In this document: positions 1-64,000 of the stretch, piece after piece
Numbering within the stretch: position 1 is the first letter of the stretch
Layout: the number at the start of each line of letters is the position of its first letter
Assembly: GCF_964204645.1 (NCBI RefSeq)
Contig: NC_134030.1
Location: forward strand, 11,119,947 to 11,183,946
Reading direction: 5' to 3'
From: Tubulanus polymorphus
Taxonomy: Eukaryota > Animalia > Nemertea
DNA length: 64,000 nucleotides
Translations under genes and position numbers: made by a program
The notes under the pieces: model-generated
What the model saw: the letters and a program-made list of their open reading frames with translations, nothing else
Databases searched by the model: none
Told to the model about the DNA's origin: nothing

Positions 1-269
1 CGACATAATAAGTCGAAATTCGACTTATTTTGTCGAAATTCGACTTATTAGGTCGAAATTCGACTTATTAAGTCACTTACGAAATATTTTTCGATAGAAA
101 TCTATTTTTCATGAAATTATTTTCATTCACGAATATTTTTCGATGGAAAATAATTTTTTATGACGAAATTATTTTCACTCACGAAATATTTTTCGATGGA
201 AATTTATTTTTCATGACGAAATTATTTTTATGTCAGAATATATTTTCATGGCCCTTATCAGCCACCATA
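1..269. mobile_element. Right end of a non-autonomous IS3EU-like element (truncated by window start)
   Basis: Tandem AGTCGAAATTCGACTT units and ~60-bp repeats ending in CATGGCCCTTATCAGCCACCATA (269), nearly the same terminus as the MITEs at 21852-23427 and 14097. Confidence 0.6.
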
Positions 270-807
270 ATGAAGGTATAAACATTTAAAAAAATGAACG
301 AAGCAAATACCAAGCAAACTTTGGGGCATTTTCGAATTACTTGGAGTAAGGATATTTTCAGGGAAAATGGGATAGCGATTGGGAAGAATAATTGGTAAAA
401 GATATACTTGATCAAAGATGTCTTAAAATGGAAGGGCACAGGAAAAAAAAACAATATGAATCATCTATTTTATCACTCCAGTATTTCCGACATTGAATTG
501 GAAACAATAATCAAAAATGAATAGGTGAACAAAAAAAATTGAATTCGAATTATTGGAGAACGGACGGAGAAAACTAGCTGTTGCAAATGATAAGATCGAA
601 GATTGGGTCGGAATATAGGAAGAAAATGTTTATTCATGATCAACACGTATTGGGATTTGTAGATATTTCTTTTCGTATGACGTATCTTCGGCGGAACACT
701 CCATATTCCTAGTAATCTAAATGTCCTTGCGTACGTTGTTTTCACGCGTTTACATTTTTTAATCGAGTAAATGTATCATTGGAGAATTTCACAAATATAT
801 ATTTCAG

Positions 808-2549
808 TTCGGCTACATTACCAGTGACATACCGGTGCCTTGAAGAGAACAACCACGTGGATCGTCGGGTGACGCGGTTTGTATTACCAGTCGGCGCCAC
901 TATCAACATGGATGGAACCGCCCTCTATGAAGCTGTCGCCGCAATTTTCATCGCCCAACTAAACGGCATAGATCTGACTATAGGACAAATAATTACAATA
1001 AGGTACGTAGAAACCAAGCCTGAGGTTGTGGCTACAGTATCAACTGCTCCCTACTCCACCCACTAAATTTCATGTAAAAGAATATTGGCACTATTCCTAG
1101 TTTCATATACCGCCATGCGTTAGATTTACATCAGATGATAATCATTAGGAGCGCGCATGTTGATATCGTTTACAATAATGTTTTTAAACAACGATAACAA
1201 AAACAACAACAAAACCCTTTGGTAAAAATGCACAATCATGTATCAACACATTACATGATAGGAAACCTGCGACCTTCTGTGGCGATCGAGAATTTCACTC
1301 ACGGCCGGCGATGGTCCAACAGGTATGCTTGTAGTTACTCGGTCTTCCGCATATTGTATATTTGGTAGTTCGTGTGATGATGTATGAACTCGGAGGCATA
1401 GAAATTCAGTTTAAAGTTCACAGAAAATATAACTAATTTTGATAACGGAAGACTGAGCGCTCGTCACACCATCTGGTGGCATAGCTGGTGCTGTGGTCCC
1501 CCATTATACCTAATGTAATTTATCACCATCAAATTTAGCATATCATACATTATATGATGTATGGTATCATATGATATACATATTTGATTTATTTTCGACA
1601 CAATGAAATACGTTAAGAACGTAAAACAAAACTGAATACCCCAACATGATTTCACGTATGTCCGCTGTGTAAAATTGTCATTGTCATGGATATTTCAGCA
1701 TTACATCTACTGCAGCCTCTATCGGCGCTGCTGGTGTTCCTCAAGCTGGATTTGTAACCATGATTATCGTTCTTACTGCGGTTGGCTTGCCGACAGAGGA
1801 CGCAACTAAAGTCATAGCAGTCGATTGGCTTCTGTATGTATCGACACAATCTCGTAAAGGCGTACTCTTTTATGATCTCCGAAGTCTTCATCCGAAATCT
1901 CCGATTGGCTCCACACAAAATCCAAATCACACCTCCTCGACAGAAAGGAGGACTCTCCAAAAAGTCATCTGACCAATAAAAGAGTACGATTGGAGGCAAA
2001 CGGATTCTCAAATCTGATAAGAGTACACCCTAACAGATTTTTAATCGATTATACGGGGGCGACATGGTGGAAAATGTATGTTTTCATTTTTCTCGTGGGA
2101 ATGAAATAATCTTTTCATACCCAAGAAACAGATTTCGTTCCCACGTTCCCAATAAAAGAATATCTATTTTTCACCATGTCGACCCCGGGGCCTAAAAATG
2201 CCACATTAACAATATATATTGTATGTTTATGATTGCATTTAGGGACCGGTTCCGGACGATGGTAAACGTGCTCGGAGATTCAATCGGAACGGGGATCGTC
2301 GAAAAACTTTCGAGGGGGCATCTAAAAAAGATGGACGCATCCGACAAACAAGATGCGATCGAAAATGTCAGTTGCGCGACTGATGGTCAACCGGTGAATA
2401 ACCAGAACAAACAAACCGACAAACGTGGTTCAGGAGATGTGAATCGAATCGAAAACGTTGTTGGACATTCATCATATTACTCACCAGCGGGCGTAGAAAA
2501 TAACGGTTACGTATCGGACCAGAAAGATAGTGAGACAACAACGTTTTGA
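808..2549 (+). CDS. SLC1 family (EAAT/ASCT-like) amino-acid transporter, last three coding exons; 5' part outside window
   Basis: Exons 808-1002, 1699-1833 and 2243-2549 with AG/GT boundaries and matching phases. Motifs [35 protein letters not shown] and [12 protein letters not shown] are SLC1 signatures. Confidence 0.95.
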
Positions 2550-3123
2550 AAAAAAAACAGTTATTAGCGAAAGGGATTGAAAATGAAGAAAAGATGTTCT
2601 CGATCAAAGATGTTCCAAATAGAAATACTGTATTTTTATCATTCGAGTATTTTCCACAGAAAACTGGAAAAATAAAAAGGAGTGATCATTGTTTTGAATT
2701 GAATTCTAACGATCGTAGAACAAACGGAGGAAACTTGATTAGGCCGAAAATGGAGTCGGATATAGCAAAAAATGTTTAGGATAAAACCATGTCGGAGGGT
2801 TAATAGTAGATAATCGATTTCGTACTACGTATGTATCAATGTATGTTTATATCATCAATATATGTACCGGAATACATATACATTCAAGAAAAATTAACAA
2901 AAATCTATTTATTCATATCCATTCAAAAGTTCACTTCCGTCATTTTTTCATATACATGTACATATTTACAAGACGAATAGAACAAATTTATTGTCGTGTG
3001 TAGACGGCGTATTGATCACAAGACATCGGACAGGTCAATAAATCAATATTTTAGGAACGGTGTATCGTAAATTTCCCGCGATTGCCGAAGGCAGATGATC
3101 CAGGGTAATCCGGCAGAGGAATC

Positions 3124-4080
3124 ATGAATTCGTCCAGTCTTGACATTGGCCGACCATTTAGCAGCTACATTATTCTTATGTCATTAGAACGAAGCACTGG
3201 TACCACCCGTATATTCACATTGGTAATCTTGATAGTATTTTTCTGTTTGGGTATCTTTGGAAACACAGCGTCGTTCGTGGTGATGATAATCAGCAGATTC
3301 AGGCATCTATCCTACGCTAACTATCTCATCGTTTTGTCAGTCAATGATCTCGTATTTTGTTTGAATTCAACATGTCTTCCTGTATTACAATTCGTTCTAT
3401 TTCGAATCAGCGATCAGCCAATATTGGTGATTAATTCGCGTTCAGCTTGCCAAATACTAGAATTTGTGATCGCATTCGCAGGCTATAACAGTTCGTGGTT
3501 GATAGTTGCTTTGTCTCTTGAAAGGGTTGTTATTGTGCTGTCTCCATTCACAGGGCGGTCGTTATGTAACCCGAAATGTTCGAGACTTGTTATATGCACG
3601 ATTCTTTTCGTGAATGGATTCACTGCATATCATTTTAACATCGTACAGATGCAGTTTTCTAACATACTGGGAGGATGTTACTTGACGACAAATGACCAAA
3701 ACGTAAATTATTTCTTTTTTGTTATATATGTCTACGTTGTACCAATGGCTTTAATATTCTTATCCAATTCCATTATCATAATTCGATTATTTTGGAAACG
3801 GAAAATCGTTTGTTCCGATGATAAATCGAGAAAGGCGAAACGAACGACGGTAATGCTCGTCACCGTTTCTCTAACATTTGCAACATTAACGATGCCGTCG
3901 ACAATTGCCACTCTTATACCTACATCGAATTCTACACTAAAGTTCATACATTATAACATATTTTCTCAGATTGCTTCTTGTAACTATATCATCAATTTCT
4001 ACTTATACATATTCCTGGGAAGGGAAATTCGAACGTTTTTCTTGAAAAACTTTTTCCGTTGTCGAAGAAATAGATTTTGA
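3124..4080 (+). CDS. Intronless class A (rhodopsin-like) GPCR, peptide-receptor-like
   Basis: 318-aa ORF with seven hydrophobic segments; TM1 GN, TM2 LSVND, TM3 SLERV, TM7 INFYLY. Confidence 0.9.
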   Translation: MNSSSLDIGRPFSSYIILMSLERSTGTTRIFTLVILIVFFCLGIFGNTASFVVMIISRFRHLSYANYLIVLSVNDLVFCLNSTCLPVLQFVLFRISDQPILVINSRSACQILEFVIAFAGYNSSWLIVALSLERVVIVLSPFTGRSLCNPKCSRLVICTILFVNGFTAYHFNIVQMQFSNILGGCYLTTNDQNVNYFFFVIYVYVVPMALIFLSNSIIIIRLFWKRKIVCSDDKSRKAKRTTVMLVTVSLTFATLTMPSTIATLIPTSNSTLKFIHYNIFSQIASCNYIINFYLYIFLGREIRTFFLKNFFRCRRNRF

Positions 4081-5069
4081 AATGAATTTTTCGATGAAAA
4101 AGAGATGCGAAGTTTTTGAATGAAAATCCATGCAGGATCTGCCATCGTTAGGCGAAAACCAAAATATATATACTAGATGTTGTGGGCTGGTCAGACGTTA
4201 ATTGTTGCTCCATCGGAATCAAAATTAATAGTGTCGTCGGTGTAGTACTTGTGAAAGGTGCAAATGATGGTGACGACCATGATGATGATAGGCCTATGAT
4301 TTATTTTCAAGTAAAATTTTTACAAAATTAATGAATAAGGAAATGCATTTTAAAGATGTAATAATATTAAACCATTATATCACAAGAATTGTAGAATCGT
4401 AAGCTTCAGTCGCTTCAATATTTTGCTGCTCTTCTGATTATGCGTGTTCCTTCATAAGGACTCTGTGCCACCAGCTATCCCATTAGATGGCGCGCGTATC
4501 AGTGCGACAACCCTGTCAAAATCTAGTTCACTCCTCTTGATCTTTAGGTTCATATATAAGGTGGATTTACTAATCATCATTCGAAGAATTTGAGAAATTA
4601 TGGATCGATTTTAAATGAATCTGAGAAGAAATCCGGGAGTTGTTGTCTGAATGTACACTATCGAACCTGGTGGATACTCGCTTGCCACAGTCGAACGTAT
4701 AGAGTCCCCATTCGGTCAGATTACACATACGTATAGTTCGTCAACTACACTTTTGGCTATTTACCCGTTGATGCTAGGATTAAGTACAAGATTATGCTGC
4801 TGAAATTGAATGTTGATGAACTAATTCCTTGAAATCTACTTTTCTCCTATTAGAGGCTACCGAAGTATATTCGCACATGTATATAGGAAAATATCGAGAC
4901 CCCCCAAAATATCGAGATCTCCCAATAATATTCATAACGAACACACAAAATTCGTCGATCGGGCATTTCAGCGAAATACATGAAGTTCCAAAACGTACGT
5001 TTTAAAGGGAGAGCAGAGAGCAAAACAATCCTTCGAAGTAGCATAAAACGGATATAAAGTCATTGTATT

Positions 5070-5309
5070 CAGGGGCGGAACCAAGGAGGATATAGGGATG
5101 CGCACCTCCTAAAATACGCTACCCGGAAAAATGGAAAATATTTAACCTATACCAGTCTGAAACAAGTTTGAATGCACTGTTCCGTGCATTTTCAAAATGA
5201 GTTAATGCTTTCCGTAGAGCTTTCTTTGGTGGGCTCCCCTTTCAATCATATGATATGCCCTAGTGTGGGAGTGCACCCCTCCAAGAATCAGACCCTAGAT
5301 CCGCCTCTG
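5070..5309. mobile_element. CAGGGGCGGA-ended MITE (related copies about 17613-18226 and 27433-27564)
   Basis: Starts CAGGGGCGGAACC and ends GATCCGCCTCTG (imperfect TIR); similar ends recur twice in the window. Confidence 0.5.
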
Positions 5310-6202
5310 TGTATCAGCCTCCGTCGAAGATTAGTCTGTAGGTCTGTGGAGTATCTGAATACAGCAAAAACCTCCAAGAACGAGTCTCAATACTTAACAA
5401 ATAGACTATAGCTTATGCGAATTTTCATCTATCACAGTAACGTAGATACAAATGTATGTATACAATACGTGAACGTCAGAAATAACCGACCCTTCATCCT
5501 ATATTATATCCCTGTTGACCCGTCACAATAATCTGACGTATTTTGCAATAACCTTCGCGCATTATGGAATCGTCTAAACGGTTTTATTCTAAGTTTATTC
5601 ATTGTCAATTGATTAATTCCGTTACAAGTACTCAACTAAATATAATCTAAGGAGTTGACATTATCCGTGGACTGTACATGCACTGCAGATATAGTCATCC
5701 TAGTCATCCTTGTTACGTACGCAGACTTTGGATCATTCTCATCATATTCAAACGTATACAATATATAGCTCATGCGCCTCGAGCGTACTTACACGCGAAG
5801 CTAATTCGAGAAGGCACATTTCCGAACATTTCGTTGTCGTCGATTTACATCGCATTATGTTCGTTAGGATAACCTAATAACCGTTCTGCGAAATGATTGA
5901 AATGACGAATCAAACTTAGCATAACTCTATCATAAACAAAGAGTATTTCTTTCAAAAGTTATTTGGTTGATTTTCTACTGTGTGCATCTGAACACTAACG
6001 GCACACAAGCAAATACTGCGGACGCAAAATCTTTGACTCTAAGTATCTAGTTTGATGTTTTTCGATGCAGCGCAAAGTACGTGCGCTCTCGTGTGCGGAG
6101 AACTCGTTAAAGCTGATAATTACTTTTATCAGACCCTCTTCTTTGCGATATGTTATACACGGATTACCGCAAGTGTCATAATTGTTTCTTTCTAAGTGGC
6201 AT

Positions 6203-9200
6203 TTAGAACGTTCGTGGTTGGTACAAAGTACCAATTGCTACCAACAAGACGGCACCGACTAACAAACACACCGATATTATTATTGTCTTAATCGTTGGCA
6301 AATTTAAAATGGGCTTTATGGACACCGATGAACCATTGTTTGGTAAGCACGATATATCGAGCAGTTGACACATCAAATTGTACACATCAACGGAATGCAG
6401 TTCACTGAGAACAACGCCTTCCTGTATATCTGAAAGGAAACGAAATAATAAGTTGATACGAAATTCTAGAATCCGTCTAGTGTAAAATACGATTCATAGC
6501 ATTACCTGGGCCACGTGTTAATACAAGCCCGTTCATTGATTGATGAAGTATATCATAACCACAAGCAGCTTTTAACGAATGATGTGCTTTGCTACTCTGA
6601 AATAGAAACCCAACATCGTGTTTGATTACTGTGCGTACATATTTTGAAGCGGTCAATGGCGTGATCAGAAATGTAGAGGATAACATAAAATCCATTGACA
6701 TCATTAAAATCTGCGTGTCAGTCGCCAATTTCAAAATTAAACCAATGGATGATAGTTGCGTCACTTAGGGTTCGGACGATAGACCCAAGTCCTCCGTTTT
6801 TATATTTCCAAATTTTGTTTTTTTCAGCAGTCAATTTCATAAATAGCCTAAATAGAGTTCAAGAAAACGCCCCTTTCTCGTATTTCAAAGGTTAAGACTA
6901 TTCTAAGGACTTTCAAGCAATTTCAGGGATTCAGAAATGCTCATATGCCTTCGTCGATCGGCGGATACAGTGCGAAATTTACGGCATATACGTAGTTCCA
7001 TACTCATGGGCAACTAGTCCTATATACACTAAGATATCCATATGTGGATTAAGAACAGTATTTCGACAGTAGGCAACATGTTTAGAGGCTACATTTAGCT
7101 ATGATGGTTGATAATATCTTGGCAAAACGATTATCAACTGAGGCATTTTTAATGTCGAAACAGAAAACTTCGATTATGAGTTATTCATTAGTGTTTTGTT
7201 CTCTCATCAGACCAATAAACGAATCATTAACCACAATTCAACATGCCTCGGTATTTGCATAGATGTACCAGCCGGGATCAGCAGTGACCATAATTGGTGC
7301 CATACGCGCGTTATGACGCACGCGCTCATAATTCCATCTGGCGGGAATCTCGGATTTATCATAAACGGTCATATTTGGGTGTTTCCCTTTCAACGATCCA
7401 ATTATCTAGAAGAAGAGAAAAAAGAATCGAAATAAGCCGAGGTACACATTAAAAAAGCAAACTAAAAAACAAAAACGTTGGAAGCACATCCCAAGATGAA
7501 CAAAGATGAATACAGATAATGATCAATATATTTTTGGTATATGGAGTATATGGAATAATTACAATGGGATACCGGCAACACCAGATGGCGCAAGAGAACA
7601 CTATAAATTCGTAGTGAAATTTAACAATGAAATTTGACCTTGAATTTTAGGCTTCCAAATCCGAAAGTTATCAAACGAGCTGTCGAAAGATTCCCTTTCT
7701 CACTCAGTTTATGGTATTGATTTCATTGAAAATTGATTTACTAACCACAAAATGTAATCAAAATGAAGAATTTGCAGCGTGGTGACCCAGTGTCACTAAA
7801 TAGCGATCCATGCGGATTATCGCTGAATCCTCGCTTCCCTCAGTAGCGTTAATGGTATCCCATTGAACATAAACTGATATTGAAGTGGTAGAAATATAAT
7901 TTCAACGAATGACTAATATGGGCTAATGAGGACTCTACGTTCAACCGAGGTAACCGAGGATCCGCTTGAAGGAAGCGCGTTTGCTAGACTGCTTGTTTTA
8001 AACGTTGTTCATCCTTTGGGTGTGACTACGAGAAATGGTAGACATACAGATCTAGGATAAAAGATGACAGCTTTGTTTCTCCTAATCGATCGGGTCATTT
8101 TGTAAAAAATGCAATTAAATTTGTAGTCAGTTCATTTTTTAGCTGCCAGGTCTGTCATTGTTGGCTTGAAAATGATTTAGAAAAAATGTAAGTGTACAGG
8201 TAAGATAGGTGGCTGGTCGGGTGAACTTTTAAGATAGCAGAAAGGAGAAACAGGCTTCAATTTTTTAGCCTTTTCTGAAAACTTCATTGTCCACTGACCT
8301 TGCCCATTTCTCCATGCTTCGGCCATATTTGGATAAATGCACCCTCTGGTGTTATGTACCGAATGACCAGATGGAGGTTTGGTATATAATTGGTAAGAAC
8401 GATCGTCTGTTTTATGGTAGCCATGCCATGGTTACCTAGCAGTAGTATATTGAGACCATGTCGCTGTGTGGAGGAATTTACTCTGGCTACGACTGATCGA
8501 AGTATATCATCTATAGAACGAACTGTGGCGTTCATTTCAGAGGAAAAAATACCGTACCTTCGCTCGGCGTTGTACACCTGAGATATTCGGATACCTACGT
8601 AAGAACAAAGTTGTATAGCTAAATGGACGTTTTATTTTACTATACACGTATGAATTCGACAACGGGATACAAACATCGGGCCAGATATTAATCGCAGTTG
8701 TTAACCGCATGGCATTGAGATAAACTCATATCTGGAATATCAAGTCAATATATCGTATTGATTCTTATGGTCACTGTTCACCTAACGCTTTGAAATTGAA
8801 ATTGAATTTGCAAATACTTTTTCTTCAGAAATCTCTGTACATTGCTGTAGTGAACGGAAGAAAAGGGAACTTCGAAGAAACAGGTGAGTACCAAACAACA
8901 TATTTACACGAAAAATCAGCTGCACCCGAAAGAAGAGTCCGGACGCTTGAATTGATATTGTGCCGTAGTTCTTTAATTGTCTGCGGGTGTGAAGATAATG
9001 AGCAGTATTTCGGACCGGGTGTCTTCGTTTGTTCTTCACAATCGTACCAATTGTAAAGCAACCCTCGTCGACTCTGTAATAGAATTAATTCGTACTAGTT
9101 GACTATTTTCCGACGTGAAAATAATATTTGAGCAAATGTTTGAATGGAATGTAAAATCATTTGGCGACGATACGAGAAAAACTGATTAGTTTATGAATAT

Positions 9201-12200
9201 GAATTGCTAGTTTCCACGGGCGTATTCTGGTGTAGGAATTATACCAATTCCGGATCAAAAATTCTCGACCCGTTTTTTATCGGGTTAAAGGATTAATATG
9301 CTATAAATTTTTGAATAGGGCTAGGTTTCATGGTTTACATTATTCCAGACTAAACGACCCAACCAGAAGAGTTGAATCGGTAAAGACACATTGAAAGCTG
9401 CCATTGAAAAAATAGTAATACTAAAAGTAATCCAATTTCGACAGCAACCTCTCCCCGTGATACAACGTTCAAAGGCGCTTGCAATTGAATTGGTACTATT
9501 ATCCCCAGCCTATAACTCTATCTACAACCATGTAACAGCTATCTCTCCCTGAGGAGAAGTAACATCCGAGCAGCTGCTAGGCGCTCTGGAGTCATCTACC
9601 TGACAATTGTACTCATTCTCCTGAGTGCAACAAACGCATTTACCCGTCAAACACGGTTATTTCTTACGCATAATTTTCGATGCATTGTCTTTTCATTTAT
9701 ATGTGAATGAATGAATGAACATTTTATTTTTCGAATATAATTTACAGCATAGTGTACTAAAGCATAATAATACAAAAAACAGTAAATTAGACTTGGAGGG
9801 GTCTGTAGAAACTAAGAAATAGTTTATATAAAACAGGTCCCTCAAAAAAGAAAAGCGAAGAAGATAAAAAAGAGAAAATGCAATAAAAAACACGCTTACA
9901 GTCAACCCTTAACACACAAAATGGACACATAATAAACTATGATAACAGTTTGATTAAGATATAATCATTTAATAAGCTAGATGTTTTCTGTAATACTTCA
10001 ATAACTATAATTTCAGTTTGAACTAGACGATAACTATAATGTAATCAAGCGTAAAGTTGTTTTCTATAATTTCTCAGAAAATGTTTTGAATTATCCAGGT
10101 TTTTTAGATTGTGACTGAAGTTGTTCCAAAGTAGATGGCCGGATATTTTTACTGAAAATTTTCTTCTTTGACTATTGTAAGAGAAAGTGTTCGTAAATCT
10201 TGACGTCACCGAGTATCATGACACTGTGAATTTGAACATTTTGGCTCCAATAATTTTCGAATGATTTTGGTAATTCAGAGTGGACAAATTTGTAGATACA
10301 AGTACCTAGCTGAAGTTTATTAATATCTTTGAGCTTGAGGACATTGAACTGTTTGCATATGGTCAGTGTGCGCCAAATAACGGGAATTAGAAATTAGCCA
10401 ATAATACAGTAATTTACATATTGATCAGTTCAAACAGCAATGGCATACTTTTTTGTAGAAAACTCATCTAAAGCCAAATACCTTCGTGAATTCAAGAAGG
10501 GATTCCCTATGAATCATATCTAGATTTACCTAAGGAGGTACGCGCAAGGCTTGCAAGGTTTAGATGTTCTGTTAGTCGAAACTGGACGCTGGGCCAGACC
10601 TAAGATACCTTATAATAATCGTATTTGCAGATGTTGCAATCTGAATGAAATTGAGGACGAGTACCATTTTGCTTATGTCCTGTATACTCTGGCTTAAGAC
10701 TAAGCTATATATCGAGAACCTACTAGACAAATCCGAACAAAGAAAAATTCATCCACTTAATTTCCAGTAGAGTAAACTATACAATCTTTCCACTTTTCTT
10801 AGGAAAGCCTTTGATATCCGTCTTCGACTATTAAATGGGTAATCTGACTATATACAGTGTGACCACATAGATATATGCCATATATGTGTGTCACAAATCT
10901 ATGTAGAAAGGCTTTCAATTACCTTTGGTATATTATGTATTCAATGTATTTATATACTTGAATTATCTTCATGTATCCGCCATACAGTATTACATTATGT
11001 AATCGTGTTGTATCATGAAAAATTTTATATTTTTTGATATAATAAACTAATAATGATAGTAATATAACAAAAAAGCACGGGACCTAAAAATGAGTCTTGG
11101 GCTACTCCAGTTTTAACGGTACATAATGAATATTTATAATTTTGAATTTGAATGAACTGTTTTCTATTCTGCAAATAGTTTTCAAACCAAATGTTCGAGA
11201 CGCCTCTTATTCCATAAAAACATATTTTCTTCATAATTCTCTTAATTTAGAAGCAATATCTTAGAATATTATTTGTGTGAGTACCATCCTGCGTGCCGCG
11301 GATCGTCGAAACTCTGATAACTCGGCCGTGGAGACCGGGTCCCTGAATTATGGAGAGAACACATAGATGAACAGGAAGTAAATACATACCGGTATAGACT
11401 TGTGTGAAAAAAAATATATGCCTTGTGCGGAAGAAGACTTCTGACATAAACTACTGTATTGATACTAGCAAAAATTCATAAAGTCTTTATGGATTTTTTG
11501 ACGCCTTATAAAACGTTACCATTATGAAACCTTAACAATGCTAACCATTCAGCGTCATTTTACAAACGACAACCGTAAATCGATGTGCAAAACGTCACAG
11601 GTTTATGTGTACACATACAAGCTATTTGGCAAAATATTATTGATAAAGATGTAGAATGGCTCCCTGTGATTATATAATGACCTCTATTTGAACGTCGGAA
11701 TGTTATAATGCATTGAATATCATGAGAAGACGTATTGTAATAGTAAATGATGTATGATTATATCAGGAGCGGCAGGCATAAATAGAAATGATAAGTAAAT
11801 CGGATTATTCGCTTAAATGGCGGATGTATACACGATTTGGAATTCTGATATAAAAGTCAGACCCTGTCATGGGGATGCTAGTGGAATGACGAAGCTATCT
11901 ACGATCTGTGTAGGGCCGGCGTGAATTTCATCGGCGGCTACAAGCGGTCTATATAAAAACGTGTAAACATATAATTTCAATATTCAAATGTTTTAGAAAA
12001 TATGTTCGATATTAGGGGTATGCAGGTTTCATGAGATTAGCAATTTATAATAGCATAGCTGTCATATACGGCTCCGCGTCCACTGATGGCATGTGTATAA
12101 GGTGACAATTCAATTCAATACTTTATTGATCCTTATTACATTGAAATTCCGGGATAAAATTCCCAAATTCAATAAAGTTACAAATTTTAAACTAAGAAAA

Positions 12201-15200
12201 TACAAAATACAAGACACACGGGTAATTCATACAGATTTACATGAATAAGTTATTTAAATGACAATGTCTACTTCAACCCAGACTCAAGTCTAGGATATCG
12301 AGTGACAGCCAAACCGGCTGGCTACACGATATGCTCGAAGTCATGATGAAGCAGACATCAGAAGAGCTCTTTCTTCAACCATGGAGGCAATGAAGTTGCA
12401 GACCAGCTTAGAGGCAAAAGTGAATCGAAGTCGGTCACAAGTTGACAGTTTTTTTTAAAATTAGACCAGTCGAAGACTGTATCATCTACCCAATCGCCAA
12501 ATCTCATAATTCCCCAAATTTCTTAAAACTTCGATTTCAAATTTGCAATTCCACATTAGCTTATCCCAGAAATTCTACATTTTTTCGCAGGCGTCAAATA
12601 ATTTATTAAAGTTAATTTTCTTGTTGATACTTATAGTGGTATTACATCGTTTCATTAGATGGCGCATGTGTCTTGCTGACTTCAACATGCCTCAATTGAT
12701 TTTAAGATTCGGCATGCAAAAATTATTTACAGCATTGACACAGCATTGAATTAATTAGCGTCTCACTCTACTTTCTCATGTCGCCACTCATTTAACGTCT
12801 TAAGGCAACTGGATTCAGGGTAGCGGTTTAAATAATCAACACAAATGTTACTCACACAATTATCACATAGCATATTACATTTTTGATACATTTGACTTGC
12901 TTATTACCATTTTAAAGGTATTCTTGATACACAATGGAACTCGTCGCCTATATATGATTCGAATCAATTTTCCTTAACCATAGATTTTACTTTCTTTATA
13001 CATAATCATACAAAATAACATGACAAATTCTCCACGAATCGTACAAGGACATTATACGTGGTTGAAAACAGTCTAAGTTAATATGAATACAGATGACTAC
13101 TACTATCGTTTGATTTTTGGTTTGTTTTTGTAGAGAAGAACAGAAAATGGTGCGAATCTAGAGAGGGTGGAACTTATTTGAATGCGTTGGATGGCGACTG
13201 CGAACGCCGCAGATGCGAAGCCCCACGAGTAGGTTTGGGGGTCCTCCCCCAAAAAAATCTTGAAAATCGAAACGTTTTAGATTCATTTCTGGGCAAATTT
13301 TAATGAATATTTCATATAAAATGTTACTAAAAAAATTGTAATTAATCCTCAAATCCTCATAAAACATCTATAGAATCCCCGAAATGTAATTCAAAAGAAT
13401 ACTATTATGAAAATGTTATTAAAGAAATATGAAAAATGTTTTTTTAATTCGTCAACTGAGTTACTGTGTGAGCCTAGTGTCCGCCATATGTGTTTCTTTA
13501 AACATTATAAACAACGGACTGCCAGCGAGTCGCTGGTCAGTGTGAACTTTTAATTATAACTGACTTTTAACGAGAATGAAATCGAAAATTGATTATTTTG
13601 TCTGCACAAATGTTCATATTTGTAATACATCCCTTGAATGATGTAAAACAACTAAAACTATGAGTGACCCGATAAGATACGCTACAAACTTGGTGAGAGC
13701 CTGGGTTTCATCGGAAGTTTTTCATTTTCATCATACGGACCAATCAGGACAAAAGTATGAGGCCAGTCAAAAATGAGGCCAGTCAAAATTTGAGGCCAGT
13801 CAGTGCCAGTAACTGACGAAACAAAGTTTACCGACTGACATGATTTTTAATGATTTCACGATAGGATTCCTAAGTAGCTTACATCTTCACTCGATCGTTT
13901 TGCGCTAAAAAAAAAACGCTAAAACTTTTTGAATTCTCGCGCAAGAAAACAAAATATTTTTGTTTTCTCGCGCGAGAATTCAAAAAGTTTGGTTTTCTCG
14001 TGCGAGAAAACCAAAAACGGGCCAATGTGAAATTTTTTTTATCGTCGCTTTTGCCGTACAGAAAATTTTTTTAGTATGGCCCGAATCAGCCACCATAGTA
14101 GGAACATCACGCGTGTATCATTTGTTTGTGACGTCATTTATATGTTAATGAAAAAAAAATGATAGCTCCGAGAATCCCCAAAATTGTCGTGCAATGTGGA
14201 GCGTTGAATCGCATGTTTTATCATGCGATGCTACCGGAAAAAAACATTGCAACCTATCGTAAATTACTAACATATGACCTTTAAACAACATAGAGTCATG
14301 TTATTTATCATAGATGAACAGTTTTACACGAGTTGTCATTGAGCCTTCATTCCGTTACGTTGATGTTTGTTTAAAAACTTCGGCGGAATTGACAGAATAA
14401 TACACCTGTAGATTAGGGGCAGCTGGGTTTTATGTCAATCGGATTAATCGTAATTAACTAAATTTAGTAGATTCGATAAAGTAGATTGTCATAGAAGTAT
14501 GACTGCTTTGAATAATGAATATTACTATTGTTACAACTCCCAGCATTTTTTACTATTCCAGCGGCGCAAATGTCGAAACAACGGTGCCGTGTTGGGTTTA
14601 TTGGTCTAATCGATTTTCAACTGATGGATTCAATTATTCTTGGCTCCTCGATAGTAGTATGTACCCCAAAACACTACTCTCAATCACTTTACCTACTTAC
14701 TGCCAATACATCTAAACAACAAAATGTAAATGGATTGGGCATTGTACTCACCTGTTTTATTGCAGTGACCCAAAACGGTTCAACACCACTTTTCCACCAC
14801 GACGCTTGGACGGGTTTCGAGCGGATTCGCGCGGATTGATTTTCGTAAACGTAATGCATATCAAAACTTGTATCGTAAACAACGTCACCAACAAATCCAT
14901 GTGTTTCGGGATAAACACCTAGAAAAAATAGAATATTTTCGTTGAAATTTAATGATGTAATGGCGATGATTATCCAAGGGAAAATATATGATGTTCAAAA
15001 TCTAAGTTCAAAGGATTAAAATCTTGCTTTCGTATCCAGAACAACAACAAAAAACTGACGAGCATTTCTGTGATATGTTTTCATCTTTCTTATCCTGTCA
15101 GTCATATAGACGGCACGACGTGAGCATAATGTTCACACTGATTGTCGCTTAAACCCACAGATAAAGTACATTAGTCGCAGTTCGTATCCATCATCATTAC

Positions 15201-18200
15201 TGTCACATGGAAATGGACAACAAATTGCAAGGCAAATAGCAATCACACGAGTACAAATCTCCGAAATACCGTGAATAAAACGTTTACGACTTACAATGAT
15301 AATAACCTCGACATATTGGGGGGTTATCATTCAAAAATCAAACATATACAAATGCCTTGTTATACACCTCGGACCAGTATGCCAAGGCGATCCATTTCCA
15401 AACCTTGCAATCACCGAACATGCCTGGAAATTACTCGGACAGAAAATCTACGTATCGTATGAGGATTTCTCTTCAAAATGTCCGGATTACTTGTCACTAT
15501 AGTTTTCACAGGTATCTTCCCAAAAACTGCTGTTCCGAGATGCAGGGCTTGTCAGGGCGAAATATCTCTTTCAAATTTACTTTTTTCGATGCCAAAATGT
15601 ATCGCCTCTCCTTTGCATCTAATTTTCTAAGAATTCTGTAGCTATTAACCCACTAAGCTATTTGGATATGCGTAACTTCGCTTCGTCATCCGGAGATTGC
15701 TTTCACATTTTTCATCTGAAGCAATTTCTAAAGCAAATTTCGTAGAGTATTTGACATAAGAATTCTAATTTAGTGGTGGAATTGTCAATGATGACATTGA
15801 AGATGACTAAGATGCACTTACCATGTAATACGTATGAAAGAACGCAGCAAGCAGGCCTGCAGCCAAATGAGATATAAGTATAACCAGTGCGAGTAAATCG
15901 GACATGAGACCAGAAAGAATCATTACTTATACTAAATATCCATTCTGCAACATAGTACGACGGAAAATAGATCTTTCTGAGCACGCTAGAGAACCTATAA
16001 CCCACGATAAAAAGCCCCGTTTCGTAAAAATAAATGTAGAACGAGCCGCCGTATGTATGTCTTCCTGCATTTCAACTCTGCAGGTAATTTTTGAATCACG
16101 TAATTTCGACGTTTTATGACAGAACTGTATATTCAAGTACTAGGCCTACATAGATTCGTTGGCTTTGGGAACGCCGATAAATTTGTTGATGATTCAATGG
16201 TCATCACCCTATGAAGGTGGTCATATATTCATTTGGCGCAAATCAAAAGCTTTCCTATTTCAGGTTGGTTACACATGAAAAGCGTAATGGCGCATGAGAC
16301 CCGGTGTGCAAATAAGGGCACAAAACCACACATTCCAACAGTAATTTCAAGGAAGATCGAGAATCTTCTTTACAAATCGACGGCACGCAAAATAAAGAAT
16401 TACGACAAGAAACTGTTCATGATGCGCTAAAACAAGAAATCATCAATTTTTAACTGAGCTTTAGGTTGAATCCGACGCTTTACCCTTGTTTTGGCGCCGT
16501 TGTCAAACCAGAAATATTAATTGTATGACCACGTCAAAACCGGGAAAAGCCCGACATTTCTCTCAGAAAGGAACCGTTTTGGTACGGTAAAGAAAGGAAT
16601 GTCTTGTTTTTAGCACCCACGTCAGACACGAATATAGCGATGACAGGTTTTTTGCACAGCTGCGTCATGCACATTTCAAGATGAAGGAATTATAGAATTA
16701 TATTGCATATTCGGGGTTCGAATTTAATGTTGTGACTGGCACCACCACACGTACTTTACGATCCTGAAAATAAATGGTTATAAGAAGTTGCCGAAGATGC
16801 CTACAGGATGCAGCGCTCCGGTTGTAGGACAGGAACTGGGTATTGTTTAGTGGTACCACCGTGCGGAGATGCCATCTAAAATCTGTGTGCAATTACAGGC
16901 TTAACTCTAGCTAGATATCCCTGAATAGATATTATAGATATTAAGAAAAATGAATAGTTTTATCATGTGGTCAAATGACTTCCGTCACAATTGATACGTT
17001 TTGATTTGTTTCGACGGTGCGAACGCAAAATCTCGAGTTCCATTATTTTTTGTCAAAGAAAATTGCTTAGACTTGATTTCACGTCTCTCTTCTCTCGCAC
17101 TTGCTCACATTCATTACTATGATATAGATATAGACTGTGACCAATCTTCCAGTCTCCATTAACGAAGGATGATACTCCAGTATATGTTGTTGGATTAATA
17201 TGAAATTCACAACAATTTGACCGAAATGCATCTAGAACGTTTCTATTTTCAAAATTTTCTTGGGGGAGGCCCCTAAACCCCCTTAAGTGGCTTCGCGTCT
17301 ACGGCGCTTGCTGTGGCAACCGCGCAATCAAATAAGTTTCACCCTCTCTAAACTCGCACCCACCTAAAAAGGAGGCTGCGTACGGGCCTGATGCCAATGT
17401 TTTCTCAAGAGATGATATTACATTATACATCGTTTGGTAGGTCTTTGAACGGTGTGAATTTGTCTGGCTGATTCTACGCACTTACCCCTTACGGTTGATG
17501 AGTTATGAGAGATATAGAATATGATTATGACTCGTGCTGACTTCGGAAATGAGGGTGAAGAATAATATCGTAATTGAGTGACGTGAACCAGGGCCCGGTT
17601 AAATAGACTATAGCAGGGCGGATCTAGGGGGTGTAATAGGGTGGCTAGCAACCCCTCGAATGCCTTCCAAAACCTTTTTATAAAGGGCTTTTTCGTGTAA
17701 ATAGCCTATCTCTTAGAAGATGAAATAAGAATGTTAGCTGCCTCAGAATCAGAAATAACAGTAGCGTTGCAACTTTATTGTATTATATACCTATTGTATG
17801 ACGCCGTATGCTAACGGTCATTTTCCCAATCAGAACTCTTTTTTTTACTTTTTCTTCGACTCTTTTCCCAATCTTTGTCAAAAAATTCCCAAAACAGTAC
17901 CATGACAAATTGTGAATTATGATCAATGCTTTAGAAATGACCTGGTCTGCCAATAATCTCATTGAAATTATCAACACCTCATACTGGCCACTACGGCTCA
18001 GCAAGTTGTCATAATTTTCACGGAATTACCATCGCACAAATGCTGTCAAATTCCACCATTTTTTTCAAAATTTGCTTAATGTCGAGGGGGAACACCCCCT
18101 CAAGCTCTCCCAGTCTCGCGACTTTCGGTCGCTCGGACTTGCCGCTATGCGGTTCGCTGGTCGCAGTCTAATCTTTGTGACTTTATTGTCAGACAACCCC

Positions 18201-18856
18201 CTTTGAAAATCCGAGTTCCGCTCCTGTATAGAGTCACCTCTATCCCGGGGCTCAACTGTCGATGCATTGCATTCGTTTCAAATCATTTGAGCTATCGAGC
18301 TACCAACTAAACACAGATGTCGACAATATTCATTCCATCTGAATCACACTTTACCGCCCGTTTTACCTTGTTAAGATCGTTTATCGACTAAAAGTACGTA
18401 CGGTATTAGGCTACCGAAATAAGTTCACGTAATGATTCTAACCAGCGAAAGAATAAACAACAATAAAACTGAAATCAATGTAACTAAATCACTCGATAAA
18501 AATTACACCCCATGGCATAATCACCAATTTTACTTCCTGGAAAACACAGCAGATACTTTCTTCTAAGATATTTTTTTTGCTTATGCCCCATTATTTTGAT
18601 TTCTAGCTGCTAACTTACCGGTCATTAGACTATAAAAGTTTGGTATATTTTGCGTCGGGAAGACAGGAACCAGATTTCTCACTACTACACCATGATTCCA
18701 AAAACTTTTAAGGGCATTTAATCCTTTTATTTGTAAATAATCCGACCGGAAACCGTCAATTATCATAACTTGCAATTTATGATACGACTTAGCACCACTA
18801 AGTACAGTCAATAAGATCACAACCGAAATGCCATATTTTCTTATTTGGCTTAGCAT
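6203..18856 (-). CDS. ENPP6-like ectonucleotide pyrophosphatase/phosphodiesterase family protein, 7 exons, about 447 aa, predicted catalytically inactive
   Basis: Exons 18856-18619, 14918-14752, 9073-8908, 8594-8299, 7405-7247, 6596-6506 and 6429-6203 join in frame (1344 nt). Signal peptide, IIDGFR, FPTxxxPNxYSLMTG, WW..GVEPFWVT, ADPGW, GYD, DVYNLMC..PNNGS and a C-terminal hydrophobic tail. Confidence 0.88.
7562..7865. mobile_element. Small MITE in an ENPP intron
   Basis: 12-bp TIR CAATGGGATACC / GGTATCCCATTG, preceded by TA. Confidence 0.5.
9703..11240 (-). mobile_element. Deleted, decayed copy of the CR1/L2-type LINE at 32320-37160 (pieces about 9703-10400 and 11025-11240)
   Basis: 9720-10400 aligns by eye with 32340-33000 (3'UTR and ORF2 end). 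11025-11234 translates to KICFYGIRGVSNIWFENYLQNRKQF..TGVAQDSFLGP, matching the RT at 33500-33680. Confidence 0.85.
10440..11010 (+). mobile_element. 3' fragment of a different LINE inserted in the opposite orientation
   Basis: Translates with breaks to LARFRCS..VETGRW..IPYNNRICRCCNLNEIEDEYHF..CPVY, a typical LINE ORF2 C-terminal Cys/His region. Confidence 0.65.
13890..14097. mobile_element. Solo right end of an IS3EU-like MITE
   Basis: TCTCGCGCGAGA-type subterminal repeats ending ATGGCCCGAATCAGCCACCATA, identical to the 23427 terminus. Confidence 0.6.
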
Positions 18857-21851
18857 TTTCCGTTCACATCGTACATAGCAAGTGATAGAGTCGATGACAA
18901 TGATCTGTTTGCGCTTTGAACAGATGTACGAGTCCTACTCTATTCGTGGAATTCAAGCACATGATGTATTCGCACCGCAGTCATATTCCAAGACTCGGCG
19001 CAGTTAAAGATACCATTCAGTCATAATACTCCATCAGAATGCCAGGTAATGTTAGTGTTCTGACGCTTTCTAGACGTTTCTTCACTAACGAGGAGTTACC
19101 ATCAAATGTCAAACCGAAATTGTAATAATTTCTTCAATACAAATCGATAAGACGTCTTTTTATTGCTGCATTTTCGTGATCGATCATATTGCTTTCATTA
19201 TGATCGCGTTCAGTTGATTCTTATCATATATAGCTTATATACTGTGTGCAAATGGTTTGAATTATGATTTATATACATAAAGTAGGTATCGTTACGTGGT
19301 CCGGCTAGCAGCAGATGCGATTTGCTAGAATAATTAAATCGCACTACGTACTTTGCATCGTATGAAAAATGTGATAAATTGATTTGTATTCATCAAATAT
19401 GTGATGACGTTTCATCAAGCGTCGTCCATGGTGTATTCAGGCTACCGGTAATGCTTTATAAAGCAAGCTATGCAACCTTTTAAAGTAGAATGCACGACGA
19501 ACGAATCGAAAAAATCGATGCGATAATAGATGTATACCATCATAGATATATACCAGTACTATTTCACACACGAGTCAATTATATTTTTCGTGGATATCGC
19601 GCCGGGCCGCATTGCGTATGTGACAAGCGGTTGTTGGCAGAGCTCGAGGCACGAGAAAAGTTTTACGTAAGTTATAGTGCCACCATTGATACCAGGGACG
19701 TTTTATACGCAAAAGTCATACCCGCTTGGGGTTTACCAATTAGGCTTAAAGATTAACATTTGAAATGGCCGGTTAGAAGCATGGGCTCACAGTTGTATCT
19801 GCTGATTAACGCGCACAAGTATGCATACGGACGTCGAAGCTACGACAGGAGCCCGCGCGTATACGGCTAGAGAAAAACATCCGCTGTAAGGAAGTGATTC
19901 AATTAAAAAGAAAAATACATTCTTATATATGTCGAATAAATCAAATGACCCATATCACACTCGATTCGTTTGAGCAATAATACTTTCAATGTGGAGGAAA
20001 CAACTACGTAGGGTGTTAATTGCCACGGGAAAGGGTTGGGGCGGTAGTTCAGCTGGCCCTCATCTGCTCATGCAAACGTTTCTAGGTCCTTCACCTGAAA
20101 CATTAAAAAAGTCGCATAACATAGTATACTCATCATATTCCTTTGCCCCTTCTTTTACAGCACGCAATCGGCCTGCACTATTACAATTGAAAATCACAAT
20201 CACAAGTTTAAGCAAGACAGCCGGCAGGCAATAAAAAGCTTTGAATACACATATATAATATGTAGCCTAAATGTATATATTCTAGAAATATTGAGGCCCC
20301 TGTAGTTTTCAAATGTATATTTAATAATCGAAGAAATACATTTTCAAAGAGCGCTATATTTAAAAGAATTGTGTCTGGTTAAGGCCCTCCCAAAACCAAA
20401 TAGGGTTTCGCGCCTTTGATCCTCACTCTTTAACTACTAGTTAATACGTTCATGGTCTATCAGCAATGTCAATACGTGCACGTTACACGTCTTGTCTGTT
20501 TTAATCAAATCATAAATGCCAGAACACTTTAAAGCAGTCAATCATATATGAACTGTATATTGTGACGACGCAGTTTTTTTTCATATTGTACCATAAACAA
20601 CAGCTGCTTTTACAAACGCGGCATGTAGACTATAGACAACGATGAATTATGAATTATGTATAGCGGTATATGAAGAATATATATTACATATATATCTTTC
20701 TTCGTGCCGGTGCTTCTGTGTTTGTCACCGCACGCGCAATGCCATTTGGAACTCTTATACTACAAGACGGAAATTTTGATCAGAATTTGTAAGCTATCAT
20801 TAGCAGTACTCGTAGGCAATTCTCATCATTTAGCATTTGCCAGAGTACATGCACAGTCAACAAATTAATCCGACGTTTCTGATCAACGTAGATTGACGAG
20901 CCGGTCGATACTACTCCGTGATCAAAAATCGATTACAGAGCATCATGCCTTCGTTGCCGACCGATTCTAACCTTTTATATTAGATGTATTGCCTATATTA
21001 ATATTGTCCTGACTTGCGGCCATAATATTGATGTAAAGAAAATGAAAAAAAAGTAAAATGAAGAAAATGTTGACTATGCTGACACGTGGGAACGTTGACC
21101 AACTATTGTTGAAGGCCTGATTCGAGTGAAATAGCGGTATTGCCCTTTCGTAGCACACTCCCAATCAATTTTTGTTTTACGTATTTCTCCATAAGGGATG
21201 GATGAGAGGTCAGTGTATATAACTTTTGACAAAAAACAAACATTCTTCTACTTGCCAAAATATTGATTTTGGACCATAAATTGCGTCTTTGCCAATTCAC
21301 GAGGACGTGTACTAAGCCATATTGGACTTCAACAGAATTTCTTACTCGACGATGATATCGATGTCATTAGCATATGTGGTGAAGAACCGGAAGCGGGTGA
21401 GAAGGACGGGAAAGGTGACATATCCTCCAAAATGGCGGACTGAAGTGACGCCGTCAAGGATGGTGGAATAGGGGAAAATCCACATTTTTGGAGGTTGAAA
21501 TATTTGGCGGAAAACATTTAAGCGGTAGAAATTCAAAATTTTAAACTGACATCCAGGATGACGGTTCTCGGGTGATGGTTAGAAAGAAAGGTCATCGAAA
21601 TGGGTGAGGTGTTCCTGAAAATTTTACGAGTGGTAAATTCCCCCCAATCGATATCTCTTATCGCTTGGGAATGGTTTTCATTGAAACAATATTCTGAAAT
21701 TCAGGTGATGGGCCGTTTACTAAATTTTTCATACTGTTATCACAGAGGGCGCACGGTTGTGCTGATGACTTAAGAGACAGCCACAGTCGTCAACACTTTA
21801 CGAGTTACAGAGCTCTACTTCACAAAACAGCTTTAAATGAAACGAATAATG

Positions 21852-22591
21852 TATGGTGGCTGATTCGGGCCATGTAAAAAAAATCACAAATGGTGCAATT
21901 TATTTTTACAGACGCCTAAAAGTCGTTTTATCGCGCAATAAAACGATAATTGCCACGTTAAAACGAGAAATTACCGCGTTAAAACAAGAAAAAGTCGTTT
22001 TATTGCGCAATATAACGAGAAAAAGTCGTTTTATCGCGCGATAAAACGAACCTTTTCGTTTTATTGCCACGAAAATTACCGCGATAAAACAAGAAAAAGT
22101 CGTTTTATTGCGCGATAAAACTAGAAAAAGGCGATAAAACGAACTTTTTCGTTTTATTGCCACGTTAAAACGAAAAATGGAGAAAACGGAATTTGTTTTA
22201 TCACGATGTAAAACGAATTAAAAATAATTTCATTGCGTTAATTTTTCGTTTTATCGCGCTATTTTTCATTTTTACACGGCAATAAAACGAAAAAGTTCGT
22301 TTTATCGCGCAATAAAACGACTTTTTCTCGTTTTATTGCGCAATAAAACGACTTTTTCGCGGTAATTTTCATTTTATCGCGCTATTTTTTATTTAAATGT
22401 GGCAATAAAACTAAAAAGTTCGTTTTATCGCGCAATAAAACGACTTCTTCTTGTTTTAAATCGGTAATTTCTGGTTTTAACGTGGTAATTTTCGTTTTAT
22501 TGCGCGATAAAACGACTTTTAAGCTTCTTCAAAAAAAATATTTGTAACTTTTGTGATTTTTTTAATTACATGACCCGAATCAGCCACCATA
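21852..22591. mobile_element. Palindromic IS3EU-like MITE, copy 1
   Basis: TATGGTGGCTGATTCGGGCCATG...CATGACCCGAATCAGCCACCATA with 6-bp TSD ATAATG (21846-21851 and 22592-22597); internal AAAACGA/TTTTATCGCG minisatellite. Confidence 0.85.
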
Positions 22592-22620
22592 ATAATGAAA
22601 GTAAATGAACAAGCAATTAA

Positions 22621-23427
22621 TATGGTGGCTGATTCGGGCCATGTAATAAAAAAATCACAAACGTTACAAATTTTTTTTTGCAGACGCCTAAAAGTCGTTT
22701 TATCGCGCAATAAAGCGAAAATTACCACGTTAAAACCAGAAATTACCGCGCTAAAACAAGAAAAAGTCGTTTTATTGCGCGATAAAACGAGAAAAAGTCG
22801 TTTTATCGCGCGATATAACGAACTTTTTCGTTTTATTGCCATGTTAAAACGAAAAATAGCGCGATAAAGCGTGATTTTTAGCGTGATTTTTTATTCGCTT
22901 CCATCGTGATAAAACAAAAGAACAAATTACGTTTTCTCCATTTTTCGTTTTAACGTGGCAATAAAACGAAAAGGTTCGTTTTATCGCGCGATAAAACGAC
23001 TTTTTCTCAATTTATCGCGCAATAAAACGACTTGTTCTCGTTTTAACGCGGTAATTTTCGTTTTATCGCGCTATTTTTTCGTTTTAACGTGGCAATAAAA
23101 CGAAAAAGTTCGTTTTATCGCGCGATAAAACGACTTTTTCTCGTTTTATTGCGCAATAAAACGACTTTTTTTGTTTTATCGCGGTAATTTTCGTTTTATC
23201 GCGCTATTTTTTGTTTTAACGTGGCAATAAAACGAAAAAATTCGTTTTATCGCGCGATAAAACGACTTTTTCTCGTTTTATTGCGCAATAAAACGACTTT
23301 TCTTGTTTCACCGCGGTAATTTCTCGTTTTAACATGGTAATTTTCGTTTTACTGCGCGATAAAACTTCTGTAAAAAGATATTTGCACCATTTGTGATTTT
23401 TTTACATGGCCCGAATCAGCCACCATA
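22621..23427. mobile_element. Palindromic IS3EU-like MITE, copy 2
   Basis: Same TIRs as copy 1; flanks AATTAA / AATTTA (6-bp TSD with one mismatch). Confidence 0.85.
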
Positions 23428-26400
23428 AATTTACCCACTTAAAGCCTGAGATACTCGCAATCTTAAAAGCGAGAGTAAAAGCGAAAAAACTGCCGCCTTA
23501 ATCACTTTTCCAAAAAAGAGCTGATGAGAAACAAGGGTATTTAATCCTTTTTTGGGATTCAAATCCGATGCGTGTAATTCAGATGTAAAATGTAAACCTG
23601 ACTTAATTTGTTTTCTACTGAAACCGCATATACACTGTATGACATTTATATTTAAAAAATTACAGTTTTAAAAAAAGATTGTTCGCCTATCTTTGTAGAA
23701 AATCAAATTTATTCTTGCCGGTTTTCTTTTACAAAAGTACGAAAAACTTATGGGACCAAGACGAAAATTGTACGAATATCGATGTACAAATCTCAGTAGC
23801 GCCATCATCCGGGTGGTAGAGAAAATTGATAAGAGGCATTACACATCGGCACGTGCACATGCGGCATCTTGGATCTTATTTGACAACAACTTTAATTTTA
23901 ACCGCTAACCATTTCATAACAATCGGAAGCATTACGATATTATAATGGAATCATGGAGGATAGGGACCACTCCGTGTTTTGGGGCTCCCGAAACCACGGG
24001 AATCACCCCATCCATCTTCGATAGCCTCTTTTTAACCTTCATTTTGGATGTCAGTTTGAATTTTGAATTTTAACCTCAAAAATATTTCCCCCCAAATATT
24101 TTAACCGCCGAAAATTTCTTGTTTATTTCAGATTTTTCATGATCTTTACTGTCAGTAATTCCAGGTTCCTTCGCGTTGTGTACTAATGATACATAATGTT
24201 TCAATTCATTATGAGAACGATATTTCACGGGTTACTTTTTTCTTGATCTCCCCGAGTAACCGTTTTCATTTCTTGGCCAACGACTTGCTGATGGGTTGTT
24301 GGGCTAAAAAACATGATACCTAGTTTCTCCGCAGCGGCCGGGTCGGAAGAAAACATGCTGAAAATTTGTATAAATAAAATCCTGAAGGCTGGGTCCTTTC
24401 GAAAAGCAGGTGTGAATTAAATTTGACAATAAAATCCGGCCTGCCGGGTGAATATAAAACATAATACGAGCTTATATTCAATATTCATTGTACATAAATC
24501 GGGAGAAATTCATCGGAGCGACACGCGCACCAATCCACTGAATCCTCGCTTGGTAAAGAAAGTACTTTAGCCACAGTAGCACGTGCTGGTTCGAGATCGG
24601 ATGTACACGGTGAACGTGAGATACTGTTGAGTCAATAGAAAATATATAGGGCCCTTTTGGTTTCCCGTAACGTATTTCATTTTAGAAAATTGAGTTTTGT
24701 TTACCATGGTAGGAACTTCGTTCTGACGCTTGGGGCGCCACGGAAGGAGTTAAGTGTTTGGTTAGTCTTTTGACTAAAGACTGAGCGAGTCGAGCCATTT
24801 TACGTGGTACATGTATTTGCATAGAATGGAAATATAGTTAAAGGAGCGGGAACGCCCACTCCGTCTCGGTGACTAAATTCGTTTGTACTTTTTTATTATT
24901 TGATACCGATGGCAACATGACATTTGTAAAACATAAATATGCAGTCAGTAGGTCAAAACTTGGTTTCCAACCCTATTATATTCATATTCGGAAATTTCAA
25001 TGTTATTTATTTATGAAAACATAACATATATTTGTTTTTAATAAAGATAAAATCCTGCCTGCCGGCTGCAGAGTTTCTACAAATCTGTGTTTTTGAAAAG
25101 ATAAAAAAAAACGTCTGCCCGCCTGCCTGGTAACTTTGGTTTGTAGAAAAGGCGGAGAAACAAGGTATCATTTTAGCTTTAGTATGTTCCCTCCACTTTC
25201 GGTTTTTTTCTATTTTGATTCCAAGTGTCCTTCTTGAACTTGAAAAAGAGCATTTTTTATATTACTTCCCTTGGTAACCGGTGTTATCATCTGCTCAACC
25301 ATGTTTTGTGGTTGCTTTGCTTATGAGACTTCAATATTTTCAGTAATGAATACAACTGTTGCTCATTACTGTTGGGTATTATTATGTTCTTCAATTAGGC
25401 CAACTTTCAAGGTGGTAGTGCCTTTCTGTTCTGAAAACATTCTTTTGTAGGAGCACAAGCTCCTCCGCGTCTCTTTACAAAAGCACACTAGCAACCCTCA
25501 ACTATCAAATACATTTTCAGCCTACCTTCCAGCATTTACAAATCCATTCGATTTTCACGTAAAGCCTATCAGCCTCTTGTTATGTGACCCGGAGAAGGAC
25601 TCGGAATATCGTCGGAGGGCTTGTTCTGCACCAAGAAACGACACAAATTGGGAATCCGGAGACATAATAACAGCGTTAACAACAATATTTCAAGTAGAGA
25701 AATTCAAACTTACAACTTGTGTATTCTCAATACAAATAGGCTGCGCCGTAGCCCAATCGTGCGACACACATGAGGAAATATGCAAGCTTCCTTTTGCTAC
25801 GGCCGTCTTTTGTCTGTTTGTTATTAGATTTGTTTTGGATTTGAAAAAAGGTAGTTTGCTGTAATTAATGGAATCAAAGGTCTCGTTGAAAAACCTATTT
25901 TGTTGTTATAATTACGAATATGAATTCCTACTGGCATTTTTCTTGCATTTTTAGCCCGGCAGTTTTGTACTCCTGCCTTCGGCATTATTTAGCATTATTT
26001 ACCGCGTCCAATTTTCGAGCGTTACTCTGTGCCGTGCGCGTTTATTTACGAGACACATGGTTTCGGGAAACAATGTTTCCGAGATAAAATATGTTTGATT
26101 CCGTATTTCTGTGTTTCCTCGTGTCCGCGTTTCCCTGTGCCGCGTTCTTTGAAGCAACCTGATAACGAACTGAGCCCGGCCTTGCCTTGGTCTTCAAACA
26201 TTGATACTAAACATTTTTCACATCCTATACCAATTTCACTTTTTGCATTGGGAGATTTTGCGCGAAATACATGTACAATATATCAAATTACATCACCAAC
26301 ACGACGCCGTATGACATGAAACCAATTTACTGATGGAGTCAGATCAGTCCCCGGATGTCAATATAACGTGCGCAAACTATGATTAACAAACATGGGCGTG

Positions 26401-27584
26401 GCTTCAGGGCTCACGGAAAAAAAGTTCAAAAGTAACGCCCTTAAAAAAACTACGAAGCTCAGCTCTCTGTGACCAAACTCATCTAATCATAATCAACGAC
26501 GGAATTGTCGCAAAAAGTTTTATATGAACATTTGCTTATACGTATCGCAGCAAGCAATCTTTATAATGGTAAATGATAGATTTTCTGAGCGCATAGTGTC
26601 ATCATATTGCACCTAATATTATGACTTGAAATATATTTAAGCGGTATATCCTAAATTAAATACTGACGGCACCAGTCTCATGGTTCTCATACTACCCTGA
26701 AGATTTGTCTGATTTCTGAGTAGTTACAAAAACCTCTCTGCGCAATAAAATCAGGAACTGGTTGCTTTTGTTATCGACATTTTATGAGTTTGTTTGGAGC
26801 AATAGTTGTGCTTATATGATCGCTATTGGCAAGATATTTCATTCGGGGAACTAGATAGACGAGCAAGCGCAACGGCGTTGTGCTGTGCGTAAACAGATTT
26901 GTGTGTTTATTTGCCTTCTTAGGACTGAAGAGAAGATGGAATCGTTCTTCAGCTTCATTTTTACGATGTTTTTTACATTTACTAGTTCTGATGCATATAA
27001 CGAACGGGGTAAGTGTATTTGTATTTGTTGAAAAAAGATAACTAAACAAATGAAGAATATGTAAGACATGTTTTGATGGTCAATCGTACACTCTAGAATA
27101 AAATACAATTCAAGTTGGTGCCCCCGTCCATAATTTCATCCCATATAATTTTCTAAATTTTATGTTTATGTGCCACATGAAACCCTATTCCGGCAGTGGG
27201 CGAGAGGTGCAACATGCTTTGCAATGCATGGTGCGATTTTTCAATTTTTTTTTCTCTGAAAAGATCACTAATTATCTTGCGGCGATTGAGAGTCGACCGT
27301 AACATGCTCTCTACTGGTGAAGAACTTACTACTCGTTCTAAGCTGCGCGGTATAGGAAGAAATTAGACGATTATGTCGTATACGGAAATTGTCTTTCTAT
27401 GCTCTATTCTCGATCTAACATAACATGGTTTGCAGGGGCGGATCCATAAAAAGATTGGAAGGCAGGGGCTCCGAAAAAAGAGAAGTTATTTTTTTCGGAT
27501 AAACGATCCATGTCTGTCTAAGACCACTAGTGACCGCCGAGATCATCCCCTAAATCCCTCCCTGCGATACCAAATAATCATCAG

Positions 27585-28746
27585 GGGCCGATTCTTTTAT
27601 GCAGTCCGGAAAATCCGGTCGCTCCATTTCCATTGTGTTATTGATCAGGTGACTATTTCTAGGGATTTCGAAGAATCCAATCTCTCCTAGCTGCCGACCG
27701 ATATGTCATTGCGATGAGATCACGTGAGCGAATGTCTGCCTCGGAGTGAACATCTGGTCGTCTATGGGCGGCCATCCCCGCCAAACAGACGCTAAAGTCA
27801 TCACGTGAAGGATAAACCCATAACGTGAAGGATAATGTCATGACGTGAAGGATCAACCTTAATCTAACGTGAAGGATAAACCCATAACGTGAAGTATAAT
27901 GTTGTGACGTAAAGGATCAACACATAACGTGAAGGATCAACTCACGTCATCAAGGATAAACCTATTATGTCACCAAATGGCGTGCCGGTCGGAAATAGAC
28001 CGGCAACCAGTCTAAAATGATTTCGGTTAAAATGCAAATTCATTTTATTCATCATACGATTCAAATTCAATTCAATATAACTCTATACGGTTGAGAAGCG
28101 TCGTAAGTTTTACGGCGGACGAGTGGAGGTGAGAAAAAGTTTATCTCGAAAAGTTTTGTATAGTATAGCGTGCTCGAGTACTATTATATAGTTATAATAG
28201 TCTATTATATATGGGGTACTTCTGCAATTCAGTAGGCTCATTATGAATATTGCAATTCAAATGGATGCCTCGATTGAACGTGCTCGAATTTATTTCAAAC
28301 GAAGGTTAAGCGATCTAATAGCGGACGTTGAAAATGATAGTGGAAATTAAAATTACCTCCACTCCACCTTAGAAAAATACGCATTTTAACCGAAATTATT
28401 TTAGACTGGTTGCCGGTCTATTTCCGACCGGCACGCCATCTGGTGACATAATAGGTTTATCCTTGATGACGTGAGTTGATCCTTCACGTCATGACATTAT
28501 CCTTCACGTTATGAGTTGATCCTTCACGTTACAACATTATACTTCACGTTATGGGTTTATCTTTCATGTTAGATTAAGGTTGATCCTTCACGTCATGACA
28601 TTATCCTTCACGTTATGAGTTTATCCTTCACGTTACTACATTATACTTCACGTTATGGGTTTATCCTTCACGTGATGACTTTAGCGTCTGTTTGGCGGGG
28701 ATGGCCACCCATAGTCGTCCGGTCAACTGCATATAAGAATCGGCCC
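27585..28746. mobile_element. PIF/Harbinger-like palindromic non-autonomous element
   Basis: GGGCCGATTCTT...AAGAATCGGCCC termini with 3-bp TSD CAG. Long subterminal inverted arms (about 27760-28035 vs 28380-28714) built from ACGTGAAGGAT repeats. Confidence 0.75.
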
Positions 28747-28846
28747 CAGATGGAACCATTTTCAAGACGACCTTTAGCTGGATGGATCTAGTATACTGAA
28801 TAAGGTCGTTATTCTAAGTTCATCAATCCATTTTTATTTCGAGCAG

Positions 28847-28972
28847 ATGTTCAGTGGTTTTGTGATTTTGAAGATGGACTTTGTAATTTCACCCAAACTG
28901 ATCATATGAAAATCAATACCGCGATGTTTAGTGACACATGGCCGAATACTGATCACACATTATTCGAAAAAG
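28847..28972 (+). CDS. Internal exon encoding the N-terminal part of a MAM domain
   Basis: AG/GT-bounded 126-nt phase 1-1 exon: VQWFCDFEDGLCNFTQ...WPNTDHT, matching the MAM pattern CDFE.GLC.(W/F).Q...P..DHT. Other exons were not identified. Confidence 0.65.
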
Positions 28973-29419
28973 GTAGGCCTAGGTCTCGAAGAGTGCAATG
29001 AGTTGATGTTTGAGTTACAACACTTGTTTTTGGGAAACATTCAACTATTGTCATTATACACTTACATATACCATTTTTTGTTGAATTTTCTCCCTCTTCT
29101 GTGATCCATCCGTCTTCCATTGACAGAATTAAGTTATTTTAAGACGTTTTTCCAAATTCGTTAACGACTAGCCCAATGCTAGCAAATGAGCATTGCAAAT
29201 CCGGCTATTTCTATGGAAATCTCTTCTCGTCTATTGCTTATTTATGACCGTAACACTGTTTCATGGTTTGCTGTTAAAATTTGATATTTTGGGAAGGGGT
29301 ATAAAACATAAGAAAACATCATCGAGCGGGGTTTTCGATCAGTCACCTGTTAACCCCGACTTGAACCCCATATCTATATATTTGCAGCAAGCTCGCACAA
29401 CGGATGGTGAGAGTATTAT

Positions 29420-30040
29420 AATAACAATAATCTTTATTTACATTGAAATTATAACATAATATAACATTCAGTTTTATACACAATTAGATAGATATATAAA
29501 TATGTTATAAAAGTTATAATATAGATGTAGGTGCCCGAGAAGCGAAATGCTTGTAAAAAGGGTCACCTCAACACACTGTTACAATCACACAATCACATAC
29601 ACACTCACATTCATACAAAAGAAAAACCAATAATGTAATAAATGGCGAATAATTAGCTAAATCATATAGTTAGAGATTGTGGTATTTTTGAATTTATATT
29701 TTTAAGTTCACGCAGAGATTTAGAAATTTGTAAACTGTTGGGAAGGTTTTGCCAAAGACTAGGTATTGAACGTAGAAATGAGTTATGAAATACATTTTTT
29801 TCGGTGATAGGAAATTCGTGGAAAATTACGCTGTCGCGTATTATAGCAATGATTTGATGAATTTCTTTTGAATAGACAGATTATTTTAGTTGGAAGTTGG
29901 TTATTAATGAAAAGTTTTGCATATTTTATTGATTCAAATTTAATTAGGTCATCAAATTTAAGAATTTTGAAGCCTTGGAATAACGGATTTGATGGGCTGT
30001 TGTATTTTGTTTTGCCTATAATTCTAATATATCCTTGTCT
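29420..30040 (-). mobile_element. 3' fragment of an L2/CR1-type LINE
   Basis: Minus strand reads IRIIGKTKYNSPSNPLFQGFKILKFDDLI..LP..LWQNLP, homologous to the ORF2 C-terminus at 32651-33010. Confidence 0.65.
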
Positions 30041-31335
30041 CCAAAGTCTGAATCAAAATCTGAATTGCCTATCAATACTAGCTTACCCGAACTATTATGA
30101 AAACAAAGAGACATTGAAATTACTAACCGATAAATGCTCGGTGCTGAATTTGTAATTCGAGTCTTGTGCATGGTAAAATGTTTTGTATTTTTTCAAATAT
30201 CTTAATTCCGTATCATAACACAATTCTCGCAAATCTCGACCTCTTGCAGAATTTTTTAACCACTGGCCGATCACTCAACAGCTAGGTAATCTACAGCCAT
30301 CATACGTAGCCGTCATTTTTTTTCCTAACGTAAATAAAATTCCTTTAAGCGAGTGTGGCGAGAAGAGTTAATGAAAATTGAATGATTAAAGATAATATGT
30401 AAAATGCTATCTTTTTTTAACTCCTTTATTTGCGAAGAGAAAGCTGTTACTAGTTGCTTCTCCGTGTTTATTCCTTGGGACTAAAAAACGTATTATCGGT
30501 ACTAGACGGCAGTTTCTGTCAAAATACTTTTTAAGGAACCGCGGTACCGGTACATGTTTGGTCGTAGCACATTTCACGTTTGCAGCCATCTAAAACTGCA
30601 TACGGCCCAACCTAGAGCGACCGTGCTCTAATCTACTAACATCGTCAAAAGTCGATTAACTTCGATAACTGATGTTTGCCTTGGTGCCGATCACTTTGTC
30701 CGACTACGTTCTTACTGCTGCTGCAGCTGGTTACTGGCAGCCAGTGAACGGTATCATAAAAGAATGTCAGATAAAATTGCGATTCGACACCGGGTTTCCC
30801 CGTTACTATTTATAGTGATAGTGAAGAAATTCCGTGTTTTTCAAAAATCCCGCGATTCCGTCATTCCGCGATATGACAACACCGTGCAACTTAGCATGTA
30901 CATGAATACAAATCATGCATTTAGGAAGCTTAATATTGAAAAAAAAGCCTCGTTGAAATTTATAGAAATAAAATTCAAAGCCAATCAGAAAGCAAAGTCT
31001 CCTCTATGATTGGCGCATAAATCTGATAAGGGCCATAACGTACGGAAGAGCAATGCGGCCAACAACATTTTATTTTCAGTTTAAAAAGTCGACTTTTCGA
31101 CTTTGAAAAGTCGACTTTTCGACTTGATAAGTCGACTTTTCGACTTTAAAAAGTCGATTTTATAAGCACGTGGTTACCGGGTGTCAGGAAAAGGTCCATA
31201 AGCGCGCTACTACAGAGACAGACACACGTGAGTGCATCCGCGGACTGAAGTTGATGTCGTTAAAGAAAATATAAGTACATAATCTTTTGAAAACGAGCCA
31301 TTTTTGCTAACATCATTGTTATATCCCATAGAAAC

Positions 31336-31596
31336 ACCCCTGTGAAGCTGGCTCCCGGTTCCCGGTTCCCGATTCGGCTCCCGGGTCAAAAGCATTTTGA
31401 ATCGGGAGCTGAACCAGTAGCCGGCTCCCGGTTCCCGGTTCCCGATTCGGCTCCCGGTTCAACAGCATTTTGAATCGGGAGCTGAACCAGTAGCCGGCTC
31501 CCGGTTCCCGGTTCCCGATTCGGCTCCCGATTCAAAAGCATTTTGAATCGGGAGCCGAATAAGGAACCGGGAACCGGGAGCCAGCTTCACAGGGGT
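31336..31596. mobile_element. Mutator-like MITE with 9-bp TSD
   Basis: ACCCCTGTGAAGCTGGCTCCCGG...CCGGGAGCCAGCTTCACAGGGGT; TSD CATAGAAAC at 31327-31335 and 31597-31605; three internal ~72-bp tandem units. Confidence 0.85.
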
Positions 31597-32650
31597 CATA
31601 GAAACACATTATTATTCGAAAATGGAATTATTAAATTCGTGGAATCAGTTGTAAAGCTGAAAAAAGAAATACGGTTATGATTGGGTCAGGATAAAGACTA
31701 AGCAATAAGTAACCTGGCAGACTAGGTTGAGGCAAATGTATGATTCATCAGTGGAACACTGACCGAGGCTACAATATTGTAACCTAGGTCGGTTGACTTG
31801 CGCGGATTTATCTGCATACACTGACTGAGGCTACAATATTGTAACCTAGGTCGGTTTACTGCATTATATTTGCAGTATTCACTAATCCAAGATTAAGATC
31901 AGTCAGTTAACTTGATCAGTTTTTGAAGTTATTGCTGGTCCGATATCAGTCGGTTGATTTGTAGTTTTGACTAACGAGGAATCCAAAAGTGTTTCAGTCA
32001 AACGTCTTCTATCATTGAGGAATGACTTGAACAGTTAGGAATGTACATCGTACACATTCCAAATTAAGGGTTTAAAAGAAGTTTAAGTGCGAGCCTTATA
32101 CTTATATTGCGCAATTGCCATGATTGATACGAAAACGTTTCTAGAATCGGATGACAATTTATATAGAATTGGAGTCAGATGTGCATTGTTTTGGGGGTGT
32201 TCCGAACTTCGCTGAATCACTGAATCGTTGATTATTATATTAATTTCGCTGATTTGAATTTACGCTGTATCCATGTACATTTTACATATTCTAAAGAAAA
32301 TGTTTCATTTGACCGATTCATTGATTTGATTTGATTTGAACACTTTATTTTTCAAATATAATTTACAGCATAGTGTACAAAGCATAATACAAAATACAGT
32401 AAATTAGACCTGGAGGGGCCTGTAGAAACTAAGGAATAGTTTGTATAAAACAGGTCCCTCAAAAGAGAAAAGAAAAAAAGAGAAATGCAATAAAGAAAAT
32501 AATATGCTCACAGTCAACCCTTAACACACAAAATGCAATCAAGGTAAACTATGATAACAGCTTGATTAAGATATAATCATTTAATAAGCCAGTTATTTTC
32601 TGAAATATTCCAAAAACAATAATTTTAGTTCGAATAACTGTATGATAAAA

Positions 32651-35598
32651 TCAAGCACAAAGTTGCTTTCTATAATTTCTTAGGAACAGTTTAGAATTTT
32701 CCATGTTTTTTAGATTTTCACTGATGTTATTCCAAAGTAAAGGGCCGGATACTTTTACTGAAAATTTTCTTCTTAGACTATTGAAAGAAAGTGTTTGTAA
32801 ATCTTGACGTCGCCGAGTATTGTGACTGTGGATTTGAAAATTTTGGTTCCAATAATTTTCGAATGATTTCGGTAATTCGGAGTGGACAGATCTGTAGATA
32901 AAAGTACCTAGCTGAAGTTTATTAATATCTTTGAGCTTGAGGATATTAAAAGCTTTGAATAAAGGGTCAGTGTGCGCCAAATAATAGGAATTAGAAATTA
33001 GCCTGATAGCTCTTTTTTGCAATACAATTAATGGCTGAAGTTTATTTTCAAAATTTCGTCCCCAAACTAAGTTACAATACTGGAGGTAAGGATCAATAAG
33101 CGACAAATAAAGGGTACGAAGAGAACTCACTGGCAGCTTATGTCTTACTCTATTAATTATACCAATGCTTCGAGAAACTTTTTTTTCAACTGATTTTATT
33201 TGATCGTCCCAGGTTAAATTTCTGTCAATAAAAACTCCAAGAAAATTTGTGACATTGACTTGTTTGATCTCTATATTGTTAATTGATATTCTCAAGTTAT
33301 GTTTCAATAGTTTACCGAACACCATAAATGACGTCTTCTTTACATTTAATGACAGCTTGTTTGTTTGAAACCAGGTATACAATTTTGATAATTCAATGTT
33401 TACTGTACGTACTAATCTGTCTAAATTAATGTCACTATAAAAGGCATTTGTGTCATCGGCAAACAATATAAGTTTTAACACATTAGAAAATTTAATACAG
33501 TCGTTTACATATAATAAAAAAAGCAAGGGACCTAAAATTGAGCCTTGGGGTACTCCAGTTTTAACGGTACATAACGAGGATTTATAATTTTGAATTTGAA
33601 CAAATTGTTTTCTATTCTTCAAATAGTCTTCAAACCAGTTGTTAGAGATGCCTCTTATTCCATAAAAACATAATTTTCTTAATAAGATTTCGTGATCAAC
33701 GGTGTCAAAGGCTTTTGATAAATCTAAGAATACCCCAATATTTGATTTGTTTTCTTCTAAATTTTGTGAAATTTCATCAGTTATCAATGTTAAGGCCATG
33801 GCAGTTGAATGGTTCTTTCGAAAGCCGAACTGGTTTGGTTGAATGATATGAAACTTGTAACAATATTCGGTTAATCGATTATACACTATCTTTTCGAGAA
33901 TTTTAGAAAAGCAAGGCAGTACGGATATCGGTCTGTAATTATCAAAAGAGTCATTATTGCCAGCTTTATAGAGTGGACGTATTCGCGCTACCTTCAGTTC
34001 AGCCGGCACTATACCGGAATTTAAGCTACAGTTAAATATATGAGTTAGCGGGTATTTTACAGAATCAATTATTTTCTTAACTACTTTTACAGAGAAACCA
34101 TCAGCACCAGCGCCTTTGCTGGGTGAGAAATCATTTACAATCTGACTGATTTCATCAGGGTGGGTCGGGAAAAAGAAAAAGTTTTCATTTACTGGATTTG
34201 TCAGATATTCACTGAAGTGGACACCTGTATCTGGTATTTGATTGGCTAGGTTGCTACCAATATTTACAAAGAAAGAATTAAATTCATTAGCGATATTTTC
34301 ATAGCCGTTTACAACGATACCGTTCCTTTTGAAAGAGCAAGGTAATCTACACCGATCATTAGAAGATTTTCCAATTAGACTGTTTAAGATATTCTATGAT
34401 TTTTTCATGTCGGATTTGGCTGCAAGTAATTTAGTCTCATAATACTTTTTCTCGGCATATTTGAGTGTACGAGACAAGGTACGTTTGTAATTCAAATAAT
34501 TTTTCAAATGTGATCTATTACGCAAAGATTTTCTGTACAAGCGATTTTTGTGTTTAATACATTTCAATAATCCAGATGATAACCACGGTTTATGTAATTT
34601 ATTTTCGTTTATTTTACGGGGAGTTGAAAAAGGAAAACATTCATTATATAATTCCATGAATTTAGTGTTAAATGCGCTGTATGAGAGTTGCGGGTCTGCA
34701 TTACTATAGATATCCGACCAATCAGTGGCCAGAAGAGCTCTATTGAATTTTGAAGTGTTACGTTCACAATAGTTTCTGTTCGAAGTCACCTCTTGGTCAA
34801 TTTTGGGCTCAACGTGATTACAGACAGTAAAAATAGGAAAATGATCCGAAATATCGGTACAAATAATACCCGTACTAAACACATGGCGAATATCGTTACA
34901 AAAAATATTATCTATAAGCGTCGAGGATGTGGGAGTGATTCTTGTGGGTTTATCAACTAATGGAATGAACCCAAATGAAGTCATATTTTCAAAATAGTTA
35001 TCAGTTGGTCTGTGGGCGTTAACTTGTAGTAAATCGATATTGAAATCGCCCATAAGATAGCATACTTTGTCTTCTCTATTAAGTTTCACTAAAAGTGGAA
35101 TTAATTCATTATTAAAGCCATTTATGCTTTGTCCGGGTGGTCGATAGATCAGACCAATTTATTTATTTTTTTCTTTTTCAAGAATCAATTCAATAAATAG
35201 ACATTCAAAAGTATTTCTATCCTCGGATAGATCTGGTCTAAGTTTCACATTAAAACTTTCTTTGAAAAATAGGGCCAAACCTCCTCCCTGACAATTTTTT
35301 CTACACTTAAAAACACTTTTCATACCTGGGAGATTATACAGCCTGCCATTATCATGAAGTTCGCTAGTCCAGGTTTCGGTTAACCCGAAAATAGAAAAGT
35401 CAGTTTTTAAATTGCTCAAAAAATATGAAAATGTATCAAAATTTCTGTTACAACTACGAATGTTTAAAGCACAGATTGAAAAATGTTGCTTTTCAAACTC
35501 TACAGTAGAGTTTACATCAAAGTATTGACATTTGTTATTATTGAAGATGTCGATGATGAATAAGTATAGGGTAGATAATACTCGTTAATAGGTAGCAT
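32651..35598 (-). pseudogene. LINE ORF2 (APE endonuclease + reverse transcriptase) with two in-frame stops and a probable 5' frameshift
   Basis: APE motifs NIRS, LTETW, YRPP, GDFN, SDH; RT motifs YRPIS, QFGFR, FLDLSKAFD, GVPQGSILGP, LFADD. The three ORF pieces are in the same frame, broken by TAA (35159) and TAG (34394). Confidence 0.9.
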
Positions 35599-35600
35599 TA

Positions 35601-37112
35601 TTAGACTGATGTTATCGGTAGATCATCCGGGACTGAAATTCTGTCCTTTTTGGCCACGTGAACAGTTGGGCTAATATCGGATGATGATGTCTGACTTCTG
35701 GTTCGTTTTTTATTCTGATCCGGTGTTAATGCACGAAGAAAGACTTGTGTAAGTTCTTTGGCACCATCGATTCCAATATGGATTCCTGACCTATCAGTTG
35801 AATCAAATAACGACTGGTTAACTGAAAAATTTGGTTGGAATACCAAATCATTGTCTATATAGTTCAAATGATTTTCACTGTCACATAGCTTTCGAAGATA
35901 GTTATTGATCTTTGAGGAAGTGTCATTGTAGGTTAGCGCGGTCTTACTTTTTCCTTTACGCGGTAGTATACTAGATACATTAATTTGAGCGCTGGGAAAT
36001 GTATTTCGAAGGATATTTATCATTTTTGACATATCCAGGATTGTTTGGTCATGATCGTCTTTGTTTCGAGTCATGTCGTTGGTCCCTAGATGGCAGATTA
36101 TCGATTTTATTTTCGCATTTTCAATAGACGGGTCCACTTTCTGGAGAAGTTTATTTACATCATGGGCCGTTGCACCCGAAACGCTGCACACGTGAACGCT
36201 TTCCGGAATATCTGTAAACATCAGGCGAGAGCAGTTCGAGTCACCCATAATAATATGTTTCGGGGGCACAATTGTCGAGCTAGCGGTGCGGCTCTCTGCA
36301 GGTGACATGTCAGTGACGGTAGACTGAGTATGAGTAGGAGTTTTAACTGTGGAATGTGATTTGTCCTCACATGATTGATGATCAGTTATGTCGTCGTCAA
36401 AATTTAGTCTTTTTTCCAACCCCTGTAATATCGGACATTCTGATTTTTTATGCCCTTCCTTACGGCAGTAGAAACATAAAACGCCAGATGGACAATTGGC
36501 TGCTAGATGGTCTGGAGATTTACATTTAAAACAGAGTTTGCGAGTACGCAAGAGACAACGATAATACTGGTGATCCGTTTCACCGCAATACACACACTGC
36601 GTTTTATTATTATCGCAGTAAAGTTGGACTTCAAATCTTCCAAATTTTGAATTAACTGGAATTATACTTTTCACTTTAAGCAATTTAGCATAAATAGAGC
36701 CATTCAAAATATCGGTGTCTTTTATTTTCCCTCTTCTGATACTCCCATTTATTACCTCACCGTATGTCGATAATTGGGAGGCAATGAACGCATCTGATAA
36801 TTCAACTGGTGCATCTTTAATTGTAACGTTCGTAACATCTTGTACATCGTCAGCTTTATCAACTTTTAACGTGCGGTCTCTTATGTTCGGTGGATTTTTT
36901 ATGAAATCCTCAACTGCACTCGTGTCCTTGAACGTAATTCTACACTCACCAGTTTTTGTGATTTGAATCGCACGCACTCGAACTGATTTAGATCCCAGGG
37001 CTGATAGGATATCACTTTCCGTAATCCTTCCACCATAACAAACGACCGTGAGAGGTCTTTTTAGATCCATGTTTAAACTTGCGGCTAACTGAGAATTGAG
37101 GTAAAAATCCAA
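35601..37112 (-). CDS. LINE ORF1: RRM-like region, three CCHC zinc knuckles, SGNH/GDSL esterase domain
   Basis: Knuckles CVYCGETDHQYYRC, CFKCKSPDHLAANC and CFYCRKEGHKKSEC; esterase blocks IIMGDSN, SVSGAT, HLGTND and DRSGIH. The ORF call opens on TTG; first ATG is at about 37070. Confidence 0.88.
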   Translation of the reverse strand: MDFYLNSQLAASLNMDLKRPLTVVCYGGRITESDILSALGSKSVRVRAIQITKTGECRITFKDTSAVEDFIKNPPNIRDRTLKVDKADDVQDVTNVTIKDAPVELSDAFIASQLSTYGEVINGSIRRGKIKDTDILNGSIYAKLLKVKSIIPVNSKFGRFEVQLYCDNNKTQCVYCGETDHQYYRCLLRTRKLCFKCKSPDHLAANCPSGVLCFYCRKEGHKKSECPILQGLEKRLNFDDDITDHQSCEDKSHSTVKTPTHTQSTVTDMSPAESRTASSTIVPPKHIIMGDSNCSRLMFTDIPESVHVCSVSGATAHDVNKLLQKVDPSIENAKIKSIICHLGTNDMTRNKDDHDQTILDMSKMINILRNTFPSAQINVSSILPRKGKSKTALTYNDTSSKINNYLRKLCDSENHLNYIDNDLVFQPNFSVNQSLFDSTDRSGIHIGIDGAKELTQVFLRALTPDQNKKRTRSQTSSSDISPTVHVAKKDRISVPDDLPITSV

Positions 37113-37150
37113 AAAACCATATCAGTGACGGAGAAGCGACTCCAACACCG

Positions 37151-37160
37151 CCGCCATTTT
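37151..37160 (-). promoter_or_regulatory. YY1-type site at the LINE 5' end
   Basis: CCGCCATTTT matches the YY1 consensus and lies about 40 bp upstream of ORF1. Confidence 0.4.
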
Positions 37161-40100
37161 GAATCAGTTTTTCAATTCATCATTGATAAATTTCATTACG
37201 TATATTATATAAAAATTGAGTTGGATTACGGTAACGAATGTATTTTGCGGAGAGCGGTAACGGCTTTCGGCTTACGTCATTGGTACATCGATGTAGTCTC
37301 ACGGCTTTAATAGTGATTCGCCCTGGGGACCCGAGTTTCAGATATGACAGAAAAATATACAAAAAATCGTGACGTTGAGGCAACGATTGAAATGAAATCA
37401 TTTGACTGCTGGATGTAATCACAAATAACAAATAAATGACGCCGAAATAGTCTACCTTTCAATTCAGTTGGTTTTCCACAGTAGCTGTTTGAAAGAGTCT
37501 ACTGCTGAAAAGTGACTGTTGTAAAACATCTGATGTGCTAGTGTGCTAGCATTTTGATAGTGCACACTGGCAGTACATGTGACTGTAACCAACCGATTGT
37601 AAACAGCGACGATAGTAACTCCTACCACAATAGCTACTCTCAAAACACATCGTTTCTAAAAGTCAACTAGTGAAAAATTGACCATTTTGAGATGGCACAG
37701 TAATTTCCTGTTCAAAATAGCCACATCTGTTTAAGATTTGCAGTGATACGTGACAGGGTCAAAGGTACTGTTAAACCCCATATGCTTTGTATACAGAACT
37801 CTGTATGCTTTGAATACAGTTCTGTCAATAGAAATCCTAGTTTCTGAGTTGCTAAGAACCCCCTAAATTATATCACGCTCAACAAAATGGGAATAACCAA
37901 TAGTAAAACTATTGATTTATATAACATCATTATGGATTCAATCCGTTCAAACAAGTATTGTGCCAGATCTAATTTAGAATTTTATGATTTTTGTTTTATA
38001 TTTGCGATTATAAAACATGCTGGTGCATTCATACTGTCATAAATCTTTGATTCTGTAGAAATGAATTTGTCTTTTTTGAATTTGGCTTCATTTGTCTTCA
38101 AGGATATATGAGAGACGAAAATACAAATAAAATCATATGTTCATGGAATGGATTATGTCTTTAGATCTCTTTACTTGGATGAAATACTACAAAAAATTTT
38201 CCCAAAAAATGTATCTAAAATACTTAGAATTAACCTACATTTATTGTTTATTTCGATACAATCAATTTTTAAGTAATCCATGTGATGTTCACTTTGTCAC
38301 GCTGTTCTCTGCTTAATGTTCGTTTATGAATATTGAACCCTTTAACGCTTGTTAGAATTGATACCTTAACCGAAATTTCATTTCATAGTTATACAGTTTG
38401 GTTGAAATGATATTACAACTTCTAATATAAGATCAAAATAATAGTGCATTATATTATAATCTAATACCCATTACTCACTGAGGGTATGCTAGTGAGAATA
38501 AGCCTAACAATTATCATTATTGATTGAATAAATACTGAAATAAATTCAGTTGAGATGTTCACGTAGTTTTGAAATCAGTTATTCCAATTTGATAAAAAAC
38601 CTCTTCTGGTCTAAGTAAAAGAATGCAAGGCTGAAATTTCCGTTTCACATGCTTTCCTACTTTGTTGAGTAAATCGTTTGTATAGGTTATCAAAAGCCCA
38701 GCAGCAGCTATCAGTCAACAGGTGAATTACACTGGCTAACGAGACAGTGATTGATGAACGAATAAACAAACTGCACTGACCACCAAAAATAATGTCCTCT
38801 TAATAGTAATAAAGTTAGCACCTCAAAACTCTATTTGAAGATGCCAATGAAATAAAATGCCAATGAATCGCTGAATTTTAAGGTACTTTATCAGTTTTTC
38901 TCCAACTCATTTTCTCAAATTATCGTAGAATAAAAACTACTTTTATATCAGTGGCACCATATTCTACGACAAAAAGGCATTCATGGTAAGAATAACGTTA
39001 CCAATTCGTTAGATTGGAAGTGAATGCAGGCTAGGACCAACAAAGGTGCCGATTTAAGATGCCGATAGACAGAGAATCTCTCCCGTAGCGACTGACACGG
39101 TTGCATATACCTTCCGTGGCGACAAGTAATAATTTTCTATCTAAACGACTACATGACCCGAAGTAGTCGAATAGAACACTAATCCGATAAATGAAGAAAT
39201 TCTGCAATAAAATTTTATACGATGACATTTAATTATCAAAATTAAACCGCAACAACTTTCGGATTTTCAGTGACTGCCATCTGACTTAAAGCTCAAATCA
39301 CTGGAATGTCTACATTCCACCTGATGATGGCTGTTAGTCAACAGTCAAAACGTTGCGGTTTCATCTCAATACATGTTATCATATTAAGAGTTCTATCACG
39401 GTATTTCTTCATTCATGACCTCACGGTGAAGATCACCGAAGGCCGTTACTGTAATCCAAATGAAATCTTGAATACTATACGAAATTTCTTATTTCTATTA
39501 AATTCGGCCTCAGTTCGGAAGATTTCTTTAGAATGCATTGATAGATCCACATAAATCTATTATAGATACAGCATATTTTATTTTTTTAAATCAACATTTC
39601 AGCGAAATTAATATAAAATCATGGGAGGTTCGAACACTCCAAAATGCACATCTAAATTTATGATGCAAAGACATCCAGACCCCCGTTGAAAATAAACCAC
39701 CATTTCAATAATGAGAGGTTAGCCTGAATTTATGATTACGCTTCTAATTTAAGAAATTAAATCAAAATATGAATGCAGACATGCTTGAAAATAGCTGCAT
39801 TTGTTAAAATCGAATTCTGCATTAAACAAATATCGCCATAAAAAGAAGGAAGTTTCGATTCATCGTAAAACGCCATAACCAATGACAATTTGTAAACTAA
39901 TTTACTCCAATCTCGATTTTTATTGGTTAGACTATCTTCAGAGCTTAACTGAGACACTCAAAATACAACTATATCCCAAACTATAGCGTGGGTATAGAAT
40001 TTCCACTAGTTTCTCAATGTGTTCATGTTGTCACGTATCACCGCAAATCTTAAGTGGCTACTAAGTAAAAGAAGACGTTTAGGCTCAAATGTGCGATAGA

Positions 40101-41269
40101 CGTTCTTGGATTTAGAGAACAATACAGAGACATGGGGCCAGGCCCTCATCCATTTTTCTGACGCTTGAACATAATTTTTTTCATCGCCTGCTGTTAAAGG
40201 ATACCAGTGTAAAACCGTTATTGTCGTATTTCTGCATAGCGTTACATTCTGAAATTCCTCAACAGTTCGTGGGCTTAGATAGATTTTAACCTTCATTTTA
40301 GACATTAGATAATCTTAGCCTCATTGAATCTATTGTAATCGTTATTATCCTTTTTCACATAAAACATGCCTGAAATTGTGAGCATATACCATTCCTAATT
40401 TCAACTAAGAAAGTGCTCAGAAAGCACCTAAACGCATCTCATTCTTCAAAGACCACACCCCTTTGTGCCTTATGCACCTGTGGCCCTTTCTCCAAAAGCT
40501 AGATTCTGGAACATTTTACTGAATTACTCAATGGCATTTATTTCAAGTCTGCCCCCCCCCGCGATCATGCCACTCTCCAAAAGCGTCTTCTTTTCAGTTT
40601 GGATTCGCTTGCCAGATTCCCTGTTATAAATAGCGACATATGCTTCAGATTTGCAGTGATACGTGACAATATAACCAGCGTATAAACAGTAGTGCAAAAC
40701 TGTATGCAAACGCTATATAGTTTTCAGGGCAGTTAAAATATTCTGAATATGCTCTTTGAGGATGTGAAATATATGTGCGATAAAACTCTAACCGATAACC
40801 ATCGAGCTAAATCTGTTTGTATAATGTGATAAGTTTTGAAGTTTTAAGATTGATCGAAATTGCCTTTATTTCATGGCAATAATTTAATGAAAATTCAATT
40901 GGAAGATTAAATGCAGCTTTTTCAAGTATAGGTAACATGATTTTTGATTATTTTTGTCATTAAAATGGTTTATTTTCGGAAAAATACCCCTGTAAATATC
41001 CCCCGGTAAAAATCTCCTCTATGTAAATGTCCCCCTTGCTAACAGCAACATTTAATAAAATACTTCAATATTCTGATTTTGAAAAGCTTAAATCGTTTCA
41101 AAAATTTCAAATTTTCCGTGTTGTCTTTCCCAATATTCATCATGAATAATCTGTGACTTTTACTAAGCTGCGTACCTACATATAAGATGACATAATTCGT
41201 GACTTTTAGCAAGCAACATGCATAAAAAATGATGATATTATCAGATGTAAGATAAAACCCACTATTTAA

Positions 41270-41370
41270 AGATTAAAAGAAATCTAAAATCGAGAATTAT
41301 TTATTGAAATAATCTAAAACGTAAGAACATGGCGTTTCGATCTCACACTAGAGACCATCGTCAGGTGTGA
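41270..41370 (-). mobile_element. 3' terminal part of a Penelope-like element with a degenerate hammerhead-ribozyme motif
   Basis: Minus strand CTGACGA-T-GGTCTC-tagtgt-GAGATC-GAAAC followed by AATAAA; collinear with the GIY-YIG remnant on the other side of the Maverick. Confidence 0.6.
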
Positions 41371-41376
41371 GATATT

Positions 41377-41780
41377 AGTAGTATAGTCAGAGGGGGGTTC
41401 TGGCACAGCTAACTTTTGGGCTAACTGTGCTAATGTGAGCTAACTTTGAGCTAATGTAAGCTAACTTTTGAGCTAATCTGAGCTAACTTTTGAGCTAATC
41501 TGAGCTAATGTCGGTTAACATCTGAGCAAACTTTTGAGCTAATCTGAGCTAATGTTGGTTAACATCTGAGCTAATCTGAGCAAACTGTTGAGCTAATGTG
41601 AGCTAATATCGGTTAACATCTGAGCTAATTTGAGCTAATGTCGGTTAACATCTGAGCTAATCTGAGCTAACATTGAGCTAATGTGAGTGAATGAATGTTA
41701 ATACCGAGCTAATGTGAACTAGTTATCGGGCTAATGTCTATGTGTTATATGGAGCTAATGTGGGTTAACTATTGAGTTAG
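41377..41780 (+). repeat. Maverick left TIR (404 bp) made of GAGCTAA / GGTTAAC short repeats
   Basis: Reverse complement of 55444-55847; one mismatch noticed by eye. Confidence 0.95.
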
Positions 41781-42614
41781 CTATTGAGCTAATGTGTGTT
41801 AATGTTGTGCTGATGAGGGTTAACAGCGGGTTGTTTATACTATTTCTGGTATATGAGTAAATTTCTGAAAGTGTTGTGAAAGGGGGTACAGTAAAATCTG
41901 ATAGAACAAAGTATATGTTATAAGTATGGTATGATGATGTAATTATTTCGAGTGTTAATTAAACAGGGGAGACAAAACTATAAGTATAGCAAGATATTTT
42001 TTATTGAATGTGTCTGAAATGAATTCAACAGACAGGTGTGGATGTGATGGTGAATGTAGTTGAATAACAATAGGGGCTAACATGATAGTTGGGATATGCG
42101 AACTCAGATGACCTGTTAATGAGAATACAGAACAATAACACTCCGGTGTAATTTCGAGAGTTCCCACCGACGGTAATGGCATTTTTTCTCTTTATAATCT
42201 TCATTATGAATACTGGGTTCAATGTGATTTATTAGGTTTTGCTTCCGAGAATACTATCATAAATGAATTTATCGTCGGACATCTGTATTGAAACTCCCTG
42301 TTCTTTTCAAAAAGTAATGTGTTCAGAAGGTATTATCTGTTTGTTTTATTCGTTTCTGTTGATGACTGTTTGACTGAATAGATAGTAATATAGATTTTCT
42401 ACTCTGATGACCATCCCGGTGGTAAACCGTGAGAAAGTTTGAATATTCTCTTAACAGGGGGGTAAAACAGACATAGGTGGAGTGACAGTATTTAAAGAAA
42501 CAATGAAGATCAATCACGTGATTTAAAGTAGACCAATGGAATGATTCTGTGGTAACTTAAAAATTACGTTGATTGGTAAATTTTAACATCCTATTGTTGA
42601 TCGAACATTTAAAA

Positions 42615-42758
42615 ATGCCGACTACCGCAGCACGGTCTTTTTCGTTCCAACGCGCCGAAGTATCCAACAACGCAGAACCACGCTATCATCATCATCATCA
42701 TCATCATCGACATTATCGTCACCAAAGGAGACTAAGGAAAGAAAACTCATTTACTAAG
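42615..42758 (+). CDS. Putative 48-codon His/Arg-rich leader exon
   Basis: AAAATG start, MPTTAARSF..HHHHHHHRHYRHQRRLRK..TK, then a consensus donor AAG|GTAAGC; CACGTG and CCAAT boxes upstream. Confidence 0.45.
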
Positions 42759-42901
42759 GTAAGCTACGTATTATTTTCCTTAATTCTACATAATTCTTTT
42801 GTTTAGATATTCTCAATGTGAAATATGTATACTCGTTATCGAAATTTTTGCATTGTATCGAAAAATATTTTACAATTTTTATCAATTTTTTAAGATGAAA
42901 T

Positions 42902-43369
42902 TTACATTCTAATGAAATACTTGCTAACAAATTGTTTAACATAATAATCATTATACTCGTAATCAGTTTTACTAAAACTACTGAATATCTCGGGAAAACA
43001 CATACCGTGTGAGAGAAGAGTTACAAAATATATGCAATAATATCCGCAATTCGTACTAAACAAACTTTGTACTCTAACTCGAGAATAATCCCAGTAATGA
43101 CAGTGTGTATCTAAATAGTTTCTTAATATAATATTATAGAATTGCGGTTGTTGTCCGTAACTATCTAGGAAATAACCTTGTTTATTTGCAAATATTATAA
43201 AACAAATCCAATGTTCTCCGCTCTTATCACTATTTTGAGAGTTTACAATGAAAATACTGGGATACTCAGGAGGTTCGGGTAAACGATCAGCTGCGTAGAC
43301 ACCTTTAAACAATTTGTTCGCACAAGTATCTTCGCGCAAAATATTAATTAATTGATCGGTATACAACAT
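42902..43369 (-). CDS. Adenain-like cysteine maturation protease (155 aa from the ATG at 43369)
   Basis: GEHWI (His), FLDSYG (Asp), VQSLFSTNCGYYC (Gln, Cys); lies directly downstream of the capsid gene. Confidence 0.92.
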   Translation of the reverse strand: MLYTDQLINILREDTCANKLFKGVYAADRLPEPPEYPSIFIVNSQNSDKSGEHWICFIIFANKQGYFLDSYGQQPQFYNIILRNYLDTHCHYWDYSRVRVQSLFSTNCGYYCIYFVTLLSHGMCFPEIFSSFSKTDYEYNDYYVKQFVSKYFIRM

Positions 43370-43373
43370 CTTT

Positions 43374-44693
43374 TTAAAAATCTGTGACAACAGTGCGGTC
43401 TTTTGTAATTTCCAACACTTCATCAAAGTTGGCGTATAATAGTAAATTAATATTTTCTGGTAGAGGTTTTGAAAATTCCAATTCAACGCGAAGGGAACCC
43501 TTTTTACTGATAGCCAGGTCACTGAATCCGAAATCAGGTGTCAGATCGAATGCGGTTAGGAAATATCCGTTAGCATAATCTTTTCTGGTTATTCCAATTG
43601 TCTTATCTTGATATAAAATACCGGTGCCAGTGAACAATGAGAAATATCCTTCACTCAAGTCTTTCGACTCGAAATTTATTGCCGACGCTTCAACTTGCGA
43701 CCCATTGATGGACACCGCAATTCTAGTGATATCATAGTGTTTAAAGTCGAACGGGTTTTTATCGTAACTTCCACTCAGCGATTCGTCCGAGCAGAATCCG
43801 ATAATTATATTCCTCGGTAAATTTCCAATTATCAGATTATCTCTTATAACACTGCGTACTCCACGTGGTATATTCACCGGAAAAATGCTTGTTTTTACAA
43901 AATGGTATTTGGCATTACTAGTAGCCAATGCTTTCTCATGCGCTAACTGAACTGACGGGCTTAGTTGTACTCGTCGCACATTTAATGTAGCGTTTTCAAT
44001 TTTCACTTTGAACTTTACGTCTGGATTCGGGGACATTAAACAAAATGCATCCTTACTTCTGATTAACTTAACTTTAACCGTTACATTCGAGAGAAGTAGT
44101 TTATCTAGTCCGAACGCATCGCTGTGTAATCGAAGTTGCGCTTTTACGAGATTGTTCGGCTTTTTCAGTAAATCATAACGTTCTTTGAGACCCGAGTTAC
44201 AATTCGCGCTTCTAGGATCTGTATCGTTCATACGCCCGGCTTCGTCTTTATATATCATAGCACTTTCCATCCATCCCGGTTTCGTAGATGATTGACAAAA
44301 TATCAAGTTCTCAATAGCGGCTCTAATCGGGTGTAAGTCCATTCCATTACTAATTAATTTGTCGTTGAATCGTACCTCGACGTCACTGAATAGTGACTGA
44401 GCGTAATTAATAAGGGTAGCTACGGGATCATCTGCTTTGTCATTGTTCATCGGACTGCCATCGCCCTTTACAATTTTAAACGTTGCATCTAACCACGTGT
44501 GGTTTAAATCTAGATAATGTTGTGAGTTACCGGTTATAAGAAAATCGATATTTCCGCTATCCGTAATTGTAGCTAACGGTTGATATTTAGCATAATGTGC
44601 GGACTCCATAGTGATATTAGTCATCGGCAGTGAAAAGATGTCCAATTCACTCTTGAGTGCAGGGTGCGAGTCTTTGTGTACTTTCAAACCCAT
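43374..44693 (-). CDS. Major capsid protein (double jelly-roll, Maverick PY)
   Basis: 439 aa; KSELDIFSLP, YLDL, NPFDFKHY, GYFLTAFDLTPD and GSLRVELEF are typical Polinton MCP blocks. Confidence 0.9.
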   Translation of the reverse strand: MGLKVHKDSHPALKSELDIFSLPMTNITMESAHYAKYQPLATITDSGNIDFLITGNSQHYLDLNHTWLDATFKIVKGDGSPMNNDKADDPVATLINYAQSLFSDVEVRFNDKLISNGMDLHPIRAAIENLIFCQSSTKPGWMESAMIYKDEAGRMNDTDPRSANCNSGLKERYDLLKKPNNLVKAQLRLHSDAFGLDKLLLSNVTVKVKLIRSKDAFCLMSPNPDVKFKVKIENATLNVRRVQLSPSVQLAHEKALATSNAKYHFVKTSIFPVNIPRGVRSVIRDNLIIGNLPRNIIIGFCSDESLSGSYDKNPFDFKHYDITRIAVSINGSQVEASAINFESKDLSEGYFSLFTGTGILYQDKTIGITRKDYANGYFLTAFDLTPDFGFSDLAISKKGSLRVELEFSKPLPENINLLLYANFDEVLEITKDRTVVTDF

Positions 44694-44756
44694 GTTATAT
44701 CAGTGTTGATGTTGGCGATAACAATGAAGATGTTAACAATGATAACGATCAGTTAA

Positions 44757-45149
44757 TTAATATGCTTCCAGGCTTTCGATTGTTCCACGTTGACGTTTCA
44801 CCCGACGTCTATTCGACTTCGATTTTACTTTACGTTTTCTCTGATTATTCGGGGCTTTTAATACATTTCGAACGGCTGTTTTACCGTTATTCAATAACGA
44901 TTCTCCTAGATCTCTTCCACCAATGACGTCACCTATTGTGTTGACACCGGCTTTAACTATATGTGGTGCTGCTTTCTTTGCAATTGTCTTAAACAAAGGG
45001 ATCGCTCCCCTGAATAATCCTCCCAGAATAGATCCGATTCCTGCTCCTTTTTGTATCGGTCTACCGTGATAGAAATCATTCCCGCCACCCGCCTGCCGTA
45101 AATAATAATTACAGCAAGCGTCTTGATCTATGATACATTCGGTTTTCAT
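44757..45149 (-). CDS. Small basic Gly-rich virion core / membrane-active protein
   Basis: YYLRQAGGG, QKGAGIGSILGGLFRGAIPLFK amphipathic segment and a Lys/Arg tail; located between the penton and MCP genes. Confidence 0.8.
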   Translation of the reverse strand: MKTECIIDQDACCNYYLRQAGGGNDFYHGRPIQKGAGIGSILGGLFRGAIPLFKTIAKKAAPHIVKAGVNTIGDVIGGRDLGESLLNNGKTAVRNVLKAPNNQRKRKVKSKSNRRRVKRQRGTIESLEAY

Positions 45150-45958
45150 AGTAACAACTTTCGTCTAAAATGTAACACGAGGGATACTTTGCCCCTTTTA
45201 AAGATGGGCGGAGTACCACTGTCCTTAAACATATAGATTTCAATAACGTCCAGTCGATTACTCCTGAGCGGAAGATAATAAGGTCGTCTAAATTCACGAT
45301 CTATAACTGTTTGATTTATATCGTTTACACCTACAATCCTTAACAAAGGTGCGCTATCGTGTCCAACTTGTTGATGTTGAATTAACTCTGAATAGATTAA
45401 GATGTTATGATTATCGGCCATAAGGTCGACCGGTCTAGACGCTATGACCTCGACGTAGCCGAAGTTATCGGATGAACTTGCTTTTCCTATGATTTTAGTT
45501 TCGGTAATATCATCACTAAAAATGTCGGCGTCGACTACATGCATCGAAGGGAAGCCCAACACCCAGGCTAATTCCTTCCTGAACTTAATTTTCGCGTTAG
45601 CGGATAATCTAATCGAAACTCGTTGGCTTATCTCATTATACATTAGTTGTATTTTATTCGCTGCCGGTGATCGCGTTATAACCGAGTTCACATGTTCTAT
45701 CAATGTTTCGATATTTCTATACACACCGCCTGGCACGCTATACGCGTCACTCCATTGTCCATCACCAGAGTCCACATAAAATTCTCCAGTAATTACGTTG
45801 TCGAATTCGCAATTGAAATTTATGTGAACTAACGCGACTTCCCAATTACCTTCTAGGTTAATCGTCCCTCTCAATTTAACTTTAAACTTTTCTTGAGAGT
45901 TTCCTGGAAATTCATCCACGCTTCCATCGCTCAATAATGTTAGATAAAAGTCATGCAT
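45146..45958 (-). CDS. Minor capsid protein (penton, Maverick PX)
   Basis: FYLTLLSD..FPGN..F..L.GNWEVAL N-terminus and IYSELI..VG..APLLR..LHFR C-terminus. Confidence 0.88.
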   Translation of the reverse strand: MHDFYLTLLSDGSVDEFPGNSQEKFKVKLRGTINLEGNWEVALVHINFNCEFDNVITGEFYVDSGDGQWSDAYSVPGGVYRNIETLIEHVNSVITRSPAANKIQLMYNEISQRVSIRLSANAKIKFRKELAWVLGFPSMHVVDADIFSDDITETKIIGKASSSDNFGYVEVIASRPVDLMADNHNILIYSELIQHQQVGHDSAPLLRIVGVNDINQTVIDREFRRPYYLPLRSNRLDVIEIYMFKDSGTPPIFKRGKVSLVLHFRRKLLL

Positions 45959-47045
45959 TCTTCTTCTTTAGTTCTCGTGCCGGAATCCACGAATTGAATT
46001 TCGTCGGGTATCCCAACCACTTCACGAGCAACTCGCGGTTTCTTCCTCGACCGCGTCTTCTTATAATCTTCTCCACTCGGTAAACATCGTCGTTTTTAAT
46101 TACTTTTTGTAATTCGTGACGATAGAATTGTCCCTGAACCTGCTCACCCATTTGATCTATAACGTTATATGTCGGTGGGTTGTGCGGGATCTGTTTTGAA
46201 ACCGAGAATATTTCGTGCGACCATCCGGGTAAATAACCCTTGTCGAAATCTTTCTTATATCTTGCGATTCTGACGGTATCCCCAATAGAAAACTTGTACT
46301 GTTTGTTCATAAGAGACTCTTTTCCGTATAGGTTTTCCCACACCAACTTCTCATTATTTTCACTAACTTGAGACGGGTTCATTTTTATCGACCTATGATA
46401 CGAATTGTTGTAGGCATTTATAATCTTAGGAAGAACATCTATATAGGTTTTCGTCTTGTACGCGGTCATATAGCGGAATAATCTTCCCTTTAACGTTCTG
46501 ATGAATCGCTCGACAATACTACATTTCACTGTATCCTCGCTCGTAAAGTGATGAATGTTATACTTCTTTGTTATCTTACTAAAATATGCATTCAAAAATT
46601 CTTTGCCCTTATCACTTTGAACTTTTTTCATACGACTTTTAATCGCTATACCTTCGAATGCGCTACTAACTTCTCCACCATTTTTCGACTTTAGGGGTAT
46701 GGCGTAAGCGAATTTAGAAAAAACGTCGATCGAAACCAGTAGATATTTAATTCCTTTATTATACTTAGATATATTCGATAAATCACACAAATCGATTTGA
46801 TGCTGTTGATTGATACCGGATACTATTGTTCTATTCCTCTTGAAACGCACGCGAGTAGGACGATGAAGCGTATATGCCTCTTGCGATTTCAGAAAGTCTC
46901 TAATAACGTCTATACCAATTTCATTTCCGGACAGCTTCGCGGCGCGATGTAATGCATTCAAACCACCGAATGCGCTTGGGTTTTCTGGGTTGTAGTACAG
47001 GTTGTTCAGTATCTTTTTCAAGTCCGAGGTCAGGCGAGTCGACAT
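45951..47045 (-). CDS. int: Retroviral-like DDE integrase with C-terminal chromodomain
   Basis: LYYNP, QIDL (D), IDVFSK, QSDKGKEF (D), IVERFIRT (E), YNNSYHRSIKMNP; chromodomain YRVEKII..LVKWLGY..FNSWIP. Confidence 0.96.
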   Translation of the reverse strand: MSTRLTSDLKKILNNLYYNPENPSAFGGLNALHRAAKLSGNEIGIDVIRDFLKSQEAYTLHRPTRVRFKRNRTIVSGINQQHQIDLCDLSNISKYNKGIKYLLVSIDVFSKFAYAIPLKSKNGGEVSSAFEGIAIKSRMKKVQSDKGKEFLNAYFSKITKKYNIHHFTSEDTVKCSIVERFIRTLKGRLFRYMTAYKTKTYIDVLPKIINAYNNSYHRSIKMNPSQVSENNEKLVWENLYGKESLMNKQYKFSIGDTVRIARYKKDFDKGYLPGWSHEIFSVSKQIPHNPPTYNVIDQMGEQVQGQFYRHELQKVIKNDDVYRVEKIIRRRGRGRNRELLVKWLGYPTKFNSWIPARELKKKNA

Positions 47046-47142
47046 CGTCTTTCACTTTTGACTGTTGCACACAACACGAAATGTTGAATTTTTTACAATT
47101 AATGTTAATGAGCGATTGCGGTAAACAATCAGACTTCATCAT
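46921..47142 (-). CDS. Small Cys-containing ORF (73 aa) overlapping the integrase 5' end
   Basis: ATG 14 nt after the TBP-like stop; fills the only gap in the gene array; overlaps int by 125 nt in another frame. Confidence 0.4.
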   Translation of the reverse strand: MMKSDCLPQSLININCKKFNISCCVQQSKVKDDVDSPDLGLEKDTEQPVLQPRKPKRIRWFECITSRREAVRK

Positions 47143-47155
47143 TTCGTTATCCCGA

Positions 47156-47692
47156 TTATTCACACATATGCATATTGAACAACACATGCGGCAACACCGA
47201 AATCATCTGCTTTAAAGATTTACACCCGCTAATAATCACACATCCCTTATGTTGTATTATAAATGTAACATTTCCACAGCGAGATATGAGGCTGGGGGTG
47301 ATCTCCGGATCATATCGCCCACCTAATAACGTGTGTAGTTGGGATAAGTTAACTTTAATTCCCGTTCTCGCAACACCTGTCATTGTTTGAATTTTAAATT
47401 CTGTCAATCTAACGGCGGCAGTGGTATTAATCTTTTGTATCAATCTAGCAAATCGTCGCACACTGGTATAACTCTCGCTGGATGACTTTGCTCCGTTACA
47501 TACTATTCTCCCGCTTGCGAATAATAGACACGTGCCCCTGATGCGCTTATTCCTAAGAATTAATGCGTTAAATTTACGAGGGTTGTACACTACGTTTGAC
47601 ATTGTCCTAGACAACTCCTCTAGATTGAGCTTACAATTAAGATTTGCAGTCGCTACTACATTAACAACGTCGATCATTTCTGATGTTACCAT
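47156..47692 (-). CDS. TBP: TATA-box-binding-protein-like protein (divergent TBP core, 178 aa)
   Basis: Two TBP repeats: NVVATANL, YNPRKFNALILR, LLFASGRIVCNGAKS, RRFARLIQK; then FKIQTMTG, YDPEITPSLISR, VIISGCKS. Intronless and lacking an N-terminal extension. Confidence 0.9.
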   Translation of the reverse strand: MVTSEMIDVVNVVATANLNCKLNLEELSRTMSNVVYNPRKFNALILRNKRIRGTCLLFASGRIVCNGAKSSSESYTSVRRFARLIQKINTTAAVRLTEFKIQTMTGVARTGIKVNLSQLHTLLGGRYDPEITPSLISRCGNVTFIIQHKGCVIISGCKSLKQMISVLPHVLFNMHMCE

Positions 47693-47958
47693 TACGAGAA
47701 CTAGATACTAAATGAACTTGGATAAAATGAGATAGAATCTAAATTTTCTCCATTCATTCTCTTTCAGATATAGATCACTCGACGACAACGACGACGACGA
47801 CGTATATTAGAATTTCAAACTTACATTAGATTCATCAAAACGTATCAAGACAATCGAATAAAAAAGGTAATCCGATGATAAATTAGCTTTATCATTATTA
47901 TTATTATTACTATTATTATTATCATTATATTCTACAAATACACTAAACAAAAATATGT

Positions 47959-48696
47959 TCACATATAAATCCAATTTTCGAAATCTATATCTTTAGAATT
48001 TTTAGATGGCGTAGTCATCCTCCTCCTCTTCGTCATCTTTGCTTCGAATTCATTCTTAACGTTCGGGCGATTGTTAATTAATTTATTTCTAACGAATTTA
48101 TTCGGGATAAACGTCTGTGGAACGGACATATCTTGTAATGCCTTGATGAAATCGTCGAGTCCGTTCATTTGTTGAGACTTGTTAGGTGTCATGCAGAGAT
48201 TGATTAAATCGACGATATTACTATCATCTCTTTTGACACCTTTTACTATTATCTCCCCCTTATCGGTCCATGACAATATTTCGGAATATCGCTTTATTCG
48301 CTCCAATAACATTTCCGATTTCTTTCTATAGTTTTTCGGTACGTTATTCAAAATTTCCTGGTCGAATTCACTTTTAGTTTCGGTAGTTCGTTTTAAATCA
48401 CGATCGGTATTCAATGCACTGCTTTTACTTACTATGTTAGAATTAGTGATCGTCGACTCCTTTGAATGTTTTTCGATTTGCATTAGTTTATTCAACGCGT
48501 CGTTATACATCTTCAATTTCACGTCGTCCTTCACATCATTATCCATTTGAAGGATATCGGACATTTGACTTTCTATATTTTTCACGCGATTCGTTTCACC
48601 ACTCGAAGATTCTCGCTTGTCATCGGTTGATGTGATTTTTTCAATCATGGGAATAAATGATCCCGGAACAACGTAAAGTTTTTCAACGTTCTTCAT
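47959..48696 (-). CDS. Conserved Maverick protein of unknown function (PZ-like)
   Basis: 245 aa; K.KMYNDAL, LSWTDKGEI, SNIVDLI, G..DF..AL...VP..FI.N and a C-terminal W, as recalled from Maverick accessory ORFs. Confidence 0.7.
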   Translation of the reverse strand: MKNVEKLYVVPGSFIPMIEKITSTDDKRESSSGETNRVKNIESQMSDILQMDNDVKDDVKLKMYNDALNKLMQIEKHSKESTITNSNIVSKSSALNTDRDLKRTTETKSEFDQEILNNVPKNYRKKSEMLLERIKRYSEILSWTDKGEIIVKGVKRDDSNIVDLINLCMTPNKSQQMNGLDDFIKALQDMSVPQTFIPNKFVRNKLINNRPNVKNEFEAKMTKRRRMTTPSKNSKDIDFENWIYM

Positions 48697-49019
48697 TCCA
48701 TAAACCCGAGTAGTCGACCGATTCCTTTCAGTATCAGTCCAAGGAAACCGCCTTTTTGCACGATTAATGATTTTTTCGATTTAATCGGTACTCGTCTATT
48801 AGCGAGAATTCGAATCCACTTCTTATGTCGCTTCAATTTCTTTTTATCCGATTCGCTGTGTTTGATATTCCCTCTTAATGAATTTATACAGACTTCGCAA
48901 ATAACTTTCACTAATCTGTTCGACGATGATGACAGAATCGCATCGCGCATATTTTTCTTTCCATCGCATAAAAGTCTTAAGTGAGGAGCGAATTCCTTCA
49001 AATGCAAGTGGTTCCTCAT
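48693..49019 (-). CDS. Small basic conserved Maverick protein (PW/core-protein-like)
   Basis: 108 aa; ICEVCINSLRGNI, Lys-rich stretch, C-terminal QKGGFLGLIL; ATGA overlap with the next gene. Confidence 0.75.
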   Translation of the reverse strand: MRNHLHLKEFAPHLRLLCDGKKNMRDAILSSSSNRLVKVICEVCINSLRGNIKHSESDKKKLKRHKKWIRILANRRVPIKSKKSLIVQKGGFLGLILKGIGRLLGFME

Positions 49020-49052
49020 TTTATCAATTGACGATGTTCGCGTGAAATTACA

Positions 49053-49700
49053 TTATTTAATACTTTTTATCTTATAATAAATATGATATCCCTCGCTGGG
49101 AAATATTCGTGTGCGTAATCTCCATTTGTCCGACGTTTGTGGTTTGAAATCACAAAATAGATATCCACGCGGTGAAATTGAGGTCGCATCTGTAAACGCC
49201 TCCTCGAGCGATTTACCTAACCCGGACTGCATCGCTAAAGTCTTTACTTGGAGTCGATCCCTCGGATGCTTGAATAGAACTATATAATGCGTGTTTAACG
49301 ATATTGTCCGAAAATGAGGTCCTCTCGGGAAAAGGGTTTGCGATATTAGAATCACTTGAAGTTTTCTATGATGACTACCACGTGTAAAAATGGTCTCCAA
49401 TAATTTGGGGTCGCACTCGTTCAATACATCATCCAAAATAAGTAGTTTTGTTGTCTCTGAACCTGACAAACTTTCGTACAATTCCTCTGTTAAACCCTTA
49501 ATAAACTCAACTCCCTCTGTATCGTGATAGATTTCCTGATCTTCGGCGTACACCCAAACTATACGATCGGGAAATGGATCGAACATTCTTTCTTCAATCA
49601 ATCTTTTAGTAAAGACTGTCTTCCCGATACCAGTCATTCCATTGATAATCGACGTGAACCATCCTTGCAATTTAGTCGGCGGTAAATCAGCTATTTCCAT
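49053..49700 (-). CDS. A32/FtsK-like DNA packaging ATPase
   Basis: Walker A GMTGIGKT, Walker B LLILDD, RGSHHRK, ISQ, RTISLNTHY. Confidence 0.95.
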   Translation of the reverse strand: MEIADLPPTKLQGWFTSIINGMTGIGKTVFTKRLIEERMFDPFPDRIVWVYAEDQEIYHDTEGVEFIKGLTEELYESLSGSETTKLLILDDVLNECDPKLLETIFTRGSHHRKLQVILISQTLFPRGPHFRTISLNTHYIVLFKHPRDRLQVKTLAMQSGLGKSLEEAFTDATSISPRGYLFCDFKPQTSDKWRLRTRIFPSEGYHIYYKIKSIK

Positions 49701-49822
49701 TGCCCCCTTTTACCACAGATTAACAGAATCAAAATTAACAGCGATCTATCCAAAACACGTTCATTTTAAAGATTATTATCCACACATTATATTTATTTCT
49801 GTCTTCCTTTCTTTTTCTTTAG

Positions 49823-50361
49823 ATGGCACAGAAACAAGTATCAGAACGACTCAGCTTAGGACCAGTCGCCCTACCCAAGCGGTATGGGTGCACAATGTGC
49901 GAGCTGGTGTTCGCACACGCCAGCTCGAGATCCCGGCACATTAACCGGGTGCACAAAAAGAGTAAACCGCTTTGTGCCAAATGCGGGGAGGGGTTTAGCA
50001 CGACGGCCTACCGGGACAGGCACCAATCACGTTGTGCGAGACCCCTCCCAATCCCAGCGGCACGACGGCGACTGGTCCTTGAAGCACCGGCACCGCCAGC
50101 AGCAGCAGTAGGGGCGCCGCCAGCAGCAGCAGTGCCAGCAGCAGCAGTAGGGGCGCCGCCAGCAGCATCAGTGCCAGCAGCAGCAGTGCCAGCAGCAGTA
50201 TTGCCAGCAGCAGCAGTAGGGGCGCCACCAGCAGCATCAGTGCCAGCAGCAGTATTGCCAGCAGCAGCAGTAGGGGCCCCACCAGCAGCAGCAGCAGTGC
50301 CAGCAGCAGTGCCAGCAGTAGTAGGGGCACCACCAGCAGCAGCAGGGGCACCACCAGCAGC

Positions 50362-50399
<38 letters not shown>

Positions 50400-53300
50400 G
50401 GGCACCACTGGAATGGGAATGGGAAGAGTTACCGGATCTTGATGAGGAAACTCTTGCCCTCATCGGGATCCGGCAAGGTGGCGCCTTAGAGGGGTATGTA
50501 CGAAAATACGAGTTCCCATCCACTGAAAACAACAAGTTTGATTTAATTAAATTTTATAACGATATCAAACCGCATCTCATCCGACTGCTTAAAGATGATT
50601 TAAGTAGATTGGGTGGGATAAAATGGTTTACCAGCATTCATATAATTTTAGAAAAAGATATCGATGGTGTCCATCAACAAAGGACTGTGTATTTTACTAG
50701 CCACACTCGAAGTGCTTTCAATGGTGAACAATTTGACGAGCTCTTGGATCAGGCTAAGAATAAAATGATCCAATTATTGGAACAATACAATACTGAGGGT
50801 ACTGGTTGGAGGTTTGATTATGTCGAAGTGTTCGATCTACACGTCGGCATATATGAACCATTAGGTGGAGGTTCGTATATACCCTCTCCTCGTGTAATCG
50901 TTTCACGAGGAGGGGTTATAAATATCCAAAATTTCGACAATATGTGCTTTCTTTGGTCTATACTCGCCCACCTCCACCGAATGGACACGAACCCCCAACG
51001 AGTATCTAAGTATTTACGGTACAGAGACGAATTGAATATGAACAATATCAATTATCCAGTAACCGTAGAACAAATACCCATTTTCGAACAGCAAAACGAT
51101 ATATCAGTTAACGTATTTGCCTATGAGGATGGAAATATTTTTGTTCGTCGTTTGAGTGATAATCCACGCGCAAATCATGTTAATTTATTATTACTAGTTG
51201 ATAACGATAACGCCCATTATTGTTTGATAAATGACCTTAGTAAATTCCTTTTCCATCTAAACAAAAAGAAAGCCAAATGTTTTTGGTGTTTTAAGTGCAT
51301 GCACTCTTTTTTATCGCAAGAAAATCTTGATGTTCATACTCGGTACTGTATTCAAGGAATACAAAAGACAATCATGCCACCGACAGATGAGAATGTCTTG
51401 AAATTTGTTAATGTCACAAAACAGCACAAACTGCCATATGTGATATATGCTGACTTCGAAATGTTTTTAGAACCGATTGAGGGGTGTAAATTGAACCAGA
51501 ATCAATCTTGGACATATCGTTATCAGGTTCATGAACCGTGTGGATTTTGTTTTAAAGTCGTTGGCCCTGACACCAGACATTCCCATCCGACAGTCCTTTA
51601 TAGAGGAGACGATGTTATGAAGAAATTCTTAACATCCCTCCTCGAAAAAGCAGAGGAAATATTACAGGAATACAAAAATCCTCAACCTTTGGTTATGAAC
51701 GACGTCGATGAAACACACTTCAAATCAACTGATATTTGTCATATATGTAAGGAAACCATAAATGGTAAGAAATGTCGGGATCACGATCATATAACCGGCA
51801 AATACAGAGGCCCAGCTTGTAATTCATGTAATCTGAGTTATAGGGTTCCTAATTTCATACCTGTGATATTTCATAACTTGAAAAGTTATGACAGTCATGA
51901 AATTATTAGATCATTGGGCTTGGTTGAATTTAGGGGGTATAGAATTTCAGTGATCCCGACGAACACTGAAAAGTTTATCGGATTTACACTTGGTCCCCTA
52001 CGCTTCATCGACTCGTTGGCATTTCTCAATACCTCTCTCAGTACTCTTACGGAAAATTTGGTCAATTCGGGTAGAGAGAAATTCATTCATTTAAACTCGG
52101 AGTTCCCCGCCAATAAACTTGATCTTTTATTACGTAAAGGTGTTTACCCATACGACTACATGACAGGTTCGGAGAAATTTAATGAGACAAGTCTCCCTCC
52201 TAAGGAGGCATTTACCAACACCCTGACGAACACTGAAATTTCGGTAGATGACTACAAACATGCACAGAATATTTGGTCGCAGTTTAACATGGCAAACATG
52301 GGCGAGTATCACGATCTCTATCTTAGAACCGACGTATTGCTACTTTCAGATATTTTCGAGGAATTCCGCAAGTTCGCTCATAAGAGCTACGGATTAGATC
52401 CTTGTCATTACTACACTCTACCCGGCTACTCATGGGATGCCTGCTTGAAACTGACAAAAGTCGAACTTCAATTGTTCACTGAAGTCGATATGTATTTGTT
52501 CATAGAACAGGGGATACGCGGCGGAATATCTGTTATTACCCATCGATATTTCGAGGCTAATAACAAGTATTTCGCCGATTACGACGAGGCCAAGGAGTCA
52601 TCTTATATCATGTATTTAGATGCTAATAATCTGTATGGGTGGGCAATGTCTCAGGCATTGCCTGTTGGTGAATTTAGGTGGTTAGAAACAGAAAACGATC
52701 CCCTTTGGCCCGACGCTCAGGATATTTTAACGATGACGGACGACGCCCATTTCGGCATGATACTCGAAGTGGACCTTGAATACGGTGCCGAGTTACACGA
52801 TCTACATAACGATTTACCGTTAGCTCCGGAGCGCATGTTAGTCAACGAAGATTTAATGTTATCTCCGTATCAAAAGCTTCTATTTCAGACTTTGAAACTA
52901 TCGTCCAGCAAGATACACAAGCTTATCCCTAATCTTTACAATAAAACTCGGTATATTGTTCATTATAGGAATTTGAGGCTTTACATGAAACTTGGTATGA
53001 AATTAACAAAGATTCATCGTGTTCTCCATTTTCGACAATCAGCCTGGATGTCACCGTACATTGCTTTGAATACCGAATTCCGAAAAAATGCGAAATCCAA
53101 TTTTGAGAAAGATATGTACAAATTACTGAATAATGCAAGTTTTGGCAAGACAATGGAGAACATTAGGAATCGAATCAACTACCAAATTATTAACGAACCG
53201 GGGAAATTGAGAAAAGCTCTAGCGAAGCCATCTACGATTTCATGGAACATTATTTCGGAGAATGTTGTGGGGGTAAAAAAACAGCAGATTTCGATCAAGT

Positions 53301-53926
53301 TGGATAAGCCTGTGTATCTTGGCTTTTCAATTTTAGACATAAGCAAAACGTTAATGTATGATTTTCATTATAACACCATCAAGGCAGGATACGGGGATAA
53401 CGCTAAACTTCTTTTTACAGATACGGATAGTTTAACGTACGCTATTCGCAGCAACGATTTGTACACGGATATGGCGGGGATTTCCGACCAGTTCGACTTT
53501 TCAGCCTATCCCACCGGCCATCCTTTATTCTCGGACAAAAATAAGAAAGTACTAGGCAAATTTAAGGATGAGACCAATTCTTTTCCCGTTAAAGTGTTCT
53601 GCGGTTTACGGAGTAAGATGTATTCAATGACATATCTTTCTCCGGATAACAACGGAACACTTGTGGAAAAGAAAACTGCAAAAGGTGTTGCGAAGTACGT
53701 CGTTAAGCAGTCCGTATCCCATAATAACTACGTTGATTGCTTGCGTAATCAATCACGTATGATGGCTAACATGCGGTCTATCCGGAGCTTCAATCATAAG
53801 TTACATTCAGTTAATTTAAATAAAGTCGGATTATCACCATACGACGACAAACGTTATATACTAGATGATGGTGTAAGCACATATGCTTATGGTCATCATA
53901 AAATTCCGGAGATAAATCATCATTAA
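49823..53926 (+). CDS. polB: Protein-primed family B DNA polymerase with N-terminal zinc fingers, Ala/Pro linker, terminal-protein and OTU-like regions, and an endonuclease VII-like insert
   Basis: Exo motifs YADFE, FHNLKSYD, YLRTDV; Pol motifs YLDANNLYG, KLLNNASFGK, FTDTDS; HNH-type CHIC..DHDHITGKYRGPACNSCN; uninterrupted 1367 aa. Confidence 0.97.
50085..50408 (+). repeat. Coding GCA-rich minisatellite (Ala/Pro/Val linker in pPolB)
   Basis: Recurrent GGGGCGCCGCCAGCAGCA / GTGCCAGCAGCA units and a (GCA)n run. Confidence 0.9.
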
Positions 53927-54376
53927 AAGAACAAGTCGTTATACTTAATATATATTTGCATATCTTTATTTATTCATAGTTATAAACATTGATTTATTTA
54001 CACTCACTTATACATGCGTTTATGTTTTCAGTTTTACTTTAAACTATTTAACTAATATATATATTTATTTATTTATCTTATCTATTTATTTAAGATTATA
54101 TGAAAGTTGGTAAACCATTGGTTTAATATCGTTATAAGTGTTTTCTATATTTCTTTTTATTTCAGGGATGGGATCTAACTCGTACCCCCTCTAAGCGCAC
54201 CTTTTCCCGTTTTTTTTTTTTTCTTCCTTTTCTACTTTTTTATGCCAATTTCCCTATAATTCTTTTTTAAAATAAATAAAGAAAAAACCAGCATTTGATT
54301 ATTAACATAATTCATGACTTTAGTTTTTGATATTTATCTATATATGGATTGAGGATACAGGAGATACATATATTCA

Positions 54377-55227
54377 TTAATCATCGATTTGGAATACAGG
54401 ATGAGGATTACAGTAAACACACTGGAGAGCACCCATCTGATTCTGATGATCATCATTGAACATACACGCTTTCATCCCAACGAGTTCAGGTTCCAAATCA
54501 ACGAAAGAAATATTCATCAGTTTCTCCCACTGTTTTTCAGATAGTTCTATCCCGGTTTTCGTATGAACTCGTTGTTCCGTTGCAGCTATATAACAAAAAT
54601 ATCTAATGTCGATTATAACCTTATTGAAACGTTTGAACACGGTCACGTATCGGTTCCTACCGACGTGTAATCGAAAATCCTCTATGATATTATTGTTATT
54701 GTTGCTTTCATTAAACGAATTGATGGCGGAATTTATGGAATCTCTATGCCAGTCGAGATTAGCCCATTCTTGCAGGTGTAGGCTAATGCCGCGTTTCGTT
54801 GGAAATAATCGAAGGTCATCACTGAGTTCATAAGTTCGTATGTCAACACGTTTAACATCCTGCCACTCGCTGACACACGCAAACACTAAATTGCCCAGAT
54901 AATGACGTTTCACATCCGCTTTCGCATAGACGTATTCTTCTTTAGACTCACTCAGTTTTATATCCGTTTGTACACAAGCATTCTCTTTAACAACCGTATC
55001 TATGACAAAAGAAAAGATAATATGGTTACATTACAAGTGAAACAATAAATAACTCAAAGGAGGAGAGGATGTTTTACAAACAAACAAATTAATTACACAT
55101 ACATACCAGGCTTAGCAGCGTTAATATCTAGCTTTAAATTCTTGAAATTCAGTCTTCGAGGCCTCTTTTTTGGAGCATCAGGTTCAGACATGTTTCGTTT
55201 CAACACGGGAGTTGTGTGCGTATCCAT
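54377..55227 (-). CDS. Two-exon gene for a tandem PC4 (p15/Sub1)-like ssDNA-binding protein, about 247 aa
   Basis: Exon 1 55227-55107 (NLS-like PKKRPRR), GT-AG intron 55106-55000, exon 2 54999-54377 in frame. Two PC4 repeats: VSEWQDVKRVDIRTY..PTKRGISL..EW and YVTV..KVIIDIRYF..TKTGIELSEKQW. Confidence 0.85.
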
Positions 55228-55267
55228 GATCAACTCAACGAATGAAATCACCTTTGGAGAACACACG

Positions 55268-55289
55268 TTATATACCCCTCATGACGTCA
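55268..55289 (-). promoter_or_regulatory. TATA box plus CRE/ATF site upstream of the PC4-like gene
   Basis: Minus-strand TATATAA at 55274-55268, about 40 nt before the ATG, and a perfect TGACGTCA at 55282-55289. Confidence 0.6.
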
Positions 55290-55443
55290 GATATTTTTCA
55301 GAACGAGGATCGTAATCATCGAAACAATTGATAATTTGCATATGTTTATATTCATCCAGATCTAACCATATTCAAATGATCTCGTTTATAAATTTCACAC
55401 ACACCAGCTCAATAGATTACCATAAAAACCGGTAACTAAATAC

Positions 55444-55847
55444 CTAACTCAATAGTTAACCCACATTAGCTCCATATAACACATAGACATTAGCCCGATA
55501 ACTAGTTCACATTAGCTCGGTATTAACATTCATTCACTCACATTAGCTCAATGTTAGCTCAGATTAGCTCAGATGTTAACCGACATTAGCTCAAATTAGC
55601 TCAGATGTTAACCGATATTAGCTCAGATTAGCTCAACAGTTTGCTCAGATTAGCTCAGATGTTAACCAACATTAGCTCAGATTAGCTCAAAAGTTTGCTC
55701 AGATGTTAACCGACATTAGCTCAGATTAGCTCAAAAGTTAGCTCAGATTAGCTCAAAAGTTAGCTTACATTAGCTCAAAGTTAGCTCACATTAGCACAGT
55801 TAGCCCAAAAGTTAGCTGTGCCAGAACCCCCCTCTGACTATACTACT
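55444..55847 (-). repeat. Maverick right TIR (404 bp)
   Basis: Ends CTGACTATACTACT followed by the TSD GATATT. Confidence 0.95.
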
Positions 55848-55853
55848 GATATT

Positions 55854-57190
55854 GACTAAAAACAAGGGTATATATAAAGAGGAGAACAGGTTAATTGAGT
55901 AAATTGGTGAGTGAGTAACTAATTAGTGTTTGGCAAGGCATGAAGTAATATACTTAGAAAGAAGGGAATTATGAGGAGAAAAGCCATTATTTAAATTGGT
56001 ACTAATATCTGAGTGACGAGTAATTAGGGAAGACTCAACTATGTGGCGTTTAGTGTAATTGCTGGAAGTATAAATAATTTCAGCTTGTTTATCAAAATTA
56101 AAACGATGACCAGTGTTCCAAACATGATTGGCTACACCACTAGCCGGTTTTTGATTTATTATATCCTTTTTGTGTTCCGAAATTCGAGTTTTTAAATCAC
56201 GACCAGTTTATCCAAAGTACATTTTATCACAGCCAAAACGAGGAATTTTGTAAACTCCGCAGTCCAAAGGTTTAGATTGATTGTTTTTTACCAAAGTCTT
56301 GTTAATTTGGTTTTCATACGTGAAAATGATTTGTCTATCCAATAAAGGGAGAGAGTGACGAAACTTTTCCAAAACAGGTACATACGGAACTACAATGAAT
56401 TCTGAAATGTTTTTTTTTATTTTCTGGAGGTTTAGAATTAAAGAAAGTACGTTTAGCCTTAGAAATAGCGATTTTCAAAATGTGATCAGGGTAAGCCAAT
56501 TTTTTAAGAGAGTTGGATATGTGGTCAAATTCAGCCGAAAGGAAGGTTTCATCGCAAATCCGCAGTGCACGGAGAAAGAGGCCTTGAAAAAAACAAATGA
56601 GAGTATTTATTGTGAATTAGAACGTCTAAAAACGGGATTTGGTCATTTTGTTCCCATTCAAATGTGAATTTCAAAGATGGATATTGAGAGTTGATGAATG
56701 AAGTCAATAAAAGAGTTAAGATCAAAATCATCAGAAACTAAAGTACAGAATGTTATCAACACATCCAATCCAAAAGTTAGGTCCAGAGCAGCGTAATTTC
56801 GGAAGAATTTCGCATTCAAAATGTTCAAGGAAAAGATTAGCCAAAATGGGGGATAATGGGTTGCCCAAAGCGAAACCGAAATTTGTTCATAGATTTTGTC
56901 TTGGGACTGGAAGTATAGATTGGTTGTACAGAGCTCCAAAAGTTCAAGTAAGCAATCTACAGGAACCGGGAGATCAAGATTGGAGTCCGGGAGTTTTCTT
57001 CTTAATAAATTGAGAGTTGGTTCCAATGGTATATTTGTGAACAAGGATCGATATAGCGTCGAAACATATAAATTTTTGGCCATTAGGTTTGAGATTTTTT
57101 AGTTAGTCTAAAAGATCCATATTGTGCCGAATGTGAGAATCAGAAAAAGTACCCAGAGCGGGTACTGTACTTTAGCCAGATATTTTGACG
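55854..57190 (-). pseudogene. Decayed Penelope-like retroelement (RT + GIY-YIG endonuclease)
   Basis: RT remnants SLFTNIPL, NLYFQ..IYEQ, FTFEWEQNDQIPFLDVLI; GIY-YIG remnant CGVYKIP..CDKMYFG*TGRDLKTRISEHK..VANH at about 56265-56120; several frameshifts. Confidence 0.85.
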
Positions 57191-59935
57191 TAGTTTTTAT
57201 TCTGAAGAAATCTTGTTTAAAAGTATTAGTTAAATATTTATGTACCCTGTGTTAAATCAGATGGAGAGGCCCGTGTACTTCTTCACAAAAATAGCATTTT
57301 GACCTTTCAAGGAGATCGGTGTGCTGCAAAGATATACGCGTTACCTCCGCTATGAGATTTTCAGTCAGGTGGGGAATTCGGGTCACCCGGTTCTATAGTC
57401 ATGAACACTGTACTATAACGTCCAGGCATCCATCTAAAAGAGTCCATGCTCGTAGGTTCCAGGTTTATAATATGCAGGCAGCAGGCGAATCATTTGGGTC
57501 ACCTGCAATGTACTATAACCATAGAAATTTAGCACTGCTATGCTTTAACCAACCAACAGCTGATAGAGTTCATCAGAGCATCCAAACTTTAAATCTCCAG
57601 AAATCTACTACTGTTTTATATGCAGTGGATGCCATGTGTCCCTCTAATCGCCTGTATCAATGCAAACATCTAACACGTGTGGCGATTTTAACTGCTAAAT
57701 CTGCCAGCGATCACTCGATAGCGTTACTTTTCATAGTGATCTGTTGATATCTTAAAATTGAGATTGGAACAAATCCTTCCCGGATAAAAGGAACACCTTA
57801 AACGGTCACCTAAAACATATTCATAGTCTTGGATAATTACATGTCACATAATCATTTTAGTTCAGGAATCGAAATGTTTTAAGCTCGGCTTAAAAATCCT
57901 CCGATATTTAACAAGTGTTTTAAAGAACACTGATATGTTTGATAACAGGGTCGAATGGCTTTGAATTTGAATTTTGAATTTGAACATTTCATCCAATTCC
58001 AAATTGGCTACATATTTCTAGGTTTCATACGTTTTGAGACAGGATGATTTGATATTGTTTTAACAATCAAGAGAAATCTCTCAAGAAAATCAAGACGCGG
58101 CGAATATATTTAAAGCAACGTTTCGCCTAAAAAAAATTGAAAAGCTATATTGTATTTCTAATATAACACATGTGCATGATCAGGCCTCATGACAGATAGG
58201 CTACTACTCAACGGTGAAAGCCCTTCAATTCTGCTGACCATTATTAATTTGTATTAGATAACAAACGTGACTTAAGCAAGGGGACAAAACGCGGACAGCG
58301 ATTTTATTGTCTGTATCAATAAAATACATGATTAAGCATATATAGCCTTGGTATTTTTCTGCGCAGAAGTGTGTTTGTTGTTTGAGCTAAATGGATGAAT
58401 GCCATATGTATAACTGAGCAATAATGTTTTAATATGCGATAGAGCTACCTCTCCCTCTCCGTAACCCCTCTCTGTAACTTTCAATCAATCTAGGGTCCTA
58501 AAACCGTTTCGTATCAATAGATACATTAGATTTAGAGGATGTTGATTTAATTTCCGATAACAAAAACAATTAGTAGTCGTACTTTTCGGAAATTCAACTT
58601 AAGTCAGACTTTTCTAAGTCTGAGGATTTTTCTTAGTTCCAAACGATTCGACTTGTCACCGAATAACCAAGACCTCAATTCTTGTTATATCTTTGTGTTC
58701 ATTTGTAAAATCTTATGTACATATTCAAGCACGAATCAAGGACTTCGATAAGAAACAGATTTTGAGAAAACTGATTCTGATATATGTCATCTGTGAGGGA
58801 AACGAGACATCAAGCTTAATTGCTGTTCTTGGTTCGACTCCGTTTTCATAGCCATTTTAAACATAGTAGTGCGCACCCGGTAAATCGAGCCTTCTTACCG
58901 AGTCAACAGGTCATTTTTTCAAACTCAAAATAAAATGTTGTTGGCCGCATTGCTCTTCTGGATCGATATTTGAATATTGATTCAAACAAAATATATATTT
59001 AACATAAAACCAGACAGGAGAAAGTTAGACACAATTGTGTATATATGTTGATATTTCCTCTGTTCACAAGTTTACAACTGCTTACATCTGTTTTTATGAA
59101 TTATTTAAACCGTTGTTGACCATCCAACTTGAGTACGTCCACTAACAACCGTCTTGTTTGGTTCTCGCGTGGGAACCACGCATCCTTTTTAGTGTATATC
59201 TATTTGTTAAAATAGACACGACGTAATGATTGACAGTTCAGATAACAGTGTGTTGTTTTGCTGCTAGCGGAAAATAAGTCCATTGTAAATAATTTCTTGA
59301 TTCATAAAATACTAAATCACCCTAAAGTAAGGGAATATTCTCCCAACTGGACTCAATTTAAATTGTTTGCGCCATCATTGACCTCGAACGATGAATTCAA
59401 TGTAATTTTAAAACGCACTGAAAAATTACTTAAATATAGTGGTAAATTTCCGTCAATAAGATTTTATTAATTGTGGTATTTCATTGAATTTTAACTGAAT
59501 TCCGCAAAGTTCAAACACCCTTCAAGCTAGCAAGACAGCTATATCAGTGCGATTATACATTCCTCTATCAGGAAGAGAATTTTGGTCAAGCCCATTTTCA
59601 TGTATAGTCAATTAGCACACTGTCCTTTAAAACCAAGCAACATGTGATGCTCACAGTGTGCAGACTATTTTTGATCAGCGCGCTCAGTGACGTCACACAG
59701 AGCTCCTAAACTATAATGATCAAAAAATTGAACTAAACTCAATGTATCGGAACAAATCCGAACATGTACACGGCCAGTATTTTACATTTGATTCCAAAAA
59801 CCCGTTCATGCAGCGCACAGACCGCACCAACCCGTGAAGTTTCGCCGTTAGTTTCTTATAGTAATCATTTGCTCGGACGAAACTTATTTAGTTAACATTC
59901 TAACCGTGTGAATCCCTAGTTTTCGGAATTCTGAC

Positions 59936-61672
59936 TAAACCATTTTACAGTTGCTAGCCGCCATTTTGTTAGGGTACTTTTGTCCCGTATTGTTGGGTCA
60001 TTTTTTTCTCTTTTTTAAAAACTATCCGTGATGTGTATTGTATCATATTTCATCTGTCGATGGATGGATTTTGACAACTTCAGCAACATTCAAACCGCGT
60101 GAATCTCTAGTTTTCAGTTATGTTAAAATCATTCCTCAGATTTACAACAATGCGACATGAGAGCGATATAAAAATCGGTGCTCAGTTTTTGCCTTGCGCA
60201 TAGAAATCCAGGGTACTGAACTTTGAAGTTCGTTATTTTCAGAAATAATTTTCTAAAAAATCCAAACATTTCAAGCACTGTGCGCATAAATGCCCCCTTT
60301 TAGGTGAACTTTGAAATTTTAAGATATCTTGCCTAGTTTTTTTCCTATGGCTCTTTAACTGCAGCGCGTGTATTGTCATTCCGAGATTCGGCGCTGTTTT
60401 CTTTGCGTGTATTTCAGTATATGGGAGTTATTTCTTCATTTTCACTACACTTGTCTCTACGGAAAATGGTTTTAATTGTTGGTACGAGTATCAGGTTTAA
60501 ATATCACGTCGTTTATGCAATATAATAGATCGGAGACATTAGAGATGTTGGGGTTTAAGGGATTTTTCTGACCAGTTTTAGCAGCGAGACTGAGCGGCAT
60601 TTTGATCACGCATTCGAAGTTGCGCGCGGGAAGAGAATATATGGGCCTATATTGAGATGGAAGAAGAAAAGAAATATAGCACTCAAAATCGAGTATGATG
60701 ACCATTTAAATCAGTAGTCTATCAATAAATTTACATAAAAATCTACTGAAATTAGATGGATGGAGAAGTGGTCAAAAAGCTGGACAAATGGGGTGGGGCA
60801 AATATTCAGCTACTTTCTATGAATACTTTCTATTAAGTACACTCAAGATTGATTAGATTGGGAAGAAAATATAGGAAAACGTTTTCTTTTTTTCGAATGT
60901 CAGACGCAGGTGATAAAAAGTAAAAAGTGACATCTACCATCACCAAAAACGCAAGAAGTGTGTGGATTGCATTTACAACAAAAGAGTGATATTTTGGGTT
61001 TTCTTAGGTGCATGTACGTAAGCCTCTGCCTGCCGTAAAAGCGGTTACCATTACAGCCATTACGAACTAGCGCCGGAGAACGGAATACAGTATTAATGCC
61101 GTAATATTTAAACCTGATACTCGTACCAACAATTAAAACCATTTTCCGTAGAGACAAGTGTAGTGAAAATGAAGAAATAACACCCATATACTGAAATACA
61201 CGCAAAGAAAACAGCGCCAAATCTCGGAATGACAATACACGCGCTGCAGTTAAAGAGCCATAGGAAAAAAACTAGGCAAGATATCTTAAAATTTCAAAGT
61301 TCACCTGAAAGGGGGCGTTTATGCGCACAGTGCTTGAAATGTTTGGATTTTTTAGAAAATTATTTCTGAAAAAAACGAACTTCAAAGTTCAGTACCCTGG
61401 ATTTCTATGCGCACGGCAAAAACTGACCACCGATTTTTATATCGCTCTCATGTCGCATTGTTGTAAATTTGAGAAATGATTTTAACATAACTGAAAACTA
61501 GAGATTCACGCGGTTTGAATGTTGCTGAAGTTGTCAAAATCCATCCATGGACAGATGAAATATGATACAATACACATCACGGATAGTTTTTAAAAAAGAG
61601 AAAAAAATGACCCAACAATACGGGACAAAAGTACCCTAACAAAATGGCGGCTAGCAACTGTAAAATGGTTTA
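59936..61672. repeat. 569-bp inverted duplication (59936-60504 vs 61104-61672) with a ~600-bp spacer
   Basis: Arms are reverse complements with only a few substitutions; no TSD seen. Confidence 0.9.
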
Positions 61673-62294
61673 TTGTGCGCATAAACGCCGCTTTCCAAAT
61701 GAAATTTGGAATCTAAAGATAATTGTCGTTTTCTAATACGTGAATTTGAAACTGTCGTAGGTTATCACTATAATTGCTATAACATAATTATCCTTCATGA
61801 TTAAAAGCATAAATATAGTATCGGGAAAGGAAACTAACTCCATCCTTTATATTTCAATTCATACTTCGACACAGAATAGCGAACAGTAGGACCTTCTCAA
61901 GACGAAATAAAAACAGATTCTCTCTGTCACCACATCTTCAAAATACTGTTTATTTATGGTAACATCCAATTGGCCAGTACTTCAAATGAAAAAAACAACC
62001 GACTGGGGTTGGGCCAGTAATCGCAAGCAAAGGTCATGCAGTGAACCGACCTAGGCTACAATATTGTAGCCTCGGTCAGTGTTTACAAAAAAAGTTGTGC
62101 AGTGAACCGACCTAGGTTACAATATTGTAGCCTCGGTCAGTGCTAACAGCTGAATCACAAGTTCTATGCAAACCCGCACTGCTTTTAGGTAACAAATTAT
62201 CTATCATTCATTTGACCGAAGCATAACCGTTTTCTTTTTTCAGCTTTACAATTGATTCCATGAATTTAATAATTCCATTTTCGAATAATAATGT

Positions 62295-63499
62295 GTTTAG
62301 AACGCACTTCACGTTCCTCCCCCAAACAATTCAAACTCGAACGGAACGGCCCTGGTAATTGGTGTTCGTTGCAGCTCTGGATGCGCATACATCATGATTG
62401 GGCGTCCTGTCGGCATGTCTATTCTTTGCTTCCTTATCTTGTTACAATTCCAAACATTCACCACCTGATCGTGAACGTGCTGAAGAAGTTTTTGAGTTAT
62501 ATGGCCACATAATTCAAAACCATGACTATATTAACATGATCGAACCATATATCGATGTAGATTACAAGCTGCCAGAATGTATCGAATCGTAACACTTTCG
62601 GTACCTTGTATTCAACAAAACCATTAAACAGAGATATACAGAGAAACTATTTGAGAGAAGATATTCCAACCTGAATAACATGCATGAAACAAAACTGCAG
62701 AAGATTCTTATCTATAAAGTCACCAGTGTGATAGCCGTCATCTTGTAGCCTTTTAAATAGATCCAACCAAAAGTTAACGCTTTCTTTCCTTAGAATACCC
62801 CACCAAATCTCCATTCTCTGGTTTGCTGTGCTTTTGCCCCTCAGATAACTGTGATGTCCAGCATATCGATCGATGTGATCGTTTCTGAGAAATATTTGCA
62901 TTTGCTGGATAAAAGGATTCTCCGTTCCATCATCTGCCCTTAATCTAGATGGGCAACCATCTTTGGACTCTACTGCCTCTAAGAAATACCCACATATGAC
63001 ACGGGGATCGTTGTTCGTTGTCCAAACTTCCAACCAGATAATTAATCTTGAGAATCCATCAATGCATCCACTTACACAAAAACCAAATGGTTTTGGCTTA
63101 TCATATCCGTCGACATTCCAAATTGCGTTAGGCCCAGGATTTTCATACAAACGCCGCCGGAGTCGTTTTGTTATTCTTTGCTTCACTCCTTCTGGGTCTA
63201 ATATGCCGAGCAGCAGTCGCACCACATTCTGGGGAATTCTCAGGCCATGCTGTGTACACTTAAAGTGCATCCATCGATATCCATGTAAATGACCTGATTT
63301 CTCCAACTGATGTATGATATACAGAGCTACGGTGATGATATCGGAGTAATCCTTTCTGCGGAACAAACCCAACTGAGCTCCTATCCGTCGCACAGTACGG
63401 TTACTAATTTTGATGTCAAAATCCTTACACAAACAGTATTATATTTCTGCGTTGCTGAAACCCTAGAAAAAGTTTCCTGAATATCTCATGGCGATCCAT
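62295..63499 (-). pseudogene. IS3EU-type (integrase-core DDE) transposase, disrupted
   Basis: GYRWMH, LDPEGV, RLRRRLY..GPN..W..DGYDK, GCIDGFSR, LRADDGTEN, STANQRME, then a second-exon remnant VWN..KIR..PTGRP..MY..PE. Frameshift and stop near the ATG at 63499. Confidence 0.85.
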
Positions 63500-63554
63500 T
63501 ACAGTTAGTATTACGAAATGGGTACAGCGTCTACTCTTTCTCTTAATATACCAA

Positions 63555-63900
63555 CTCGAAAAATCATTTTGTGAAGTCGACTTACAAACTCGAAAAGTCT
63601 ACTTATTAACTCAAAAAGTCGACTTTTTAAACTCGAAAAGTCGACTTACTAACTCGAAAAGTCTTAAAAGGCTTAATAACTCGAAAAGTCGACTTTTAAA
63701 AGTCGAAAAGTCGACTCATTAACTCGAAAAGTCGACTTATTAAAGTCGAAACGTCGACTTATTAAGTACTCGAAAATACGACTTTTTAAACTCGAAAAGT
63801 CGACTTAATAACTCGAAAAGTCGACTTACTAAGTCGAAAAGTCGACTTAATCACTCGAAAAGTTGACTTTTCAAAGTCGAAAAGTCGACTTTTTAAACTG
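63555..63900. repeat. Subterminal ~21-bp tandem array (AACTCGAAAAGTCGACTT) of the IS3EU right end
   Basis: Many imperfect units containing the palindrome AAGTCGACTT; a shorter inverted array lies at 31085-31160. Confidence 0.9.
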
Positions 63901-64000
63901 AAAATAAAATGTTGTTGGCCGTATTGCTCTTCCGTAATAACGTAACCAAGCTAACAAAAAAAAGTTCAAAGAACATTTTCTAAAAGTTTTTCACTAACAT

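Follow-up and report, generated by a model that had tools for sequence, protein, structure and literature searches.

A possible spliced left-end leader for the polymerase gene of a Maverick/adintovirus element in Tubulanus polymorphus

In a 64,000-nucleotide stretch of the Tubulanus polymorphus genome (the window; positions are counted from its first letter), a Maverick carries its polymerase gene, pPolB, on the strand opposite to its virion genes, which raises the question of where the polymerase RNA begins. The expression of tightly packed Maverick genes has hardly been mapped, and the core genes are described as intronless in the sections of PMC8097293 available to us. An earlier note on this DNA had proposed a 7-kb splice from a left-end leader exon onto pPolB. 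Judging from sequence signals, we give a probability of roughly 0.45 to a pPolB RNA that starts at this leader and reaches pPolB by splicing, and we regard the direct form of that splice, 42758 to 49823 across a single intron of 7,064 nt, as unlikely.

The element (41377-55847; 14,471 bp) is an intact, young Maverick/adintovirus in an animal genome. It has terminal inverted repeats at 41377..41791, starting with AGTAGT, and 55433..55847, ending with ACTACT, and is flanked by a 6-bp target-site duplication (GATATT; 41371..41376 and 55848-55853). With these hallmarks come two others, a protein-primed family B polymerase and a retrovirus-like rve integrase with a chromodomain (45951..47045, minus strand). 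All of these features are shared with described Mavericks/Polintons (PMC8097293, PMC8502044), as are the major capsid gene and, by likeness, the putative ATPase, protease and minor capsid genes. The minus-strand block also encodes an adenain-like protease (42902..43369; Peptidase_C5, E 0.0011), with the second ATG taken as its start by analogy with the protease of a related locus, L092; a double jelly-roll major capsid protein (43374..44693), whose fold was matched by Foldseek at E 1e-13 to iridovirus, Sputnik, PBCV-1 and mavirus capsid proteins; a conserved 130-aa ORF (44757..45149); an ORF at 45146..45958 that we take to be a likely minor capsid protein; a TBP-like accessory gene (47156..47692; Pfam TBP, E 1.4e-33); two conserved ORFs of 245 and 108 aa (47959..49019); and the packaging ATPase (49053..49700; weak Pox_A32 and AAA matches, 50% identity to the L092 ATPase). 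The Pfam matches of the ATPase and protease fall below curated cut-offs, and homologues of both and of the minor capsid protein occur in equal order in L068 and L092. The 130-aa ORF has homologues in L029, L068 and L092, and the minor capsid protein has same-place homologues in these three loci. Scanning viral contigs with the ATPase gave no relative, and the capsid scan returned L092 alone. All core ORFs of the element are continuous; the leader of pPolB is a prediction.

The polymerase itself (49823..53926, plus strand; 1367 aa) has N-terminal C2H2-type fingers, an Ala/Pro repeat and an endonuclease VII domain. It has 147 homologues at E <= 1e-20, several of which match PF03175, with the window protein itself matching PF02945 only, and it likely belongs to the Beta class of Maverick/Polinton (adintovirus) polymerases. 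A single ORF provides it with its own ATG and a complete N-terminus. Since 13 of the 30 best homologues begin within 10 residues of the first finger, pPolB needs no coding leader. The annotated protein P0001 begins at residue 518 of this ORF and is uninformative on the 5' end. In described Mavericks the ATPase and pPolB share a strand, as they do in vertebrate elements according to section 7 of PMC8097293; here, in contrast, they stand head to head, their ATGs (49700 and 49823) 122 bp apart, and the element adds TBP-like and intron-bearing PC4-like accessory genes.

The short gap (49701..49822) could hold a promoter of pPolB's own, common to the ATPase, in which case the pyrimidine tract would be a short 5' UTR or an initiator and the left-end exon a separate small gene ending at 42807 or with the exon at 47768. 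A TATA-like TTTAAAG lies at 49765 (53-58 nt 5' of the pPolB ATG and 65-70 nt 5' of the ATPase ATG), and by eye several unspliced relatives have similar TTTAAA-like words ahead of the ATG. The ATPase block requires a promoter in the gap anyway, the pPolB ORF is complete, and four plus-strand AATAAA words lie between 47857 and 49500, before pPolB. Against this explanation, which we consider appreciable though less than probable, stands the context of the start codon. As the earlier note stated, a pyrimidine tract and AG run directly into the pPolB ATG (TCTTCCTTTCTTTTTCTTTAG, with the ATG at 49823), leaving a T at -3. All 10 other genes have a purine there, compared with 42-49% of all ATGs, and pPolB is the sole core gene that departs from this rule; a splice from either candidate donor (42758 or 47866) would place an A at -3. 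Against a leader, nine of 33 relatives with long ORFs have a pyrimidine at -3.

The left-end signals also fit the description given earlier. From the ATG at 42615, the predicted leader exon (42615..42758, plus strand) runs for 144 nt, or 48 codons, and ends in a phase-0 donor (AAG/GTAAGC); joining it to 49823 is in frame and would remove 42759-49822. The leader peptide is His/Arg-rich, with an A at -3 of its ATG; searches found no homologue of it, and it is unlike the L092 leader. We ranked lower a 42-aa ORF that overlaps the leader on the minus strand (42622-42750) and has a T at -3 and no Pfam match. Upstream is a candidate promoter (42489..42614) containing TTTAAAG (42491, 42522), CACGTG (42515), CCAAT (42533) and ATTGG (42572). 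The CACGTG and CCAAT boxes cited earlier are indeed present, but they are weak evidence because the element's plus strand has 5 copies of CACGTG and 21 of CCAAT.

Splice sites were scored with a generic matrix built from approximate general frequencies. On this scale the AG at 49822 ranks first among 693 plus-strand AGs in the element, with 54165 and 47767 in second and third place. Three plus-strand acceptors score at least 6.5, a threshold chosen after the scores were seen, whereas block shuffles average 0.46 such sites (1 of 150 reached three); the minus strand of the element has none. Shuffling each gap 1000 times gave p values of 0.010 for 49822, which also tells against a purely local promoter, 0.001 for 47767, 0.036 for 54165 and 0.295 for 42806. 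Of the intergenic acceptors listed in the earlier note, all are present and 42806 is the weak one. It would close a 48-nt intron (42759..42806), adding 4 codons and then a stop, and its score lies within the range of inferred host acceptors (-0.9 to 5.3), which favours a separate small gene. The acceptor at 54165 may open a terminal exon (54166..54276, AATAAA at 54271). The donor at 42759 is first of 778 plus-strand GTs in the element and by itself at chance level (p 0.38 element-wide, 0.07 within the left gap). No credible plus-strand donor was found in the 122-bp gap (best score -6.6).

Another reading is that these signals arise by chance in T-rich gaps and are never used. The generic matrix, the post hoc thresholds and the chance-level donor speak for this, as does a second acceptor in the 122-bp gap, AG 49718, which overlaps the ATPase start and resembles such a by-product. 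Against the left-end reading, antisense donors and acceptors in the virion block show no depletion, and 38 AGs inside the proposed intron reach at least the score of the weakest host-like acceptor. We nevertheless find chance very improbable, given the rarity of three such acceptors in composition-preserving shuffles and two lines of evidence that do not depend on the matrix, a void of AATAAA words and an intron in the PC4-like gene. The sequencing runs X1-X3 behave as DNA, covering host introns and having no joint at inferred host exon ends among the joints listed. Contigs of X1 and X2 span 49822 unbroken, with no joint at 42758, 47767 or 49822 among those listed, and have no bearing on splicing. 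A loose end before 49829, seen in one X3 contig, fits neither donor exon by eye.

The void is a stretch of 6,480 nt, from 41377 to 47857, in which the plus strand lacks AATAAA; the next longest such stretch in the window is 4,177 nt. Antisense to the genes from protease to TBP, there is none, where synonymous-codon shuffles lead one to expect 4.4 (p 0.006), and counting ATTAAA as well gives 1 against 7.6 (p 0.001), with the split point picked after the void was noticed. The deficit ends at the middle exon; the last 1.7 kb of the block holds 3 AATAAA words against 1.3 expected, and over the whole block the p value is 0.12 (0.049 with ATTAAA). The co-oriented block of L092 has no deficit (3 against 4.3).

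At the point where the void ends lies a predicted middle or terminal exon (47768..47866, plus strand), which has the strong acceptor at 47767, a weaker AG at 47773, AATAAA at 47857 and a donor (AAG/GTAATC). It measures 99 or 93 nt, both phase 0; the longer form stops at codon 2 and the shorter, from AG 47773, is open and Arg-rich. Because this exon is in phase 0, a two-step path is at least as likely as the single 7,064-nt intron. An exon ending at this donor could also be a nearer first exon, with a promoter inside the virion block and a 1,956-nt intron to 49822. No other plus-strand donor is listed for the non-coding gaps between leader and pPolB than the one of this exon, at 47867, which is in phase 0 and gives an A for position -3; however, the exon bears a strong acceptor of its own, the mark of an internal exon, and the void extends to the left end, making this origin improbable.

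Trans-splice sites typically show an AG adjoining an ATG, and 49822 might instead receive a host spliced leader in trans. Trans-splicing occurs in several animal groups, according to the part of PMC7986045 available to us. The tandem virion genes, likeliest to gain from it, have no acceptor before the ATG (best scores -9.8 to 1.0, 9 of 9 genes), and splicing in cis accounts for the PC4-like gene and for L092, which leaves this the slightest of the probabilities that we assign. The PC4-like gene requires an intron, since exon 2 (54377..54999, minus strand; tandem PC4 domains, Pfam PC4 E 1.5e-17) has no in-frame ATG ahead of its PC4 domains and the ORF cannot otherwise start. A predicted 107-nt GT-AG intron (55000..55106) connects it to a predicted exon 1 (55107..55227) behind TATATAA and TGACGTCA words, and the exons joined in frame encode 247 aa, the best match, P0121, having 246. 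The PC4 homologues in L070 and L092 carry their own ATG.

Relatives offer a partial parallel to a spliced left-end leader. In L092, which has an equal gene block, pPolB needs introns; it is open over four exons and begins 304 nt from the terminal repeat. L055 and L063/L065 have donor-acceptor chains ahead of pPolB. In all of these pPolB starts in small exons near the left repeat; they differ from the window in having coding leaders that the gene requires, introns shorter than 1 kb and a last acceptor inside the conserved region, and together they make up a clade outside which the window pPolB sits. A strong acceptor at the first pPolB ATG was found in only 3 of 47 relatives. Of 102 loci examined, 13 have both pPolB and ATPase, in every case on one strand, and none has the head-to-head layout; as relatives always show this arrangement of the two genes on one strand, the virion block here was likely inverted. 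The ancestor may have had terminal repeat, leader, pPolB and then virion block on one strand, the block later inverting into the space between leader and pPolB.

Under the left-end reading, the host would transcribe pPolB from the left-end promoter, starting near 42600, and splice the RNA over the virion genes, which face the other way, to the acceptor right before the pPolB ATG. Donor 42758 would most often join the first strong acceptor, 47767, after which the RNA would either end at AATAAA 47857, giving a short product, or splice on from 47866 to 49823; skipping of the middle exon would give the direct splice. Translation of the polymerase would begin at its own ATG, with a 49-codon frame upstream of it, and an N-terminal pPolB fusion could arise through AG 47773 or the direct splice. 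The earlier idea of one spliced plus-strand unit antisense to the virion block is backed by the void, the -3 rule, the PC4 intron and the relatives' leaders, best for a transcript to 47768-47860 and less for its reach to pPolB; a middle exon that the note did not define competes with the direct splice.

This layout, a polymerase antisense to late genes with a candidate 5' exon beyond them, resembles that of adenovirus E2B. The predicted likeness to the E2 unit (E2A/E2B), so far as PMC7851563 and PMC11304566 describe it in the parts available to us, extends to common 5' exons and to a short product, polyadenylated at a site of its own, beside a rarer long one. In contrast to that unit, with its separate E2B mRNAs, the window element has terminal protein and polymerase in one 1367-aa ORF, it would yield as short product a small basic peptide and not a DNA-binding protein, and the PC4-like gene is a separate unit. 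In mastadenoviruses a small upstream exon supplies the start codon; the window pPolB, by contrast, has its own. The likeness is probably convergent. More speculatively, and on balance doubtfully, the element may have an independent E2-like early unit, formed as the virion block inverted into the first intron of pPolB, in which the RNA is either polyadenylated at the composite exon 47768-47866 or spliced on from there to pPolB, while a long antisense transcript silences the capsid genes until replication starts. Nematode Mavericks likewise have spliced genes in a terminal accessory region, the captured host genes wasp and krma, and their core genes are called intronless in the part of the preprint available to us (bioRxiv 10.1101/2022.07.12.499685); in the window, splicing is instead predicted for a core gene and over other core genes. 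Our literature searches, whose scope left out most subscription papers, Repbase entries and supplements, found no spliced pPolB leader and no transcript map of an animal Maverick.

For annotation, the locus is a warning that ORF callers overlook the PC4-like gene and, in relatives such as L092, predict a pPolB that is too short. Should a local promoter prove true instead, the result would be a modest one, of introns in an accessory gene and in the polymerase genes of relatives. If the spliced left-end leader is real, host splicing would sit at the centre of Maverick replication control, and Mavericks would have an early/late switch open to testing and a counterpart to adenovirus E2.

Spanning 14,471 bp (41377-55847), the element is an intact Maverick/adintovirus with terminal inverted repeats (TIRs) of about 415 bp, termini AGTAGT//ACTACT and a GATATT target duplication, whose major capsid structure model matches double jelly-roll capsid proteins. 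We infer its Beta-class label from the available part of PMC8502044 and from the lack of a PF03175 match. Up to 41791, the two TIRs differ at four positions, which marks the insertion as young. Two sequencing runs that behave as DNA (X1 and X2) contain joints from 41370 to 55848, omitting the element and one target copy; these joints may stem from an empty allele or else from further copies of the repeat hosting the element. The surroundings include what we take to be a glutamate-transporter-like host gene (700-2550, +), a GPCR-like ORF (3109-4080, +), an ectonucleotide-phosphodiesterase-like gene (6200-18930, -) and, presumably, a LINE whose reverse transcriptase frames are broken by stops (32651-37070, -).

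Nine minus-strand genes fill 42902-49700, in leftward order ATPase, 108-aa ORF, 245-aa ORF, TBP-like, integrase, likely minor capsid, 130-aa ORF, major capsid and protease, and the protein-primed family B polymerase gene (pPolB) runs rightward on the plus strand from 49823. The stops and starts of the nine tandem genes overlap, and no minus-strand acceptors were found ahead of their ATGs. For the TBP-like gene (47156-47692, -), which sits within this virion block, 43 candidates yielded only six homologues, each of them distant (28-39% identity); together with a PC4-like protein, its product makes two transcription-factor-like proteins encoded by the element.

An earlier note had proposed a splice of some 7 kb from a left-end leader exon (42615-42758, +) to pPolB, and all its coordinates proved correct on re-reading of the sequence. 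Sites were scored with a generic frequency matrix, solely to rank them: the acceptors at 49822, 54165 and 47767 came first to third among the 693 plus-strand AGs of the element, and the leader donor first among 778 plus-strand GTs. Three acceptors score at least 6.5, versus 0.46 in block shuffles (three were reached in 1 of 150), and none does on the minus strand of the element; the leader donor is at chance level against shuffles (p 0.38). The AG at 42806 is weak (p 0.295), yet falls inside the host acceptor range (-0.9 to 5.3, n=5), and host donors score 4.4 to 8.9 (n=4) versus 7.0 for the leader donor, the host sites having been inferred by eye from the reading frames of two host genes. Beyond pPolB, 54166-54276 (+) has a strong acceptor followed by AATAAA 105 nt downstream and may be an alternative last exon; no good donor for this acceptor was found near the pPolB end (best score 2.3). 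TCTGTGGTAA occurs in the candidate left-end promoter (42547-42556, +) and just upstream of the ATPase (49709-49718, -), the only two copies of TGTGGTAA in the element, and is possibly a regulatory word common to both regions.

From 41377 to 47857 the plus strand carries no AATAAA; neither strand of the window has a longer AATAAA-free run than these 6,480 nt. Antisense to the protease-TBP stretch (six genes), none is seen versus 4.4 expected from synonymous-codon shuffles (p 0.006), and over the three genes beyond TBP three are seen versus 1.3, a split picked after the void was seen that matches the position of the 47767 acceptor; for the whole block the deficit has p 0.12. The co-oriented block of L092, a related element, has no such deficit, and loci L068 and L060 are too GC-rich for the comparison. 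The first plus-strand AATAAA falls within a predicted 99-nt phase-0 middle exon (47768-47866), whose acceptor is strong and whose donor is moderate (p 0.028). Starting at 47768, its frame meets a stop at codon 2; if the weaker AG at 47773 is used instead, the exon is open and Arg-rich. Given the void and these signals, the left-promoter product with the strongest support would end or pause at the middle exon, with pPolB one splice beyond it. Our preferred reading, tentatively put at a probability of about 0.45, is a left-end plus-strand unit that reaches pPolB; a left-end spliced RNA extending to at least 47768 is somewhat likelier, and we lean slightly towards it. A route to the polymerase that uses the middle exon or competes with it is likelier than a single 7,064-nt splice, which appears improbable.

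The pPolB start offers a further argument. A purine stands at -3 in 10/10 other genes of the element (the protease counted from its second ATG, picked by likeness to L092; its first has T at -3) versus 42-49% of all ATGs, and pPolB has T, where either donor would supply A. This argument is softened because 9 of 33 long-ORF pPolB relatives likewise have a pyrimidine there. The main rival to the left-end unit is that a local promoter drives pPolB: TTTAAAG at 49765, in the gap ahead of the gene, could plausibly serve as a two-way core promoter, and the protein does not need a leader, since the first zinc finger lies within 10 residues of the start in 13 of the 30 best homologues, although these starts are ORF calls, incapable of showing splicing. 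The same gap has a second acceptor at 49718. We regard local initiation as doubtful.

The predicted structure of the PC4-like gene indicates that the element requires splicing outside pPolB. At the right end, a minus-strand frame of 217 codons carries two PC4 domains (Pfam E 1.5e-17) with no in-frame ATG ahead of them; a 121-nt exon 1, a 107-nt GT-AG intron (donor p 0.027, acceptor p 0.011 versus local shuffles) and a 623-nt exon 2 would join in frame to give 247 aa. Its top match, P0121, a 246-aa RefSeq model from a nemertean, shows weak N-terminal likeness to exon 1 (E 0.078). The gene parallels the left end in its TIR-proximal promoter, short basic first exon and donor. This two-exon tandem PC4 gene (54377-55227, -) escapes ATG-based ORF callers. 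By eye, a PC4 homologue in the related locus L052 (2950-3600, -) has an acceptor-like tract directly ahead of its PC4 domains and lacks a nearby in-frame ATG.

Among related elements, L092 is complete (12.3 kb); its genes follow the order seen in the window element, and its far end carries a PC4 gene. Its pPolB (L092:581-5558) begins 304 nt away from the TIR and, by prediction, requires three introns, its four exons (581-623, 1117-1176, 1328-1646, 2102-5558) being open throughout; similar predicted chains with small Cys-rich exons are partly worked out in L055 and L063/L065. An acceptor at the first pPolB ATG is not general, being at chance level (3/47 loci); the pPolB ORF is truncated in 14 of the 47, five of which have a good acceptor. 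A FastTree of 81 polymerase cores, rooted at the midpoint and leaving out duplicates and loci covering <560 residues, places the spliced-leader loci in one group (support 0.996), with the window pPolB outside it, in a weakly supported group (0.81). Because pPolB and ATPase share a strand in all 13 of 102 loci with both (some near duplicates), the head-to-head layout of the window element was likely derived by inversion, a reading that asserts neither the order of events nor descent of the window leader from those of relatives.

According to the available text of Barreat and Katzourakis (PMC8097293), intact vertebrate elements lack introns and keep pPolB and ATPase in one module; that of 10.1101/2022.07.12.499685 describes nematode Mavericks with introns in cargo genes and intronless core genes. 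The portions available of PMC10748475, PMC11296320, PMC8363768, 10.1101/2024.03.25.586562, 10.1101/2024.03.18.585575 and 10.1101/2024.01.15.575659 contain nothing on Maverick pPolB splicing.

On sequence grounds, a plus-strand spliced pPolB unit is plausible and partly corroborated: the signals are real, and the AATAAA void and PC4 intron speak for such splicing, most clearly for a transcript reaching 47768-47860. A path by way of the middle exon is likelier than the direct splice of the earlier note. In adenovirus, as far as the available text of PMC11304566 and PMC7851563 goes, the E2 unit runs antisense to the late one, E2A and E2B have common 5' exons and different 3' ends, and RNAs of E2B are scarce. 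The window element differs from E2B in two membership features; by analogy, the predicted Maverick unit would work like E2.

Follow-up and report, generated by a model that had tools for sequence, protein, structure and literature searches.

The 64,000-nt window of Tubulanus polymorphus DNA analysed here (contig NC_134030.1) holds an intact 14.5-kb Maverick spanning positions 41377-55847. Its AGTAGT termini lie at 41377 and 55847, its terminal inverted repeats differ by 1 mismatch across the first 404 nt, and the empty form of the site, joining 41370 to 55848, is represented by 218 X5 reads and also occurs in X1 and X2 contigs. The preliminary description had placed a TBP-fold protein, a double PC4 protein with an NLS-like motif and two pPolB zinc fingers in one intact element, and all three proved to be real as judged by Pfam, AlphaFold2 and the termini and target-site duplication. 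The features, by position, are:

41371..41376, again 55848-55853, no strand: 6-bp target-site duplication GATATT (sequence and empty form)
41377..41791, plus: left terminal inverted repeat, AGTAGT end, 18 GAGCTAA copies
42515..42576, plus: candidate host-type promoter, E-box CACGTG at 42515, CCAAT at 42533, reversed CCAAT at 42572; putative function
42615..42758, plus: candidate first leader exon of pPolB, 48-codon His/Arg-rich ORF ending in phase 0 at donor AAG/GTAAGC
42902..43423, minus: adenain-like maturation protease (Peptidase_C5, E 0.0011, below cut-off)
43374..44693, minus: presumed major capsid protein (MCP), no Pfam match, placed by the gene order in the available text of PMC8097293
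44757..45149, minus: presumed PW protein, by gene order alone
45146..45958, minus: presumed minor capsid protein (mCP), homologues in related loci, gene-order label
45951..47045, minus: retroviral-type integrase with chromodomain (rve E 2.9e-09, Chromo E 1e-08)
47156..47692, minus: short TBP, 178 aa, full saddle (PF00352, E 1.4e-33, two repeats)
47768..47866, plus: candidate second leader exon, non-coding, 99 nt, in the PZ-TBP gap; second-best of 380 plus-strand acceptors
47959..48696, minus: presumed PZ protein, 245 aa (gene order, weak homologues)
48693..49019, minus: presumed PM protein, 108 aa (gene-order label; homologues adjoin the ATPase in 11 loci)
49053..49700, minus: packaging ATPase (Pox_A32/Adeno_IVa2 weak; 37-42% identity to Polinton ATPases)
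49800..49822, plus: polypyrimidine tract and TTTAG acceptor immediately 5' of the pPolB ATG; best of 380 acceptors
49823..53926, plus: pPolB (polymerase motifs; domain order after the available text of PMC11161782)
54377..54999, minus: PC4 exon 2, with both PC4 repeats plus a C-terminal Cys/His cluster (Pfam, splice model)
55107..55227, minus: PC4 exon 1, 40 codons, basic NLS-like motif (splice model)
55267..55289, minus: CRE TGACGTCA (55289-55282) and TATATAAC (55274-55267), upstream of PC4
55433..55847, minus: right terminal inverted repeat

The AGTAGT-ended inverted repeats, 6-bp duplication, protein-primed PolB and retroviral-type integrase identify the element as a Polinton/Maverick; its packaging ATPase and adenain-like protease fall below the Pfam cut-offs and are backed by homologues in related elements. 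The presumed double and single jelly-roll capsid proteins gave no Pfam match, although the same-position ORFs of related loci are homologous, the presumed major capsid protein being 25-27% identical to its counterpart in related Polintons. An Rfam search returned 0 matches. Set against Polintons/Mavericks (adintoviruses), whose vertebrate architecture is laid out in the available text of PMC8097293, the element has the same AGTAGT ends, long TIRs, 6-bp TSD and pPolB, and the order of genes within the ATPase-PM-PZ and integrase-mCP-PW-MCP-protease blocks is identical. In contrast to the vertebrate elements described there, its pPolB points away from the ATPase, with the other core genes on one strand, TBP and PC4 genes are extra, and introns are predicted, whereas that text describes intact vertebrate Polintons as intronless. 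The pPolB-ATPase gap measures 122 nt, and the PC4 gene faces pPolB.

The TBP gene lies where the two conserved Maverick gene blocks meet, and the largest gap of the gene array (266 nt) precedes it. It had been described as lying inside the virion gene array; its neighbours are the presumed PZ gene and the integrase, and it is not strictly within virion genes. A possible 117-nt 5'-UTR intron has a donor at 47824 and an acceptor at 47707, both weak. The AlphaFold2 model of the protein (mean pLDDT 97.2) is a two-repeat saddle that superposes on solved cellular TBPs at a TM of about 0.9 and on the best viral models at 0.7-0.8, with identities in the structural alignments of 30-33% to cellular and <20% to viral TBPs. 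Using yeast TBP residue numbers, which we assume and which PMC12529657 backs in part, the DNA-contacting residues of the N-lobe are all kept in this copy (N69, V71, F99, R105, L114, F116), while the DNA face of the C-lobe has been rebuilt, with N159, V161, F190, V203, L205 and F207 all replaced (among the changes N159>T, V161>T, F190>T and F207>Q). The canonical TATA-binding set is thereby reduced to two of four intercalating phenylalanines (F99, F116) and one of two base-reading asparagines. A putative acidic TFIIB-contact stirrup, D128-P-E130, is present.

This TBP falls in a clade of short TBPs, with a median length of 172 aa and a FastTree support of 0.964, that takes in 87 of the 265 TBP-family sequences; in a 55-sequence subsample the exact clade received 60% ultrafast bootstrap, rising to 97% with one tip more. 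Because the nearest relative is 53% identical and the clade has 87 members, a neutral one-off capture is argued against. Taken with the pLDDT of 97.2, the clade supports the view that this TBP folds well and belongs to a distinct, conserved family, and is not a decaying one-off. Among the 85 family members with T/S at yeast N159, the V161 position is S/T in 84, the E188 position is acidic in all 85, and the V203 and L205 positions are mostly polar; the remaining TBP sequences keep V161 in 172/180 and L205 in 172/180. F190 is retained in 66/85 and F207 in 68/85, and N69, V71 and F116 are kept across most of the family. This TBP and its nearest relative lack both C-lobe phenylalanines, a rare double loss (5/85). 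As read from these alignments, the short-TBP family is one in which a single DNA face has undergone directed change with the TFIIB contact preserved.

KSHV ORF24 is a proven late-promoter TBP mimic whose DNA face is more polar and in which all four phenylalanines are required, according to the available text of PMC12529657. The element TBP shares with this beta/gamma-herpesvirus protein a TBP fold carried by a virus or element and a polar DNA face, late-promoter selection with host Pol II being here a proposed model. ORF24, as portrayed in that text, has all four phenylalanines but not the acidic TFIIB residues, carries additional domains and depends on five partner proteins, whereas the element TBP is a bare 178-aa core that retains the stirrup and is missing two phenylalanines; Pfam searches of the element ORFs found no partners of the herpesvirus-type late preinitiation complex. 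Since double phenylalanine loss is rare and ORF24 is reported there to require all four, DNA binding by the element TBP may be weak or lost. Cellular and giant-virus TBPs have the same two-repeat saddle, but the element TBP is without an N-terminal extension.

The novelty implied by the preliminary description is lowered by Starrett et al. 2021 (PMC8502044; preprint 10.1101/697771), in whose available text TBP appears as a figure-legend label (Fig. 5) for MELD viruses with adintovirus-like PolB. A TBP-like gene thus lies on a Polinton-type genome in both cases; there it is a bare label in a section on non-animal datasets, and residue analysis, function and PC4 are absent from the main text as available. 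The terms TATA, TBP and PC4 have 0 occurrences in the available main texts of PMC11131425, 10.1101/2023.08.22.554363, 10.64898/2026.06.19.733378 and 10.64898/2026.10.13.758929, whose supplements and figures may label such genes. Outside subscription papers, a literature search for 'Polinton' with 'PC4' gave one paper, where PC4 is a cluster label.

The PC4 gene is predicted to consist of two exons (55227-55107 and 54999-54377) flanking a 107-nt GT-AG intron (55000-55106, phases 1+2) and to encode a 247-aa product, with the PC4 domain (PF02229, E 1.8e-17) matched in two stretches within 54377-55030. Exon 1 carries KR-8x-KKRPRR, which we take to belong to the NLS-like motif class. The host-type CRE+TATA promoter claimed for this gene holds, with TGACGTCA and TATATAAC at 55289-55267; the CRE palindrome has only 5 occurrences in the 64-kb window. 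Fold prediction without an alignment gave no usable PC4 fold (pLDDT 35.6), and a homologue search returned 0/40 candidates. In alignments to 4usg, 1pcf and 6ycs, the position of W89, a DNA-stacking residue according to the available text of PMC4350104, is taken by E in the first repeat and by C in the second. Exon 1 has a basic cluster and a single serine, without a serine-rich/lysine-rich N-terminal regulatory region; human-type PC4 has a serine-rich one (PMC9223095, available text). The available text of PMC7549692 describes a replication role for a phage T5 PC4 homologue and notes that the fold also exists in single-chain forms with two repeats. The element protein thus shares its PC4 domain, here twice per chain, with the PC4/Sub1 family, the T5 homologue and the two-domain bivalve genes covered in the accessible part of PMC9223095; it differs from the PC4/Sub1 family in lacking W89 and the serine-rich N-terminus, in its added Cys/His cluster and in being carried by a mobile element. 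As W89 is missing in both repeats, a role in ssDNA binding is also weakened.

The N-terminus of pPolB, a protein 37-54% identical to those of the pPolB loci, bears two fingers, one C2H2 (residue 23) and one C2HC (residue 51), the zf-C2H2 match (Pfam E 4.4e-05) falling just short of the curated cut-off. Both fingers belong to the polymerase polyprotein, where they come before the presumed terminal-protein (TP) and vOTU domains, and vOTU-like motifs follow; the available text of PMC11161782 proposes that TP is cut from pPolB by vOTU. None of 54 other pPolB ORFs had paired N-terminal fingers. Relatives were gathered through pPolB as 5 viral loci and the best 80 of 306 metagenome loci, with some duplicates and most of them short; viral-contig locus searches with the TBP, the MCP, P0178 and the ATPase and integrase alignments yielded no locus. 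The TBP profile had 0 matches in 8849 six-frame segments of the pPolB loci, a search informative for L048, L057, L060, L064 and L066 only. Among 28 ORFs picked from these loci there was one weak PC4 match, below the Pfam cut-off, in L066, a near-complete related Polinton with this weak PC4-like gene and no detectable TBP.

These observations bear on the earlier proposal that TBP and PC4, with the zinc fingers, form a Pol II initiation and coactivator set, encoded by the element, which turns on the late genes. W89 mutants of PC4 lose ssDNA binding and keep coactivation, and the absence of W89 here would therefore suit such a set, as would the presence of TBP and PC4 in one intact element and the NLS-like motif and host-type promoter of PC4. 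Set against this are a PC4 exon 1 with one serine and no human-type serine-rich region (PMC9223095, available text), the PC4-like gene of the TBP-less L066, the fusion of the fingers to the polymerase, their pairing being seen in none of the 54 other pPolB ORFs, and, as a lead, ESM Atlas PC4 clusters assigned to Preplasmiviricota (scores 0.88). The single transcription module is not supported, as PC4 lacks W89 and the serine-rich region, L066 has a PC4-like gene without TBP, and the fingers belong to the polymerase polyprotein; we regard it as unlikely. Thus TBP, PC4 and the zinc fingers probably do not form one Pol II module, and replication is likely to fit PC4 and the fingers better than transcription.

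The candidate left promoter at 42515..42576 is without a TATA, and the 48-codon leader ORF had no Pfam match. The leader donor is the best of 777 plus-strand GT sites and the pPolB acceptor the best of 380 plus-strand acceptors, both in phase 0; in the 49.5-kb flanks, equally high scores are reached by 5 of 5374 donors and by none of the 2322 YAG acceptors. The donor of the second leader exon (AAG/GTAATC at 47867) is moderate, the left donor has an alternative usable acceptor 48 nt away, and four sense AATAAA lie inside the long candidate intron. Run X7, presumed to be RNA, gave three short partial matches only. The splice motifs predict an adenovirus-E2B-like pPolB message in which splicing bridges the whole particle-gene block of the opposite strand. 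In adenovirus E2B, the polymerase message arises from a distant promoter and its short leader exons are spliced across opposite-strand late genes; distant promoter and leader splicing over antisense late genes would be alike here, whereas TP and polymerase are one ORF in the element.

No common box upstream of the nine minus-strand genes stood above random windows, a comparison of nine windows with low power. The best exact 7-mer was found upstream of 3/9 genes (controls 3-5), TAAGAA upstream of 2/9 (1.0 expected), TATAAG upstream of 2/9 (0.7 expected) and TATATAAG upstream of 0/9. AAAAGG, present at 3/9 genes against 1.0 expected, had been picked post hoc and was rejected as a late box.

The explanation that we favour, and to which we give about an even chance, is that the short TBP is the element's own promoter-selecting factor, acting with host TFIIB and Pol II, while PC4 and the pPolB fingers serve DNA replication. 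Two host-type end promoters would be the first to fire, both directed inward: the CRE+TATA promoter of PC4 at the right end and the CCAAT/E-box promoter at the left. The left transcript would be spliced over 7064 nt (42759-49822), perhaps via the 99-nt middle exon, to the pPolB ATG, and on this proposal would therefore be antisense to the whole particle/TBP block. The tandem PC4, as a single-chain dimer, would hold the displaced strand in protein-primed replication, and the zinc fingers would remain on the terminal protein after vOTU cleavage, which would put them at the genome ends. TBP, likely to recognise a non-standard promoter together with host TFIIB, would bind a non-canonical A/T box, bend it less than host TBP does, recruit TFIIB through its acidic stirrup and so drive the minus-strand particle and integrase genes.

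Alternatively, TBP could be a decoy or repressor, tying up host TFIIB or further TBP partners or obstructing host TBP. The four substitutions F190>T, F207>Q, N159>T and V161>T drop most C-lobe base contacts while the D-P-E stirrup stays, and no target box was found upstream of the nine minus-strand genes. However, this copy keeps the whole N-lobe set, N69, V71 and F116 persisting across most of the family; the family changes converge on T/S/H/N, resembling new specificity and not loss; and most members keep F190 and F207. We judge a decoy improbable. A TBP that binds or bends the ends or an internal site in replication or packaging, or a recently captured host gene without a role, seems very improbable, since the missing late box and the 18 GAGCTAA units of the terminal repeats, which some factor could read, are met by an E188 position acidic in 85/85 and a TFIIB stirrup hard to explain without transcription, and the 53% identical relative and 87-member clade oppose a neutral capture.

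The promoter-selecting TBP can be extended, doubtfully, to a two-phase adenovirus-like programme in a lineage ancestral to adenoviruses: a spliced early left transcript would make the polymerase and repress the antisense particle genes by read-through, and the half-rewired TBP, bending one site, would bring TFIIB and Pol II to a private box as a one-protein late switch.

To our knowledge, Mavericks have no RNA polymerase gene of their own. A bare TBP with one altered DNA face and an intact TFIIB contact would, if true, be a much more compact arrangement than the six-protein complex of herpesviruses, and the short TBP would be a natural test of what TBP needs for transcription start with two phenylalanines only. 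The two-domain 'PC4 expansions' of bivalves may, as a lead, be partly element-borne. If the 7-kb intron is real, Polintons offer a parallel to, or a precursor of, the adenovirus E2B-style layout, and annotation based on ORFs alone overlooks how Polintons are regulated.

The following features of the element, a complete Maverick, carry the argument.

41377-55847: complete Maverick of 14,471 nt, with AGTAGT ends, inverted repeats and a target duplication
47156-47692, minus strand: short TBP ORF (PF00352, E 1.4e-33)
42615-42758, 47768-47866 and 49800-49822, plus strand: two candidate pPolB leader exons and acceptor; the predicted intron spans 7064 nt

The inverted repeats differ at one position over the first 404 nt, GATATT is duplicated on either side and the core ORFs are all open, bearing out the preliminary description of an intact element. 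The genes run in the order ATPase, 108 aa, 245 aa, TBP, integrase, 270 aa, 130 aa, 439 aa and protease, and the same two gene blocks are described for vertebrate Mavericks in the available text of PMC8097293; the labels PM, PZ, mCP, PW and MCP were assigned from that gene order and from homologues in related loci. The element-free joined form was present in same-species data (218 reads in set X5, and contigs in X1 and X2), and read depth was 150-640 in the flanks versus 5-75 in bins entirely within the element. Since both flanks consist of high-copy repeats, paralogous repeat copies may be the source of these reads, which establish that the junction exists but not that an allele lacks the element. 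Other same-species copies have internal deletions of 164, 274 and 575 nt in the pPolB region 51467-52999, so that degraded relatives coexist with the intact copy.

Several other repeats occupy the surrounding DNA. Frames at 55923-57083 in the right flank resemble decayed reverse-transcriptase and GIY-YIG pieces, presumably of a Penelope-type element, and gave no Pfam match. The inverted repeat at 59936-61672 (arms of 588 nt, 97% complementary, 561 nt between) is a foldback or MITE-like element, and 62647-63270 on the minus strand holds an integrase-core ORF of another transposon (rva_4, E 6.6e-26). A 106-nt inverted repeat joins 63831-63936 to 31041-31146, and nested inverted repeats of 80-180 nt cluster at 21900-23301 and 27756-28720. 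Cargo of related metagenome Polintons included protein kinases (L064:66-2069 and L049:6337-8112) and a RING finger (L048:7634-8731).

The TBP-fold protein proposed earlier was confirmed by the profile match and by an AlphaFold2 model (39-row alignment; pLDDT 97.2) with a TM of ~0.9 to cellular TBPs, models of viral TBPs being poorer structural matches. All 35 PDB sequences matching the ORF are TBPs or TBP fusions. In the accessible parts of PMC8502044 and the preprint 10.1101/697771, MELD viruses with adintovirus-like PolB have a gene labelled TBP, and no published analysis of TBP or PC4 in Mavericks was found in the main texts of the freely accessible papers searched. A full-library search returned 4106 matches, the closest full-length single-core relative (P0009) being 53% identical. 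In a tree of the query with 265 of 269 fetched proteins (four of >420 aa were left out and one further row was removed for gaps), the element TBP fell within a clade of 87 short TBPs with a median of 172 aa (FastTree support 0.964); all 30 members sampled in a 55-sequence IQ-TREE subsample grouped together, with an ultrafast bootstrap of 60 that became 97 once a single further tip was included. Among the top matches of the family profile, several represent clusters, each of 17-198 sequences, located on contigs of megabase size, and one sits on a contig of 15.6 kb, a pattern that would fit multicopy elements.

The signature of this family is limited to the C-terminal DNA face (residues are in what we take to be the yeast numbering). 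Among the 85 family sequences with T/S at N159, V161 is S/T in 84, H/N predominates at V203 and T/S/C at L205, while N69, V71 and F116 are kept and the TFIIB stirrup residue E188 is acidic in every one. E93, which we assume to be a TFIIA contact, is mostly lost in the family. The numbering is partly confirmed by the available portion of PMC12529657. The element TBP departs from the canonical set of four phenylalanines, having lost both F190 and F207; since only five of the 85 family members have done so but these include its closest relative, P0009, the loss is a shared feature rather than decay of the element's copy. Its nearest functional model is KSHV ORF24, which also has a polar DNA face, and which selects late promoters; as described in the accessible text of PMC12529657, however, ORF24 cannot do without any of its four phenylalanines and has no acidic TFIIB residues, whereas the element TBP lacks F190 and F207 and has the acidic stirrup. 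We conclude that the element TBP is a real, conserved variant, which most likely acts as a promoter selector.

A TBP-driven late switch of the minus-strand genes would be the next step, for which promoter windows gave no direct support. No sequence word of 7 to 9 nt in the windows 20-160 nt ahead of the nine minus-strand genes rose above random windows, at the low power of one element with unmapped start sites; TAAGAA and TATAAG each occurred before two of the nine genes and TATATAAG before none. A second CRE palindrome with adjoining CCAAT (44920-44931) falls within the presumed PW gene, 238 nt ahead of the ATG of the presumed major capsid gene; this may be a chance occurrence.

The PC4 gene is predicted to comprise two exons separated by an intron of 107 nt. 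Its product of 247 aa has two PC4 repeats, a basic motif resembling an NLS and, at its end, a Cys/His cluster, in agreement with the double-PC4 protein first described. The CRE and TATA-type promoter motifs claimed for it were also found, at 63 nt (CRE) and 48 nt (TATATAAC) upstream; the CRE palindrome occurs five times in the 64 kb window. Sequence relatives were found among none of 40 candidates, and the ESM Atlas gave one mostly eukaryotic PC4 cluster of 251 aa and two others largely assigned to Preplasmiviricota (scores 0.88, leads only). Both repeats lack W89, a DNA-stacking residue, and the serine-rich region of human PC4 (PMC9223095, in part) has no counterpart in exon 1. In L066, a related Polinton that is nearly complete, PC4 is matched weakly (E 0.012; 0.0042 when trimmed) and TBP not at all, and a PC4 homologue of phage T5 is described as a replication factor in the available text of PMC7549692. 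Taken together, these points favour replication as the better reading of PC4, albeit unproven given the loss of W89. As many as 18 PC4 genes are reported in bivalves, and some of these genes encode a pair of PC4 domains (PMC9223095, in part), an expansion that could be in part Maverick-borne.

The pPolB transcript is predicted to be spliced over 7064 nt from the left end of the element. Only 122 nt separate the pPolB ATG from that of the divergent ATPase gene, and directly before the pPolB ATG stand a 20-nt stretch with 19 pyrimidines and then TAG, an acceptor that ranks first of 380 on the element's plus strand and is matched by none of 2322 flank sites. With a generic donor matrix, the donor at 42759 ranks first of 777 on that strand, five of 5374 flank sites scoring equally high; it closes a 48-codon ORF in phase 0, with an E-box and two CCAAT boxes ahead. 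A 99-nt candidate exon, bounded by the acceptor ranking second (47768) and a donor of moderate strength (47867), falls in the widest gap between the antisense genes; it would be a non-coding leader because it reads as having a stop in every frame and no ATG. Both candidate leader exons carry CATC and GAC repeats, presumably resembling SR-protein splicing enhancers, and we take the layout to resemble adenovirus E2B. Against the long intron stand an acceptor 48 nt beyond the left donor and four sense AATAAA within the intron. A weak donor and acceptor at 47707-47824 on the minus strand could delimit a 117-nt 5'-UTR intron of the TBP gene, near the PC4 intron in size. Intact vertebrate Mavericks are reported without introns in the available text of PMC8097293, in contrast to this element with its predicted PC4 and pPolB introns.

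The two zinc fingers noted at the pPolB N-terminus are present, at residues 23 and 51, followed by an Ala/Pro linker in which 60 of 123 residues are Ala and 27 are Pro, behind which lie vOTU-like Cys and His motifs (373-378 and 463-468). In 54 long pPolB ORFs from related loci (5 viral and the best 80 of 306 metagenome loci), some of them 5'-cut or duplicated, an internal finger like that at residue 489 of the element occurred in all 54 and the N-terminal pair in none. If the vOTU cuts behind TP, as proposed in the accessible text of PMC11161782, the fingers would be retained at the genome ends, whose terminal repeats contain 18 units of GAGCTAA. For the fingers, a part in replication is more likely. 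The first interpretation, of a Pol II transcription module, is supported in part: TBP stands as a conserved variant and likely promoter selector, while PC4 and the fingers are likelier to belong to replication.

What the first reader, a model, noticed from the sequence alone, without database searches (positions are those of the whole stretch)
47156..47692. Element-encoded TBP with a half-remodelled DNA-binding surface
Seen: repeat 1 keeps both intercalating Phe (RKF, LLF). In repeat 2 the canonical QNMVG, ELFPG and LIFVSGK become QTMTG, EITPS and IIQHKGC, losing the Asn and both Phe. The acidic TFIIB-binding stirrup YEPE survives as YDPE. Established: loss of these Phe in TRF2/TLF accompanies loss of TATA binding. 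Inference: an altered-specificity TBP, or a decoy that sequesters TFIIB.
Basis: partly seen in the sequence, partly recalled or inferred. Interest (0 to 1): 0.88.

Follow-up and report, generated by a model that had tools for sequence, protein, structure and literature searches.

The report
Polinton TBP with rewired DNA face
A complete virus-like Polinton (Maverick) transposon carries its own TATA-binding-protein gene, whose second half has a rebuilt DNA-contact surface shared with a distant relative; it likely serves as the element's private promoter reader and would bring in the host's RNA polymerase II machinery.

Summary
Observation confirmed. 47156-47692 (-) is an intact 178-aa TBP-fold gene (Pfam 1e-33; model TM 0.92 to TBP) inside a complete 14.5-kb Polinton.

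It is not a decaying host copy. It belongs to a clade of about 90 short TBPs; 19 of 26 loci fetched for one subfamily carry Polinton genes. Family dN/dS is 0.09-0.19, and a second copy in the same organism differs mostly silently.

Correction: the repeat-2 Asn is lost family-wide (0 of 89), but most members keep both repeat-2 Phe (58 of 89). The double loss is confined to two small branches. The 53%-identical nearest relative shares 12 of 15 remodelled DNA-face residues, so the surface looks rebuilt rather than decayed. The acidic TFIIB stirrup is kept (78 of 89).

Relatives carry an NN-TAAGA(A/G) box 32-35 nt before the minor capsid gene (7 of 7). This element lacks it there, and no replacement was significant. 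The element also encodes a tandem PC4.

Best reading (0.55): the element's own promoter-recognition factor, using host TFIIB/Pol II; binding is untested. This scan found Polinton TBPs and the box before, on other DNA; in print I found only a figure label.

The parts
47156..47692 (-). TBP-like gene, 178 aa, core domain only, no N-terminal extension; F41/F58 kept, repeat-2 Asn and both Phe replaced (T103, T132, Q147), stirrup D128/E130
41377..55847 (.). Complete Polinton/Maverick, 14,471 bp, AGTAGT...ACTACT ends
   Evidence: joint 41370-55848 with 6 shared letters in reads
41371..41376 (+). Left 6-bp target-site duplication GATATT
55848..55853 (+). Right 6-bp target-site duplication GATATT
41377..41791 (+). 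Left terminal inverted repeat with degenerate GAGCTAA repeats
   Evidence: (420-nt arms, 99%)
55433..55847 (-). Right terminal inverted repeat
42902..43423 (-). Adenovirus-type cysteine protease
   Evidence: Pfam Peptidase_C5 E 0.0011, below the curated cut-off; homologues in L017 and L022
43374..44693 (-). Major capsid protein, double jelly-roll
   Evidence: model pLDDT 66; best matches Sputnik, PBCV-1 and mavirus MCP, E 4e-15 to 5e-14
44757..45149 (-). 130-aa ORF in the PW position
   Evidence: synteny with the vertebrate Maverick order (PMC8097293 passages); inferred
45146..45958 (-). Putative minor capsid protein
   Evidence: weak homology to the same-position gene in related loci; synteny; inferred
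45951..47045 (-). rve integrase with C-terminal chromodomain, directly downstream of the TBP gene
47959..48696 (-). 245-aa ORF in the PZ position
   Evidence: homologue in L003; synteny
48693..49019 (-). 108-aa ORF in the PM position
   Evidence: homologue in L003; synteny
49053..49700 (-). A32-like packaging ATPase
   Evidence: weak Pfam AAA/Pox_A32 hits; homologues in 5 loci
49823..53926 (+). Putative protein-primed DNA polymerase B, 1367 aa
   Evidence: family-B catalytic motifs seen by eye (recalled); Pfam gave only Endonuclease_7, and no PolB hit in Pfam or PDB
54377..55227 (-). Tandem PC4 (p15/Sub1)-like gene, predicted to be spliced (exon 55227-55107, 107-nt GT-AG intron, exon 54999-54377)
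   Evidence: Pfam PC4 E 1.8e-17, two stretches; splice sites in phase, not shown by RNA

Best explanation
The gene encodes an intact TBP-fold protein of a Polinton-borne family that likely acts as the element's own promoter-recognition factor: it would bind a non-canonical TA-rich site before the virion and integrase genes and would recruit host TFIIB and RNA polymerase II through its retained acidic stirrup. SHOWN: fold, place in a complete Polinton, membership of a clade of element-borne TBPs, purifying selection, kept stirrup, and a fixed-distance box before capsid and integrase genes in related elements. INFERRED: DNA binding, TFIIB binding, and an early/late order (TBP, PC4 and polymerase genes read by host TBP first, box genes afterwards). 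In this branch the C-terminal lobe, whose Phe pair enters the first base step of TATA in cellular TBP, has a conserved polar face, so it probably reads a different or looser 5' half-site. That site was not identified in this element.
For: Fold. Family: profile scores split into 91 family members and canonical TBPs; one clade with FastTree 0.976 and SH-aLRT 94. Context: 19 of 26 loci have a Polinton gene, mostly the integrase next door; 16 of 26 have a PC4-like gene; 25 of 26 have one or the other. Selection: dN/dS 0.09-0.19 in the 20 of 33 listed pairs with unsaturated dS. A second copy in the same organism has 14 silent of 23 listed differences against 0.23 expected, p 1e-4. The nearest relative P0009 (53% identical) shares 12 of 15 repeat-2 DNA-face residues. 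Stirrup acidic at both positions in 78 of 89. NCLDV TBPs, in contrast, keep it in about 40% and come with their own TFIIB (PMC7221094, passages); no TFIIB was seen among the element's ORFs. Box: TAAGA(A/G) lies 32-35 nt before the minor capsid ATG in 7 of 7 related elements, 33-36 nt before the integrase in 4 of 7, and within 150 nt of the MCP in 6 of 6. At 30-40 nt it precedes TBP in 0 of 8 and PC4 in 0 of 3. The two 5' letters differ between elements. The window's polymerase is only 22% like that of L020 over 300 aa, while their integrase, ATPase and capsid genes are homologous, so the TBP travels with the virion module. Precedent: herpesvirus ORF24 with TATTWAA late promoters (PMC12529657, passages).
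Against: This element does not show the family box at the family distance: the nearest copies are 55 nt before PM (a variant), 105 nt before the minor capsid gene and 129 nt before PZ, with none near MCP, integrase or ATPase. No other motif beat the controls (the best, TRTTAA, was matched by 17 of 60 random sets). All 26 loci come from one derived subfamily, several are near-duplicates, and the query's own branch has no context except this window. The box often overlaps the upstream stop codon (12 of 29 TAA stops are followed by GA(A/G)), and MCP-upstream copies can lie in basic coding sequence. No TBP-less Polinton control was obtained. In KSHV ORF24 all four Phe are required (PMC12529657), which argues that losing two could abolish TATA-type binding. 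P0009 has N/D, not E/E, at the stirrup.
Confidence: 0.55

Rival explanations
1. Decoy or dominant-negative TBP: it no longer binds promoters and would sequester host TFIIB or other convex-face partners to dampen host or its own transcription.
For: Both repeat-2 Phe and the Asn are gone while the stirrup and helix-2 residues R79/R83 stay. No box was found in this element. TLF can repress by sequestering TFIIA (PMC3142196, passages).
Against: The new DNA face is shared with P0009 at 12 of 15 positions against 53% overall, and in the second copy it shows only silent changes at the listed codons. Most family members keep all four Phe, and their elements carry a positioned box.
Confidence: 0.15
2. 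Non-transcriptional DNA-binding role: it would bend or organise the TIRs during replication, integration or packaging, with the PC4 protein acting as a single-stranded-DNA-binding protein.
For: The gene sits next to the integrase in most loci and often next to PC4. The TIRs are made of short repeats. Repeat 1 is nearly intact and could bind a minor groove.
Against: A conserved acidic TFIIB stirrup (78 of 89) has no evident use there. The TBP occurs with two very different polymerases. Nothing links it to the TIR repeat.
Confidence: 0.13
3. TRF2-like, sequence-independent initiation factor. The TAAGA box of relatives would then be read by something else, for example as a start-site motif (it resembles the baculovirus late TAAG, recalled) or as a termination/reinitiation signal.
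For: A TATA-like role at 32-37 nt from the ATG would need 5' UTRs of only a few bases. The box often overlaps a stop codon. Trf2 lacks TATA selectivity through Phe changes, yet is found at active promoters (PMC5006001, passages).
Against: Boxes also occur away from stops with the same element-specific 5' letters (L003, L022), and they are absent before the TBP, PC4 and PZ genes.
Confidence: 0.14
4. A decaying captured host TBP with no function.
For: Some copies in another sample carry replacements, a stop or a one-base insertion.
Against: Intact ORF, old element-borne clade, purifying selection, and rejected grouping with animal TBPs. Decay of single inserted copies is expected for a transposon.
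Confidence: 0.03

Closest known systems
Cellular TBP (Pfam PF00352; eukaryotic TBP)
   Same: Two-repeat saddle (TM 0.92), N-lobe Asn and both N-lobe Phe, acidic stirrup, basic helix 2.
   Different: No N-terminal extension. The repeat-2 Asn and both repeat-2 Phe are replaced, and the repeat-1 Thr is Asn. About 31-38% identity, on a separate element-borne branch.
TRF2/TBPL1/TLF
   Same: Core-only TBP paralogue with changed Phe residues. TRF2 is reported to bind TFIIA and TFIIB but not TATA (PMC3142196, PMC5006001, passages).
   Different: TBPL1 has Trp at an N-lobe Phe position (PMC7221094). This protein keeps both N-lobe Phe and is altered in the C-lobe. No TRF2 sequence was in my tree, so kinship was not tested.
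Beta/gamma-herpesvirus viral TBP (KSHV ORF24) with TATTWAA late promoters
   Same: Virus-encoded TBP fold with a more polar DNA face, serving a private late-promoter motif with host Pol II (works-like analogy).
   Different: ORF24 is a large multidomain protein in a six-protein complex, needs all four Phe and lacks the TFIIB stirrup (PMC12529657). This one is a lone 178-aa core that keeps the stirrup.
NCLDV TBPs
   Same: Virus-borne TBP fold (Foldseek hits in BFVD).
   Different: Only 8-19% identity, and structurally further away (TM at most 0.77) than cellular TBP (0.92). They mostly lose the host-TFIIB signature and come with a viral TFIIB (PMC7221094).
'TBP' label in MELD virus maps (Starrett et al. 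2021, PMC8502044 Fig. 5 legend)
   Same: A TBP-like gene noted in an element with adintovirus-like PolB.
   Different: Only a legend entry, in a section on non-animal datasets. The figure was not visible, no residues or function are described, and I could not tell whether it is this family.
Vertebrate Mavericks (PMC8097293)
   Same: Core gene order atp-pm-pz and int-minor cp-pw-MCP-pro, TIRs, (AGT)2//(ACT)2 ends, 6-bp TSD.
   Different: TBP inserted between pz and int; a PC4 gene with a predicted intron, whereas that paper saw no introns. The word TATA does not occur in its main text.

Membership tests
TBP fold family (PF00352) | Two TBP repeats forming a saddle | tested here: met
Canonical TATA-binding TBP | Four intercalating Phe | tested here: not met
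   2 of 4: F41 and F58 kept; T132 and Q147
Canonical TATA-binding TBP | Central Asn in both repeats | tested here: not met
   N11 kept; T103, where 174 of 174 other TBPs have Asn
Canonical TATA-binding TBP | Acidic TFIIB stirrup in the C-lobe | tested here: met
   D128/E130; acidic at both in 78 of 89 family members
Canonical TATA-binding TBP | Binds and bends TATA DNA | not testable with these tools
   needs EMSA, SELEX or a structure
TRF2/TBPL1 | Trp at the N-lobe L5.1 Phe position | tested here: not met
   both N-lobe Phe kept; feature from PMC7221094
TRF2/TBPL1 | Phylogenetic grouping with TRF2 orthologues | not tested
   no TRF2 sequence recognised among the fetched proteins
Recent host TBP retrocopy | Nests with animal TBP and evolves neutrally | tested here: not met
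   AU p 0.0009
Polinton/Maverick | TIRs, (AGT)2//(ACT)2 ends, 6-bp TSD | tested here: met
Polinton/Maverick | rve integrase | tested here: met
Polinton/Maverick | Double jelly-roll MCP, packaging ATPase, protease | tested here: met
   MCP by fold; ATPase and protease by weak Pfam hits plus homologues
Polinton/Maverick | Protein-primed family-B polymerase | tested here: inconclusive
   1367-aa ORF with PolB-like motifs by eye (recalled); no Pfam or PDB PolB hit; weak match to L020 PolB, E 2e-5
Herpesvirus-type viral TBP system | Private TA-rich box before late genes | tested here: inconclusive
   present in relatives; not found in this element
Herpesvirus-type viral TBP system | Multidomain vTBP with Pol II-binding domain and partner vTAs | tested here: not met
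   178-aa core only; no such partners among the ORFs scanned
NCLDV orthogonal TBP-TFIIB system | Own TFIIB in the same genome | tested here: not met
   no TFIIB hit among the element's ORFs scanned

The most novel reading that the evidence does not exclude
Animal Polintons of this lineage run the smallest known viral early/late switch: one 20-kDa TBP with an orthogonal promoter code plugged into host TFIIB and Pol II. This branch has rewritten the code again with a TBP that intercalates from one lobe only and reads a new site through a polar C-lobe.
Probability: 0.3. Interest if true: 0.87.

Novelty: new variant of a known kind. Interest (0 to 1): 0.68.

Why it matters
How animal Polintons switch on capsid genes, and whether they behave as autonomous viruses, is open. 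A self-encoded TBP that keeps the host-TFIIB stirrup, next to a positioned box in relatives, gives a directly testable answer: a private late programme without a helper virus. The family is also a natural series of TBP DNA-face variants (Asn to Thr in nearly all, one Phe lost in a basal grade, both lost here). That makes it a test bed for how TBP specificity is encoded and whether a TBP can work with one Phe pair.

Tried and rejected
No whole genome is held for this window, so copy number and the host's own TBP/TRF2 were not examined.

Viral-contig scans with the TBP, three subfamily alignments and the integrase gave nothing usable. The one hit, L001, is a phage contig and a false positive. 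No TBP-less Polinton control for the box was therefore obtained. Broad alignments had no stretch conserved enough to scan with.

Motif searches in this element's upstream regions were negative: exact 5-8-mers were within the null, and the best degenerate motifs were matched by 17, 23 and 57 of 60 random sets. A TAATT-like candidate seen by eye is not above chance.

The complex prediction of the TBP with the element's PC4 gave no answer (score 0.01). No RNA holder was listed among sequencing runs. The ESM Atlas returned only generic TBP clusters. Cluster look-up gave no names for 10 of 10 family proteins. Rfam found nothing in the element. The VIA-align job was not run because the machine was busy. 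The origin of the family is unresolved: holding it with animal TBPs is not rejected (p 0.25).

Literature searches found no description of a Polinton TBP or PC4 beyond the Starrett legend. The one supplement held for that paper has no TBP, TATA, PC4 or TFIID text. Its figures, bioRxiv supplements and subscription papers could not be seen and may name the gene.

Full report
Observation. The ORF at 47156-47692 (-) is intact, 178 aa, and matches Pfam TBP with two repeats (E 1.4e-33). AlphaFold2 with a 26-sequence alignment gives pLDDT 96. Foldseek places it on eukaryotic TBP at TM 0.92, rmsd 1.1-1.8 A, closer than any viral TBP in BFVD (TM at most 0.77). Against 174 other TBP cores, N11, F41 and F58 are kept, the repeat-2 Asn is T103, and the repeat-2 Phe are T132 and Q147. 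The stirrup is D128/E130. On a recalled list of DNA-face positions it keeps 10 of 14 in repeat 1 and 4 of 15 in repeat 2. [quoted passage not shown] A run contig covers the gene with one silent difference; it may be the window's source.

The element. TIRs of about 415 nt (99%), AGTAGT/ACTACT ends and a GATATT duplication bound a 14,471-bp element at 41377-55847. On the - strand lie the ATPase, 108-aa and 245-aa ORFs, the TBP, an rve integrase with chromodomain, a putative minor capsid, a 130-aa ORF, a double jelly-roll MCP and a protease. A 1367-aa putative polymerase lies on the + strand; it is identified only by recalled motifs. This is the vertebrate Maverick order of PMC8097293 (passages) with a TBP put between pz and int. 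A tandem PC4 gene lies near the right TIR, probably spliced (not shown by RNA). A 7TM receptor ORF and a LINE in the window suggest an animal host; I did not determine it.

A family, not a relic. Searches and a two-profile comparison of the proteins fetched up to then separated 91 family members, nearly all 145-200 aa, from canonical TBPs. They form one clade: 76 of 76 rows, FastTree 0.976; 30 sampled rows plus 5 new ones, SH-aLRT 94. The clade lies on the eukaryotic side of the tree but outside the named eukaryotic TBPs. Grouping the query with animal TBPs is rejected (AU p 0.0009); grouping the whole family with them is not (p 0.25). No TRF2 was in the tree. The metagenome scan, made with a 25-sequence subfamily alignment that does not include the query's branch, gave 26 loci. 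19 of 26 hit a Polinton gene of the window. 16 of 26 carry a PC4-like gene, by a profile built partly from these loci; Pfam confirms PC4 at or above its cut-off in 10 of the 19 neighbour ORFs given. Only L019 (1,077 bp) has neither. Several loci are near-duplicates, so these are not 26 independent cases.

Selection. Among 23 of the 26 loci, 33 pairs passed my filter (pN under 0.22, which favours low dN). 20 had unsaturated dS and gave dN/dS 0.09-0.19. A second copy in the same organism differs at 29 places in three laid pieces, 23 of them listed. 14 are silent against 0.229 expected (p 1e-4), although only well-matching pieces are laid. T132 and P133 show silent changes, and no change is listed at Q147 or H148 (2 differences of that piece are not shown). 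In another sample, 5 of 7 further listed differences are replacements, one of them a stop, and one-base insertions occur. Some inserted copies are decaying.

What is family-wide and what is not. The repeat-2 Asn is absent in 89 of 89 members (Thr in 83), and the repeat-1 Thr is kept in 5 of 89. Both repeat-2 Phe are kept in 58 of 89. A basal grade around the query has lost the second Phe. Only P0009/P0159 (the query's sister) and P0055/P0200 lack an aromatic at both sites. P0009 is 53% identical overall but shares 12 of 15 repeat-2 DNA-face residues, so the face looks rebuilt and maintained. The stirrup is acidic at both positions in 78 of 89 (170 of 174 in other TBPs), though P0009 has N/D. 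R79 and R83 of helix 2 are kept in 85 and 87 of 89. NCLDV TBPs keep the stirrup position in about 40% and carry their own TFIIB (PMC7221094, passages and section 7; the words Polinton and Maverick do not occur). No TFIIB was seen here.

Promoter box. Earlier notes of this scan reported a TAAGAA-type box in other Polintons, and I tested this on my loci. In eight related elements TAAGA(A/G) lies 32-35 nt before the minor capsid ATG in 7 of 7, at 30-40 nt before the integrase in 4 of 7 and PM in 2 of 3, and within 150 nt of the MCP in 6 of 6. At 30-40 nt it precedes TBP in 0 of 8, PC4 in 0 of 3 and PW in 0 of 7. Per-locus enrichment in upstream windows is 13 of 20 in L020, 10 of 17 in L022 and 5 of 6 in L003 (motif chosen after seeing the data). 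The two 5' letters vary between elements, and several TBP, PC4 and polymerase genes have ordinary TATA-like boxes. Caveats: the TAA is often the upstream stop codon, the spacing implies very short 5' UTRs, and there is no TBP-less control. In this window's element the box is not at that distance before any gene, and no other motif beats chance. This fits a changed specificity in the branch that lost both Phe, but it fits loss of promoter binding too, and it is one case.

Mechanism. Most likely (0.55) the protein is the element's own promoter-recognition factor, made early and used for virion and integrase genes, handing on to host TFIIB and Pol II. It would work like herpesvirus ORF24 on TATTWAA promoters (PMC12529657, passages), but as a lone core that keeps the stirrup ORF24 lacks. 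Fold, context, selection and the relatives' box are shown; DNA binding, TFIIB binding and timing are inferred. That ORF24 needs all four Phe counts against this particular member. Rivals are a decoy (0.15), a TRF2-like non-specific factor with the box read otherwise (0.14), a TIR or replication role (0.13) and decay (0.03).

Novelty. Viral TBPs are known in NCLDVs and herpesviruses. For Polinton-like elements my eight searches found only the label 'TBP' in a figure legend of PMC8502044 (passages, section 10 and the one held supplement searched) and of its preprint (passages); the figure itself was not visible. Two 2026 preprints on Polinton-like viruses do not contain the words TBP or TATA. 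This scan has noted Polinton TBPs on other DNA. I rate it a new variant of a known kind, interest 0.68: a real, apparently undescribed family whose mechanism is directly testable, with this member an extreme natural variant whose target site remains unknown.

Noticed in passing
window 54377-55227 (-): Tandem PC4-like gene with a predicted 107-nt intron and a basic, NLS-like first exon. PC4-like genes lie in 16 of 26 related TBP loci, mostly directly beside the TBP. The search 'PC4' + 'Polinton' found no relevant paper.
   Followed up: partly
window 49800-49825 (+): The polymerase ATG is directly preceded by a pyrimidine tract ending in AG, like a splice acceptor. The ORF starts with C2H2-like motifs and a long Ala/Pro-rich stretch.
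   Followed up: no
window 41200-41376 and 55848-56500: The element is inserted in a high-copy host repeat. Reads joining the two flanks may come from other copies of that repeat rather than from an empty allele.
   Followed up: partly
run X1 record 2 (3,450 bp), matching window 47211-47687: A second, diverged Polinton-type TBP copy in the same organism, about 80% alike in the laid pieces.
   Followed up: partly
L020:552-5216 versus window 49823-53926: TBP-bearing elements carry very different polymerases (22% over 300 aa) with homologous virion modules, in line with the module swaps described in PMC8502044.
   Followed up: partly
L009, L015, L017, L020, L022: The TAA of the TAAGA(A/G) box is often the stop codon of the gene upstream.
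   Followed up: partly
window 32651-37070 (-): LINE with a zinc-knuckle plus GDSL-esterase ORF1 and a split ORF2 (RVT_1 in 32651-33799).
   Followed up: no
window 59936-61672: 588-nt inverted repeat, 97% complementary, 561 nt between the arms.
   Followed up: no
window 62647-63270 (-): rva_4-type integrase core ORF.
   Followed up: no
window 3124-4080 (+): Single-exon rhodopsin-family 7TM receptor ORF, pointing to an animal host.
   Followed up: no
L003:5016-6169: Small zinc-finger-like, His/Pro-rich ORFs before and fused to the ATPase, each with the box upstream.
   Followed up: no
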